Origin: Sphyrna mokarran
Lineage: Eukaryota
Length of the DNA stretch: 64,000 bases
NCBI GenBank assembly: GCA_024679065.1
Contig: JAGIQG010000011.1
Span: 44,950,001-45,014,000 of the forward strand
Reading direction: 5' to 3'
The stretch's first letter is position 1; every line of letters begins with the position of its first letter. This document shows positions 1 to 64,000 of this stretch, in pieces. Under the pieces are notes generated by a model. The model did not search any database. It was given only the letters and a program-made list of their open reading frames with translations, and was not told where the DNA came from. Position numbers and translations under genes: made by a program.

Positions 1-269
1 ACTTATCTCAGTTTTTGTTTAAAAGCCGTTGTATGTCTGTCAGAAATGACCTCTGACTGAAGGTCATCGAGCTGAAATGTGAATTTATTCCCAGCTCCTA
101 TTTGACTTGCAGAATGTTCCTGGCATGTTCTGGTTTTTTATTTCAGATTTCCAGCCTCACTAGTATTTAGCTTTTGTAATTGATTTCAAATCTAAATGTT
201 CCTAAACTTTCACGTAGACCAAATGTGTAACAGAATTAGGTGAAAAGAAAAGAGAGAAGAAGAGATCAA

Positions 270-1175
270 ATAATTACAGAGCAGTCAGCCTAATCTCGAT
301 AGTGGGGAAAAATTCAGAAAGGTTCTGATGAACAGTCGAAATTATCATTTGGAAAGGCAGAGATTAATCAAGGACAGGCAGTGTAGATTTGTTAAGGGGA
401 GGTCATGTTTGATTAACTTGATTGGATTTTTTGAGGATGTGACAAGGAGAGTGAATGAGGGTGGCCTATCTCATGTTATCTTCATGCATTTTAGCCAAGC
501 ATTTGAAAACGTTCCACACGGTGGCAAAGTCTTTGTTATTCAAGCATGTTCAAGCTGTTGGTGACTTTGACATGGTCAAAATAGTAAAAATCCATGAGAT
601 TTTAAATCTCATGGAAATTAACTAGTCAAATCCAAAATTGGTTCAATGACTGGAGCAAAGGGTAAAGGTCAAGAGATACATTTGTGATCAGAAGTGTTTC
701 AGTGGGGCTCCACAGGGTTCACAGTTCCATGTTTGCTTATATATCAATGATTTTGATTTAAATACAGGGACATGAATTCAAAGTTTGCAGATGTTATGCA
801 CAATGTCCATGTTGTTGATATTGAGGAGGAATGATGTGGACAGCAAGTAATTATGGATTGACTGATAGGTGATAAGAAAGAGGCAAATGGAAACCAGTGT
901 AGAGAAAAGTGAGGTGGGGAAGGGGGAAATGGTGCAATGGGGGCAGGGGTTCCAGATAAGTGGGAAAATACAGAGGAATGGAGGGACCTTGGAGTGTAGG
1001 TCTTCAGATCAATGGATATAGCAGAGGAAGTTAATAAAGTCTACAGGATACTTTCCTTAATTAACCCCAGGATAGAATCTAAGAATAGGGAGGTAGGTCA
1101 TGAATTCTGCCACAGCTAGAACATTGCACAGAGTTCTAGTTAACTCTTTACAAAAGCAATGTGATGGCAGTAGAT
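270..1175 (+). mobile_element. Decayed CR1-type LINE fragment (reverse transcriptase region)
   Basis: ORF 328..564 reads RFVKGRSCLINLIGFFEDVTRRVNEG...MHFSQAFENVPHG, matching the CR1 RT motif GFxKGRSCLTNLxxFFExVT...YxDFSKAFDKVPH. The downstream part is frameshifted. Confidence 0.85.
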
Positions 1176-1221
1176 GTTGTCAGCCCACCCTCAACCACAA
1201 TGCCACCATGCCACCCTCACC

Positions 1222-3027
1222 ATGAAGGTGAGAAGGTGAGGAGGGTGTGAAAAAGGTGAAGAGTATAAGAATGAGGAGGGTAAGGGGGTGAATGAGGGTG
1301 GTGAAGGAATTAAAATGGATGAGAAGGGTGAGGATGAGGAGGAAGAAGATAAGTGAGGTGAGGAGTGTGAAGGGTGAGGAGTGTGAAGGTGAGGAGGATG
1401 AAGAGAGGGGTGAGGGTGAGAATAGTGGGGGACTAGGATCTGGGTGAGTTGGATGAAGAGCATGAAGAGGGTGAGGAGGGTAAGTGTGAGGAGAGTAGGT
1501 GTACAAGTGAGGAGGGTGAGGGTGCTGAGGGTAATGGTGTGTGTGAGAGAGGTTGAGAGCAAGGGTGAGAAAGTGAGGATGGAGAGGAAGAGGGTGAGGA
1601 TGTGTCAGGTTGTGAGGGTGAGGAAGGTGAGAGTGTGTAGGAAGAGGAAGGTGAGGAGGCTAAGGAAGGGGAGGTTGAAGATGAGGAAGGTTAGAGTGTG
1701 GATGGTGAGGGTGCAGAGGTTGAAGGTAAGGGTGTGGCAGGTGAGGAGGGTGAGGGTGAGGAGGGTGAGTATATGGATGGGTGTGAAGGTGAGGAGAGTG
1801 ATGGTGAGGAGGGAGAAGGTGAGGAGTGTGAGGGCTCGATGAGTATGTGAAAGTGAAGAGAGTGAGAGTGAAAAGGTGACAGTGAGGTGGCTGAGGGGAT
1901 GAAGATGAAGATAATGTGGGGGAGAGGATGGTTAAGGTGAAAAGGGTGAGTGTGAGGATAAGGATAAGGAGTGTGAGAGTGAGGAGGGTGAGGGTGAGGA
2001 GGGTGAGTGATCCTCAGCCATTTATATACTCTTTATACACCAATGACTGTGTGGCCAAATTCCCCTCCAACTCAATTTTCATGTTTGCTGACAACAACAC
2101 TATAGTGGGTCCGATCTCAAACAGCGATGAGATGTGGTACAGGAATGAGATAGAGAATCTGGTGAACTGGTGCAGCAACAATAATCTCTCCTCAATGTCA
2201 ACAAAATGAAAGAGATTGTCATTGAGTTCAGGAAGTTTAGTGAAGGACATACCCCTATTTACATCAACAGGGACAAAGTAGAAGGGGTCAGGAGCTTCAA
2301 GTTTTTAGGTGTCCAGATCACCAACAACCTGTCCTGGTCCCCCATGCCTACACTATAGTTAAGAAAGCCCAGCAATGCCTCTATTTTCTCAGAAGACTAA
2401 GAAAATTTGGCATGTCCGCCATGACTCGTGCCAACTTTTACAATTGCACCATAGGAAGCATTCTTTCTCATTGTATCACAGCTTGGTATGGCTCCTGCTC
2501 TGCCAATGACTGCAAGAAATTAGATAGGGTTGTGAACGAAGCCCAGTCCATCACGCAAACCAGCCTCCCATCCATTGACTCTGTCTACACTTCCCAGTAC
2601 CTTGGAAAAGCAGCCAGCATAATTAAGGACCCCACTCATCCCAGACATTCTCTCTTCCACCTTCTTCTGTCCAGAAAAAAATATAAAAGTTTGAAGACAT
2701 GTACCAAGAACAGCTTCTTCCCTGCTGCTGTCAGACTTTGAAATGAACTTACCTTGCATTAAGTTGATCTTTCTCTACACTCTAGCTATGACTGTATCAA
2801 TACATCCTGCATTCTCTCCTCTCCTTCTCTATAAACGGTATGCTTTGTATAGCGCAAGAAACAATACTTTTCACTGTATCCCAATACATGTGACTATAAT
2901 AAATCAAAGGAGGATGACGGTGAGGAAGATGACGAGGATGAGTATGAAGGGGCTGAGGGTGAGGATGAAGGTGGGGAGGGTAAGAATGAGGGTGAGGAGG
3001 ATGAGTGTGAGGAGGATGAGTGTGAGT
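1222..3027 (+). repeat. Purine-rich (GTGAGGAGG-like) low-complexity array upstream of Dlx2, split by a LINE insert at ~2010-2908
   Basis: Degenerate gtgagg/gaggagggtga/gatgagg units at 1222-2009 and 2909-3027, with almost no C on the + strand. Confidence 0.95.
2010..2908 (+). mobile_element. 5'-truncated Rex1/Babar-type LINE (RT C-terminus and 3' tail)
   Basis: Translates as YSLYTNDCVAKFPSNSIFMFADNNTIVG...EIENLVNWCSNNNLS and NFYNCTIGSILSHCITAWYGSC...KAASIIKDPTHP...NSFFPAAVRL. Ends in a TAATAAATCAAA tail. Confidence 0.85.
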
Positions 3028-3029
3028 TG

Positions 3030-3130
3030 TTCTCAGTCGCCCGGCTCCGCCTCTCCGCGCAATAGGGTATGCCGATTGGCTGTTACTTAGCAACCTGGCT
3101 TCAGGCTGCGGTGCGGGTGCTTTAATGCTG
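3030..3130 (+). promoter_or_regulatory. Dlx2 proximal promoter
   Basis: CpG-rich segment right after the array. Contains ATTGG (inverted CCAAT) 3075-3079, RFX X-box-like GTTACTTAGCAAC 3082-3094 and TTTAAT at 3121. The TSS itself cannot be seen. Confidence 0.55.
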
Positions 3131-3454
3131 AGTGTGGGAAGCTGCGGGAGAATTTACACAATCCAGGCAGCGCTGAGTGTGTCTCACACAGCTTCAGAGC
3201 ACTGAGACTGAGCCCGCACCGAGTGCACAGCCTTCAGTCTCACTGCACCGAGTGGGAGTCTCAGAGCCTCACTGAACAGAGTGCAGAGCATTGAGTCTCC
3301 CAAAGATTCACTGAGCACCAAGTCTCAGAGCACTGAGTCTCAACCAGCACGGAGAGAGTCTCATAGAGCTGCAGAGACTCCCGGAGTCTCCCAGAAATGT
3401 TCTTCAGAACAACGGTCACTTCTTTCTGAGCGGAGATTTGTGTTTTCTCTAACA

Positions 3455-3776
3455 ATGACCGGAGTGTTTGACAGCCTTGCTGCAGATATGCATTCCAACC
3501 AGATTACCTCCAGTTATCACCCCATGCACAAGTCACAGGAATCTCCAAACCTGCCAGTGTCCACTGCAACTGACAGCAGCTATTACAGCGGGCAGCAACA
3601 ACCGCAGCACGGCCCCTGCGCCGGCTCACCTTATGGACAGCTCAACTACCAGTTCCATGTCGGGAACATGAACAACCTTTCGTACAGTGCCAAATCCTAC
3701 GAAATTAGTTATTCCAATTGTTACAACTCCTACGGTTCCTACGCTTCGAGCAATTCGCCGGCAAACACTGATGTGG
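3455..3776 (+). CDS. DLX2: Distal-less homeobox 2, coding exon 1
   Basis: ATG at 3455; MTGVFDSLAADMHSNQIT...HKSQESPNLPVSTATDSSYY is the Dlx2 N-terminus. Phase-1 donor G|GTAAGT at 3777. Confidence 0.97.
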
Positions 3777-3785
3777 GTAAGTTAG

Positions 3786-4124
<339 letters not shown>

Positions 4125-4293
4125 TAGCGTCTCAAAGAACCAAGCAATTCTTTGAGCTCGATTAACTTAGTCCACTCGTTTAAGGAATACACTAAACTTT
4201 TGCAATGTAAGTGTTTCTAAACACTTTGTACATGTTTTCCTAACACATTTTCCTAACACAAATGTTTTCCAAACTTTTTTTTGCAAAATCTAG

Positions 4294-4593
4294 GTAAAAA
4301 TTTGGTTCCAGAATCGCCGGTCTAAATTTAAGAAAATGTGGAAAAATGGAGAAATGTCAAAGGAGCAGAATCTAAGCACCGATGAGTCTCCCCCGTGCAG
4401 CTCTCCTCTAGCCTGGGACTACTCTCCTCATCAGAGAATTAACAACAACTCCAGCCTCACACAGAACAACGGGCCGCCCGCGGCCTTCCTCGGGAACTAC
4501 TCCTGGTATCCTGGTTCAAACAGCGCTTCACAGATCCATTCAACCCCCATCCTTCAACATCAGCCCACTATTAACCCGGGAGCAATATACTGA
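4294..4593 (+). CDS. DLX2: Distal-less homeobox 2, exon 3
   Basis: Acceptor tAG ends at 4293. Encodes VKIWFQNRRSKFKKMWKNGE...SPPCSSP..WDY...AFLGNYSWY...GAIY; TGA at 4591-4593. Total 267 aa. Confidence 0.97.
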   Translation, partial: VKIWFQNRRSKFKKMWKNGEMSKEQNLSTDESPPCSSPLAWDYSPHQRINNNSSLTQNNGPPAAFLGNYSWYPGSNSASQIHSTPILQHQPTINPGAIY

Positions 4594-5150
4594 GCCCAGA
4601 GTACTTACTGCCACTGGTTAGAGACTGATAAAGCCTTCCTAAAACAAGGACAATTCAAGTGTTTGCAAACAAACATTGTTTTTTGAATAAACTGCAAGTA
4701 CCGTCCTTCATAATGTTTGTAATTACTGGTGCCTTTCAAATGACCTCATTTTCTGAAGGGACGGTGTGGTATTAAGGTGAACTGTAGACAGTTCAGTGCT
4801 CGATATTAAAGTTCGCTATGTTAGATGATCGTAAATAATCTGTAAATAATTGCATTCTTTCGTGCAGAACTACCTGAATACGAATGTGCATCTATTGGAT
4901 TATTTGTTGTGATATAAACCATGTTACTATTGTGTTACTTTTGTAGCGGCGCCAATGATGTCCTGAGTTCTGAGTTACTGTACCATTGATATGTATTCGT
5001 TGTTTCAACACTACATTTAAAGGTTTTTTTTTGAAATTGTGCTACTGATTTTTCCACAGACCATAGATTTGGAAAAATAACTATTTTTATTTATTCTATA
5101 AAAACGACTTCTTTACAGTGTTGCTTTTATGAAAAGAAATATATTATTTA

Positions 5151-5156
5151 AATAAA
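5151..5156 (+). other. Probable Dlx2 polyadenylation signal
   Basis: AATAAA ending an AU-rich ~560-nt 3' UTR, followed by T/GT-rich sequence. Confidence 0.55.
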
Positions 5157-8089
5157 TATTGTTTAACTGTTATTTCTATTGTTGCTAGTTTAATGACAAA
5201 CCTTTGGGCGAAGTAATTTTTATTAAAAAAGGAGAGAACGTTTCTTTTGATTTTAGTTGAGTGGTTTTATTTAAGCAAATCTCCCAGTAATGGTCCAAAG
5301 AATTGGAACGTTGTCTAAATGTCTACCAGCAGTAAGATGCCAGTTCGGGATGACACAAGTGCTGTAGTTTAATTGTGTGTTACTAACGTGCAGGCTAGAA
5401 TTCTTACAACAGAGTACTTGTTTTGCAGATTAAAGATCTGTACGAATTGCGGCGGCAATTCTTTCGTGCAGACAGACATCAGTCAACCGCATATTCTCTA
5501 CATTAGACCCTGCTCCTCCTGAGAGCTGGCGCCCGACAAATTTATCTCATAAATATTCCCTCTGACGTAACTGTTGGCGAAGCAGGTTGGAAGTGGAATA
5601 ATGAGTTGTTATCGAAATTCCCTCTAAGTGTGTTTTGTGAGTAGGTTATTCGGGAGAAGGTCGAGATGTCCAGTTTGGCCGCAGTGACTTGCGTTCTCAG
5701 CTGGGACACACAACACATTCTCACGCAGGACAATTGTGTCCAGAGGTACATCCCCACTGTAGTGGCACCCTGTTTTCACATTTCACTCCCAACTCTCCGC
5801 CGTCGGCGAAGCAATTTTTCCCAGTTCAAAGCAGGGTGAATAATTAATGTGCATAATAACCACTTGAAAGAATCTCAAAGAAGACTTAACATTGTCACTG
5901 AAACTAAATGGATGACAAAGTGCTGGAAAAAGATCGCCCCCCACCCCCCCTCCCAACCTTTGGATTTTAGTTAACAACAAGACAACTTTTCTTTTCCCGA
6001 GACTTGCATGTAGTTGATGATTAACAGAAGCCCAAGTCTCTGGCCTCAGGCGGAGAGTTTAACACTGGTTGTTAAAGGCACGCAAAGGGTATTGGCATGT
6101 GAGTTTCGAGGGGCTAGCTTGGCTCAGGAGTGAGTAGACAAACTGGAGACAGAGCTTCTCTCTGTAGATTTTTTTTATTAACCACGAGAGGCACAAATCG
6201 GCTGAAATGGCCCCGAGCAAACCACTTGTAAGCGCAGTTAACAGCGAAACCACAGAAACAGACCTCTCTGATCCTGTTGGAGTTTTGTTTACTGAAGAGC
6301 TTTGCCTTTGGGCCGGTGGGGGGTGGAGGCAGGGTTGATTCTTAATATTAAATTCTATCGGAATATCCATATAAAATGGGAGCTGCACACATTCCAGCAC
6401 GTGTTCCTGTTGTTGGTAGATAGAAACCCTCCCGATTCAATTAGTTTGACAGCACATTACCTGAGCTTCAGGGCAGCATAATGTGCAACAATGAAACAAT
6501 GTCTGTAATAAAAATTGGACACAAACGGATTTCACTGTTCCACACCCTAATGCGGCGAGCACCGTCAGCTGAACCTCGTGATCATGAAAACACAATCGTA
6601 TAGTTTGCAAAACATCTAGATATAAACGCGTCGTCTTTACATCAACATTAACCCGTCAGAACTCGCACAGAACCGGGCGCCTGTTTTTCGATGGTAGAAT
6701 ATTCGGGCTGTAAATGGTCGGTGTTAGATTATCTCCCGTTGCCGAATAGACACATTATTGACAAGGGGAACTACCCTCTGATACAAATCTGTGCATTTTC
6801 AATTTTTTCACAAAACAGCGGTTCTTTGTTAATAGAAACTGCAATAACAACTACAATCTGAAAAATGGTCTGATACACGGTCGAGTTATTTTTAAGGAAT
6901 ACACGGTAGCAGCAAATATAGTAGTTTCAGCTGATATGTTAGTAAACTTATTTAGACTGATCTCTTAATCGGGTCTAAAGTGCGGAAAAAATATAATTCT
7001 TACAACATTCCGTTCGATTGTCTAACCCTTTATTTTGTTCTTGTAATTGACCAGATAACACAGAAATAACCAAAGGATAGGATTCCCCGAATACTGTTTA
7101 CATTTCTTTAATATAATTTCCTGTTTGGTTTAATACATATGGGTGTAATCGAGACGTCTGTGTTTTATTTAGGAAACAGGGGGACCGTCTATGTTCGAAA
7201 TTGTAATCAATAGAATCAAAACAATGTGTTTGATTAGGAATCAATGATTTAAACTGGCAACGCTGAAATATTGTATGTGCTGGGGTGGATTATATTAGTT
7301 AACGTCGCAGTTTCTATTAAAAGGGGGCGAGTGCCGTCTTTTCTAACTAGCTTGTTCAGAAGCTCTGTAATAAAGCATTTAATAAACGTCGAAGGTCACC
7401 AGTTATTTTCCTCGTAAAATCTGATGCATTTTAAAAAGAATTGGGCAGCATAATGGAATATAGAAAAATTGTTAGGGAATGTGCCCTGTGGTCTGTGTAC
7501 ACACGGAGAGAAAAAAAAGTCCTTTGAAAATATTCGATTCGTCGTTAAAGCTGAACGAAACGTAAAAAATGATTTGCTAAATGACATAGTGATTAGGGCG
7601 TCGTGTATATTATTTAGATCTTATCGACACTGATAAGGTAAGGCATAACATGGCTCTAGAAAAATATCGACTGAAAGAATCATTTCTATTTTGTAAGATT
7701 GGCTCACTGATTGTGTTAAAGATCTGCGGGATTTCTAGCTCGACAGGGCGAGCAGAAGTACTAAAAGTCCAATCCTTTTCAGGAATAAGGCCGTACTTTG
7801 TCAGTTGATTGCTGCGTTACAAGATGTTCCCCTTTTCTTCCCCGGGGCTGTCACGTTGAGACTCTTACAAGAATACCCTGGGGATGGTATAACTAGGGAT
7901 ATCCGCACTGCCAGACAAGCCGACCCCTTTTTGATATCTGACACATCCATTCCTATCTATAGGTTGTGTGTGTGGGGTGGGAGGACGGTGGGGGGGGGAG
8001 GGGTGGTGTCTCCATTCTGACTGGGGAAAGAGATATATAATAAGAAGTTCAAATAGTTGCTAGATTGAGGCGCGCCCTCAGACAATCTT

Positions 8090-8760
8090 ATGTCATGTGG
8101 TAGAGTCACTTCCGGAATCCTGGGCAGTCAATTTGGACATTTTTTTAGAATTTCCTCTCTAAACTTCGCACTGAAACACAACTGTAATTTTAACCACATT
8201 CGCTCGAGTTTGAGCTTGCCGGCTNNNNNNNNNNNNNNNNNNNNNNNNNNNNNNNNNNNNNNNNNNNNNNNNNNNNNNNNNNNNNNNNNNNNNNNNNNNN
8301 NNNNNNNNNNNNNNNNNNNNNNNNNNNNNNNNNNNNNNNNNNNNNNNNNNNNNNNNNNNNNNNNNNNNNNNNNNNNNNNNNNNNNNNNNNNNNNNNNNNN
8401 NNNNNNNNNNNNNNNNNNNNNNNNNNNNNNNNNNNNAATAGCTTGAATTGCATGGTAAACCGGCTGTTCGACATTTTTTTTAAAAAATTGCTCATAATTT
8501 CGAAAGATTACCAAGTTGTGGAGAGCAGAATGTCATCAGCGTAATGAAGAGTAAACATTTATGCTAATAATCTGCAATTTTTTCATCAGCTATAAAGACA
8601 GAGGCTATAGCAGAAATGCAATCATATTCTGCAGCCGCGTCCTGATTCCCAGCCTTTTAGAGAGGAGCTTTAGTGGATCTACCGGCAGAAACACACACAT
8701 CAGATGTATTTTTCTCCCCCCCCTTATCTCAATAGCAAAACCTGACACCATGACTTAGTT
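8090..8760. promoter_or_regulatory. Probable I12a intergenic enhancer, interrupted by an assembly gap
   Basis: Lies between Dlx2 and I12b, is dense in homeodomain sites (AAAAAATTGCTCATAATT, TTTATGCTAATAATCTGCAATT) and is TE-free. Identity is inferred from position and partial recall. Confidence 0.55.
8225..8436. other. Assembly gap (212 N)
   Basis: Run of N. Confidence 1.
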
Positions 8761-9759
8761 TAAAAAAAGGCCGACCAGGTTGTCTGAAAGGAACAAGGTA
8801 AGGGGATCAACTACTTTCTCTATAGTCAGTATGTTTAAACAGCATTCAAATAATATGGGGTCCTTACAGTGAGCTATACAGTTCCAAATAGATGGGCTAA
8901 TGCAAAGAGGGAACAAATTCTTGCGTTAAACGCGGAACGGGAAACTAGGTGTGGCGACGGGTATATGATTAAACCATTTTTACGAAGGCATACACATCTG
9001 GAGATGTCGCTAACAGTCTCCTAAAGGATTGCAGTGACGGATTTATTTTAAATGTTTCTATTCACTAACCGACACTAATCAGAGATTCTGGGCTATCACT
9101 CAGCCCCATATTTTGCCGCAAATTCTGTCGGAGATTTGAATCTTACAAAACGTTTTCTTATCATTTAACTCATAGCCATGAACAATGAATGTTTTTGCTC
9201 GGCGGTTGCTGTATTTTACGATGTAACCACCTCCCCCGTGTTAGCACACAAGATGCTGCATATCTAATTATATTTTAAACATGTTTCTAGATACAATGCG
9301 AAAATGTGTACCTTGCTAGAAAAAAAACGAAAGTTGTTATTCATATGATATGTCCCTGTAGATTCTGCTGTTTGTTAATGATGTTTGTTATCAGAGAAGG
9401 CCGTATTGCTATACGTAGAATTTACTTCTTGGAATTTTCCGTAGGTCGCTAACGGATTTTCCCTCCAGGGACTGTTTGAGACTATCTTAAACACTCTAAC
9501 TACGGAGGAAAAAGTATTTTTTAAAAAGTAGGATGGAATGATTTCCATTTGTGGAAATAGTAAACACATGCCGACTTGTCGCATCGGGAACTTTAAAAAC
9601 ACAACCTTTACCTGCCTGGTTTTCCTTTGCAACAAAATTGACATCTGTGTAACTTTGGCCATTAGACGTTAAAGAAAGGTGGGCGAGAGATCAGTGTGCT
9701 AGAGCGAGAGAGAGCGCTCGTTGAGCATTTTCCTTTACTCTATCTTTTCATCGCGTCTT

Positions 9760-10112
9760 ACTAATTTTGAACAGTTCCCTATTGACAATTCTTCTCCATA
9801 CACCTGCAAGCAATTTGCAGACCTCATGACAAACGGAGTTCCGAATTTCAAAGATGGAAAGCACACCTATTTCAGTTTAGTGCTTCTTTCTCAATGCTAT
9901 TCAAATTTGGCTTTCACTGCAACCTCTTTTGTTAATGCAAAGATTCCCCGGGCGAAAAAAAATTGCTCATAATTACCCCAATGATACGAAACTACATTAG
10001 AATAAATAAACTCAAAATTACTGTAATTATAGTCCGTTTGATGGCCTCGGCTTGTAATCAAGTAGAGAATATAGCTCAATAATGCCGAGCCTCTTGCTTG
10101 CAGCTGTATGCG
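9760..10112 (-). promoter_or_regulatory. I12b forebrain (GABAergic lineage) enhancer orthologue
   Basis: The minus strand reproduces, in order, blocks recalled from mammalian I12b: CAGCTGCAA, TTGATTACAAGCCG, ATAATTACAGTAATTT, TTTATTTATTCTAATG, GGTAATTATGAGCAATTTTTT, GCATTAACAAAAGAG, TGAAAGCCAAATTTG, GCAAATTGCTTGCAGGTGTATGGAG, TTGTCAAT. Confidence 0.88.
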
Positions 10113-10459
10113 CGCTTGGGAGCTTTTGGCAGAATACATTCATTTGTTCTTCGCTAAGCCGCAAGCTTCATTTACAGAAAAAAGTTTTTCCTAAAACGCT
10201 ACGCACCTTCCTTTTCCCAATCTTAGTCCTCCCAAAAAGGTTATAACCGTTAAGCTTGAACACGAGATTTAACCGTCCGCCTTTTAGTCTATGGAACATT
10301 CTCAGCCCGAGATGCTGATCAATTCGTTTAAATTAAAACGTCTTAGCACTTGTGTGTAATAACCGGCGCCGCTTCAATCCATTTACAATGTATTCGACAA
10401 TTTTTCTTAGAATGAATGAATTATATATAAACATTGTATATTCCATTACAATGGAATAT

Positions 10460-10555
10460 ACTTTCCCTTTCCCACAGATGCTGTCAGCCCTGCTGAGATT
10501 TTCCAGCATTTTCTGTTTTTGTTTCCCATTCCAGCATCTGCAGAATATTGCACGC
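10460..10555 (+). mobile_element. Short interspersed shark repeat (CACAGATGCTG...CTGCTGAG...CCAGCATTTTCTG family, possibly Penelope-associated)
   Basis: Related copies occur at ~50-175 (+), ~50755-50820 (+) and ~63277-63355 (-). Confidence 0.7.
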
Positions 10556-12230
10556 TGCGTGTTTATTTCCGCATTTGTTTTTGTATGCAATGCCATTACT
10601 TCGTTATATTTCAGTAGAACCTGGGCATTATATTAAGCTTTGTTGTGATTTGTGCAGTGTACAAATCCGTACACAGACAATATGCACACACCATGCATAC
10701 ATACAAATGGAGGTAGCTATATGTCTGGAATGAAGGAGTATAGGAGATTAACGGGCATATGGGCGGATTGAATGGTATCTCTACAGACACCAGTTTTGGT
10801 AATATTGGCATCTTCTCTACTTCTCCCAAGATGTTGATGGTGAAGGCGCACACATTGCTGAAAAAGCGCAGTTAGCCCATCATCCCCGAACAACAGCTTC
10901 TTTGAAGTTCCCAGTTTGTTGCTTGTAGAAATGACACAGCTTTCAACTCCTCTGAACAAACCGCAGGGGGTTTTTTTCGGCAGCACCTGCTTCTCCAGTC
11001 AATTATTTAGTTAACACAGGAGTGGCTTCCTGTCATTCAAGGCTGAAAAAGAGATGCATTGTACGCCAAGAAATATATAAAAGAGCGAATAAGAGCGATA
11101 GACGCGTCTGAAAAGCAAAAGTGCTTTAATTGCTGCAAAAATAATTGCACCCAATTGAGGATAGCACAGGTTAGACGTGACACTGAAAGTAACGTTTGAC
11201 TGTAACAAAATAATCCGATCCCACATCGTGAACGGCCGGGGTGGTCAGAAACAAAGCGAAATTATATTATTTAGAATAATATTAGCTTACGATTCCTGCT
11301 TTTAGGTTATCCGGCAGTTAAATCGCTAACGAAACAACAGGAGGAAAATAATTTTAAGACAATTCCCTGAGTCATTGTGCATTTAAATATAAAAATATGT
11401 CGGGGAAGTTAATTCGCGTTTCCAACTGGCCAACGCTCACAGACGGAGGATGTTATTTGATCGCTTCTCCTGGTTGATTGCATTGTGTAAAGTGGAGAAG
11501 AAGGAATTATTGAAAGCAGTGGGATAATAGTGAATGTATTATGTCAGGAATTCTTTACAGTTCTGTGTTAATGAATGAGAACACAGAGGCTTTCATATTG
11601 CAACTGTCGTTCAAAATCATAATTTTACTGTCTTTGAATGGACTTTATAATATATTTACAAAGATTCAAAGATACAAAGCAATAAGTTAACATTATCAAT
11701 ATAAAACTAAACCTTTACATTTAGAACGCTAAACACTGTTTTTTTCAGCAACACGTTTCAATTTCACAGGTAAATATTAAGATCCCATTTCACAATGTAT
11801 CATGTACACTCCACACAATACCAAAAAAACGCTAAATCTGTGCAACATATTTAAATAATGATATGTACAAAGAACGGTGACTGCGTGCAGTAAGAACTTC
11901 CCACTGTCGTGAATTCTGCGCTGCATAGCCAGTCATTCGTTTACAGACCTAAAATCCTAAAAGGGGAGACGGTACTCGATACAAAGCCTATTTCAGAATA
12001 GGGATCTGCAACAAAGGCTTGTTAACTGTCCCAGGGATTATGCCTCAAAGTCCTGGTGCTGGAGGTCTGCTCTGAATGTGGAGCCGATAGATACTGAGCC
12101 GAGCTGTCAGCTGGCAGGATTGGGAAGTCGCTCCGCATCACATCTGTGCGTGTCTGCTAAGGGCATGGTGCACTTCAGAAATTGCTTTCTTGGTTATTGT
12201 CCTTGCTCGAACAGGGCGAGTGCGGCTGTC

Positions 12231-12482
12231 TTACATCAGTTGGGGCTGCTGCATAGATTCCTGGTGCGCTGGAGGATACCACGATGTGTAGCTGGGAATG
12301 TAGTTTCCTGGGGTCCCTGTGGAGTTCTTGCCGGCAGATGAGGTGTTCCAGACGGGTGGAACCGGAGGGGAGGATCCGGTTAGGCCCCTGCCGTTAGCAA
12401 GAGCGCTGTTCTCTAATGCACCGTTCCCCTGTTTCATCAGCTTCTTAAACTTAGAGCGTTTGTTCTGGAACCAAATCTTTAC
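12231..12482 (-). CDS. DLX1: Distal-less homeobox 1, exon 3
   Basis: Acceptor aaacAG at 12484-12483. Encodes VKIWFQNKRSKFKKLMKQGNGALE...GSSPPVPPVWN...YIPSYTSWYPPAHQESMQQPQLM; TAA at 12233-12231. Confidence 0.97.
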   Translation of the reverse strand, partial: VKIWFQNKRSKFKKLMKQGNGALENSALANGRGLTGSSPPVPPVWNTSSAGKNSTGTPGNYIPSYTSWYPPAHQESMQQPQLM

Positions 12483-13105
12483 CTGTTTAATATAACAAAC
12501 ATCTTTTGTTAAAAAAAACCAAGATTTTTAGTTGTCTTATATAGATATAAACATTTACCAAACCAGAATTTAAATGCGAAAACTACCAAGCGTGTGAAAA
12601 GTCCGGTTACCCTAAATAATTCCAAAATATTAGCACAAAAACTTGCTTCGAATCAAGCAGCCAATGCAGCCACAAGAAGTGAACTTTCCTAAACACCTCA
12701 GCCCACAGATGAGAACTATAATGTTATCATCTGAACAACATGACGCGTTTCTTAGAGTGACTTGTTGAAATTATTTCTCAAATAGTTGGCCCAGACTCTA
12801 AGACATTCCAGAACACCCTGCATTCTCTATCAATGGGCAGATTGGTGAAGCGGCTATGTGAATAGTCTCCATGTATGTTCCATTTTATGGATTTGAGTTG
12901 CATTTTATTACAGTGTTTCAAACTTTCACTGATGTACACAAATACTTGGATTTGTATCTGGGGAGAGCACACTTGTGTCATTTTAGCTTAACCTTCTCCT
13001 CAACTCTGCATCGGGGTTTATGCCTGGCTCTGCTGGGCGGTGTGATTTATTCGATGTGAGGTCGGGCCCAAGAGCTTTGTATTTTCAGTTTAATATCTCC
13101 GTTAC

Positions 13106-13305
13106 CTGTGTCTGTGTCAAGCCCAGGGAAGCAGCGAGCTCGGCTCTTTCAGGCAGGGCCAGGTATTGGGTTTGTTGGAACCGTCTGTTCAAAGCCTGCA
13201 GCTGGAGACTAGAATAAATGGTTCGGGGTTTGCGGATTTTTTTCCCTTTCCCATTAAACCTGACTTCCCCACTCTCCACCACAGTACCTTTATCTGATTC
13301 TGCTC
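13106..13305 (-). CDS. DLX1: Distal-less homeobox 1, exon 2
   Basis: Acceptor ttctttctcttgcAG. Encodes [67 protein letters not shown]. Donor GTAACG; 310+200 nt keeps frame. Confidence 0.98.
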
Positions 13306-13617
13306 CTGCAAGAGAAAGAAATTGACATAGCAATGCACATCCAAATACATAATTACCTACAACAGAACAACAACGCATTTAGCACAGCAGTTAAAAGTTT
13401 GTCTATTTTTACTAGCGACGGTTTACGTATAATTACCCATAATTGCATGCATTGTTTATAGTATTACGCAACAAATAATTACAAAGATCCGAGACTGAAT
13501 GATGCGAATTTGTGTGTTACAAATTTCCTCCCTGGGCTGCTTCAAATGCTGCTCTCCTGCCTCTCACCTATTTCACAGCAATTAGATTTAGCGATTGGGC
13601 GCTGCTGCCGCGCTTAC

Positions 13618-13927
13618 CTGTGTCCTCTAACCGCGTATGGACCAGACTGGAGTTGTTTTGGTACGATTGCACTGAGCTGATGTAAGGGTTAGTGGAGTGG
13701 TTATTCACTGAGTTGACATAGGGGTAGCCCAGAGACCGGGAGAAGGAAGAAGCGGTGTTGTACGAGCTGTCATGTTGAGAGTGGCCGGCAGAGTGTAAAC
13801 AGTGCATGGAGTAATGTCCGTGAGACATGGGAGGCGACATTTGTTGAGTTGGTGGGCCAAACTCCATAAAGACCGCTTTACTGGAGACCGGGCTGCCGAC
13901 GCTCTCTGACATCGCAGTCATGGTCAT
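13618..13927 (-). CDS. DLX1: Distal-less homeobox 1, coding exon 1
   Basis: MTMTAMSESVGSPVSSKAVFMEFGPP...MSHGHYSMHCLHSAGHSQ is the Dlx1 N-terminus. Donor G|GTAAGC at 13617. Total 253 aa. Confidence 0.97.
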
Positions 13928-14069
13928 CGTTCGCCTCCCAGCTTGTCACTTCACTTCTTTTCCTGCCACTACTCCCTCCGGCCGAGCAGGATCCCAATTT
14001 AAGCGAATCTTTTTTTTCACTCTCCATTCATAAGAAAATGGAGTTTTGGGGTTGACAAAGTGGAGGCGA

Positions 14070-14220
14070 AGCTGTGAATAAAACAAGCAGCCCTCCCAGC
14101 TCAGCCCGGCTCCTCATGAATATTCATCACTGCCAAGCGCTCATTGGCCCGCCCCGCCAGCTGCCCCTCTCATTGGCTGCACGCAGCTTCGCTCCGGCAC
14201 AGTGGCGTCGGGGCTGGAAA
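14070..14220 (-). promoter_or_regulatory. Dlx1 proximal promoter
   Basis: Two CCAAT boxes on the minus strand (14143-14147, 14172-14176), GC boxes 14148-14158, E-box CAGCTG 14158-14163 and palindrome ATGAATATTCAT 14116-14127. Confidence 0.65.
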
Positions 14221-17200
14221 CTCTCCCTCAGTCGTTCAGTCCCTCCAAAGTCCCTCAATCCCGCCAAACTCCCTCCAAACTCCCTGAATCCCGCCAAACT
14301 CCCTCACTCCCTCCAAACTGCCTCCAAACTCCCTCGATCCCGCCAAACTCCCTCACTCCCTCCAAACTGCCTCCAAAGTCCCTGAATCCCGCCAAACTCC
14401 CTCACTCCCTCCAAACTTCCTCCAAACTCCCTCACTCCCTCCAAACTTCATCCAAACTCCCTCACTCCCTCCAAACTCCACCAAACTCCCTCAATCCACT
14501 CCAAACTCCCTCAATCCCCCCAAAGTCCTTTAATCCCCTCCAAACTTCCTCAAACCCATCCAACTCTCTCCCGAACTCCCTCAATTTCCTCCAAACTCCC
14601 CAATCCCTCAACCCCCTCCAAACTCCCTCAATCCCGCCAAACTCCCTCACTCCCTCCAAACTCCCTCCAAAGTCCCTCAATCCCGCCAAACTCCCTCACT
14701 CCCTCCAAACTTCCTCCAAACTCCCTCACTCCCTCCAAACTCCACCAAACTCCCTCAATCCCTCCAAACGCCCTCAATCCCCTCCAAACTCTCTCAATCC
14801 CCTCCAAACTCCCTCACTCCCTCCAAACTCCCACCAAACTCCCTCAATCCCTCCAAACGCCCTCAATCCCCTCCAAACTCTCTCAATCCCCCCAAAGTCC
14901 TTTAATCCCCTCCAAACTTCCTCAAACCCGTCCAAACTCTCTCCCAAACTCCCTCAATTTCCTCCAAACTCCCCAATCCCTCAACCCCCTCCAAACTCAC
15001 TTAATCTGCTCCAAACCCCCTCCAACCTCCCTCCAAACTTTCTCAATTCCCCTCCAAACTCCCTCAATCACTTCCAAACTATCTCAATTCCCTCCAATCC
15101 CCTCCAAACTCCCTGAATCTTTCAATCCCCTCCAAACTCCCTCAATCCCTCAATCCTCTCTAAACTCCCTCAATTCCCCTCCAAACTCCCTCAGTATCTC
15201 CCATAATCCCTCCAAATTCCCTCAATCTCTTCCTATACTCCCTCCAAACTCCCTCCCTCTCCAAACTCTCTCCAACCTCTCTCCAACCTCCCCCAGTTCC
15301 CACCAAACTCCCTGAAATCCCATTGAAATTCCCTCAATTCCCATCCAAACTCTCTCACTGCCCTCCAAATTCTCTCCTTCAATCCCTTCCTATAGCCCAT
15401 TAATCCCTTCCTGTAGTCCTTGCAAACGCCCTCAAATCCCCTCCAAACTCCCTCAAAACTCTCTCAATCCCCTCCAAACTCCCTCAATCTCCTTCAAGCT
15501 CCCTCAATCCCCACAAAACTCCCTCCAAACTCTTTCAAACCCTCAATCCACTCTGAACTCCCTCAAACCCCTCCAAACTTCTTCCAAACTCCCTCAACCT
15601 CTTGCTATAGTCCCTCCAAACTCCCTCAAATCCCCTCCAAACTCCCTCAATCCCCTCCAAACACCCTCAATTCCTCTCCAAACTCCCTCAATTCTATCAA
15701 TTCCCACTCAGAACTTCCTCAATCCCCTCCAAATACCTCAATTCCCCCAAAATCCCTCAATTTCTCCACACTTCCTCCAAACTCTCCCAATCCTTTCAAA
15801 TTCCCTCAATTCCTCCAAACTCCCTCAATCTATCCAGACTCCCACAATTCTCCCTCAATTCCACCAAACTCCCTCAATTCTCTACCTAACTCGCTCAATC
15901 CCTCCAAACACCCTCAATTCACCTCCAAATTCCACTCAAAGTCCCTTAATCCCCTCTTATAGTGCCTATGGACTCCCTCAATCCTCCAACTCCTTCAGAA
16001 CGCCCTTAATTCCCTTCCAAACCCGCTACATGCCCTCCACTTTCCCTCATTCCTCCCTGCACTCTCTCAAACTCCTTCAATCCTCCTTCTACTCCCTCAA
16101 AACTATCTCAATCCCTCCAAACTCCCTCAAAACAACTCAATCCCTCAAACATTCCTTAAAACAACCTCAATTCCTCCACTCTCCCTGAATTCCCCCAATC
16201 TTGTCCAATCTCCCTCAATTCCCCTCCAAAGTCCCTCAATCTTCTCTCCATTCCCTTAAAACTCTCTCAATTCCCTTGCAAACTCTGAACACTCCCACAA
16301 AACTCCCTCAATCCCTCAAGATTCCCTCAAATGTCCTCCAAACTACCTCAATCATCCCTACACTCCTTCAGAATACCCTCAATTCCCCTCCAAACCCCCT
16401 ACATGCCCTCCAAACCCCCTCAATGCCCTCCTATAGTCCCTCAAAACCCCTCAATTCCTCCACTCCCTCCACTCTCCCTCACTTCTCCCTACACTCACTC
16501 AAAACTCCATCAATCTTCCTTCTACTTCCTCAAAACTACCTCAATCCCGCCAAACTCTCTCAAAACAAGCTCAATCTTTCAAACCTTCCTCAAAACAACC
16601 TCAATTCCTCCAACCCCCCTCAAGACTACCTCAATTCCTCCAATCTCCCCCAAAACTACCCTCAATCCCCTCCTATAGTCCCTCCAAACTTCCTACATTA
16701 CTTCAAAACTCCCTAATTCCTCCAAACTCCTTCAATCCTCCTTACACTAATCAAAACTCCCTCAATCCTCCAAACGCCCTCCACTCTCCAAATTCCCTCT
16801 ACTCTCCCTCAATCCTCCCTCCACTACCTCAATAATTCCCTCCATTTTCTCCAAACTCCTTCCACTCCCTCCAAATTCCCTCCACCTCCCTCAATCCTCC
16901 TTACACTCCCTCAAAACTCACTCCACTCCTTCCAAGCTCCCTTCACTTTACTGCTACTCCCTCCAAACAGCCTCCATTCTCCCTCAATCCTCCCTACATT
17001 ATCTCAGAACTCCCTCAGTCTCTCAATTTCCCTTCCACATTCTCACAATTCCCCTAAACTCCCTCAAAACTCCCTAAAGTCCACCAAACCCCTTCAATTT
17101 CCCCTACTCTTCCTCCAAATTTCCTCCACAGCCTCAAATCTCCCTCCACTTCTCCTATAATCCCTCCAAACTCCCTCCACTCTCCCTCAATCCCCCTCCA

Positions 17201-18571
17201 TGCTCTCCCAATTCCCTTCCAAACTCCTTAAGTCCCTCCAAATTCCCCCTAAATCCCTCCAAACTCTTTTCTCACTCTCTCCAAACTCCCTCAATTCCTT
17301 CTATAATTTCTCCATGCTCTCTCCAAAACCCTCAATTACTCCCACCATTATCTCCAAACTCCCTGAATCCTCCTATAGTCCCTTCAAACTCCCTCCACTT
17401 CCTCAATCATCCTCCAATCCCTTCAAACTCCCCCAATTCTCCCAGACTTCTTCCAAGTTCTCTTAATCCTCCTCCACTCTCCCTCAATCTTCCAAATTCC
17501 CTTCACTCCCTCCAATCTTCCTCAATTCTCCCACACTCCCCCAAATCCCTCTATTCCCTCCAAACTCCCTCCACACTCCCTCAACCCTCCTCCACTCTCT
17601 CCACTCTCTTCAATCCTCCAAACTCCCTTCACTCTCCCTAAATTCTCCAATCCCACCAAACTCTCTTAATCCTCCTATAGTTCCTTCAGACTTCCTCCAA
17701 ATTTGCTCTACTCTCCCTCAATCCTCCTTGAAACTCCCTCCACTCTCCCTCAATCCTCCTCCAATCCCTCCAGAAAGTCTTTCTGAATCCTCCTCTACTC
17801 CTTCCACTGTCCCTCCACATTCCCTCAAACTTCCTTCAACTCTTCCATGCCACACACTCTCTCAACTCTCTCTTAACTCCCCAATACTCACTCCCCACTC
17901 CCTTAGCTCCCTCCACATCTCCTATACTGCCTCAACACTCCCCCAACAGTCCCTCAACTCTCCTATACTCCCTCCACATGCCCTCAATTCCCTCAACACT
18001 CCATCCACTTCTCCTATACTCCCTCTAAACTCCCTCAACTCTCCCCTTAACTCCCCCATACTCCCTCCACAGTTCCTCACCTCACTCCACACTCCCTCAA
18101 CCCTCTCAACACACTCTCCACTTCTCCTGTACTCACTCAACACTCTTTACATTCTCCTATACTCCCTCCACATCCTTCAATTCCTTCAACACTCCCACCA
18201 TTTCTTCTATATTCCCTTCACATTTCATCAACTCTCATCTCAACTCCTTCCACTCCTCTTATGCTCCCTCCACACTCACTTAGCTCCTCCTATATTCCCT
18301 CCACACTCCCTCAACTCCCTCCACTCTCCTAAAATCCTCCTACGCTCCCCCAATTCCATCCACATCTCCTCCTAGATGCCCTCAGCTCTCCCACAATTCC
18401 TCTGAAACTCCTTCCATTCCCCCTCAACTCGTTTTATACTCCCTCCCTGCTCCATCAACACTACCTCAACTCCTACACTCCCTCAACTCCCTCCAAGACT
18501 CTTCCTAAATTCTCCCTCCACTCCCTTCTCACTCCCTCAATTCCCCATATTCAATCCATACTCCTTCAATG

Positions 18572-18730
18572 CCCCCTACACTCCATCCACACACCCTTAC
18601 CTCCCCTACACTCCATCCACACTCCCTTACCTCCCCTACACTCCATCCACACACCCTTACCTCCCCTACACTTCATCCACACACCCTTACCTCCCCTACA
18701 CTCCATCCACACTCCCTTAACTCCTCCAAA
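18572..18730. repeat. 30-bp minisatellite, about 5 copies, inside the array
   Basis: Unit CTCCCCTACACTCCATCCACACACCCTTAC repeats at 30-bp period with 0-2 mismatches. Confidence 0.9.
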
Positions 18731-18771
18731 CTCCATCTAAACTCCTTCAACTCTCCCTATGTTCTATGAAC

Positions 18772-19072
18772 AGCACAGTGGCACAATGGGTGGCACAGTG
18801 GTTAGCAGTGCTTACTCACAGTGCCAGGGACCTGGGTTTGATTCCTGGCTTGGGTTACTGTGTGGAGTTTGCACATTTTCCCTGTGTCTCCTGGTAATCT
18901 GGTTTCCTTCCATAGTCCAAAGATATTTGGGTTAGGTGAATTGGCCATGCTAAAATGCTCCTTAGTGTCAGGGGGAATTAGCAGGGTAAATACATGGGGT
19001 TATGGGGAAGGGCTTGGGTGGGATTGTAGTCAGTACAGACGCGATGTGCCAAATGGCCTCCTTCTGCACTGC
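18772..19072 (+). mobile_element. HE1-like V-SINE
   Basis: tRNA-like head GGCACAGTGGTTAGCA...GGGTTTGATTCC, V-domain TGTGTGGAGTTTGCAC...GGTTTCC...AGTCCAAAGA, and CR1-type tail CCAAATGGCCTCCTTCTGCACTG. Confidence 0.85.
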
Positions 19073-22000
19073 CAATTCAATTCCATCTACACTCTCTTAA
19101 CTTTCCCTACACTCCATCTACGCTTCCTCAACTCCTCCACACTCTATTAATGCCACCTTCATTTCATCTACATCCCTCTACTTCCCCACACTCCCTCAAC
19201 TTCCCCTGCACTCACCCACACTTAACTCACCTACACTCCACTTGCACTCACTCAACTCCCCTAAACTCCATCTACACTCCCTCAACTCCCCCTACACTCC
19301 AATCACACTCCCTCAACTCCCCCTACACTCCAATCACACTCCCTCAACTCCCCCTACACTCCCTCCACACTCCCTCAACTCCCCCTAAATTCCAATCACA
19401 CTCCCTCAACTCCCTCTATGCTCCGTCTACACTTCTTCAATTCCCCTACAGTCCACCACACTGTCTCAACTGCCCCACATTCCCTCAACTTTCCCCTTGC
19501 TCCCTCAACTTCCCCTGCATTCCACCTACACTCACTTCCCCCTACATTCCACCTGTACTCATTCAACTCCCCTGCACTCCCTCAACCCCACCTACACTCC
19601 ATTTACACTGTCTGAATTCTCCTTTCTGTCTACATTCACTCAACTCCCCCTACACTCCCTCCACACTCCCTCAACTCCCCCACACTCCCTCAACTCCCCT
19701 ATACTGCCTCAGCTCCTTTACACTCAATCTACACTCACTCAACATCCTCCACACTCCCTCAGCAATTCCTCAACTGCCTCAATGCCCTCCATACTTCCTC
19801 TGCATTCCCTCCATACTTAACTGCCTCAACTCCTCTTAAACTCTCTCTATGTTCCCTCTAGTCCTCTACACTTCCTCCACTCCCTCAACTGCCACTACAC
19901 TCTATCTACACACGATCCACACTCCCCTACACTCCCTCCATTCCCTCAACTCCTCTACACTCCAACTGCCTCAACTTCCTCCACATTCCATCAACAATCC
20001 CTCAACTCCCTCCATGGTCTCCCTAGATTTCCTCCATACTCCCTACTCCCACTCCACACATTTACACTCCCCTACACTGATTAACTACTTCAGTTCCCTA
20101 CGCTCCTTCTATACTTCCTCAATCCTCAACACTCCATTTACATTGCCTCCATGTTTACACTCCCCTCACATCCTTACACTTCCTCAACTCCCCTACACTT
20201 CCTCCACATTCCCTCCACTCCATCTACACTCAACTCCCCCTACACTCCAATGTTCCCTTAACAACCATACACTCCATCTACATTCCCTCAACCTCCCTTA
20301 TACTCCATCTACACCCACTCAACTCCCTTTACACTCCATCCACTCAACTTCCCCTACACTCTCAACTCCTCCACACTCCATCCACACTCTCTCAACTCCC
20401 CCTACACTCCCCCAATGCTTCTATACTTTCTCTATCCTCCCCCATGCTCTGTTCGCACTCCCTAACTTCTCCTATATTCCCTCAACTCCCCTATACTCCC
20501 TCTACACTCACTCAACATTCACTCCTCTCCCTCAACTCCTCTACACTTCCTACACTCTCAACTCCTCCTACACTCCCTCTAAGCTCCTTCACAGCCTCAA
20601 CTCCTCAGCATTCCCTCAACTCTCCCTCCACTGCCTCAATTCCTCCACACTCCCTCTATGTTCCTTCAACCCCTCCACACTCCTTCTACATTCCCCCAAT
20701 CCCTCCACACTCCCTCTACACTTTCTGAACTCCTTCACACTCCCTTTACAGTCCCTCAACTCCTCCACACACCCTTCACTGCCTCAACACCACCCCCCGC
20801 AAAAAATCCCTTCACAGCAAAGGCTCTGGCTCACATTCTAATCAGACTATTGCAAAGCCTTTCTTTGCAACATTATAACGTCGGGCTTTTATGACCTGAA
20901 CTGAGACATTTTGTGATCAGTTTAGAATGACTCATACCTGCCACACACGATTGCGCCTAACTAGTTTTGTAAGTATCCACAGCTGTTGCCAAAAATGTGA
21001 TGGTTTTAATGTCATGATCCTACAGTGTTGGTAGATGCTGTAAGATATTATTTTTTTAATTTTCCGCCTCAAGGATACACTTCTTTATTGCATTAAAGAT
21101 CTGACACAGAAGTAACTTATTGCATTAACTTCACCATCTTACTAGCAACCACTTCAGAGAGTAACTTGTTGATTTCATAATGTTGGAGATGAGTTTGGGG
21201 GTAGAAATAGAGGTAGTGAATGATAATGTATCGAATGAGAAATTAACGGAGCTTGGTCGTAATGTAAACATGTTGCAGATGGCACAAGAATCTGATGTAG
21301 AAAGAAACTGGAACCAATCTGATATTTTTAATGACCTATATTGAAATAAACTCCAGGAGAAACATTTCCGGAGGCTTTCCTTTGCTCAAAACTGAATTAG
21401 AACGGAGGGGGAGGAGGGAATAATACAATGGATAATAAGATAACGGTAAAGCTAGCAAACGGCCCAACTGTTACAACTGCGTTACTGTACCATCATTATA
21501 AGGACTAATATAAACATGCAATTTACAAAAAAAATCAAAGCATGTGAGCTACAATATAGAAAAGTTTGTTTGAACGCTGTACTCACTTAAAAGGTATTTA
21601 CTGTAGTTATTAACAAGATATCGCTTGTGAGGCAGCGAAACTGCATCTAACACTGAAGTGAAACGGTGAAAGAGCACGCGTGCATATGCAGCAGTTAGTG
21701 ATTCATTTGATTAAATGCCAGTCTCAAGAGCTCTGATAAACAGCTGAAGGCGCCTCCTATTAGCATAACTCTGATACTTAATTTTCATACGCATAATTAG
21801 CCATATATTTAACACCAATTGCAACATCCAATCCTTTCATCGTTAAACAAGTGAGCCTAAACCATAGCAGAGAGATGCCTGTATGCGGGGCACCAGATTA
21901 AAAATATCATGCAGCATATCGGTAATGTACAGAGGTTTTCGAATGCCACATGCGACCCGAGAATGATATGAAATATCTAGAAAAGCATACTTCAATGTGG

Positions 22001-25000
22001 GAGATTAATTGCACTGTTTTGTTTGAAGGGTGAATAAAAGGTACTTAAAATGCATTTTCGGGTTTAAATACTTCACATACAGCGATAAACGGTGTAATTT
22101 GAATCCTGATGAGACGCTGGCGGCCAGTAAGTGTAAGGCATGGCTGATGTAATACAAATGCATACATCTGGAATAAAGAGTATTAAAAGCTTAAGTGATT
22201 TTTAACGCTCAGATATTTTTCAATGATAAAATGTCGATTTTTAACATGCGTCGAACACTTCCGAAGTTCTGGGCATTTATTTTTCCACAAGCCATTCTCC
22301 TCGATTTCCCTTCTTTCCGTTGGGAGAATCGGATTATGTTTTGGGTTTTCACTTAGTTTAGACAGTAGCTGATTACACTCTCTGTTTATATGTAATCTAA
22401 CGGTAGTCATTCCATAATATTTAACTTAACAACGCCGATCCACGAAACGATAACAAAAGGTATTTAACTTCTCAAGGTATATACAATTAATAACATAAAA
22501 CAAGCGAGGAGCGAATTCTTAAGAATTGCTGCAAGACAGAATTCCCAATAAAAATATGCTTTCACCAAGTCAGCAAATAACCCGATTACACTTATATTTC
22601 TGCAACGCAAGCTGAGATGTATGCACATCCGCAATTATCGATGAGGCATTTTGGTTCTGTAATCATAATTGGAAATCATAACTGAAAGCCCTCTTTATAA
22701 AAGTGCAGAGTTCGGAAGAAATGCATGTTTGCATCTGATTAATTAAAGTAAAATCTTTTAGCATTTTGTTAAGAAAGTCGTGGAGAGAAATGATACAACT
22801 TCTCAGTAACCCTCAAGTCATTGCCTTGCTGTTGTATTACTGTTTCAAAAGGTTCTGCGAATTCAGATTTTTTTTACTGTCCCGCTGTTATTAAATTTTC
22901 CCCACAGGATCAGCAAGTAAAAACTCTTTCTCGTACCAACCCATTGCTTCACCTAACGTCACCACTGCAGTAAAACAACTGAAGAATTGACCGTGAAAAT
23001 TTATATGTCAGCTACAGAATAATGCCCGGTCCTGAATGAAATATTTAATTACAATCAACTGTTTAGGTCTATTCTGTCTTTTGAGTAAGTCTGTCCTTGG
23101 CCAAGCCAATTAAGCACTAAAATTGCGGCTCCACAAATTGATATGCATATTTATTCATGTGTTAGGTTCATAAAAATATTTGTACTGCAGGCATGTTCAA
23201 CATCTATCGCTGCCAATGAAGCTTATTAGTGTGTGTTTTGTTTACAGAAACGAGCGACGTGCAAAAGATAACCATTTAGGAGTCCACAGGCCAAAAAAAT
23301 CATATTTCCAAACTTACGATTCAACTGCAGAAGCATCATATTTTTATGAGCTTTGAACACTTTCTAAGCTTAACAGGAAGTCTAGTTAAACCACGTGTAA
23401 TATTCAATTAAAACATTTCATTTCAAATATATTCGATTCAACAAATGGTTCAGCAATGTTACATTAAACTACTTATCTTAATATTATTTAAGATATAGCA
23501 AATTACTCAATTTTAGAAGCATATTGTATATTTAATTGAATTACAACTCTTACAACTATTTACTTCGAACAAAAAGGACGGAGGGGGAAACAGATCAAGT
23601 GATCTCGATAATAGCTGGAATCTGATTGCATTTCTCTGAGTGAAGAATTCGGTACAAATATACTTTCCGAGTTGTGTCGCGGAGACCTGTCTGTGAATCC
23701 ATCGGCAGTTAAAATAGAAAGATTTCAGCACCTGTTTCGGGTGAAACTTATACCAGGAACAGTTCAGTTGTCGATTTGGTTCAATTCCTCTAATATTTAA
23801 AATGAACAGAGACGTTTTTATCTGAAGATCTTGTAAACAGGCAGAATTAATCTGCCCTGAAATTCACTCGGGGCTAACGTGACAATCTTACTTAATTCTT
23901 CCGACGTGTGTGTGATTGTGTCCAGATGCCACACGAATTCCATCAGCACCGAGACCTATTTCCCCAAGTTTTTTAAAATCTACAGCGCAACAAATCCATG
24001 TATTCGAATATGTATTGATCCATCATCGTCGTTTTGGGTTTCTCGTTCCATGTGAAAACTGACCGATTCAAGTCTGACCACAATTGTTTGCAAAGTCACT
24101 TGTAAAACGAGGGCTGTTAATCACAGTGCTGCTTTAATAACATCAAAAGTACATTCAAAACAGGATCCGCGTGTAATATTTTAACTTGTTTGCATAAGCA
24201 CATGCGTTCCAAAGAAAACTGCCAGTCCAACTTTGGGAATAAATACATTTCTTATAAAACTATAATAACACAACACCACGTTACGTATGATCTTTATCAG
24301 TCAGCGTATTTAAAAACACCTACACGTAAGCTATGACTATCCTCAAGTGCGTTACCATAATTAATGAGTTAATTACATGCACAATTAAAGTGACAAATCT
24401 CGTTTCTGCATTTCTGTGCTTTTACGACATTCAACCCACTCATAAAAAGGTTTCATATTAAGAACCAAGGTCCGGTAAGAACCAGGGTCCAGTAGGAAAG
24501 ATGAAAACATTCTTTGGTTTGATCAACGTGATGTGTTTCTTCGATAAATAAAAACTGACGGCAATCAGAATTGAAAACAAAATGGTGTAAACTTTCAACA
24601 ATTTTAACCCGTGAGAGAGAACATGTAAACAAATTGAGACCCTGTATATATGAGGGAACCCAGCCAAATAATTCTAGGTAATCGATTATTATTTTCTTGC
24701 TGGATCTGGTTACAGTTCTATCTGTCTTTTCGCCCTTTCCAGTTTAATGCTGGAAGTTTCACACTTAAATTTCTTCATACGAAAACTTTCCCTCTTGCAG
24801 TGATCATTTATTTTACTTAGTCTTACTGTAGATAATACTGTCTTTTTCAGCTTTGTTTGGCAACTTATTTTCAGTACGTAGGATTCTACAAAATTAAACG
24901 CGCAATACGCATACGGTGTGGTGCATTAGGTTTTACATACATGCCCTTTACAGGTTTACAATATGTTCCGAGAGGACAGACTGGGGTTACAATAGGCTAA

Positions 25001-26656
25001 TGTCTCTATGTCGCAACAGGGCTCGGTGACAAGATTTACCTTCATCTAGGAAATAAAAGAGAAGCCAGTGTCCGCTGGCTGAGCAAAACAGGAACAAGTG
25101 GTTACTAAATGTCAGCTGCAGATATATCAATGAAGTGATAGGTCTTTAAATGATTCTAGATTGCATATTAAATTTAGAAATATAACTAAGGTAGAAAATT
25201 TCAACAGTCCTGGTTAAGGCATGAACGATCCCTGACATTCAGTAATTGATTTAGTTTTTGTGCAGATTTACAAAAAACCCCCAGAAAATTGCAGAAACAA
25301 AGTAATCCATGACCTTATCTCGAATCAGAAAATGTACTTTCAGATTCTAAAGGAGTTGGCAATGATCATACATTTACCGAGAATGTGACGACCCTACTAT
25401 CAGGAGGAATAGTCAAGCCCCATAGATAACTGGGGGAGTTACATTGATTAATCTATTTCATTACAAAATGTAACACATGGCAATGATATTATAAAAATAG
25501 TTTCGCATTTTAATTTATCCAATCACATAGCTTTGATATCTACCGTCTGCGTATTCATAACTAATTATATCACAATTTATCGTTAGTCGATGTTTTAATG
25601 GACAAGCCCTTTTTCAGTAATATATAGACTGAAAACCCACCAGTTTGAATGGGATAAACAATTCCTGTCGTCATCAGCTTAATTACAGATTTCCCAATGT
25701 TCAGAACAATAGTGAAAATTATCTGTGCAATTGGAAAACCACACCAACTTACAAACATGGAGGGAGCGTTAAAAGCGCGTGACATGTACTGGAAGCAGGG
25801 AGGATTAAATTAATTCTATTAATTATTACGATTATCTGATGACTATTATACCACACGTTTGACCACCATATGTTGACACAAGCTTTTCAACCAGTCAGTC
25901 CCGGAGCCATTGAACACCGACATCCATCATGTTTAACAACAATGGGTTAAAGATATTCTGGGTAGATCAAATGCTCTTTCTTTAGACTCGGCGCTTTATA
26001 GCAATTCACATTTTAGTTGGTAATTTTTTGATTTGTTGTCGAAAAGTTAATTCCACGTGGATATAACGCATGGTTAATAATGTGCTTCTCAATCTGTAAA
26101 TGAAGCGGAGTTAAAGTTGCCATTTGCAGCGTTTTTTATTGGTTTGTCTATTGGTTATGAAGATGCCGCCTTTCAGCAGCTGCCTTCCGCTTATACTGCT
26201 TAAAGCCAAATTCAACTCAGTCAAATTCATTTAAACGTCCGCAGAAGTTGTACCTTTTAAAAAAAAGCTTTTAAGCTCAATCTACAATAGGCGGCTATGC
26301 AACACCATGTCGATAATTCAAACTATTTCATACTGTTCCTTCAAACCCATCAGCAAACGAATGGGAGGCGATCCATCTCCACACGTATGTGTGAGCGCGA
26401 TAGAGCATTTCCCATTTCTCGACCAGCTGCAATTCTGGCACCAAATGCACATAACATAACATCATTATTTTCATAACATTTATTAAGAGCTCGCAGTAAA
26501 CACGGTATATCATAAACGCTCTAAATGGAAGAAGTAGCCAATTTCAATGCGACAAATTTCCTTCGGTCAATTTCGACCTTACTCCAATGAACCGAGTGTC
26601 CATCAGCAGTGTTAACAACTGAGCAGTCTTGAAATATACTCTGGAAAGAAAGTCTT

Positions 26657-26662
26657 TTTATT
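26657..26662 (-). other. Candidate METAP1D polyadenylation signal
   Basis: AATAAA on the minus strand ~34 nt after the stop; another lies at 26135-26140. Confidence 0.4.
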
Positions 26663-26695
26663 GCGGTGTCTGCAGCGAGTCCCCTATTTTTCTGT

Positions 26696-26780
26696 TTACC
26701 CTTGATCTTCCTCCGGCAACTTGGTTAGGATTTCTGCTCCTTTCGATGTAATTGCAATAGTATGTTCGAATTGCGCGGAT
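26696..26780 (-). CDS. METAP1D: Methionine aminopeptidase 1D, last coding exon
   Basis: Acceptor ttttcttttcAG. Encodes (R)SAQFEHTIAITSKGAEILTKLPEEDQG then TAA at 26698-26696; carries the MetAP SAQFEHT motif. Confidence 0.95.
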
Positions 26781-26929
26781 CTGAAAAGAAAACCATTTAA
26801 TTTATAAAAATGCACCACTTGAGGAATACTGCAGCAAATATATTGAGAAGACGATTAATAGTAGGAAATATTGGTAGGATAAAACATAATTCGTAAAGAT
26901 AAAACAAACTATAAAGTAATTATCAGCAC

Positions 26930-27008
26930 CGAAGGTTATCAGCAGATACTGCCGTCCACCCGTCCTGTAAAATTCTGAATTCTGTGGATCCCTCCATGAG
27001 AATTGGTT
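26930..27008 (-). CDS. METAP1D: Methionine aminopeptidase 1D, penultimate exon (79 nt)
   Basis: Acceptor ttttaattctAG. Encodes EPILMEGSTEFRILQDGWTAVSADNLR; donor GTGCTG; phases fit both neighbours. Confidence 0.93.
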
Positions 27009-28391
27009 CTAGAATTAAAATGAAACATACAGGAGAGTTAGACATCTGTCACAGGAAATGGGCACAGATGCCAAGTGCATTTTCTTTCATGATTACTTAA
27101 GCAGCATAACAAAGTAAAAATGTAGCTGGAAGGTTAAAAGATAACATTAGTGGTAAATTTGGAGATTTTAAAATAGTATCGCTGGAAAGTAGGACTGAAA
27201 GACTTTTTTTCAAGTGTAAAGTTAAAATAAACGTGAGCAAGAACTTATTTTTTAAGACGCCATAAATGTTTGTATAATCTGCAAATCAGGGTTTCAGAGA
27301 CAAAGTATTGGGGTTGTTCAAAATACATTACACAAATTGTTTTATATTCATTGAATAGTTTACTAAAAGATTTAGACCCAATTTCAAAACTTTACACCCA
27401 TATTGTGGTTACATTAATCAACGTAAAGTAGTTCTCTTAGCTGCCTTTATGTCAAATGTTGATTCTATTTCATGCTGTGTCACCCACATTATAATGGTTA
27501 ATAGTGATATACTGCAGTATTGTGGTCTTAGCTCAGCCAAACCAGTTAAACTGCCAGGCATCAATGTTTAAAATATAGTTGTATGCTTGTAAGGGAAAGG
27601 AACAGGAATAGGCTATTCAGCCCTTCAAACCTGCCCTGCCATTCAATTAGGCAACTATGTCTACCTGCTATGGTTCTTAACTCTTAATCTACTCGGTGAA
27701 CAAAAGTCTATTTACTTCAATTGTGCTTTGGAGGAAAGAGTTCAAATTTCCACATCACACTTGAACTGACTAGTTCTAATGTTAAAGTTATGTCTCCTTG
27801 TTTTGGACTTTTCCAGCAGAGGAAATGGTTTTTATCTACCCTACCAATTCCTTTGATCTTCTTAATCACCCCAATTAGTTTGCCCCTTATTCTCCTGTAC
27901 TCAATGAATGAACTTCAATGGATTAAAAGGCTTTTCTCATCCTTCACTTATGATCTTCTGAAAAATTTTACTAATGACATATAAACATTGCTATTTTTCA
28001 ATAAAGTGAATAAAAGCAGTAGGAAAAATATTAAACTATACACTAAAGTCTACAGGGTATGAAAATCACAAAGTGCAAGTATTTTATTCCACAAAAATGC
28101 ACTGACAAAATAAAACTGATTTACTTCATAATATTTATCAGCAAATGAACTTTTAACAAATATAAAATAAAATGCAATTGAAAAATGTCAAGATTAAAGT
28201 AATTAAGGCAGAAAAAAACCATCACACAACTTGAGGTAATTTAATGCAAATAGAATTGTAGAGTTGAAATGGACTTATTTTCTCAGAAAAAAATAGTGCA
28301 ATTTTGCAATTTTAGATTCCTGCACCAACCAGCTATTGGAAATGCATTTTTTGCAATGACAGTTATCAGGTACAGTGATAATAATATTTAC

Positions 28392-28439
28392 CTATTGTAA
28401 ACGTCATTCCCTCTTCCATCACCAGGTCATTGGTATTAG
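28392..28439 (-). CDS. METAP1D: Methionine aminopeptidase 1D, 48-nt exon
   Basis: Acceptor taacAG. Encodes ANTNDLVMEEGMTFTI(E); donor GTAAAT. Confidence 0.93.
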
Positions 28440-29329
28440 CTGTTACAATGGCAGAAACAAAGTTTGTAGAGTTACTTACGCTGCTTATCAGAGAGGCACA
28501 TCAAGCCTATCAACTCAACATGACATAGCTGAAAGTTCTTCCTGCATTATAGTGCAGTTATCTCAATGTCTATCTACACCTGCTGCTAAGTGGATCAAAA
28601 CCTTTAATGAAAATTAAGGTCTATACAGGTAAATTTGCACTCAGTTGTGTGTGGTTTAATACATTCACTGCATGTGACAACAATAAATCAAATCAAAAAC
28701 ATTTAATCTCCCATAACCTGAAATAACTGCAATGCTTAATTTTCAAATAAACAATTCAAAGGTTCATTTTTTGTTTGTTCTACAAAGCATTCCAGGACAA
28801 AGTACACAAATTCCATTAATAAGACATACTTGTCAAAAATTCAACTTTGTTAATAGAAAACGCTGTATTCACATAGGATAGATAAACTATTGCTTTTTCT
28901 TGCCTCCTTTCCACTAATGAAATAACACTTTAAAACTTTCTCATATAAGCCACATAGAACTCTTTGTTTTGGCTCATGCTTTTTGTCCAATTTGCATTCA
29001 ACATAAACTAAATGGCTTCACTTCAGCAAATATGTTCCTATTTAAAAGTAATTGGATTGCTTTAAGGAAGTAAATGTTAAAATCTATATTTCACAAACAT
29101 TGACTTCCTTTTTAGAGCTGGGACAATAATTCTAAAAGCAGGCCCAAATAAATCAGATGATAGGTTGGTTTTAGTAATTATGCATTCCTTTTCATAAGGA
29201 GAGCATCAAATCCAAATGCACAAACCCAATTTTAACAATTAAATGCTATAAACAGTCATCCATAAAAATTTTCGTTAAAAGATTTAAAGCAAATTTTAAA
29301 ATTACACGGATTCCACTGTTCAATGTATT

Positions 29330-29570
29330 TAAAAAGAACCAGAAAGGGAATGAGGAGAAATCCCTTCACGTAGCAATTTATAATCTGGGGTGTACTGTCT
29401 GAAGTGGTGGTGGAAACAGATTCAGTAATGTTCAAAATTTAATATATTTCAAAAGGATAAAATTACAGGGCTATGGGGAAAGAGCAGAGGAGTCAGACTA
29501 ATTTGGCAGCTCTGATAAAGAGTTGGGTTAGGCTGATGGGACAAATGGCCTCCTCCTCCGCTGTAAAAAG
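29330..29570 (+). mobile_element. CR1 LINE 3' end
   Basis: ATGAGGAGAAATCCCTTCAC...GGTGGAAACAGATTCA...CAGGGCTATGGGGAAAGAGCAG...GATGGGACAAATGGCCTCCT. Similar fragments at ~27595-27900 (-), ~31120-31300 (-), ~31390-31830 (+), ~32350-32650 (+) and ~48840-49360. Confidence 0.75.
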
Positions 29571-30289
29571 CTACATAGATCAATGTGAAGTAGTTCTCTC
29601 AGCTAGCCTTACATCAGAAAGTTTATTCAATTTCATGCTGTGTTAAACGCATTGAGCGCACTGCACTCGGCCTACTGGTTTCCAGTTTGGTCAACCCGAT
29701 GAACTACTAGGGATCACTGTGGAGGTACATGTAGCAGTGGAAATCATAGACATTACCTAGCTGACAGCTGAACAGGTATAGGATTTTCTGGAATGTACCA
29801 GTTTGAGTTAGGTGATATGATCTGGGAAGTTGGTTAAGTCAATACAATTGGGTGCCACTCATCCACAGGTTAAGGAGGGACCTTCTAGCTTATATTCTGA
29901 GGCAAAATCAGTTAGGGTTCCTGCACCTGGTAACTGCCAACTAGCACATGTTTGGAGTGATTGTGTGCAGGCTTCACTTGAAACTCACTAAGGCTAAACT
30001 TCAATCCCTCTGCATTAATACAGCCTGCCAAAATAGAATATATTTGAACAAGTGGGTGAGGTAATGAAAGGCATCCAAAGAATGGTATCCCAGCAAAGAG
30101 TTAATTATTTTAGGAAAGAAGAGAGCAGAAAATTACCTGGAAAGTAAAAATGCACATAACATTCAAGCCAATGAAAAGAAAAAAAAGAATCAATAACAAT
30201 TACAATAACGAGTTTCCAAATTCCTCTGGCTTTGTCTGGAAGAATAACAAATACTGACATAAAGCAGCAGAGGAGTTTTCTTCCAGAAT

Positions 30290-30505
30290 ATCATCTTGGC
30301 CTTTTGGCTAAGATCAAGCATAGCTTTAAGTAGGAGATGAAGTTTGGTCCCTGTTCTTGTCAGCTTGGATCCAGTATATCTTTTTTGCGGGGGCCAAATT
30401 TAATTTGAATTTGAATTGATTTTTGGAGCAAGAAAGAAAGCAGATGGATTAAGGGCTTGCACTATCCACTGTGCGCATTGACATTGTAATTCTGAGAAAA
30501 GAATA
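30290..30505 (+). pseudogene. U2 snRNA-derived sequence (full length, diverged, with insertions)
   Basis: Exact U2 21-mer GGCCTTTTGGCTAAGATCAAG at 30298-30318. Then, colinearly, TGTTCTTGTCAG, the Sm-site block GATTTTTGGAGCA (30418-30430) and GATGGATTAAGGGCTTGC..TCCACT..GCATTGAC. Confidence 0.85.
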
Positions 30506-33500
30506 ATTTTTTCTTAAAATTAATTTATTTTGTACATTCATTAACAAAACTTCCTGTCCTGATGAGCAACTTTTCTGTGGAGCTAGCTCCACACTATTAA
30601 CACATAATATCAGATGCTGGCCTTTTCAGAATGTGTTGAAATTCGACTTTTGGTAGCACTTTTCTGCAACTGGAAGTTTTAATCTGGTTTTATTGGTTCT
30701 CAGCCAGCTGGAGACGGGGTGGGGTACAATTATGCATCTGCCAACAGCAACATTGTTTTCATGTCAATGCACCCAAATGTCACCCATAGACTACCCATTA
30801 TTGCACTCCATGAGTCTGACTCACATCTGGAAGTAATGTCAGAGTGGACAGAAGTAGTGAATGTGGTGTATCAACCACAGGCGTTTGTAGGTTACATTAA
30901 AACCTAGATACAGGAGCTCAATACAAACTCATAAAACATCAAACAAAGAAAGGAAACACTTAAATCCCAAATAGACAAGAGTTATGTAAACACCACATAA
31001 CTGTACAGTAGCAAATTAAGTGCAATGCAAATAAGTGTAAAATATCTTACACTGTAAGAAAATGAGAAACATCTCCACTCAATAAGTAGTGATGAAATAA
31101 CAACAAAAATCATGCATATATATGAATTAGGAACAGGAATAGGCCATTCAGCCCCTCAAGACAGCTCTGCTGATTTGATTGTGGCTTCTACTTTTCCTTC
31201 TACTCCTTATACCCTTTGACTCTCTTGTCAATTAAGAACATATATAACTCAGCCTTAAAAATATTCAATGACCCTGCCTCCACTGCTCTCTGGGTAAGAA
31301 ACATTGAAATGACTGTAGGGTTGGTTAAGTAGATTTCACAATTAGTCATTTCACTGCAGTAATTAACATAAAAAGCAGAATGATGAATTGTATTGCCAAA
31401 TCTGTAGAGTTTAAGTTGGAAGATGTCATACTAAATTGTGCAATGCTCTGGTCTGAACATACCCTGACTACAATTTTGGTCATGAAAATACAAAGGAGGC
31501 ATTCAAGCCCTCAAAGTGGTGCAGAAAAGAGTCATGAGGTTGCTCCCCAGTGTCAGATTATCAGTTAAGAGAAAAGACTGGAGGAATTTAGGCTTTTAAT
31601 CCTTGAAAGGTGGTGATTAAGAAGGGATCTCACTAAAGTACATGATAGTGAATGGTATAGAGAAACTAAATATGGAAGATCCTTCATTAAACTATGAAAG
31701 GAGATCAAACCGGTAAAATGCAAATTTAAGACTGATGCTTAGAAGTTCTTCACTTGTAGATCAATAAATACAGGACAGGACTGGACAAAATTGAGGAAGA
31801 AAATCTGGAATCACAGGAAGAAACTGTAAATTTGGTCTGAATGGAGGAGCTAAGTTATTCTGAATCTGACTCTATTTTGTGATATATGACATGGATTAAT
31901 AAAATGGAAACCTCATGTAATGCACCAAAACACAAAAGTCTGGACATTACTCGAAGCAGTTACCTTGTGAACCCTCAACTTCTTGGATTATAAGACAGTT
32001 AACAAAACATGTATTCACAGTAAGAAACAGTGGGTCGGGCCAACATGGTTTATGGGTGCCAATTTGCAATTTAGCAATGTTATACTAGAAAATTGGCACG
32101 AGTGTGAATTTGGCACTGCACTTATAATGAAATCAGCATAAACATTTTAAAATTAAAACAGACATCACCATTAGCTTCTATAGCAATCAGACAGTAGAAA
32201 CATCTGATCTATTAATACGTCCAAGTCCTCAGGATCATTTGAGATTACCTCAACAGTTTGATGTAAAAAAGCAGGAAATAATTCTGAGAGTTTTACTAGC
32301 TAGGTCATTAAAGCTGTTAGTTCAATGTTCATGGTCAAGAAAATAAATAAGCTTTTGAGGTTTAAAGCTAAGGTGTGATTTATGTTAAAAGAGTGATGTT
32401 GAAGTTATAGCTGGCCTTGATGAAGTTCTGTCTACAATACTGAGTATGTCTTGGCCTCCATAATAAATAGAACCACTGGAAGCAATCCAGAGGAAATAAC
32501 AAGGCTGATTCCAGAACTAGGAGAGTTTAGTTATGAGAAATGATTTTCCATTCTGGACTTTTATTTTTAGGAGAGAAAAACGGGGCACAATAAAGTGTTT
32601 CTTTTTAAAATTGTCATAGGTGTACAGGTTTGGATTTAAGAAAGTTCTTTTAGCCATAAAATTATGGGACTTAAGGAAACACTGAAAATAAAAGAGGGTC
32701 AAAGAAAAATACAAACATCCAGATTGTGCTGGGCATTGGAAGGGACTGTTGACAATGAACTATCAGCTTTTGCCATTATTACCCCTTTGAAAGTGAGTGC
32801 AACTTCAGAATCTGCTCTGCCAAAGGCTGCACTGCAGCACTTCCAGCCTCCAGAACTAGCGAAACCAGCAGGAACATCAACTTTCTCACTCCCCCATTAT
32901 TGTTAGAAATCCCACTAATGTTATACCTTGATAATTCAAGTATAACTGTGTTTTTAATGGTGATGTCAAAAATAAAATTTAATGAACATTAAAATTGACA
33001 CTGAAAAAATAATTTTATAACCATGGAGTGCTGATAAACAATTAATAAGCAGATTTTTAAACCTAATTTTCTTACATAATTTTTTCAAGGTGGTCTTTCA
33101 GGATACTTAACTTCTAACTTTGCCTCATGTGACCGCCCAATCTTTAATTTGTGTCCATTTTTAAAAATGATTTATTTCACTGGTGTTTGCTTCCTGGTTG
33201 TATGTCTGTGAAAATCTTTTAATGTGACGAGTTGCTTCAACAACTTAATGACATCACTCCAGCTCTGCAGTGGGAATTTCCCCAGTAATTAATGTTGTAA
33301 TCCAATTGCAGTACCACTACATGATGACAGAGTGAAATTCTCACCAGAGAGATCGGTAGGTCTCTCAGTAGACGAGCTGCAAGTACTCTGGCTTTGCTAT
33401 CAACCACAAATTCAAAGTTCTGGAAATTGATTACTAGTTGTAATGATTGAAAAAAAAAACCATGGCATGTTTTTAGAAAAAGGAACAGATGAATTCTTGT

Positions 33501-35700
33501 TAGTACAAGATTATTAGTTCTAGAATCATAGTTAAGTTTGGATTGGAAGGCTAGATGGACAAATGGCCTTCTTACTTGCAAGTCTGGATGACTTTGCAGT
33601 AATAGAAGTCATATAGTTAATTTTACAAAAAGCAAACAAGATATAGAATGGAGCCTTTCCTACCCTATCAATAATAAGATGAGAAAAACACACATCCAGC
33701 TTTTGTGCAGAACTCCATACAATTAAGAGGTAAGAATACAGAATTTGAAAATACAAAGGAAATATGTACGTATCCAAAAAGAGGAAAGATAAGCTAATGT
33801 TCTGTTTAAAGATTCTCCTGAAGCTCAAAAAAGAATCTCATTCATATAATGAAAAAGTCTGTAGCAGTATTCAAAATCCTAAATAAACTGAGGTCTACTT
33901 GGTTAACAGAGAGCTGCTGGCTTTTTACATCTATACACATTATTCTCTGCAATGTTAGCTACAAGGCAGCAACAGATCTTCCATCTCCAGGGTGCAGATG
34001 TAATATTGTTCTCCAGCAAAGTAATTAGAAGTTTGAGTAAAATGCCAGGTGCTGCTGAATCACATTTTTCATGCTGAGTGTTTTGCAATGGTTGGGCTGT
34101 TAAACATGTCCTCATCAGGAGGTGACAGGAGGATTTGTGGGGGAGGGCTTCTATTAAATTTGTCTTGAAAACAAATTACCTTTTACAATACAACTCTGAA
34201 ATTGCCAAAACTGCGCATTTTGCATTTTACAAAGACATTTAAGTAAACAGATTTCACCTGCCCCTGGTGCATGCATGTGCTGGCTTTCCCAATAACATCT
34301 ACCATGAATTACAGTTGCTGGCTTGCTGTGTGTAAACACATTGTAATTTGTATCAGAAGATTTCAATTTGCGTCAGCAGGATACAAATTCATTCCACACC
34401 AATCATGGAAACAATGTTCAAGTAAAGATTTGCTCATACTAATTCAAGACTTTGCTAAATAATTTCTTTTCTCCGAACCTTATGCAAATATATTTTATTT
34501 TACGTTGTTTAATCGCCCACAAATGTGATTTAGGTTATTTGACCAATGTCATTATCTGGTTCACAAAGCAGCATAGGGTGGCTAAATATTAATCTGAAGA
34601 AAGCAACAAAACAAGAGTATTGAATTTATGACTTAAACCCATAGTTGTTTTGTGCAATCCCCCTTTATGTTTGTTACTTTTAAAATTTGGGTTATAGACA
34701 AAATTTGCATTCACCAAAATATTTTCTGAGGGTAGGAATTTTGTGCAGTGAATTGCAATATTATAAATTTTTGAATGAGAAAAATTAAAAATCACAGGAA
34801 TTGTATTTAGCGAGTGGAGTTGTGAACATTCTATATAATGAAAGGCTTTGCAGCTAGCACATACCTGACTAGCCCACAAGCTGGAAAACAGGCTGATTTA
34901 TTGCTTTCTAATAAATGTGAAATTTGAGTTTCACAAAAAAGTTTTAACTGAGAAAACAGAATAATCAATTTCATGAAAAAAATTTTCAGAATAGGCAAAC
35001 TGCTTCTCCAGTTGCTGTCCGATACATAAAAAGTTGAACATAATAAGAGTATTAATATTAAAATTTTTTAAAAACAACTCTGAATACTTCCAATTTTCTT
35101 CAATTCACCATTGACAAATATCTTCAGTTGAATTGCTCTAAATTCTTGAATTCCATTCCCCCCTATAAACTGCTCCTCAAGACCTCTTTGATCAAGCCTT
35201 CAGGCATGTGTCATAATATTACTGTATGTAGCCAGATTTCAAATTTTGTTTGATAATTGCTCCCCTGATGTGCCTCAGGATTTGTTTTACTTCATTAAAA
35301 GCACTATATAAATATTAAATTGCTGTTATAAATATACACATTTAATTTTTTACTATTTCCAATAATTTTCCTTTTGTCAGGCTGACGACCTTTTCTCTGT
35401 TGAGAAACAGAAGTGGTTGTGAGATCTCTGATTATAAGAAGTTTGAGTTGAGTTTGGGATCTGGTGCATTCATGAGTGCACTGACTGAGGGTTCAGTATT
35501 CAGCTTATCTCTCAATAGTAATTGCAATGACCATCATAGTGTTTTTCTTCGTTCTTCTTCTTTGACTATACAGGTAGAGTCTCAAAGTTTAGTATTCCTT
35601 AGTGCTGTTTTTCTTTCACTCTGCTTGATATATCCATGATTCGGACTTTTCCAAACTGCCTGCCTCTCAAAAAAGATGATTAGCAAATTCAAAATGCAAA

Positions 35701-38142
35701 TGTCATATCCAATTTATGAAATTGCTCCTTTCATGGGCACTGGTCGAAATGATTTCATGAACTGGGCAAACACATGGTGCAGATAATAAAATATGCAATT
35801 TCAAAGTTGCTCAATTACGTAACAGTGTGAACACTGTAAATTTGGGAAAGTAAGCTTGTCTACAAAGGCACAAATGTTGGTTGGTGGAAGATGTAAAATT
35901 TAATACAAGTCTCAAAAGGACCAGTTCACATCTGCTTATTTGATTCGAAAACAGATGATGGGAGATGTGGAATTCCATAGCTGGAACTGAAAATAACATG
36001 GTATAGACTTTGTTGTACCCAGACAGAAATGTGATGGCATTCACATCTCTTGGCAAGTAATACTTAACAGTTCACTGGTGACAAGTTCATCTCTCCTTTG
36101 TTGTACCCAGATGGAAATATGATGGCATTCACACCTTTTGAAGAACCAGTATACAAGCATAGAAATCTTGGCTATCTAACATAACCCCTGAAAACACCAA
36201 AGATGGATGATGTATTGAAAGCTGTGATGTTTTGTTGTCTGTTGAATATGAGCAGAAGGTCATCGCTGAGCTCAAATATGGGAAAACTGGACAGAAACTC
36301 TCAAGAGATGAATATCATATTCTGAAAACATTTGTGCTTACATTTCTAGGTGGTGTAGGTGATATTATCAAGAACAATGCTAACTGCATGGCTTGGAGGA
36401 AGCAGTCCTACACATCATGCAACAAGCCTGAATTAAAATTGGCGACTGTGGTGAAAAAACTCGAGGAACTTTCAGAAAAATGTGCAAGCATCTCAGTTTC
36501 TAATAAGAGCACATCAGCAGTGAGACCTTTGTCTGTCAACAACTTGAACGAATGTGAACAAATAGACCTAATTTATACACAGACTGTGAAGGGCAGATAT
36601 TATCATTTCATACTGCACTACTTGACCAAGTTCCACATCATTCATCCTCTGAAATGCAAGACAGCAGCTGAGGTTGCCTATGAGTTGCTTTGCATATTTC
36701 TAAATATTGCAGCTTCACATTTTCTTCAGTCACTTAACAGAAGAGAGTTCACAGCTCTGATCATCTACACATTGGAAAGAACTGGTATTGGTCAACAGAT
36801 ATCCCAGACACCCTCAGAGTCAAGGCTCTGTGGAACATAGTGACACGAAGCTGAAACTAATTCATGGATGCCTGACAACAACTGTGATCAGTGGAGTTAC
36901 TATGTCCATTTTGTTTAGTAGGCAACAAACAGCAATAACCATGAAGCTATAAAAAAAGGTTCCTTATCAAGCACTCACTGGAAACAAATCACTGTGGAGC
37001 CTCAGATCAAAGTTCCCAGATGAGTTCCCTGACAGATTCTTCACAGTCATTGAAGAACAACAACGGGAAAGACTTTTTGAGGAGAATATGGAAAATCTTG
37101 ATCTTGACCTAGTTCCAGGACCATCCACTACTGAGTTGGCCCCATGATCTTTCAACATGAACAATCCTGAGACATCACCAAGAATATTCTCCATTATTGA
37201 CACTTAGCAGGCCTCTGAATCATCCACTGCTAATGAAAAACTTCACCCTGCCAATTAATACCAGGGCACAATAACAACAAGCCAAGCAATGGTGGCATGC
37301 AACACAAGGTTACATCAGATTGCAGGTGTTGGGAGACAATGTGGCTGTCCCAGTGTCAGCATTTGACCTCAACAAAGATGACCCACCAAATGTTATAGAT
37401 ACTGTGCTGCGAGCAGATAGGACTGGTTACACCACTGGAATAGATAGGGAGATTGTAAAAGGTAAATTTGCCTGGAATCAGTTTGAATCATGCAGTAAGT
37501 GGATTGAGTGCAGAAGACATTCTACCAGAACAACTCAACCTTTGCGAAATTGTACATGCCCAAAGTGTTTGTGGTTGGCAAGACAGTAACTGCTTATCAA
37601 GGTGATGTTCCTGCTTGAGAGCCGGTCTCCACTGCAACAATGCTTGTCACAAGCACAAGTCCTGTGACAACATTGACTAGTGCTGGCATATTAAGTACGT
37701 ATGGATTATGCTTCTGGTTTTGTAAGCATTGATGTATAAAGTATTTGAACGGATGTCATCCTGAATGAAATATAACAAATCACAAATCAATGAATTTGAA
37801 ATATTTGGATGTCATAATGTATCTGAAATGTACTCTGAATAAAGGCACATTATGCCTTTCTATGTAAATTTATGAATTGAATTATTTATTTTTGATGTAC
37901 TGTATTCTGAATCTATGCTATATCTTAATGGTTTGGATATAATTCTGAGTGAAACATAAGAGGACAGTAAAGCAAATTAAGTAAATTAAACATTCATGAA
38001 TGAAATTGTACTTTCCATTCATAAAAACTGGTCATTTCATGAACTGGACAAATTTTCCAATGCCCATTTCATGAACTGGGTGGACAAGTGTCTTTCATGA
38101 ACTGTAATGATAGACTGCCCATTTCAAGAAAGTGAAATGAAA
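35701..38142 (+). mobile_element. Decayed Ginger2/TDD-like DNA transposon (KRBA2/SCAND3-type integrase)
   Basis: ORF 36232..36840 has QIDLI...HFILHYLTKFHIIHPLKCKTAAEVAYELLCIF...LQSLNRREF. A shifted frame gives PRHPQSQGSVE (~36803-36835). ORF 37320 has GDNVAVPV...DPPNV; there is a Cys-rich end CSCLRAGLHCNNACHKHKSC (~37606-37665). TTTCATGAACTG repeats occur at both ends. Confidence 0.75.
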
Positions 38143-38748
38143 TATTAAAGAGAAAAGGGAAAAAGTTAAATAAATACAGAAAGATGCAAATACAAAGGTT
38201 CAGAGAATGAAAGATAAACAAATATAGATAGAGAGAAAGATACATAAATTACCAACATAGAAATGAGAAAGCCATTCAGTTCACCTTAGCTTATTCATCA
38301 CAGTTCCAATAATCACTCCAGATGTGTCACCACAACCACATTCACTGTCAACAAACACTTTCGTGACAACAATTGCTTCCAAAATTGTGCTGAAGTTTGT
38401 GCCTTTAGTATCAAACTTGGAAGCTCATTCTGTATTTGGTCACGTTTGTGAAGAAGAATGTCTTGCTATCAGTCCTGGAAAAGTCACTTCTTATTTTGAA
38501 TCTATGCTCCCTTGTCCATGAGCAATAGCATGGGTATTTAATAATCTGATCCATACATGTAGAATTTAACAGAACATTATATTCCTAATATTTATCCTGT
38601 GTAGGAATGAAATAAGAATCCTGTTTAATTCTCTTTATTCTATCAAGCTATGATTAAATAATAAAAAGAAACAGGTAAGTAAAACAAAAACTACAAGTAT
38701 TTATGTAAATTATGATCCCAACCCAGCAATCAAGGTGAAAAAACTTAC

Positions 38749-38846
38749 CATGATGCCAAATTTCAGGATGTCCATGAAAGTAAGAGCCTATCCCATGGCC
38801 AATGAAATAAGGACACACTTGCAGACCATTGGCATTTGCTATCTGA
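38749..38846 (-). CDS. METAP1D: Methionine aminopeptidase 1D, 98-nt exon with metal-binding HGIG motif
   Basis: Acceptor ttattacctAG. Encodes QIANANGLQVCPYFIGHGIGSYFHGHPEIWHH; donor GTAAGT. No further upstream exon was found in the window. Confidence 0.96.
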
Positions 38847-39337
38847 CTAGGTAATAACAAAAGAAATAATCAGCTTTGACATTTGTGTAGGAAGTTGGCA
38901 CAGAATACAATATTAAAACATATTTTTTATATGTTTTGTTTCCATACATCCCAGCCATAAATAGCAAAGTTTTTTCAGGCCTCTCTGTCAGTGTTGCTGG
39001 AACCTCATTATTTCTGCTCTTTATTTTGAGGGAGGAAGGGGTAAATATTGAGTAATGCTTGTTTTATTTTATTGAACCAAATCGCCAACAATTGAATGCC
39101 AATTGGGGTTTGTTACACTTACCTATCAGGGAATTTTGCAGTTGCTTAAATGATAACTATACACCAGACAGCATGGTAAATAATTGAGCTGTAGTTTATG
39201 ACTATTATCATAAGTTGGGCATCTGAAATATATGATAGCAGCATTTGCTGAACTGGATTCAGGTTCCTCCTCATTTTTTTCTCAGGAGAAAATGCATCAG
39301 TAACAAATCAGTATTCTGTTATGTGACTCTACTGAGT

Positions 39338-39620
39338 ACACGGTGGCACAGTGATTAGCACTGCTGCCTCACAGGGACTTGGGTTTGATTCTGGCCCCGG
39401 GTGATTAGGATGTGTGTGGAGTTTGCACGTTCTTCCTGCATCTGTGTGGGTTTTTTCCAGATGCTCCAGTTTCCTCCCACGGGACCAGAGATGTGCAGGT
39501 TTATATTGTTTAAAGGATTAGCAGGATAAATACATGGAGTTACGAGGATATGGCTTGGATGGGATTGTTGTTGGTGCAGGCTCGGTGAGCCAAATGGTCT
39601 CCTTCTGCACTATAGTGGTT
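39338..39620 (+). mobile_element. HE1-like V-SINE
   Basis: Same head, V-domain and GCCAAATGGTCTCCTTCTGCACT tail as the copy at 18772. Confidence 0.85.
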
Positions 39621-40839
39621 CCATAATTCAGAAATGTACTTTCTTAGAATTTAGAACACATTAATGTTCCAGTATTATATGGTAAAAAAAAATGTGTGCA
39701 AGTATTGACCCTATCTTCTGGTGTGTTAAGATTATTTGAAAATCTGTTCTATTATATGCGAAAGGTATAGGGTTTTACTTGAACCACATCCTTTCAGCAT
39801 ATCTAATTATACATTGCATATTCTGTATGTTCAGCTGAAGAATTACAGTACATTAGATATCATTGCTGTTATGATCCCAGCTGATGATGTTGCTGGACAA
39901 GTCAGACCCAAGAATGGAACCTGGCTTGGCAGATCATATTTTTACAAATGTTTTTAAACCAAGGAAGATATTTACTGAACTGATTCACTACAGTCTGCTG
40001 TTGACTTTCTAACAAAAATGTAATACATTTATTAAACAAAAAAAAGACTATATTACACTTGGAAACAAAAAGTTTGGAAAGATTTCAACACAGGCACAAA
40101 GAAAAAATAATTCAAACTCACACTATCCATTTTATCCCAGCAATATCCTTACAAACCCAAATACTCCAGTGAAGAGATACCACTATTTCGCACCAAGGGT
40201 AAAGCTGGTTCCATTGCAAAAAAGGTTTATTTTCCACTGGACTCGTAACATTCACTAGAATTTCTGCCACAATTGGTATCTTCCTTGAGATGCAGAAAAC
40301 TTACTCTAATTTCACTATTGCCTTAACTTTAGAGCAACATACACAAGTTTCTTAATTCATTTTTTCAGCAGTTTAACATCATTTTCAGTAAGAGAAGCTC
40401 TTAGATCTTTCTGTCTTCATTAATTGGAACAAAAACTGATTCTCTTTTCTCTCTTATATCTCTGTGTAGATCTTTTCTCTGATCCACTGTTGCTAGACAA
40501 CAGCAGTTTTTCCTGCATTTTGTGTTTGTTTTTACTTCCCTAAACTACTAATGGTAACCCATTTCTTCAAGAGTTGTTAAAGTTCATTAAAAAATTATGT
40601 ATACAAACATGGCCCCAGACTTGCTGCACTCAGATTTCACCTTTTTAAATTCTGAAATTTAAAAAAATTAAACTTGAAGTTAGATTCTGTTCCTAATATC
40701 CACAAATACAAATATATCTTAGTTAAAATTATATCTAATTCCGAACACTGCGTAGAACAACTTACATTTACATGCCCTAACATAACAGGATACTTCATAG
40801 AAGTGTTATAAAACAAAGTATAATACTGAGACACAAAAG

Positions 40840-43800
40840 GAGATCTTGGGTCAGATAGCCAAGCAGAAGTGCTTTGGAATAGTTAAATCTAGATAATGAA
40901 GATATGAAATGTTTCAGCAGCTGATGAAGGGATGAATTTGCATGATTTATAGAAATGGAAATAAATGGCACAAGTAATGCTGGGAGCTCATCTTGGCATT
41001 ACAGATGATGGCTAAATTGTAAACATATTGGTTTAGCCTCAGACTGTTGCCTAGGAGAAGGATGAAATCAATTACTAGGGAAAGAAGTTTGGAGCGGGGA
41101 TTGAAAACAATGGCTTCAGTGTTCTAAATATTCAATCAAAACAAATTTTTGCTCATCCAAAATAAATGTTAGATAACTAGCCCAATAATTTAGCAATAAT
41201 GGAGTTGTTGAGAGGTGGTGGTCTAGCAGAGCTGGCTGCTGTCAGCATACATGTGAAAAGTTACAGTATGGTTTTGATGATGTTACTGAAGAACAAATGC
41301 TAAATTGGAATGGGTCAGAGATAGATCCTTGTGGTGGTGATGTGGAGTGCACAGGGGAGCAGAGGTAACAGTGTGGGAGAAGGAAAAGACATTGAAAGTG
41401 ATACTCAGGCTACAGTTAAGAATAAAATCAGGTGAGAGCAATTCTGCCCAACTCAATTACAATGGAGACATCTTTGCATTCGAAAATATGTTTCAAAGGT
41501 TGCACACAGGTTGAGAACATAAGAACACAAGAACATAAGAAATAGGAGCAGGAGTAGGCAATCTAGCCCTTTGAGCCCGCCTTGCCATTCAACAAGATCA
41601 TAGCTGACCTGAAGTGGATCAGTTCCACTTTCCCGCTTTTTCCCCATAATCTTAATTCCCTCGTCTATGAGAAATCTATCTACCCGTGACTTAAATATAT
41701 TCAGCAAAGTAGCCTCCACACTTTACTGGGCAGAGAATTCCAGAGACTCACCACCCTTTGAGTGAAGAAGTTCCTCCTCAACTTCGATCTAAACTGCCTC
41801 CCCCACCCGTATTTTGAGGCTATGCCCTCTAGTTCTGCTATTCCTTCTAAGCAGGAAGAATCTCTCTACCTCTACCCTATCTAGCCCCTTCATTATCTTA
41901 CATGTCTCTATAAGATACCCCCTCAGCCTTCTAAACTCCAATGAGTACAGACCCAGTCTATTCAATCTCTCTTCATAAGCTAACCCCCTCATCTCCGATA
42001 TCAGCCTAGTGAACCTTTTCTGCACTTCCTCCAAGGCCAATATATCCTTCTACAAATGTGGCGACCAAAACTACACACAGTACTCCAGTTGTGGCCTCAC
42101 CAGTACCTTGTACAGTTGCTGCAAGACCTTTCTGCATTTATATTCTATCTCCCTTGCTATAAAGGCCAACATTCCATTCGCCTTCTTGATCACCTGCTGC
42201 ACCTACAGACTGGGTTTTTGTGATTCGTACACAAGGACCCCCAGATCCCTCTGCATCGTAACATGCTGCAGCTTTTCGCCTTTTAAATTATAATCCCTCC
42301 TACTGTTATTTCTACCAAAGTGGATAACCTCACATTCGCTAACATTATACTCCATCTGCCAGGTCCTTGCCCACTCACTCAGCCTATCCAGATCTCTCTG
42401 CAGACTTTCCCTGCCTTCCATGCAATTTGCTTTTCCACTCATCTTCATGTCATTAGCAAATTTCATTACCTTACTCTCAGCCCCCTCCTCCAGATCATCT
42501 ATGTAAATGGTAAACAGTTGAGGCCCCAGCATCTTACCCCCATATCCATGCACCCTAACCTTCTGCAGCAACATTTTGTGAGGCACCTTATCAAATGCCT
42601 TTTGGAAATCTAAAAACACCATATCCACTGGTTCCCCTCTGCCTACTGCACTAGTCACATCCTCATAGAAATCCAACAAATTCGTTAAACATGACTTCCC
42701 TTAATGAATCCACGCTGCGTCTGCTTGATCAAACCATTCTTTTCTAGGTGCTTTGCTATTTCTTCTTTGAAGATGGATTCTAACATTTTTTCAACTATAG
42801 ACATTAAATTAACCAACCTATAATTCCCTGTCTTTTGTCTGCTACCTTTTTTAAACAGCGGGGTAACATTAGCTGTTTTTCAATCTTCCGGCAGTCCAGC
42901 AAATTTTGATAAATAATCGCTAAGGCATATACTATCACCTCTGTCATTTCTTTCAGAACCCTGGGATGCATTCCATCCGGTCCTGGGGACTTGTCTACCT
43001 TCAGTCCCATTAGTCTATCAAGCACTACCTCTCTAGTGATAGTAATCGCATTAAGGACTTCATCTCCTACCATCCTTCTATGTTTAATATCCGGCAAGCT
43101 ATTTGTGTTCTCCTCTGTGAAGCCCAACACAAAAAACTTATTTAAAAGCCTCAGTCATTTCCTCATGGCCCACTGCTAAATCCCTCCTCTCGTCCTCCAA
43201 GGATCCAACATTCACTTTAGCCAGTCTCTTCTTTTTTATATATTTGTAAAAACATTTACTGTCATTTTTTATATTTAGAGCTAGTTTAGCTTCATACTCT
43301 ATCTTTCCTTTTTTTAATCACCTTCTTAGTCATTCTTCATTGTTTTTTAAATCTTTCCCAATCTTCTAATTGCCCACTATTTTTAGCTGCTCTGAATGCA
43401 TTAGCTTTTAATTTAATATCTCCTTTATTTCCTTTGATAACCATGGCTGGTTATCCCTTCTCCTACAGTCCTTCTTTACCATTGGAATATATTTCTGCTG
43501 AGTATCGAAAAAGATCTCCTTAAAAATCCTCCACTGTTCCTCAGCTGTCCTACCAAGCAATCTGCACCCCCAATCTACATTCGTCAATTCTGCTCTCATC
43601 CTAAGATACTCCTCTCTGTTCAAACAGAGGACATAGGTTCGGGACCCTACTTTCTCATCCTCCATCTGCATCAGAAATTCAACCATACTATGATTACTTG
43701 TCCCAAGAGGATCCCTCACAAGAAGATCCTTAATTCTACCTGCCTCGTTACATAGTATCAGATCTAAGATAGCTCGCTCCCTCGTAGAGAAGGGTGAGGA

Positions 43801-43935
43801 GGAATAGTTCATCGTTGTCACAGTCACATAGGAAGTTATTTGTGACTTTGATAAGAGTCATTTCAAAGTTATGGCATGGACAGAAACCTAATTGGATGGA
43901 TTCACATTCAGAGTTGAATTTATACTCTTGTTGCA
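40840..43935 (-). mobile_element. Old L2-type LINE RT fragment (~40840-41517 and 43787-43935) split by a CR1 insertion
   Basis: The minus strand GFCPCHNFEMTLIKVTNNFLCDCD...LLTLL joins NLCATFET, resembling L2 GFRxxHSTETALxKVxND...LVLLDLSAAFDT. Confidence 0.75.
41518..43786 (-). mobile_element. 5'-truncated CR1 LINE (endonuclease end, RT, 3' UTR, TTCTTATG-type tail)
   Basis: TRERAILDLILCNE, KSPGPDGMHPRVLKE, DMVFLDFQKAFDKVPH and LGLYSLEFRRLRG; tail (GAACATAA)n at 41515-41541 on +. Has frameshifts and an internal deletion near 42530. Confidence 0.93.
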
Positions 43936-45089
43936 GGTGGCCACTAGAAATGACTATCTTTGACATCCTACTTTTTTGACCTGCTCCCTAGCTCCTGAAA
44001 ATTTGACAATAGGACTTCAATATATTCTGATACTGATACATACCGTAACCTCTGGCTCACTCCTTTTTTGTTGGAGGGTGGGTAGGACAAGAGGGCTCCT
44101 CACCAGACAGTAGAAAATTTTCTTAAGATGCAAATTCTACTTTTTAAAATTTTTCAAAGTCCCTTGCTTCATGAATAAAACAAATTGATGAAGTAAATGC
44201 AATGTAATATTTTCAATGTCTAATTCTGACCTCAAAATCCACTTAAAAATCAAAAATACTGTATGAGGAATTGTGAATAATTTTAGTGTACTTTTTCCTG
44301 ATACTTTTCTTAATGAGAGGTGGCACAGAAAATTGAAAGCATTGAAAAGTAGCGAGACAGTGAATAAAGTCAGTGTTCAGGAAAGTTAGTTGACACATCA
44401 TAAATTGGGTGGGGAGAGTATTACAGAGGCAGGAGACAGTTTCATGGGAGAACTGATCTTTGAGAGGTCAAAGGCTGAAGATAGGAAAAGCAATAACATA
44501 TTGAGGAGGCTTAATGTAAATGCAGAGCTAGGAATAGTCAGGGTGTGGATTGGAGATGGAAAATGACAGCTGAAATAATTGTTCAGACAGTGTCAATTCT
44601 AGAGAAATGCATTAGCTTTTTGCATTTGCTGTTTGAAGTGAGGATGGAATAGTTGGATGAAGGGGACTTGTAGGGGGCAATCCCCTTAATGCAGTTGCTT
44701 GAAATTGTTCTCTTGGTATTTCTGCAGAAGCAATAATTTATTTAAAATAAATGTGTTCATGTTGCCATTAAAACAGTACAGACAGACATTTCAAACAAAT
44801 GCATTAAAAGTAATGATTGGAAAACTGACAGCCAGATTCTCTTGCAATTTCAGAGTGATATATTGAATGAACTTGTGACTCTGTTTTAAGTATGATGATG
44901 ATAACCCAGATCAAAACAGGCAGTAATAAAAAGGTAATTAAAACATGAGAAAATTTCCTAGGGAGATTTATTGAAGCCAAGTCTAGCCAAACTGGATATA
45001 TATGGAATAAACTATTTGGCAAGCTAGTGTCAATTTCTTTTTCTTTATTCTGCTCTGAAATATGGATGTAACTGGCATTTTTTGTCAAT

Positions 45090-45410
45090 CCCTAATTGCT
45101 ATTGACATGAGTGGCTTGCTAGGCCATTTCAGAATACAGTTAAAAGTTAACTACATTGCTGTGGTTCTGAAGTCAAATGTTGACCAGACCAGACATGAAT
45201 GGTAAATTTCCTTCCTTAAGGAACATTACTGGACCAGATGGGGTTTTACAACAATTGATAGTTGTCATGGTCAGCATTACTGAGACTAGCTCTATATTCC
45301 AGGCTTTTTAGAAATGAACTGGAATTCTACCAGCTGCCACAGTGGGATTTGAACCTATGTCCCCAGAGCATAGCCAGGGCCTGTGAATTCAGTAACATTA
45401 CCACCACACC
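45090..45410 (-). mobile_element. tRNA-headed shark SINE, family not assigned
   Basis: Minus-strand head GGTGGTAATGTTACTG...GGTTCAAATCCCACTGTGGCAGCTGG resembles Pol III A/B boxes. Confidence 0.55.
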
Positions 45411-45644
45411 ACTGAAATTTAACTAAGAAGCAGCTCAGCAAGTCTAAAGCCTGAGGAAATATTAATACTTTTCACAGATGCTGACTTTAGTTTTAAAAAA
45501 AGTGATAAAATGTCTCAGCCTGTTGAGGTCAGATTATGAAAACACATTGCATAAACTTGATTTATGTCCCCTCAGTTTAGATAATTAAGGAGTGATCTAA
45601 TAGAAATGTGTAAAATGAAGAAGAGATTTAATATGGCAGATGAT

Positions 45645-45978
45645 AGGTTAGCATTGCTATCTCAAAAGTGTCAGGGACTCGGTTCTATTCCGGCCTTGGG
45701 TGACTGTCTGTGTGACATTCTCCCTCTGTCTGCATGGATTTCCTCCAGGTGCAGCGGTTTCCTTCTGAAGTCCAAAGATATGTAACTTAGGTGGATTTGC
45801 TATGCTAAATTGCCCTATAATGTTCAAAGGTGTTTGTAGGTTAGGTGGATTAGCTATGAGAAATGCACGGGGTTAAGGAGATAATGCAAAGCGGAAGGTC
45901 TGGCAGGACAGTCTTTTTGGGAGTCAGTGCAGACTCAATGGGCTGAATGACCTCTTTATGGACTGTAGGACTTCTATG
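45645..45978 (+). mobile_element. HE1-like V-SINE inserted in a CR1 3' fragment
   Basis: GGTTAGCATTGCT...GGATTTCCTCCAGGTGCAGCGGTTTCCTT..AGTCCAAAGA; CR1-like sequence resumes on both sides. Confidence 0.75.
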
Positions 45979-46122
45979 AGGTTAAACTATTTTCTTGGGT
46001 GGACGAATCCTGGATAAGGATACATAATATTAAAATTAGATCCAGGCCACTTAGGAGTGAAATTTAGAAACATTTTCAAAAAGAATGGATGAAATCTGGA
46101 AGTCTTATCCTAAAAAAAAGTA

Positions 46123-46800
46123 AAGTTTATTTATTTGTCACAACTGGCACAGCGACAATCATCTCTCACTCAGTGCCAACAACACAAAGGGGTTTGTCAT
46201 CGAATTCAGGAAACATAGAGGAGAACATGCTTCTGTCTCCATCAACGGGGATGAAGACCTCACGCACCATGGATATTCTCTCTTCCACTTTCTTCCATCA
46301 AGAAAAAGATACAAAGTCTGAGGTCACGTACCAACCAAATCAAGATTAGCTTCTTCCCTGCTGCTATCAGACTTTTGAACGGAGCTACTTTTCGTTAAGT
46401 TGATATTTCTCTACACATTAGCTATAATTGTAACACTACATTCTGCACTCTCTTGTTTCCTTCTCTATGAATGGTATGTTTTTGTCTGTATAGCACATAA
46501 GATACAATGCTTTTCACTATATGTTAATACATGTGACAATAATAAATCAAATCAAATTTACTGTGAAAATCCCTTATTCACCAAACTCTAGTGCCTGTTC
46601 AGGTACACAGAAAGAGAATTTACTATGGCCTATCTACCTAATGTGCACATCTTTGAACCGTGGAAGAAACCGTAGCGCCTGAGGAAACCCATATAAACAG
46701 GAGGAGAATGTGCAAACTCCACATGGACAATGACCCAAACTGGGAATTGAACCCGGGTTCCTGATGCTGTGAGGCAACAGTGCTTACCACTGCACTATCC
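46123..46800 (-). mobile_element. V-SINE (-) interrupted by a Rex/Babar fragment (+, ~46144-46557)
   Basis: V-domain complement GGAAACCCA...GAGAATGTGCAAACTCCACA at 46683-46723, head near 46790, tail at 46123-46143. The insert resembles 2010-2908 and ends GTGACAATAATAAATCAAATCAAA. Confidence 0.75.
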
Positions 46801-47669
46801 TAACTGTTGTTGGTCGATAAAATAGCAGAGAAATTTAAGATCAGGGATTGGATGCCACAATGAACAATTGAAGACTTAAATCAGGGACTTCTATTGTTGT
46901 GACATGGTTAGATACCAATAGTTCACTATCTCATGCTATGATGGAAACTATTGTACATTCATGATATCAAATGAGTAGACCTTCACAGGATTAGAGGAGA
47001 ACCTTGCATAAAGAATATCTGTTCTTAAAAACGTGGCTTTTTTCTTTACAGTCTTCTCTTAAAGGTGTTGATTTATCCACTGGTACCTAAGCCAAATGGC
47101 CATCATTCAAATCTGAGCTTCAGAGTGAGTGCTGGCCAACTATTCCTCATTGAACGCATCTGTTCCATTCACAAGGTAGACGAATACATGCTTACAGTGA
47201 CTAACTTATACCCAAGAATACCTAGGTTTACTCTTGCTCCCTAATTCCAGCGCACTGAGTCAATTGTTGAAGTACTAATGGCACCTTGTTGAGATCTATA
47301 ATTCAGCAAAGTTTGGGAACAGAAGGCTGCAGTTTTAAGACATAAAACATGAATAGGCAAGAAAGAAAACAAAGAAGAAAGAAAAATAAATGGAAGGCAT
47401 AATATTCTTTACTTTCAGAATATTTTTAAGAATATTTCCACTTACACAGCTTTTCCCTATGAGGAATAGTAGCAAAATGGTGGAAGGATTCCTGAGCCGA
47501 TTATCAGCCCATTGAACCACGTTATGAACATTCCTTTCATGGCTAACAAATCCTGGTTTGGACTTGAACCCAGAGCTTCTGATCCAGAGGTAGAGATACT
47601 ATCACTGTGCCACAGGACCTCTTACATTTTCCATGAACCCAAAATATACAAAAATACTTTAAATCCAAT

Positions 47670-48030
47670 GAAGTACTTTTGCAGTGCAATCACAGTTATA
47701 TTGTGGAAAATGCAAGTGCCAATTGGGACAGTTGGCTCCCACAAATAGCAATGAAGTAAATGATCCGATCAGTTATTTCAGTTCTTGGCTAAGGGATAAA
47801 TAATGGCTAGAATGCCAAAACAATACCAGAGCTATTCTTTTAATGGTACCAAGGCTTTTTTATGTCCACCTGAGAACTCCAAAGAGGCCTCAGTTTAACG
47901 CAGCACCTAACAGTGCAGCACACCCTTAACACTACACATGGAGTATCAGCCAAAATGATGCACTCAAGTCTCTGGAATGATACTTGAACGCACAACCTTC
48001 TCTCACAGAACTGATGCTACTAATGAGCAC
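47670..48030 (-). mobile_element. DeuSINE (SacSINE1/AmnSINE1-related)
   Basis: The minus strand has a tRNA-like head, then GTGCTGCACTGTTAGGTGC..CGTTAAACTGAGGCC...CTCAGGTGGACATAAAA...ATTTATCCCT, resembling the Deu domain. Confidence 0.7.
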
Positions 48031-50059
48031 AATGTGAGCCATTTTTCTTTTATAATTTTTAGGATAACATGTCAATTCAGGTTAATAATTTAGGTTTTTG
48101 CTACAGTTTTCACTATTTTGACAAAGAACGCTTTCACTTGTCAAAAACATTTAAGGAAATAGACATGTTTTTTGTGGCAACATTAAAAGAAGTGGTTTGC
48201 TATTATTAGATATGTTATTTCTTTAAAATTTAACTCAAAAATATGGAATTGTTTTAAATTTTATGTATTGATGATTTATGGCTTGCATAATAAATCTCAC
48301 TGTAGGAAAGTAGCCCTCAATAATAAAGCAAAGTAACTGAAAAAATTTCACCCAATAAATGTCAAGCAACATCACAGCAGCAAAAACTTTTCAGTCCGAT
48401 TTGGCATACATGTATTGCCCCAAAATCTGTCTAACCCTAGCTTCAAATGAATGTAATACACTGCAAAAGTTGATTTATCAGTTTCCTAACCTCAAGCATA
48501 AAGGTACATAAAATCATAAATTGATGCTTATTAATGTTGCATTTTAGGGTCATTCTGCTTTACAGACAGATATTAATTAAACTTGGATTGAGGTGGTGCA
48601 TTCAGATCAGAACTACTACCAGTCACCAGATAGAGCCTGTTCAGGCTGCATTTCTTGATGTTAGAAAAACTTCACGCATCAAAATTAGTTTATTTGTACT
48701 CCTCACATCCTTATCTGAACTGTAGAATAGCTCACAGCAGTTACTTTATTTCCTTTGTTGTGGGTAACACTGTCATAGCTAGCATTTATTGCTTGTCTCT
48801 ACCTGCTATTGAGAAAGGTGTTGGTAAGATTATAAGAAATAGAGAAAGGAGTAGGTAATTCGGCACAAAGAGCCTGCTTGTCTTTCAATAAGATCATAGC
48901 TGATCTAATTGTGGCCTTAACTCCATTTTCCGCCTATCTCCATTCCACCCAACTCCCTCATAAATCAAAAATCTAACTGTTAAAAAGCTTCAAGGTGACT
49001 TAGACAAGTTGAGTGAGTGAGCAAATACATGGCAGATGCAGTATAATGTGGATAATTATGAAGTTATTCACTTCAATTGGAGAAACAGAACCGTGGTAGA
49101 TTGAGACTGTTAACATACAAAGGACATGGCTGTCTGAAAGTAAGCATGCAGATACAGCAAGCAGATAGGTAGGCAAATGGTATGCTGGCCTTTGCTGCAA
49201 CAGGATACGAGTGCAGGAGCAAGGTCATCTTACTACAATTGTACAAAGCCTTGGTGAGTCCACCTACAACACTGTGCAAAGTTTTGGTCTTCTTATCCAA
49301 GGAAGCTTACATTTGCCATAGAGAGAGCGAAGCAAAGATTCATCAGGCTGATTCCTGGGATGCCCTTGGGTCTATTTGTGGAACATTTGCTAAAATCCTC
49401 AAACTCTTCTTTTAAACTTTTCTCCAAACGCATTTTTGGCAAAGATTTTAATTGCTTCACTGAATCACTGGTCAAAGGCTCAATATCCATCTTTCTTCTT
49501 CTCTATCATAAAATATTTTTTGACATTTTATACATTAAAGATGATATATAAATGCAAGTTTCTACTATTATCAAACTCAAGCTGCTGTTCTGAGTCTTAA
49601 AATCTTACAGCAAAAAAAAATCCATTCCTAGATCAGAACCAGTTAAGACTTTGATAGTTTCACCAGATGCAATGGACTGCATGGTCTACTGTTGCTCCTT
49701 TCTCTTTTGTTCTTGTATCTCAATCAGAAGTCTTCTGATATACTATGACCCACAATCTGGTAAATGGCAGAGCAAATATGTTTGTGCTGTGATTTAAATT
49801 GCCAATTTGTGCTGCAGCCTTTGCAATTTCCAGTTCTGGCTGAATCCACCAAAGAACTGAGCCAGGAGGCCGAATAGTGAGTGTAATCCCAGGAAAAAAC
49901 AGGCTCTGCTTTTTCATATTGAACTGAGGACACACCCCTTAAGGTCTACCTTCAGTTCACTAACTTGCACTCCTTTTAAATGGATCTGCCAATCTCTTAA
50001 ACTGCACAGCCTCAATTCCCGACTATGCTCACCATAGTTGCACTCCTGAGGACATTCAT

Positions 50060-50450
50060 TCTCATCCCTCAGTCCAGCATTGTACATTGTCTCACTCTTG
50101 ACAACATTCACTCTCCCTCACTCCCAATAATATTCATCCCCTCATCCCGGACAATATTCACCAACCCTACATGTTCACCCTAACATGGTTCACTCCTCGT
50201 AATCTCCTGACAATGTGCACTCCTTCCCTCAATCCCTGACAATGATCCCCCCTCACCTCCGATATTATTTACCTTCTCCCTCACCTCCTATCCCCTGACA
50301 ATGTTCACCCCACCATCGCACGATAATGCTCATCCTTCAATCTCAGCCCTGACAATTTGCACCTTTTCCCTCACCCCCCGACAATGCTGAGGTTGGTGAA
50401 CTGAGCATTGTCAGAACAGTCAGGATGGGATGGTGAGCAATTCAGGTTTT
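50060..50450. repeat. Degenerate ~25-30-bp minisatellite (CCCTCACCCCTGACAATGTTCAC-like)
   Basis: About 10 GACAAT/GATAAT cores flanked by C-rich spacers; the last units are inverted. Confidence 0.75.
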
Positions 50451-52059
50451 CTCATGACTCAAGACATCTTAGTTTAGGAATTAGCTTCATAACCTTTGCC
50501 TGAACTCCCTACAATAGTTCTTCAAATTTCTTCTAATATGGAGACTTAAATTGAAAACTATGTTCCAGATGTGTACATAACAAATCTGGAAACAACTTCA
50601 ATATTACTTACTTGGGCTTGTAGGTCAAACTCTTGCTATATATCTCAACAATTCATTTGCCTTTATTCAATACGTTATGAACACAGAACCAACAATTTGG
50701 ACAACTTATCCATCAAAATGCCCACATCTCCTCAACCTAAAATGTCAACTGATTGACCTCTGTTTCTCCACAGATGCTATCTAATCTGTCAGTATTTCTA
50801 GCATTTTCTGCGTTTCTGCTCTGTTAAAGTTCATGGAAAGTTTTCTTTTACTTGTCTCCCTGACTATTGTGCTTTCATTAGCTTTTGCATCATGATTTGA
50901 GGTTAACCCCAATCAGTGATTGCAAATATGGAACACAAAAGAAAAAGGGAGTTCATAACACGTTCAAATAAACAAAAGTTTGTTACTGAGCCAATTTATA
51001 CTTGTGATCATTTTTTTCTTTAGCTCTAAACACACTCATCCCTCCTATGGAGACTGGAATTAAGATCTGATTGACCAGCCCAAAGACCTTACCATCAATA
51101 CTGAAAAGCTAGGTTATTCTATACTTCAAGGCTGCTTGACAAAAACACTATTAAACTACTCATCTCCTGCAGACAAGGATGAATGCTCTCTGTAAACATA
51201 TCTTTCTCTTCCAGTGGCTTGCACTCTTGTAAAGATTAACTCAGCATGCAGTGCCCAATACAGTTCTATGTTGCACCTATGAGAAAAAAGAAAATCACTC
51301 TAAACTTCACAGATTGTCTCGTAGTCAAAATGTATCTCCAATGCCAAATGTTCAATATTTTTCTAAAAATGGCACTATTCTGCTGTACTGGGAGCTCAGA
51401 GGTTTGTGAACTATATTTTCCTAACAATCTCTCAAACTTCATTTAGTAATGTCTCAGATTTTACCGGAGTAGTACATTTCTTGGTGTGCCTAGTTAGTTC
51501 ACCTTTGTCCTGCAGCGCAAGAATTTTTTGCTTTACATGTTAGTGGAAATGCAAACTGTTAGAAGTGGAGAGAGGGCAAAGAGGTATTCTAGGATTTTGA
51601 TGAATGCTGGGGATCAACAGTCTACTTCATTAACCAACGGAATTTGGGTCTTGAGAAAGAAACAGACAAATGGAGAATAAAGCAATAGGATGAATAAAAG
51701 TCAAATTGGATACAGAGAGAAAATGAACCATGCATGCCTTACAATGTTCCATTCACCAATTCTCTCCCTTTACTCACCTGCCAATATTTTCATCCCCAGT
51801 CTCAATTCATACCTAGCATTTATTGTCTCACTTCACACCTTCTCACACTTAGCACTGCTACAAACTTCACATTTGCATCCCTCAGCTTGCATACATTGCC
51901 AGTTATTCAACAATGACAAATACATCTCCATATGGAAGAAATGATGTGGCTGTAAAAGAGAGGTCAAAGATTGGCAGATGTGTATATTAAATATGCCCGG
52001 ATGTTCAGAAAAATAGGAACTGAAGACAAGAGGGAGAATGGTACTGATGAAGGAGAACA

Positions 52060-54425
52060 ATGCAGTGGGAGGAGAGGATAGCCCAGGGGAGTCAAGAACA
52101 GAATCTATCTGGTTAGATTAAGAAGCAAAAAATGGGTAATTAGATTGCTCGTTATTGTCTATAGGTCACCAACTACTGGGAAAGATATGGATGGACAAAT
52201 CTGCATTATTGAAGGGTGTAGGAATTATATAAGGGAACTTCAATTATCTGAATATAGACTGGGATAGTAGTAGCATAAAGGGCAGAGAGGGGCAAGGGCT
52301 TCTAGAACGTGTCAGGAAAATTTTCTACAACACTATGTTTCCTTTTTAATGAGAAAGGAAACATTGCAAGACTTGGTTCTTAGGAAAGAGGCGGGCTATG
52401 TGGATCAATTGCAAGTAAGAGAACATTTGACAGGAAAAACATTAATTGAACAATAGGCTATCATTGGGCAATTGTGAAGGGAAAAATGGGGCAAACAAAT
52501 ACAGAGCTCTGTGGTTGGGAAAAGAAAAAGAGATCAAGATGAAAAAGAAAGTGTGTTTATGACAGATATCAGATGGATAATGTAATGGACAATGAGGGTG
52601 TTTATAGAAAGCTCAGAGAGGAAAAGAAAAAGCAAATAAGAGAAGCTAAGAGAGTATGATAGGAGACTGGCAATTAACATAAAAGGGAACTCCAAAGTTT
52701 TCTATTAACACAAACAGTAAAAAAGTTGTTAAGGGAATGAGTGAGGCTAACTAGGGATTAAAAAGGGAATTTACAAATAGAGGCAGGAGACAAAGCTGAG
52801 ATATTGAATGAATACTTTGCACCTATCTTTACCAAGAAAGAAGATGCTGCTCAGGTCACATCGGGAACAGAGATAATTACAATACTTGAAGTGCTTAAAA
52901 TTATTAAAGACAAAATATTAGATGGACTCTTTGGACTAGAACCAGATGAGATGCATCCAAGGATATGGAGGGTAATGAGTGTGGAAACTGCAGGGTCACA
53001 GGCCATAACTTTCCAATCTTCCTTAGAATCATGGATGTTGCTAGAGAACAAGAGGATTACATCCTTGTTCAAACAAGGTGCGTCAAGGTCTAGGTATCAG
53101 GAAGAGCAAGGGTCCCATCATTGATATCTGGGGATCTCCACCAGAAAACTCCCTCCAGTTGAACAACACATTTAACCACTACTCTTTACTTCCTGTTCAG
53201 CCAATTTTGTAGCCATGTTGCTATTGTCCATTTTATTCCATGAACCATAACTTGTCCAAAAGTCTGTTGTAAGCTATTGCATCAAATGCCTTCTGAAAGT
53301 CCATGTAGACCACATCAGCAGTATTACCCTCCTCAACCCTCTTATCTCTTCAAAGAATTACAGAAAGTTAGTTAATTGTGAATAAATCTTAATAAATCCA
53401 CGTTGGGTCTCCTTAACTAACCCACATTTATCCTAGCGGCAATTAATTTTGTCCTGAATTATTGTGCCCAGAAAAGTTAAATGGAATTTATTTTTACGAA
53501 GGGTATGCAGGGCACAATTCCAAATTCTGCAAACCACACAAATATGGAAGCATTGTGTACTATGAGGAGAATAGTGTTGAACTTCCAAAGAACATGTTGG
53601 TTGGTGGAATGGACAGATAAGAGACAAATGAAATATATTGCAGACAAATGAGAAGTAATTCATTTTCGTAAGAAGGATGCAGCAAGAAAATATTAAATAA
53701 AGGGCACAATTTTAAAGGGGATGCAGAAGCCAACACACCTGATGTGTGTGCATAAGTCATCGAAAGTTGCAGTGCTGGTTGGGAGTGCAGATAACAAAGC
53801 CTGCAATATCCTAACCTTATTAATAGTGGCATTGAATACAAGAACATGGAAATTATGTTAAACTTGTATGTAACATTGGTTTTGCTTCAGCTGGAGTACT
53901 GTGTATAGTTCTGATACTACACCATAGGAAAGGTGTGAAAGCATTAGATAGGGGTGCAGAAAAATTTATGAGAATGGTTCCAGGAATAAGGAACTTCAGT
54001 TATTTTGATGGATTGGAGAAGTTGGGAAGAGAAGTTTGAGAGAAGATTTGATAGAAATTTTCAAAATCCTGAAGGGACTTGACAGAATGGATAGGTAGAA
54101 ACTGTGACACTGGTAGAAGGGTTGAAAACAGATGGGTACAGGTTTAAGGTAATGGTGAAAGAAACCAACGAAGACATGAAGAAAAATCTTTTTCATTCAA
54201 TGCATGTTTGAGAACTGGATTGCACTGCCCGACAGTGCTGTGGAGGCAGATCATGGAGGCATTCAAGAGGGATTTGGATTGTTGTCCAAAAGTAAGGACA
54301 TGCAGTGTTATGGGGAGAAGGCAGGGATTGGCACTCAGACACATTGTTAACACAGGGAGTTAGCACTGACATGATGGGCTAAATGGCCTCCTTCTATGCT
54401 GCATCATATGCTTCTGTGATTCTGT
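52060..54425 (+). mobile_element. Decayed CR1 LINE with an internal inverted segment (~53082-53477)
   Basis: + strand: LNEYFAPIFTKKED...PDEMHPRIW...SLFKQG. - strand: GTIIQDKIN...DVVYMDFQKAFD...GPLLFLI. The + strand resumes at ~53501 and runs to the tail GATGGGCTAAATGGCCTCCTTCTATGCTG. Confidence 0.85.
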
Positions 54426-56049
54426 AACATGAACCAAACATATTGCACCATATTCACTGATACAATACTTTCCTCTCTCTACAGGACAAGATACTACATA
54501 AGAGGTGGCAGCATCTAACTGATAGGAGAGATGCAACGCTGCCTGCCCTCACCTCCATGATGTTGGCAGTGATTGGAGTGCCCACAATGGAAGCCATGAC
54601 CAGTGATGGGACTGAAACCAAAGAAGATGATGGTATGTTCTGACTTGATCCAACTCTCACATTCCATTTCACTTACACTGTCTTTTAAGAAGCCAGAGAC
54701 GGTGTAAGCATGTATCTCTTGCTTTTCCAAATGTCCTTCAATATAATCCCCTCTTGTGTCTTTCTTCGTCTGGATACCCAAAAACTGCCACCTAGGCAAG
54801 CACATGATGCACAGCATAGATTTCAAGAGGAGAGGATACCAGAAGTGCAGAAACGCTGCCACACGATCTCATTCTCTTGACTATCAGCATAGATATTGGC
54901 ACTGAGCCAAAACTATGAAGGATAAGATACAGTGGGGTGTCATGCTGGCTGGAGACTCACGCTGCCTCCTCTGCAAAGTTCTGCTGGTATAAGATGTCCC
55001 TTACACACTTAAGTGGCCTCTGGTAGACTTTCCCTGGCTCCAGAGATAGATTCCCCACCCACTTAGAGCTACAGCGAACCAGAGTCTAGCAGCTCTTTTG
55101 CTCACTAACATCACCATGGAAGTGGTGGCTACTGTGGGAATGACAGCCACTGGAGGCCTAGGATTGAGAAGTGACCCAAGCCAGAACCAGGTTATGACAG
55201 GGGATTTTGCACGGTGAGGTTTGGAGTGTGAGGGTTGGAAACAAGGTCAGTGGTGGCTCTCAGCTGTCCCAGTCTTTCCAGATGCCAGATCCCACAATGA
55301 GGCACTGAGTACCTTTGAACAAGGCAAGACACCAGCCTCCCCATCTCTTCCATGGGAAACCATAAGCAAAAGGCCTGTCTGCCACTGGGTTAATACCAAT
55401 GTCTCTGGGATGAAGCCTTTACATTAATTGCCACTTAAAGGCCTCAACTGATAGTGAGATTGGCCTTGCTGTCCCTGTCTTAACTTTGGCGGAGACAGAA
55501 GAATGCTATATACCACTCTCCCATCAGATTAAATTTCCTTACCACCTCTCAACATGCCGACAGGGGGCATAAAATTCCCCATAATGTGTTCCCTGACGTG
55601 AATGGTCTGCAGCCAAGACTGGAGAAAAGGTAGCACAGATGCCTGCTAATTGCGAAGTGAGATCACATATGAGTTCCACTCAGATGAGAAGATTGATATG
55701 TTGAGAGTGGGGGGAGGGGGGTTATGTACAGAAAACAGTTGATTGACAAGAATAATTAAATATTGATAAGCCTTTGATAAACCTTGTTATCTTTGCCAAG
55801 AAACAGAGAAGTTTGGCACTAACTTGACACAGAGCTTTGTACAGAGTTTGCAGTCCATTCCTTCCAGCAGAAGTGGTAGCCAATTTTATGACAGCACAGG
55901 GAGACCCAACTATGATGGTACACCTAGTGGCTGGTGTCTCTGCTTCCATTGCCGCACAAGCAGAAACCACTCAAATCCTGTGCTGCCACTGAAACTCGGA
56001 CTAAGGTCATGAAATCTCAGTTAGATTGCTGTCATCATGGCTGTAGATA

Positions 56050-56400
56050 ATAATACCGAAAGAAGTTGCAGGATGTGACAATAATCTGTCTGCCAACAAA
56101 TTATCAGGATTGAGGAGGTGCCGCCCCAGGTGAGTAATAGTAACACTGTACTAGCAGATTGGTTTAAATACTGACTTTTGCAAAATAAATGCATTGACTG
56201 CTGCCAAAATAGAAGCCATTTACCTGTGTGATGTGCTAAACATGGTCTCACACCAACTGCACATTCAGGGAATAGGACCATGTTTGGTTGCAGTATATCT
56301 CAATATTCAACTGCAGTGGACACAAAGCTGCATGCACGCAGTCGAAATCCCCAACATTCTCCCGAAGTTGTGTGATGCTCTGCATTTCTCTGGTTAGTGG
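56050..56400 (-). mobile_element. PIF/Harbinger transposase remnant
   Basis: The minus strand gives GDFDCVHAAL (~56352-56323; cf. GAIDCTHV) and YSLNVQLV*DH..ITQVNGFYFGSS (~56275-56198; cf. HSLNVQLVCD...VNARFPGSxHD). Confidence 0.65.
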
Positions 56401-58199
56401 AAGGATAACAATTCTCCTCTCCTAGCAAAAAACAGCATCAGTCACCTCCCATTATGTAGGTGTGAACAGAAAACTTGGGAAGTGTTATAGGTGTTGCCTG
56501 CTGCTACACTTTAGATAAAGAAATTCATGGTCATGTTTGCAGTCACTGGCATTAGTGTTCTTGCCCTGTTCCGAGGTTGCAGATCAGCCTGCATAAGGGG
56601 ACAGAAGTATGTGAGTATGTCCTGTGTAGAATGGAGTCAATGCACATTTAAGGAGGAGTTTGTTCACTTTGAGTTTCCCTCACTTGAAGTAACATCATAA
56701 ATGTTTGTCTGATCAGTAATGTCTCAGGTTTGCTCCCATAGTCTTCTATTCCTATTCTTGATTTTGTTGAATCAAAATTCCATATTTCTGATGAGTATTT
56801 TATGGAAAATACCCACTCTCTCAGACTGCTGTGAGCCAGGAATTTCAAAGCTTAAAGCACTGTAATATGGAGCATACGAAAGACACTAATAATGGATATA
56901 AATATCTCCCTTCAGGATAAATAAAACTATGAGTACAGCCTTCTTACGTATTCCATTGCCATGAATCAAGTTTTAAGATCAAGCTTGGACATCTCTAGAA
57001 GGTATGCAGCAGAAACGGTTAATAAAAAGTCACAGAATAAAGTGCTTATGTTACGACTGATTGATTGCCATGCCCTTGTTTTGTAAAATAAACGATATTT
57101 GCTCAGAATTTTATGAAATTAACTGATTTTACAAACCAGCAATTCAGTTCAAATAAGTCAGTCTTAAAATCTTCATTGACAGCTACTGCAAATCAAAATT
57201 GCACTGCATCCTTTTGCACATGAAGTGTGAGCAGTTACATAAATTACCTCTTATTTTCCCTCTTATCATTCCTCTTTTTGTCAGGAACACAGCTCTTAGT
57301 TGGATTGTTTTTCCCCTCATCAGTGTTGTCAAAAGAAGCAAAATAATCTTCTGCTTATTGAATAAAACATTAAGCTTGTCCCTTGTGTTGCAGGTGTTAA
57401 AACAAACAAGCTATTGCTATTCTATAGACTCTGCATTTTCTTATATCAAGAGATTTATACTGGTTTTAATTATAACTAAGCTATGTTTGTCTATTTCGAT
57501 ACTCAGCTTTGTTGCATATTTATATGAAAGTATGTAGGAAAATACAAGCTATTATTTTAACTGATGAAATGTTTATCGGTTTTCAATGCTATATCATGGA
57601 TTGCAATGTCACTTGTTCTTGGACATAATGGTAGTTAAACACTCTAAATCAGCCACAACAGTGTTGGCCTGTGAGTTTGATAGGGCAATTGTTACTATCT
57701 AAATCCTTTTTCATTTGGTGGAGTATTTACTGAAGAGCAGAATTTCTTACTCTTAGTCAGGTAATTATCTTTCTTTGATATATGGTCTTTGGAATTTCCT
57801 TTTTTGACCCTCAACCACCTGCATCATCATTTCACCTGATCTATTTGATGCGTAAATTTACTCATCCTGTTTTGAAAGTGAAAACTATCCCAAGGTATTG
57901 TGCAATTTTTCAACTCACTGAAATAAATTAGTTAACAGTTCAAAGTTGTCCAACTAATAGTACACTCGAAGAGGGCAGTATGTCATATCTTCAGTAAAAT
58001 AGTGATGCATTCTACCTCTCTACAAGGATTTCTCTTGTACCATTGTCATACTGCCTTTGAGGTTATAGCACATAAAATATTTAAAGTGATTCATAATTTA
58101 AATCTAGTCAGGTTGAAAATCATTTGCCTAATTTTGTTGCCAAAGTTTAATGGTGAATTTAACATGCATACTGTTATTGTATAACTTGTGGTGAGATAA

Positions 58200-59000
58200 A
58201 GCTACATATGAAATGTGAATTGCAAAACGTTTCTGCATGATTTATCCCTGCAAAAATGGCAGCTTTTATGCATTAATTGCCAATTAAGATTACTGCAGAA
58301 AGGTAGGCCTAATATATTTTCAATTATGAAGTTTTGTTTCTACTTTTCCCTTTTTTTGTTCTCTTTTAATTCAATCTATCTTTCCTTCCGTTTATTTCTA
58401 AAGAAATGGCATTTGATGATGCATTCATTGACCCTGACCACCTGTGAGCGCTCATTAAACTTCTTCCTGCACTGAGTTCAGGTGACTAGAGGCTTGTTTG
58501 TTCAGGTACAAGATCTCTCTCCTTCAGTCAATCTGCACCAAATGCTACATTAGAGAACACTGGCGCACAGTATATGCTCAGTTGCACTTTTCCTCATGTT
58601 CAGAGGCTTCTGCCTATTCACTTCTAGCACCTGCTATAGCCAAAATACACCTCCCATTTAAGAGATATAGGTTTTCTTTAAATAGTATCAGACCAGCTTT
58701 AGGTAGTTCTCTTGTCACATAAGCTTGGACTCCCTGCTGAGAGCATTGTCACTCAGCAGTAGTGCATTTAGTGCTGGGCTGCATGTTACTGTCATTATAA
58801 CAAGCAGGTAACACAAAGTTGTGGACTGTTTGTATCCTAATGAAATAGTGCTAATTAATCATGCATACTGATCCCTGGGCTCATTATTCGTTTATGCAAT
58901 TATTCCCCTGTGATCTATTATGAATTTACATATTTCGAGGTAGTCCTGATGAAAACAGGATTGTGAGAAGATTCTTCTGGGCTTCAGTTCACCTATAAGT
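58200..59000. promoter_or_regulatory. Candidate URE2-like Dlx1/2 enhancer in a METAP1D intron
   Basis: Unique TE-free island in the intron upstream of the 98-nt exon. Contains ATTAATTGCCAATTAA 58272-58287, CACCTG 58439-58444 and CTAATTAAT 58851-58859. Identity is inferred from position only. Confidence 0.4.
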
Positions 59001-59579
59001 GGTTTGATTTCAGTGATAGTATCTGATGAGCTCCAATTGTTTGCAGAAAACTCCACGCAGCAGCTATCATCATGCAAGCTATTCTTCATGACTTACTGTT
59101 TTGAATTGGTGACTGTGCACAGTTGATTGGAACATAAGGAAAGCAGAACTAAATGATCATTTCCCTCCCCTTTTCAAAGAAAACTGATCAAACCCTAAGC
59201 AAATATGTAAGCAGTGTATTTACAAGATGATAATGCAAAGTGTTTGTTTGGGGGTTACAATAATAATTTAATAATAATGATAGCATACCTTAATGTAATT
59301 TCTGCTTAAGAATCTACATGTAGCACAGATTAATGTGGCCACCCATTTGAATTGCATGAATATAAAATTACATATGATAAATTAAGAGGCTGTAGTCAGT
59401 AACATGAGGATAATGAATATTAAAGTAATATTTAGGGATCTGGAATGTAATATTAACAGTGACTAAAGTGTTCAAAAATTTTACAAGACGCTGGAATATG
59501 TATTTACAGGATATGGAGACCATAATGTTAATCCTGATTTTCGAAATAAGAGGTTGGGCAGGGGGAGAGAGAGGGGTCG

Positions 59580-62330
59580 GGGGTCACGTGATGTACGCAC
59601 AGGAACGGGTACATTTTTGTGAGTTCTAATGCTATTCATCTTTTAATCCTTTTATTTATTCTGATGCACAATCTAAAATTATTGAATCCTGGAGTGCTTT
59701 GGAATCCTCTGTGCTATGTTGCTGGAAGGTCCTGGTTAAGTTTGGGTGCCGAGGATCTGATTAACATCAAGAAAATCCTCGTTTGATGAAGGTGGTTAAA
59801 GACAGACCGGGTGGGGCAGTTTAGCTGTGAGCATGCTCTGGCTACGTTACATGTGTCAAGATAATGACTGCCATTGTAGGTCAAGTTGGGATTGATGGTC
59901 TCAGCAACCTGGCAAAGTCACTGGTGCTCATATTGGTGAACGGCAAGATATCCAAAAGGAAAGGGATGAAGTAGAGATAAGAATCACGTCAGTCGAATGG
60001 GTATGTTTCCTTGGTGAATGCTCACCTTCAGTCCTCAGAAATCCTGCTGCATTGTTTATCAAATGGAGCTGGAGAAGGCACGTGCCTGATCTTCTAAGGA
60101 GAGCTGAGAGTAAATGCCCAGCTGAATTTGAGAACTGGCTGCCATGCTTTTGTAACCTCGATTTGAAGGCTGGACATTTCAAGCTCAAAGAGACATACTG
60201 TATCCGGTCTTCAAGATCTGGGGTCAGTTCTAAGTCCTGATTGCTGGCCTTCCATCGTCCTGACCTTGGTGTTCATCAGGTGGAGCTAAAGCCATACACA
60301 GATGGACCTCACCATCTGCCACGACCTAGGTCACTTTTTGCTGGGGCTCCTGGGCAAAAATACAACAGAGATCAGAGGCTTTGGTGAAATTATACATAGA
60401 TTCTTGCTCTTTTTCAAACTCTGTGGATGGCTGTTATCTCGCAGTTTGTCATTAATCCTGAACTACTCCCTTTGTGATTATAATCCTGATTTTGTGATGC
60501 TGCCTTATCCTGTCAAGAGTGTTTGATATACGTGCACTTTGGTATATGTCACTTGTTTTCCTGTTATTCTTTGAAAGCCAAGAATATTCGTTTATTTGTA
60601 ATGGAATTCAGCCACTAGTATGCTCTGGTGGTGGAATGAGTAGACCTTAGTTTAAGATGCACTACCGTTTGTCCCTGCCTCTGAGTAGGTAGAGCTGGGG
60701 AAAATATATGCTGGTTCACATCTGAGGATGGTCGGGAAATCCTTGGTTATTTAGGCTTTTTTTGGTTGGTTTCCTATATTTTCACTGGCTGCACAGGTTG
60801 TGATATTAGCTACTTGGTAGTTTGGCTCTTGGAATGGCCAGTGAGCACATCATCCTGTTCAGAGGAGGAAATTATTTTCCCCCCGAGATAGCCTTCTATA
60901 GATGTCCAGATAATTACTCCTCCTGTTGTTAGAGTTTCCTTGATGGAGGAAAAAATGGTTGGAATATGTTAATGGCAAGGCCTGAAGAATGTCTCAGGTA
61001 TGACTGGGGATAAGGGAAATTTGTTTTGTTTGAAGCCCTGTGGTGGTGCGAGTACTCCTGGCTTGTCAGTCCTTTTTTTAAACTGTGTCATTCTTCTATG
61101 TTCATCTCGACTGGGTTAGGGCAGTAGCTACATTGATTATCCATTACTGGATCCTATAGAAAATATATTAGATGAGGAGTAAGCTGTCCTCCCCTGGAGA
61201 CTTCTAGACAACACTATCTGAGTTTCTCCTACAAGGTTATGTGGCTGTGTTCTCGATATCCTACACATGAATGTGTACTGTCGACCCATCTCTTGTGTCT
61301 ATGGTCTTACCCTGATGTTCTTCTCTCTCTGAGATTCCCTTTCATTTTCTGGGTCAGTGAGATACTAATAGAGGCTCTGATTTATTACATTTGAGCTCAT
61401 GGGTTTTCCCTCATCTTATTGGGAGAAGGATTGTATCTTTTCCTGAGATAGCCCGTCTGTGGGTATCTTGATGATTCTTCTTCTTCTGGTTAGTGGGATC
61501 TCCTTGGTAGGTAAGGTAATGAGTAGGTAATGGGTAAGATTTTTCGGTTGATGAAGAGGCTTGAGCGGCATATCCAGTGTGGCCGGAAATGTGTGAAGTT
61601 TATTTTATGGTGAGCCCATGCATAATTGTGCAAATCCTTGGCATATTGGCTCTTCTTTTATCTATGTCAATATTCTTTTATTTTTGGCTGTGGAGGCAAG
61701 GATAGCAGCTATTTTGAAAATATGTGCTTACAGGGTGTGGAGGTTATACTATAGTTTGGGTCTCCCTAATGGAAGGTAACCTGTTATTTGTGGGTTCTGG
61801 GGCAAGTTTGGATACCCAGGCACTGTTTAATCTGCATTCTTCCTGGGAAGTTGTGTAGCTCTGCTCCTGTTATCCTGTGTGTGAGTGTGTACACTGTAAT
61901 ACCATGTCTTGGATTTGGGGTTGTATCTTGATGTTCCCCTCTTTTTGGGGTATCCTTTCATTCTTCAGAAATCTTGGGACATGGTTTTAGGCTCCAAGTG
62001 TTTGTATTTGATCCTATAGGGGATTCCTTACGCTATGTAGCTCGGTCCTCATTGTTCTGAGAGTGAGCACGTGCACATTTTACCACATGCTCATGGCTTT
62101 CTCTATCCAATTATCTTGATAGTCCCCCGTTCTTTGTACTTTCCTTTCATTATCAATACGAAGGGAGGCACTGGTTACGATTATAATTAATAATCAATAT
62201 TCCAAACCAACTGTAATGATATTTGCCAGTTGTGGAAAAATGATTTGTAGTATACCAATCCTTGAAGGTTTGTTGCATCGTTTATAACAATGGGGAAAAA
62301 AATGTTGAATAAAAATATTTTAAAAAAGAG
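59580..62330 (+). mobile_element. Highly decayed L1/Tx1-like element
   Basis: GC-rich start GGGGTCACGTGATG, a T-rich body, and the 3' end AAAAAATGTTGAATAAAAATATTTTAAAAAA. No clean protein motif was recovered. Confidence 0.4.
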
Positions 62331-63355
62331 GCCAATGAATCTTCAGAAATTCTATGAAATAATTAAGTTCCTATATGAAGATTGAAAAATGAACTACAAT
62401 TTATTAGAATTTTCAGGAGGCAATTAGTAGAGTATTGTATGTGAAGTGTCCATAAAAGCAACAACAATCCACAGAAACAATGGTTAATAAGTTAATTGAT
62501 ATTGAAAAATTGCTTCACAATAGAAAGCAAAAGATGATGAATGAAAAAAGCTCTGTTGAATTCCCCAGAAGTTTAAATCTTTTGTAGCTGACATGGAATA
62601 GAATACTTCCAGCACAATAATACAAAATTTCTCGAGAAACTCTAGCTATACAAACATGTGGTTAGTATTAACAGCATTTCAAGTGATTTGGTTTGATTAA
62701 TTGGATAGGGCAGAGAAAAGTAGCTAGATTTTGCAAAGTACATATTTTGGAGCAAGAAATATTTTGACAAAATAAATAAGTGCTACTTTGGATAAATCTC
62801 ACAGCACCTGCTACTTCTTGGAAATCTCCCACCAAAGTATTAATCCAGCTCATTTAGCTATTAAAATCAACTATTAGAAAGCTCATTTGTGGTAAGTGGT
62901 CTCAGGCAAGAGAAGACTTTCAGTCTCTCTCGCCCATCCATTCAGAGTATTCCCTTGGTGCGCTCATTATAATCCTGAATGCCATTTGATGACAAGACCT
63001 GTCTAGTTCCTTCTTGAAACCAATTAAAGTTTCTTGTTTCCAGCACCCATACCAGTAGTCTGTATTCCACATACTTAGAACCCTTTAGGAAAATATTTCT
63101 CCTGACTTCCTCTTGTTATCCTTAATTTATAAATATAATCCTTTATGCTCTGGCTCTGTACGTAGCAAAACAGTTTACTTGGATTCAATTTGTCCAAACC
63201 ATTCATAAATCTTAAATATTTATATCCCCTCTCAGTGTTTTCTAAGAGAAAAAAATCCATCTTTTAATCTTTCAAAAGCAAAATACTGCAGATACTGAAA
63301 ATCTGAAATAAAATCAACAGGTCAGGCAGCATCACTGGAGAAAAACATAATTAAC

Positions 63356-64000
63356 GGGCATAATTTTCCAATTTTCAGATCGGGCCTGGTGGTGTCTTTC
63401 CCACTTGCCAGGTTCTGTGCTTGGAAATTCATTAATTATGCACAGTGAGTTCCTCTCTGGTGAGCCAGCAGCTGGTTCATCTGCCTAGCATCAACTGGCA
63501 GGTTTGAAGATCCTGCCTCAATATTTAAATATGAGTCCATTACATTTTTATCACTCTCTATAGCACTCTTGTCTTCATGAGGTCCTTCAACATGTCTGGA
63601 ATCCAGAAGCAAAAGGCACCACCCTTTACGTGCCCTCAAGGCCCTTATACAGCATGCCTGGGCCCACTGATATATTCTGTACCCCACGGACAGCTCAAAG
63701 CAGCACATGAACCTTATGTCTCTGGCTTGGGAGGCCCAGGAGGTCAGTGTTGTTACCATCTACCTGTGAAGCACCATCCAGTGCAGGAAGCAGATGAATG
63801 ATCTTATCCACTCTGCCAAGATAAGGCTTCTCTCTGCTCCGTCCACTATCGAACTCTCACATGGCATCAGGTTCTCAAATGGCTATCCTCTTTACAGATC
63901 TCATACATCTCTTGCACAACTGAATGTATCAAAATTTACACTCTCAACAAGACTTTCACAACACTACCATCTCATCTGTCTTACTGATCAAACTCCAATC
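63356..64000 (+). mobile_element. Harbinger-type element with Myb/SANT gene remnant (runs off the window)
   Basis: GGGCATAATTTT terminus-like start. Across frameshifts it reads KAPPFT..LKALIQ...SLAWE..QEVS...STIQCRKQMNDLIHSAK (~63610-63820), typical of the Harbinger Myb/SANT ORF. Confidence 0.55.

Follow-up and report, generated by a model that had tools for sequence, protein, structure and literature searches.

Two G-rich, C-poor tandem arrays, probably unrelated, beside the promoters of the Dlx1/2 cluster in Sphyrna mokarran

In a stretch of 64,000 nucleotides from Sphyrna mokarran (the window), a strand-skewed tandem array stands against each promoter of the Dlx1/2 cluster: array A beside Dlx2 and array B beside Dlx1 (Table 1). 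The question raised by this arrangement is whether the two arrays form a regulatory or structural device, are products of a strand-specific expansion process tied to promoters, or are unrelated repeats that happen to face each other. The gene names, which we take from N-terminal motifs, have a second basis in synteny with a methionine-aminopeptidase gene, and such synteny of Dlx genes has been described (PMC2891724). The genes are convergent and the arrays lie where the original prediction placed them. The gap between array A and the Dlx2 CCAAT box (ATTGG at 3075) is 48 bp, and array B begins 45 bp beyond the distal Dlx1 CCAAT box; the array caller found no further arrays in the window.

Table 1. 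Features of the Dlx1/2 window; positions count from the first letter of the window.
Feature	Position	Strand	Remarks
Array A, distal part	1222..2007	+	degenerate GTGAGG/GAGGAGG repeats, G-rich and C-poor on +
LINE-type fragment (presumed) within array A	2008..2908		132 matches in 71 fetched sequences
Array A, promoter-proximal part	2909..3027	+	119 bp
Dlx2 core promoter and 5' leader	3028..3454	+	CCAAT box (ATTGG) 3075-3079; promoter predicted
Dlx2 coding exons	3455-3776, 3901-4082, 4294-4593	+	ATG 3455; full open translation
Dlx1 coding region	12140..13927 (low end approximate)	-	ATG 13927; exon 1 (translated) to 13618; homeobox exon covers at least 13106-13267
Dlx1 5' leader and core promoter	13928..14220	-	CCAAT boxes 14143-14147, 14172-14176; predicted
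Array B, proximal part	14221..18760	-	GTTTGGAGGGAG/ATTGAGGGAG units; most homogeneous 14221-15100; motif drifts outward
SINE (presumed) within array B	18761..19075 (approximate)		best copies found at most 79% identical
Array B, distal part	19076..20800	-	GTGTAG/GTTGAGGGAGTG units
CpG-rich domain, resumed past array B	20801..27500		CpG o/e 0.80
METAP1D-like gene, last exons	26690..38800 (ends approximate)	-	stop near 26700; transcription toward array B

The expectation that each array would be purine-rich on the sense strand of its own gene was correct only in part. Array A, read on the forward strand, is 50-52% G, 1.8-2.5% C and 80% purine, and array B (14221-20800), read on the reverse strand, is 47-48% G, 2.4-2.9% C and 73-75% purine. 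The defining trait of both is the depletion of C (2-3%, with 47-52% G and 17-24% T) and not purity in purines; purine runs have a median of 5 nt and reach 14 nt at most, so neither array contains the long homopurine mirror repeat of triplex (H-DNA), and the proposed triplex structures find no support. The symmetry of the bracketing was also overstated: while an array does lie beside each promoter, the lengths differ about 7-fold (approximately 6.3 kb for B and 0.9 kb in total for A), and array A, interrupted by the 901-bp LINE fragment, touches the promoter with its short proximal part only. The best copies of this fragment among the fetched loci are only about 80-82% identical, so the insertion is old. 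No clear target-site duplication was found at the LINE or the SINE insert, the only candidates being 8-mers that are also array units.

Both arrays consist of head-to-tail units (TRF periods 11-49, 59-93% matches), but the units are specific to each locus, as had been supposed in arguing for independent origins. The arrays share no more 8-14-mers with each other than when A is shuffled, and BLAST gave 0 matches between them, which supports separate origins. A 24-base consensus composed for array B had 0 genome-wide matches. With exact 16-mers from the window in its place, 14 of 30 matches to the proximal motif of array B and 9 of 16 to its distal motif fall inside the window; the others (16 and 7) are nearly all single and lie within arrays of other dominant units. 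The motif of array A is of a commoner type, with 3 of 59 genome-wide matches in the window. A dispersed satellite or mobile family with many large copies was not found, and inspection by eye showed no copies of adjacent exon edges inside the Dlx arrays. Within array B, recurring 14-mers make up 0.67 of the first sixth and 0.15-0.32 of the other five, and homogeneity and CpG peak at the promoter end, which is probably its youngest part.

That the arrays are artefacts of assembly or long reads has a negligible probability. Although some arrays at other loci have homopolymer-length noise, and independent read support covers the Dlx1 junction only, one contig of a public run (X1) crosses the Dlx1 junction with 1 difference. 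Array B begins at an identical point in three further organisms (X2, X7, X9), in which the proximal units are altered; each array also harbours an old and diverged insertion, and array B has layered motifs. The Dlx1 5' leader and core promoter are 95-99% alike in related organisms. The Dlx1 array is present in four organisms, among which divergence is small; its persistence there is allowed, but not predicted, by neutrality.

Arrays of this kind are not confined to the window. Among 58 loci with YY1 motifs (island core in 55, although some matches may be minisatellite copies and not promoters), 12 have a skewed array (200 bp or longer) no more than 1 kb away, whereas random windows of 2 kb contain one in 8 of 200 cases (P=1.7e-4); set against central windows, 3 of 40 of which have an array, the difference gives P=0.09. 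Expressed as a rate, there are 13 arrays per 116 kb beside YY1-motif promoters and 6 per 400 kb of matched random DNA, a ratio of 7.5 (P=2.5e-5) that becomes 5.6 when 20 GC-box/CCAAT loci are pooled into the YY1 set. The anticipated link with promoters, which were here inferred from motifs and CpG, is therefore upheld. None of the 20 GC-box/CCAAT loci (11 with island core) has an array within 1 kb, and the array rate thus varies by promoter type. Arrays with a dinucleotide-repeat content of 0.15 or more, or less than 300 bp from a locus edge, were set aside, except for L165, which was restored by hand. Arrays of equal or greater length exist elsewhere (at least 8.0 kb at L165, 6.8 kb at L173), and at L024 and L036 the units include the CCAAT word of the neighbouring promoter. 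For the annotation of shark genomes it is useful to know that about one fifth of the sampled YY1-type promoters have such an array.

A specificity for developmental or Polycomb-type promoters was not borne out. None of the 20 homeobox upstream stretches, 4 of them at Dlx paralogues, has a promoter-abutting array; among the 16 others there are about four (L015, L016, L018, L019) for which the promoter may fall outside the fetched 10 kb. Arrays are absent over approximately 20 kb upstream of Dlx3/4 and Dlx5/6. Upstream arrays are uncommon, with 5 among 78 promoter loci, and therefore the average rate gives no explanation for a cluster with arrays at both promoters, a locus that was picked post hoc. 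The main texts searched, which included few subscription journals, hold no account of such arrays in sharks, whether at Dlx genes or at promoters in general.

The proposed sense-strand rule also found no support, since within 1 kb of YY1 promoters 7 arrays have G on the sense strand and 6 have C. Arrays are thus common and their orientation mixed, which is largely the outcome that the original prediction had named as speaking against it. Over all arrays the island is at the 3' end of the G strand in 13 and at the 5' end in 11 (10 plus L165, which runs off the locus edge; P=0.84), and there are mirror pairs that face inward (L100, L036) as well as one that faces outward (L103). A universal rule that the G strand points to the island was considered and rejected on the YY1 set, which was chosen independently of arrays and has 4 inward and 9 outward. 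The arrays found via Dlx-like motifs are inward in 9 of 11 cases (P=0.065), or 7 of 8 without three weak island calls (L174 twice, L057), and this share differs from that of the YY1 set (Fisher P=0.019).

These last figures suggest a narrower process in which short-G-run arrays of the GTGAGG or TTGGAGGGAG type would have the G strand directed toward the island from either side, with divergent transcription or forks from an island origin favouring the polarity and new units joining at the island end. The inward cases do include upstream arrays (L024, L028) as well as arrays within intron 1 whose sense strand carries the C (L039, L040, L056), the promoter-end maximum of array B is as such a process would have it, and the greatest proximal-distal differences elsewhere share one direction (L103, L115, L117, L165). 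It is nevertheless unlikely: the YY1 set is mostly outward, inward and outward arrays cannot be told apart by their G-run content (P=0.40), and greater homogeneity at the proximal end, seen in 10 of 18 other island-adjacent arrays, is not significant as a general rule (P=0.21). Selection alone could also purge GTGAG, which resembles a splice donor, from the sense strand of intron 1. A functional reading, in which selection maintains the arrays as boundary or regulatory elements bracketing Dlx1/2 through G4, R-loop or triplex structures, is very unlikely, despite the 45-48 bp at which both stop short of a CCAAT box, the 27 long-loop G4 patterns (with 4 short-loop) predicted on the reverse strand of array B and the retention of B in four organisms. 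Array A does lie where the CpG-rich domain begins on the left (CpG o/e 0.16 outside, 0.74 inside), but array B lies inside it (0.74 before, 0.80 after) and is therefore no boundary. In array A a single long-loop G4 pattern is predicted and no short-loop one, the G4Hunter-type fraction of the arrays is below that of shuffled sequence, the purine runs are short, and array A tolerated a 0.9-kb insert only 119 bp away from the promoter, at its inner end, while Dlx3/4 and Dlx5/6 do without arrays over the roughly 20 kb upstream. An upstream antisense transcript would be C-rich, whereas an R-loop would need the other strand. Array B could instead be a G-rich pause site or terminator that shields the Dlx1 promoter from read-through of the METAP1D-like gene, which is on the same strand, ends approximately 5.9 kb before the array and would yield a G-rich read-through RNA. 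This is highly improbable, as nothing comparable is known upstream of array A in the fetched DNA (where genes are unannotated) and the genome-wide class of arrays would be left unexplained.

The two arrays are probably unrelated, degenerate G-rich and C-poor tandem arrays belonging to a class enriched at CpG-island promoters, each likely to have arisen when a short seed at its promoter edge was amplified locally and likely to be near neutral, with the mirror symmetry probably a chance pairing of orientations. The open, unmethylated margin of the island would be the site of this amplification, through slippage or through gene conversion without crossover; strand polarity would be passed on from the seed, and recent units would have joined the Dlx1 array on its promoter side. 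Since selection preserves the core promoter, growth would halt some 45-50 bp short of the CCAAT box. Kilobase arrays can evidently grow less than 50 bp from a conserved homeobox core promoter with no evident harm. A broader and rather doubtful proposal is that sequence stuttering takes a form in sharks that is anchored at promoters: arrays with a strand skew might be born at CpG-island edges and grow from the island end, pushing older copies and distal enhancers outward, with Dlx-type units keeping the G strand toward the island on either side. If so, Dlx1/2 would be a two-sided example in a deeply conserved cluster, with 6.6 kb inserted between the Dlx1 promoter and the upstream conserved domain. 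If polarity and island-end growth held genome-wide, the birth of repeats in a slowly evolving vertebrate would be linked with recombination, replication origins or the chromatin of promoters.

Among known systems, the human insulin-linked promoter VNTR is a G4-capable minisatellite that, like the shark arrays, is G-rich and close to a promoter, which lies just downstream of it, but it has a homogeneous unit and a measured effect on expression, while the shark units are degenerate. Local amplification as favoured here likely resembles human promoter repeats and avian "sequence stuttering". The human repeats (PMC3840602) likewise turn GC-rich close to the start site, chiefly where the promoter is a CpG island; they are short and within about 250 bp of the start, whereas the shark arrays are 0.2-8 kb long and degenerate, with one strand nearly without C. 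The G-rich tandem repeats of GC-rich avian genes (PMC6792250) affect whole genes, while those of the shark are at island edges only. Shark genomes have an appreciable simple-repeat content (PMC10620051), treated in that paper in relation to chromosome size and ends, with the word promoter absent from its main text. Avian stuttering (PMC12954441) occurs in introns of dot chromosomes, and its authors report none in other vertebrates except gerbils. The shark arrays differ in lying at promoter or first-exon edges, and Dlx1/2 is not on a GC-rich dot chromosome but at 45 Mb of a 95-Mb contig with a flanking GC of about 37%. In both, however, imperfect, GC-rich short direct repeats are born locally against conserved gene parts and differ between close relatives, which makes sharks a possible third lineage with stuttering-like instability.

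Arrays A and B, the G-rich tandem arrays beside the Dlx2 and Dlx1 promoters, are confirmed at the places originally described, and the first interpretation placed on them is partly supported; they are genuine but unexceptional examples of a repeat class found at promoter edges. The window covers 44.95-45.01 Mb of a 95-Mb contig, and its N run (8225-8436) was left out of the analysis. The genome measures 2.77 Gb, and its genes and retroposons point to a shark. The methionine-aminopeptidase gene is a published neighbour of Dlx1/2 (PMC2891724).

Arrays and genes in the window
Feature	Position	Strand	Character
Array A	1222-2007 and 2909-3027	+	G 50-52%, C about 2%
Array B	14221-20800	-	G 47-48%, C 2-3%
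Dlx2	ATG 3455	+	open three-exon translation
Dlx1	ATG 13927	-	
Methionine-aminopeptidase (METAP1D-like) gene	3' end near 26700, extends past window	-	

The arrays end 48 bp (A) and 45 bp (B) from a CCAAT box. Their location and G-richness on the strands originally given hold. With 17-24% T on the G strand and no purine run above 14 nt, the arrays are C-depleted rather than homopurine. Their units are local; k-mer sharing between A and B is no greater than with shuffled sequence and BLAST found no matches between them, in agreement with the independent origin first suggested. Array A is split by a 901-bp LINE-type piece and array B by a SINE, and since the best copies of these among the fetched loci are only about 82% and 79% identical, respectively, both arrays are older than old insertions. 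Array B is layered, passing from CCAAACT units on the promoter side to CTACACT/CTCAACT units distally; recurring 16-mers stand at 0.66-0.85 in the first 600 bp versus 0.04-0.29 in most later bins, and a second homogeneous patch surrounds the SINE. A short degenerate 24-29-bp repeat with weak C skew, without a CpG island nearby, lies at 50050-50350.

Read-level support that the arrays are genuine covers the Dlx1 junction. Four of 20 listed sequencing runs were compared over 401 bases of the Dlx1 side. One X1 contig crosses the junction with one difference, but X1 may be the source sample, and independent support therefore comes from X2, X7 and X9 only. In these three other coded organisms the Dlx1 promoter is 90-99% alike and an array of the same kind begins at the same point after it with its first units altered; the arrays turn over. 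A CpG-bearing unit variant, CCGCCAAA, has six copies within 500 bp of the promoter end of array B (14252-14680) and one farther out; differences between runs at the junction hint that it may be lineage-specific.

The arrays are not specific to Dlx or developmental promoters. No skewed array was found in about 20 kb upstream of each of the four genes of the other two Dlx clusters, and none of 16 other homeobox loci has a promoter-abutting array, yet arrays are enriched at YY1-type promoters, a set chosen independently of arrays (65 motif matches, none with a reversed control; 58 loci, 55 with an island core). Compared with 40 matched random loci, an array 200 bp or longer lay within 1 kb in 12 of 58 YY1-type loci versus 8 of 200 two-kb windows (P=1.7e-4) or 3 of 40 central windows (P=0.09), and the rate was 13 per 116 kb versus 6 per 400 kb (ratio 7.5). 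None of 20 GC-box/CCAAT loci, picked from 57 matches for near-intact boxes, has an array within 1 kb (11 have an island core); pooling both sets gives a rate ratio of 5.6 (P=3e-4). Near-identical CpG profiles pair L184 with L191 and L186 with L187 among these matches, which suggests duplicated loci or a multicopy unit, so the set has fewer than 20 independent loci.

At the junctions inspected elsewhere, arrays begin directly at a first splice donor or a short way upstream of a core promoter. Upstream arrays are uncommon (5 among 78 promoter loci), and two in one cluster may reflect some local factor. Array lengths at L165 (at least 8.0 kb) and L173 (6.8 kb) equal or exceed that of array B. The L165 array (G000:C1437, near 50.80 Mb, mid-contig) lies in a RING-finger gene, where it begins at the first splice donor and is G-rich on the sense strand in intron 1. 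The homeobox locus L020, one of the 16, has a 560-bp GTGAGG-type array directly before its homeobox exon. The small, unplaced contigs of L162 and L168 (21.6 and 11.0 kb) are mostly GTGAGG-type arrays, suggesting that such arrays break assembly.

Polarity is mixed, and the proposed sense-strand rule is not supported: within 1 kb of YY1 motifs, the motif strand is G-rich in seven arrays and C-rich in six, with the G strand toward the motif in five and away in eight, and over all sets the island is at the G-strand 3' end (inward) in 13 arrays and the 5' end in 11. For two arrays, both would be inward by chance roughly one time in four. Counting against chance orientation, 9 of 11 island-adjacent arrays at the 56 loci found by Dlx motif are inward (P=0.065), or 7 of 8 minus three weak island calls; they include arrays in intron 1 whose sense strand is C-rich (L039, L040, L056). 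Any polarity that survives would be relative to the island, not the sense strand. Skewed arrays flank small CpG islands on both sides at L036 (G000:C225:3501-13500), L040, L100 and L103; the pairs are inward at L100 and L036 and outward at L103, and the second array of L040 is an AT-rich 33-mer.

A structural boundary role is contradicted for array B: CpG o/e is 0.74 on its gene side and 0.80 at 20801-27500, so it is an insertion into a CpG-rich domain. The CpG-rich DNA separating array B from the METAP1D-like gene end is displaced 6.6 kb farther from the Dlx1 promoter by the array and probably contains conserved Dlx1 upstream elements. Array A is at the left edge of this same domain (o/e 0.16 outside), and the next 20 kb are CpG-poor. 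Array B contains predicted G4 patterns (4 short-loop, 27 long-loop), array A has nearly none, and window scores fall below those of same-composition shuffles. Antisense RNA upstream of these promoters would be C-rich and therefore a poor R-loop former; read-through RNA from the METAP1D-like gene over array B would be G-rich.

The favoured origin, considered probable, is local amplification: a short seed with strand skew, at the edge of a promoter's unmethylated island, would be amplified through slippage or gene conversion, with expansion stopped by selection on the core promoter and orientation taken over from the seed. The molecular driver, and the neutrality of the arrays, we infer. Growth at the island end fits array B; over 18 other arrays it is not significant (10 versus 8, P=0.21). 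At L024 (5250-5700) and L036 (4700-5050) the array unit shares its CCAAT word, TGATTGG, with the promoter next to it, which would be a direct sign of array birth from promoter sequence; the L024 junction has what we take to be an E2F-like site.

The value of these observations is in the genome-wide array class and the polarity hint, rather than in Dlx symmetry. The literature searched held no description of these shark arrays. Sequence stuttering is described in birds as locally born clusters of imperfect short direct repeats beside conserved gene parts (PMC12954441); arrays A and B are not on a dot-like chromosome and so stand apart from stuttering as defined.
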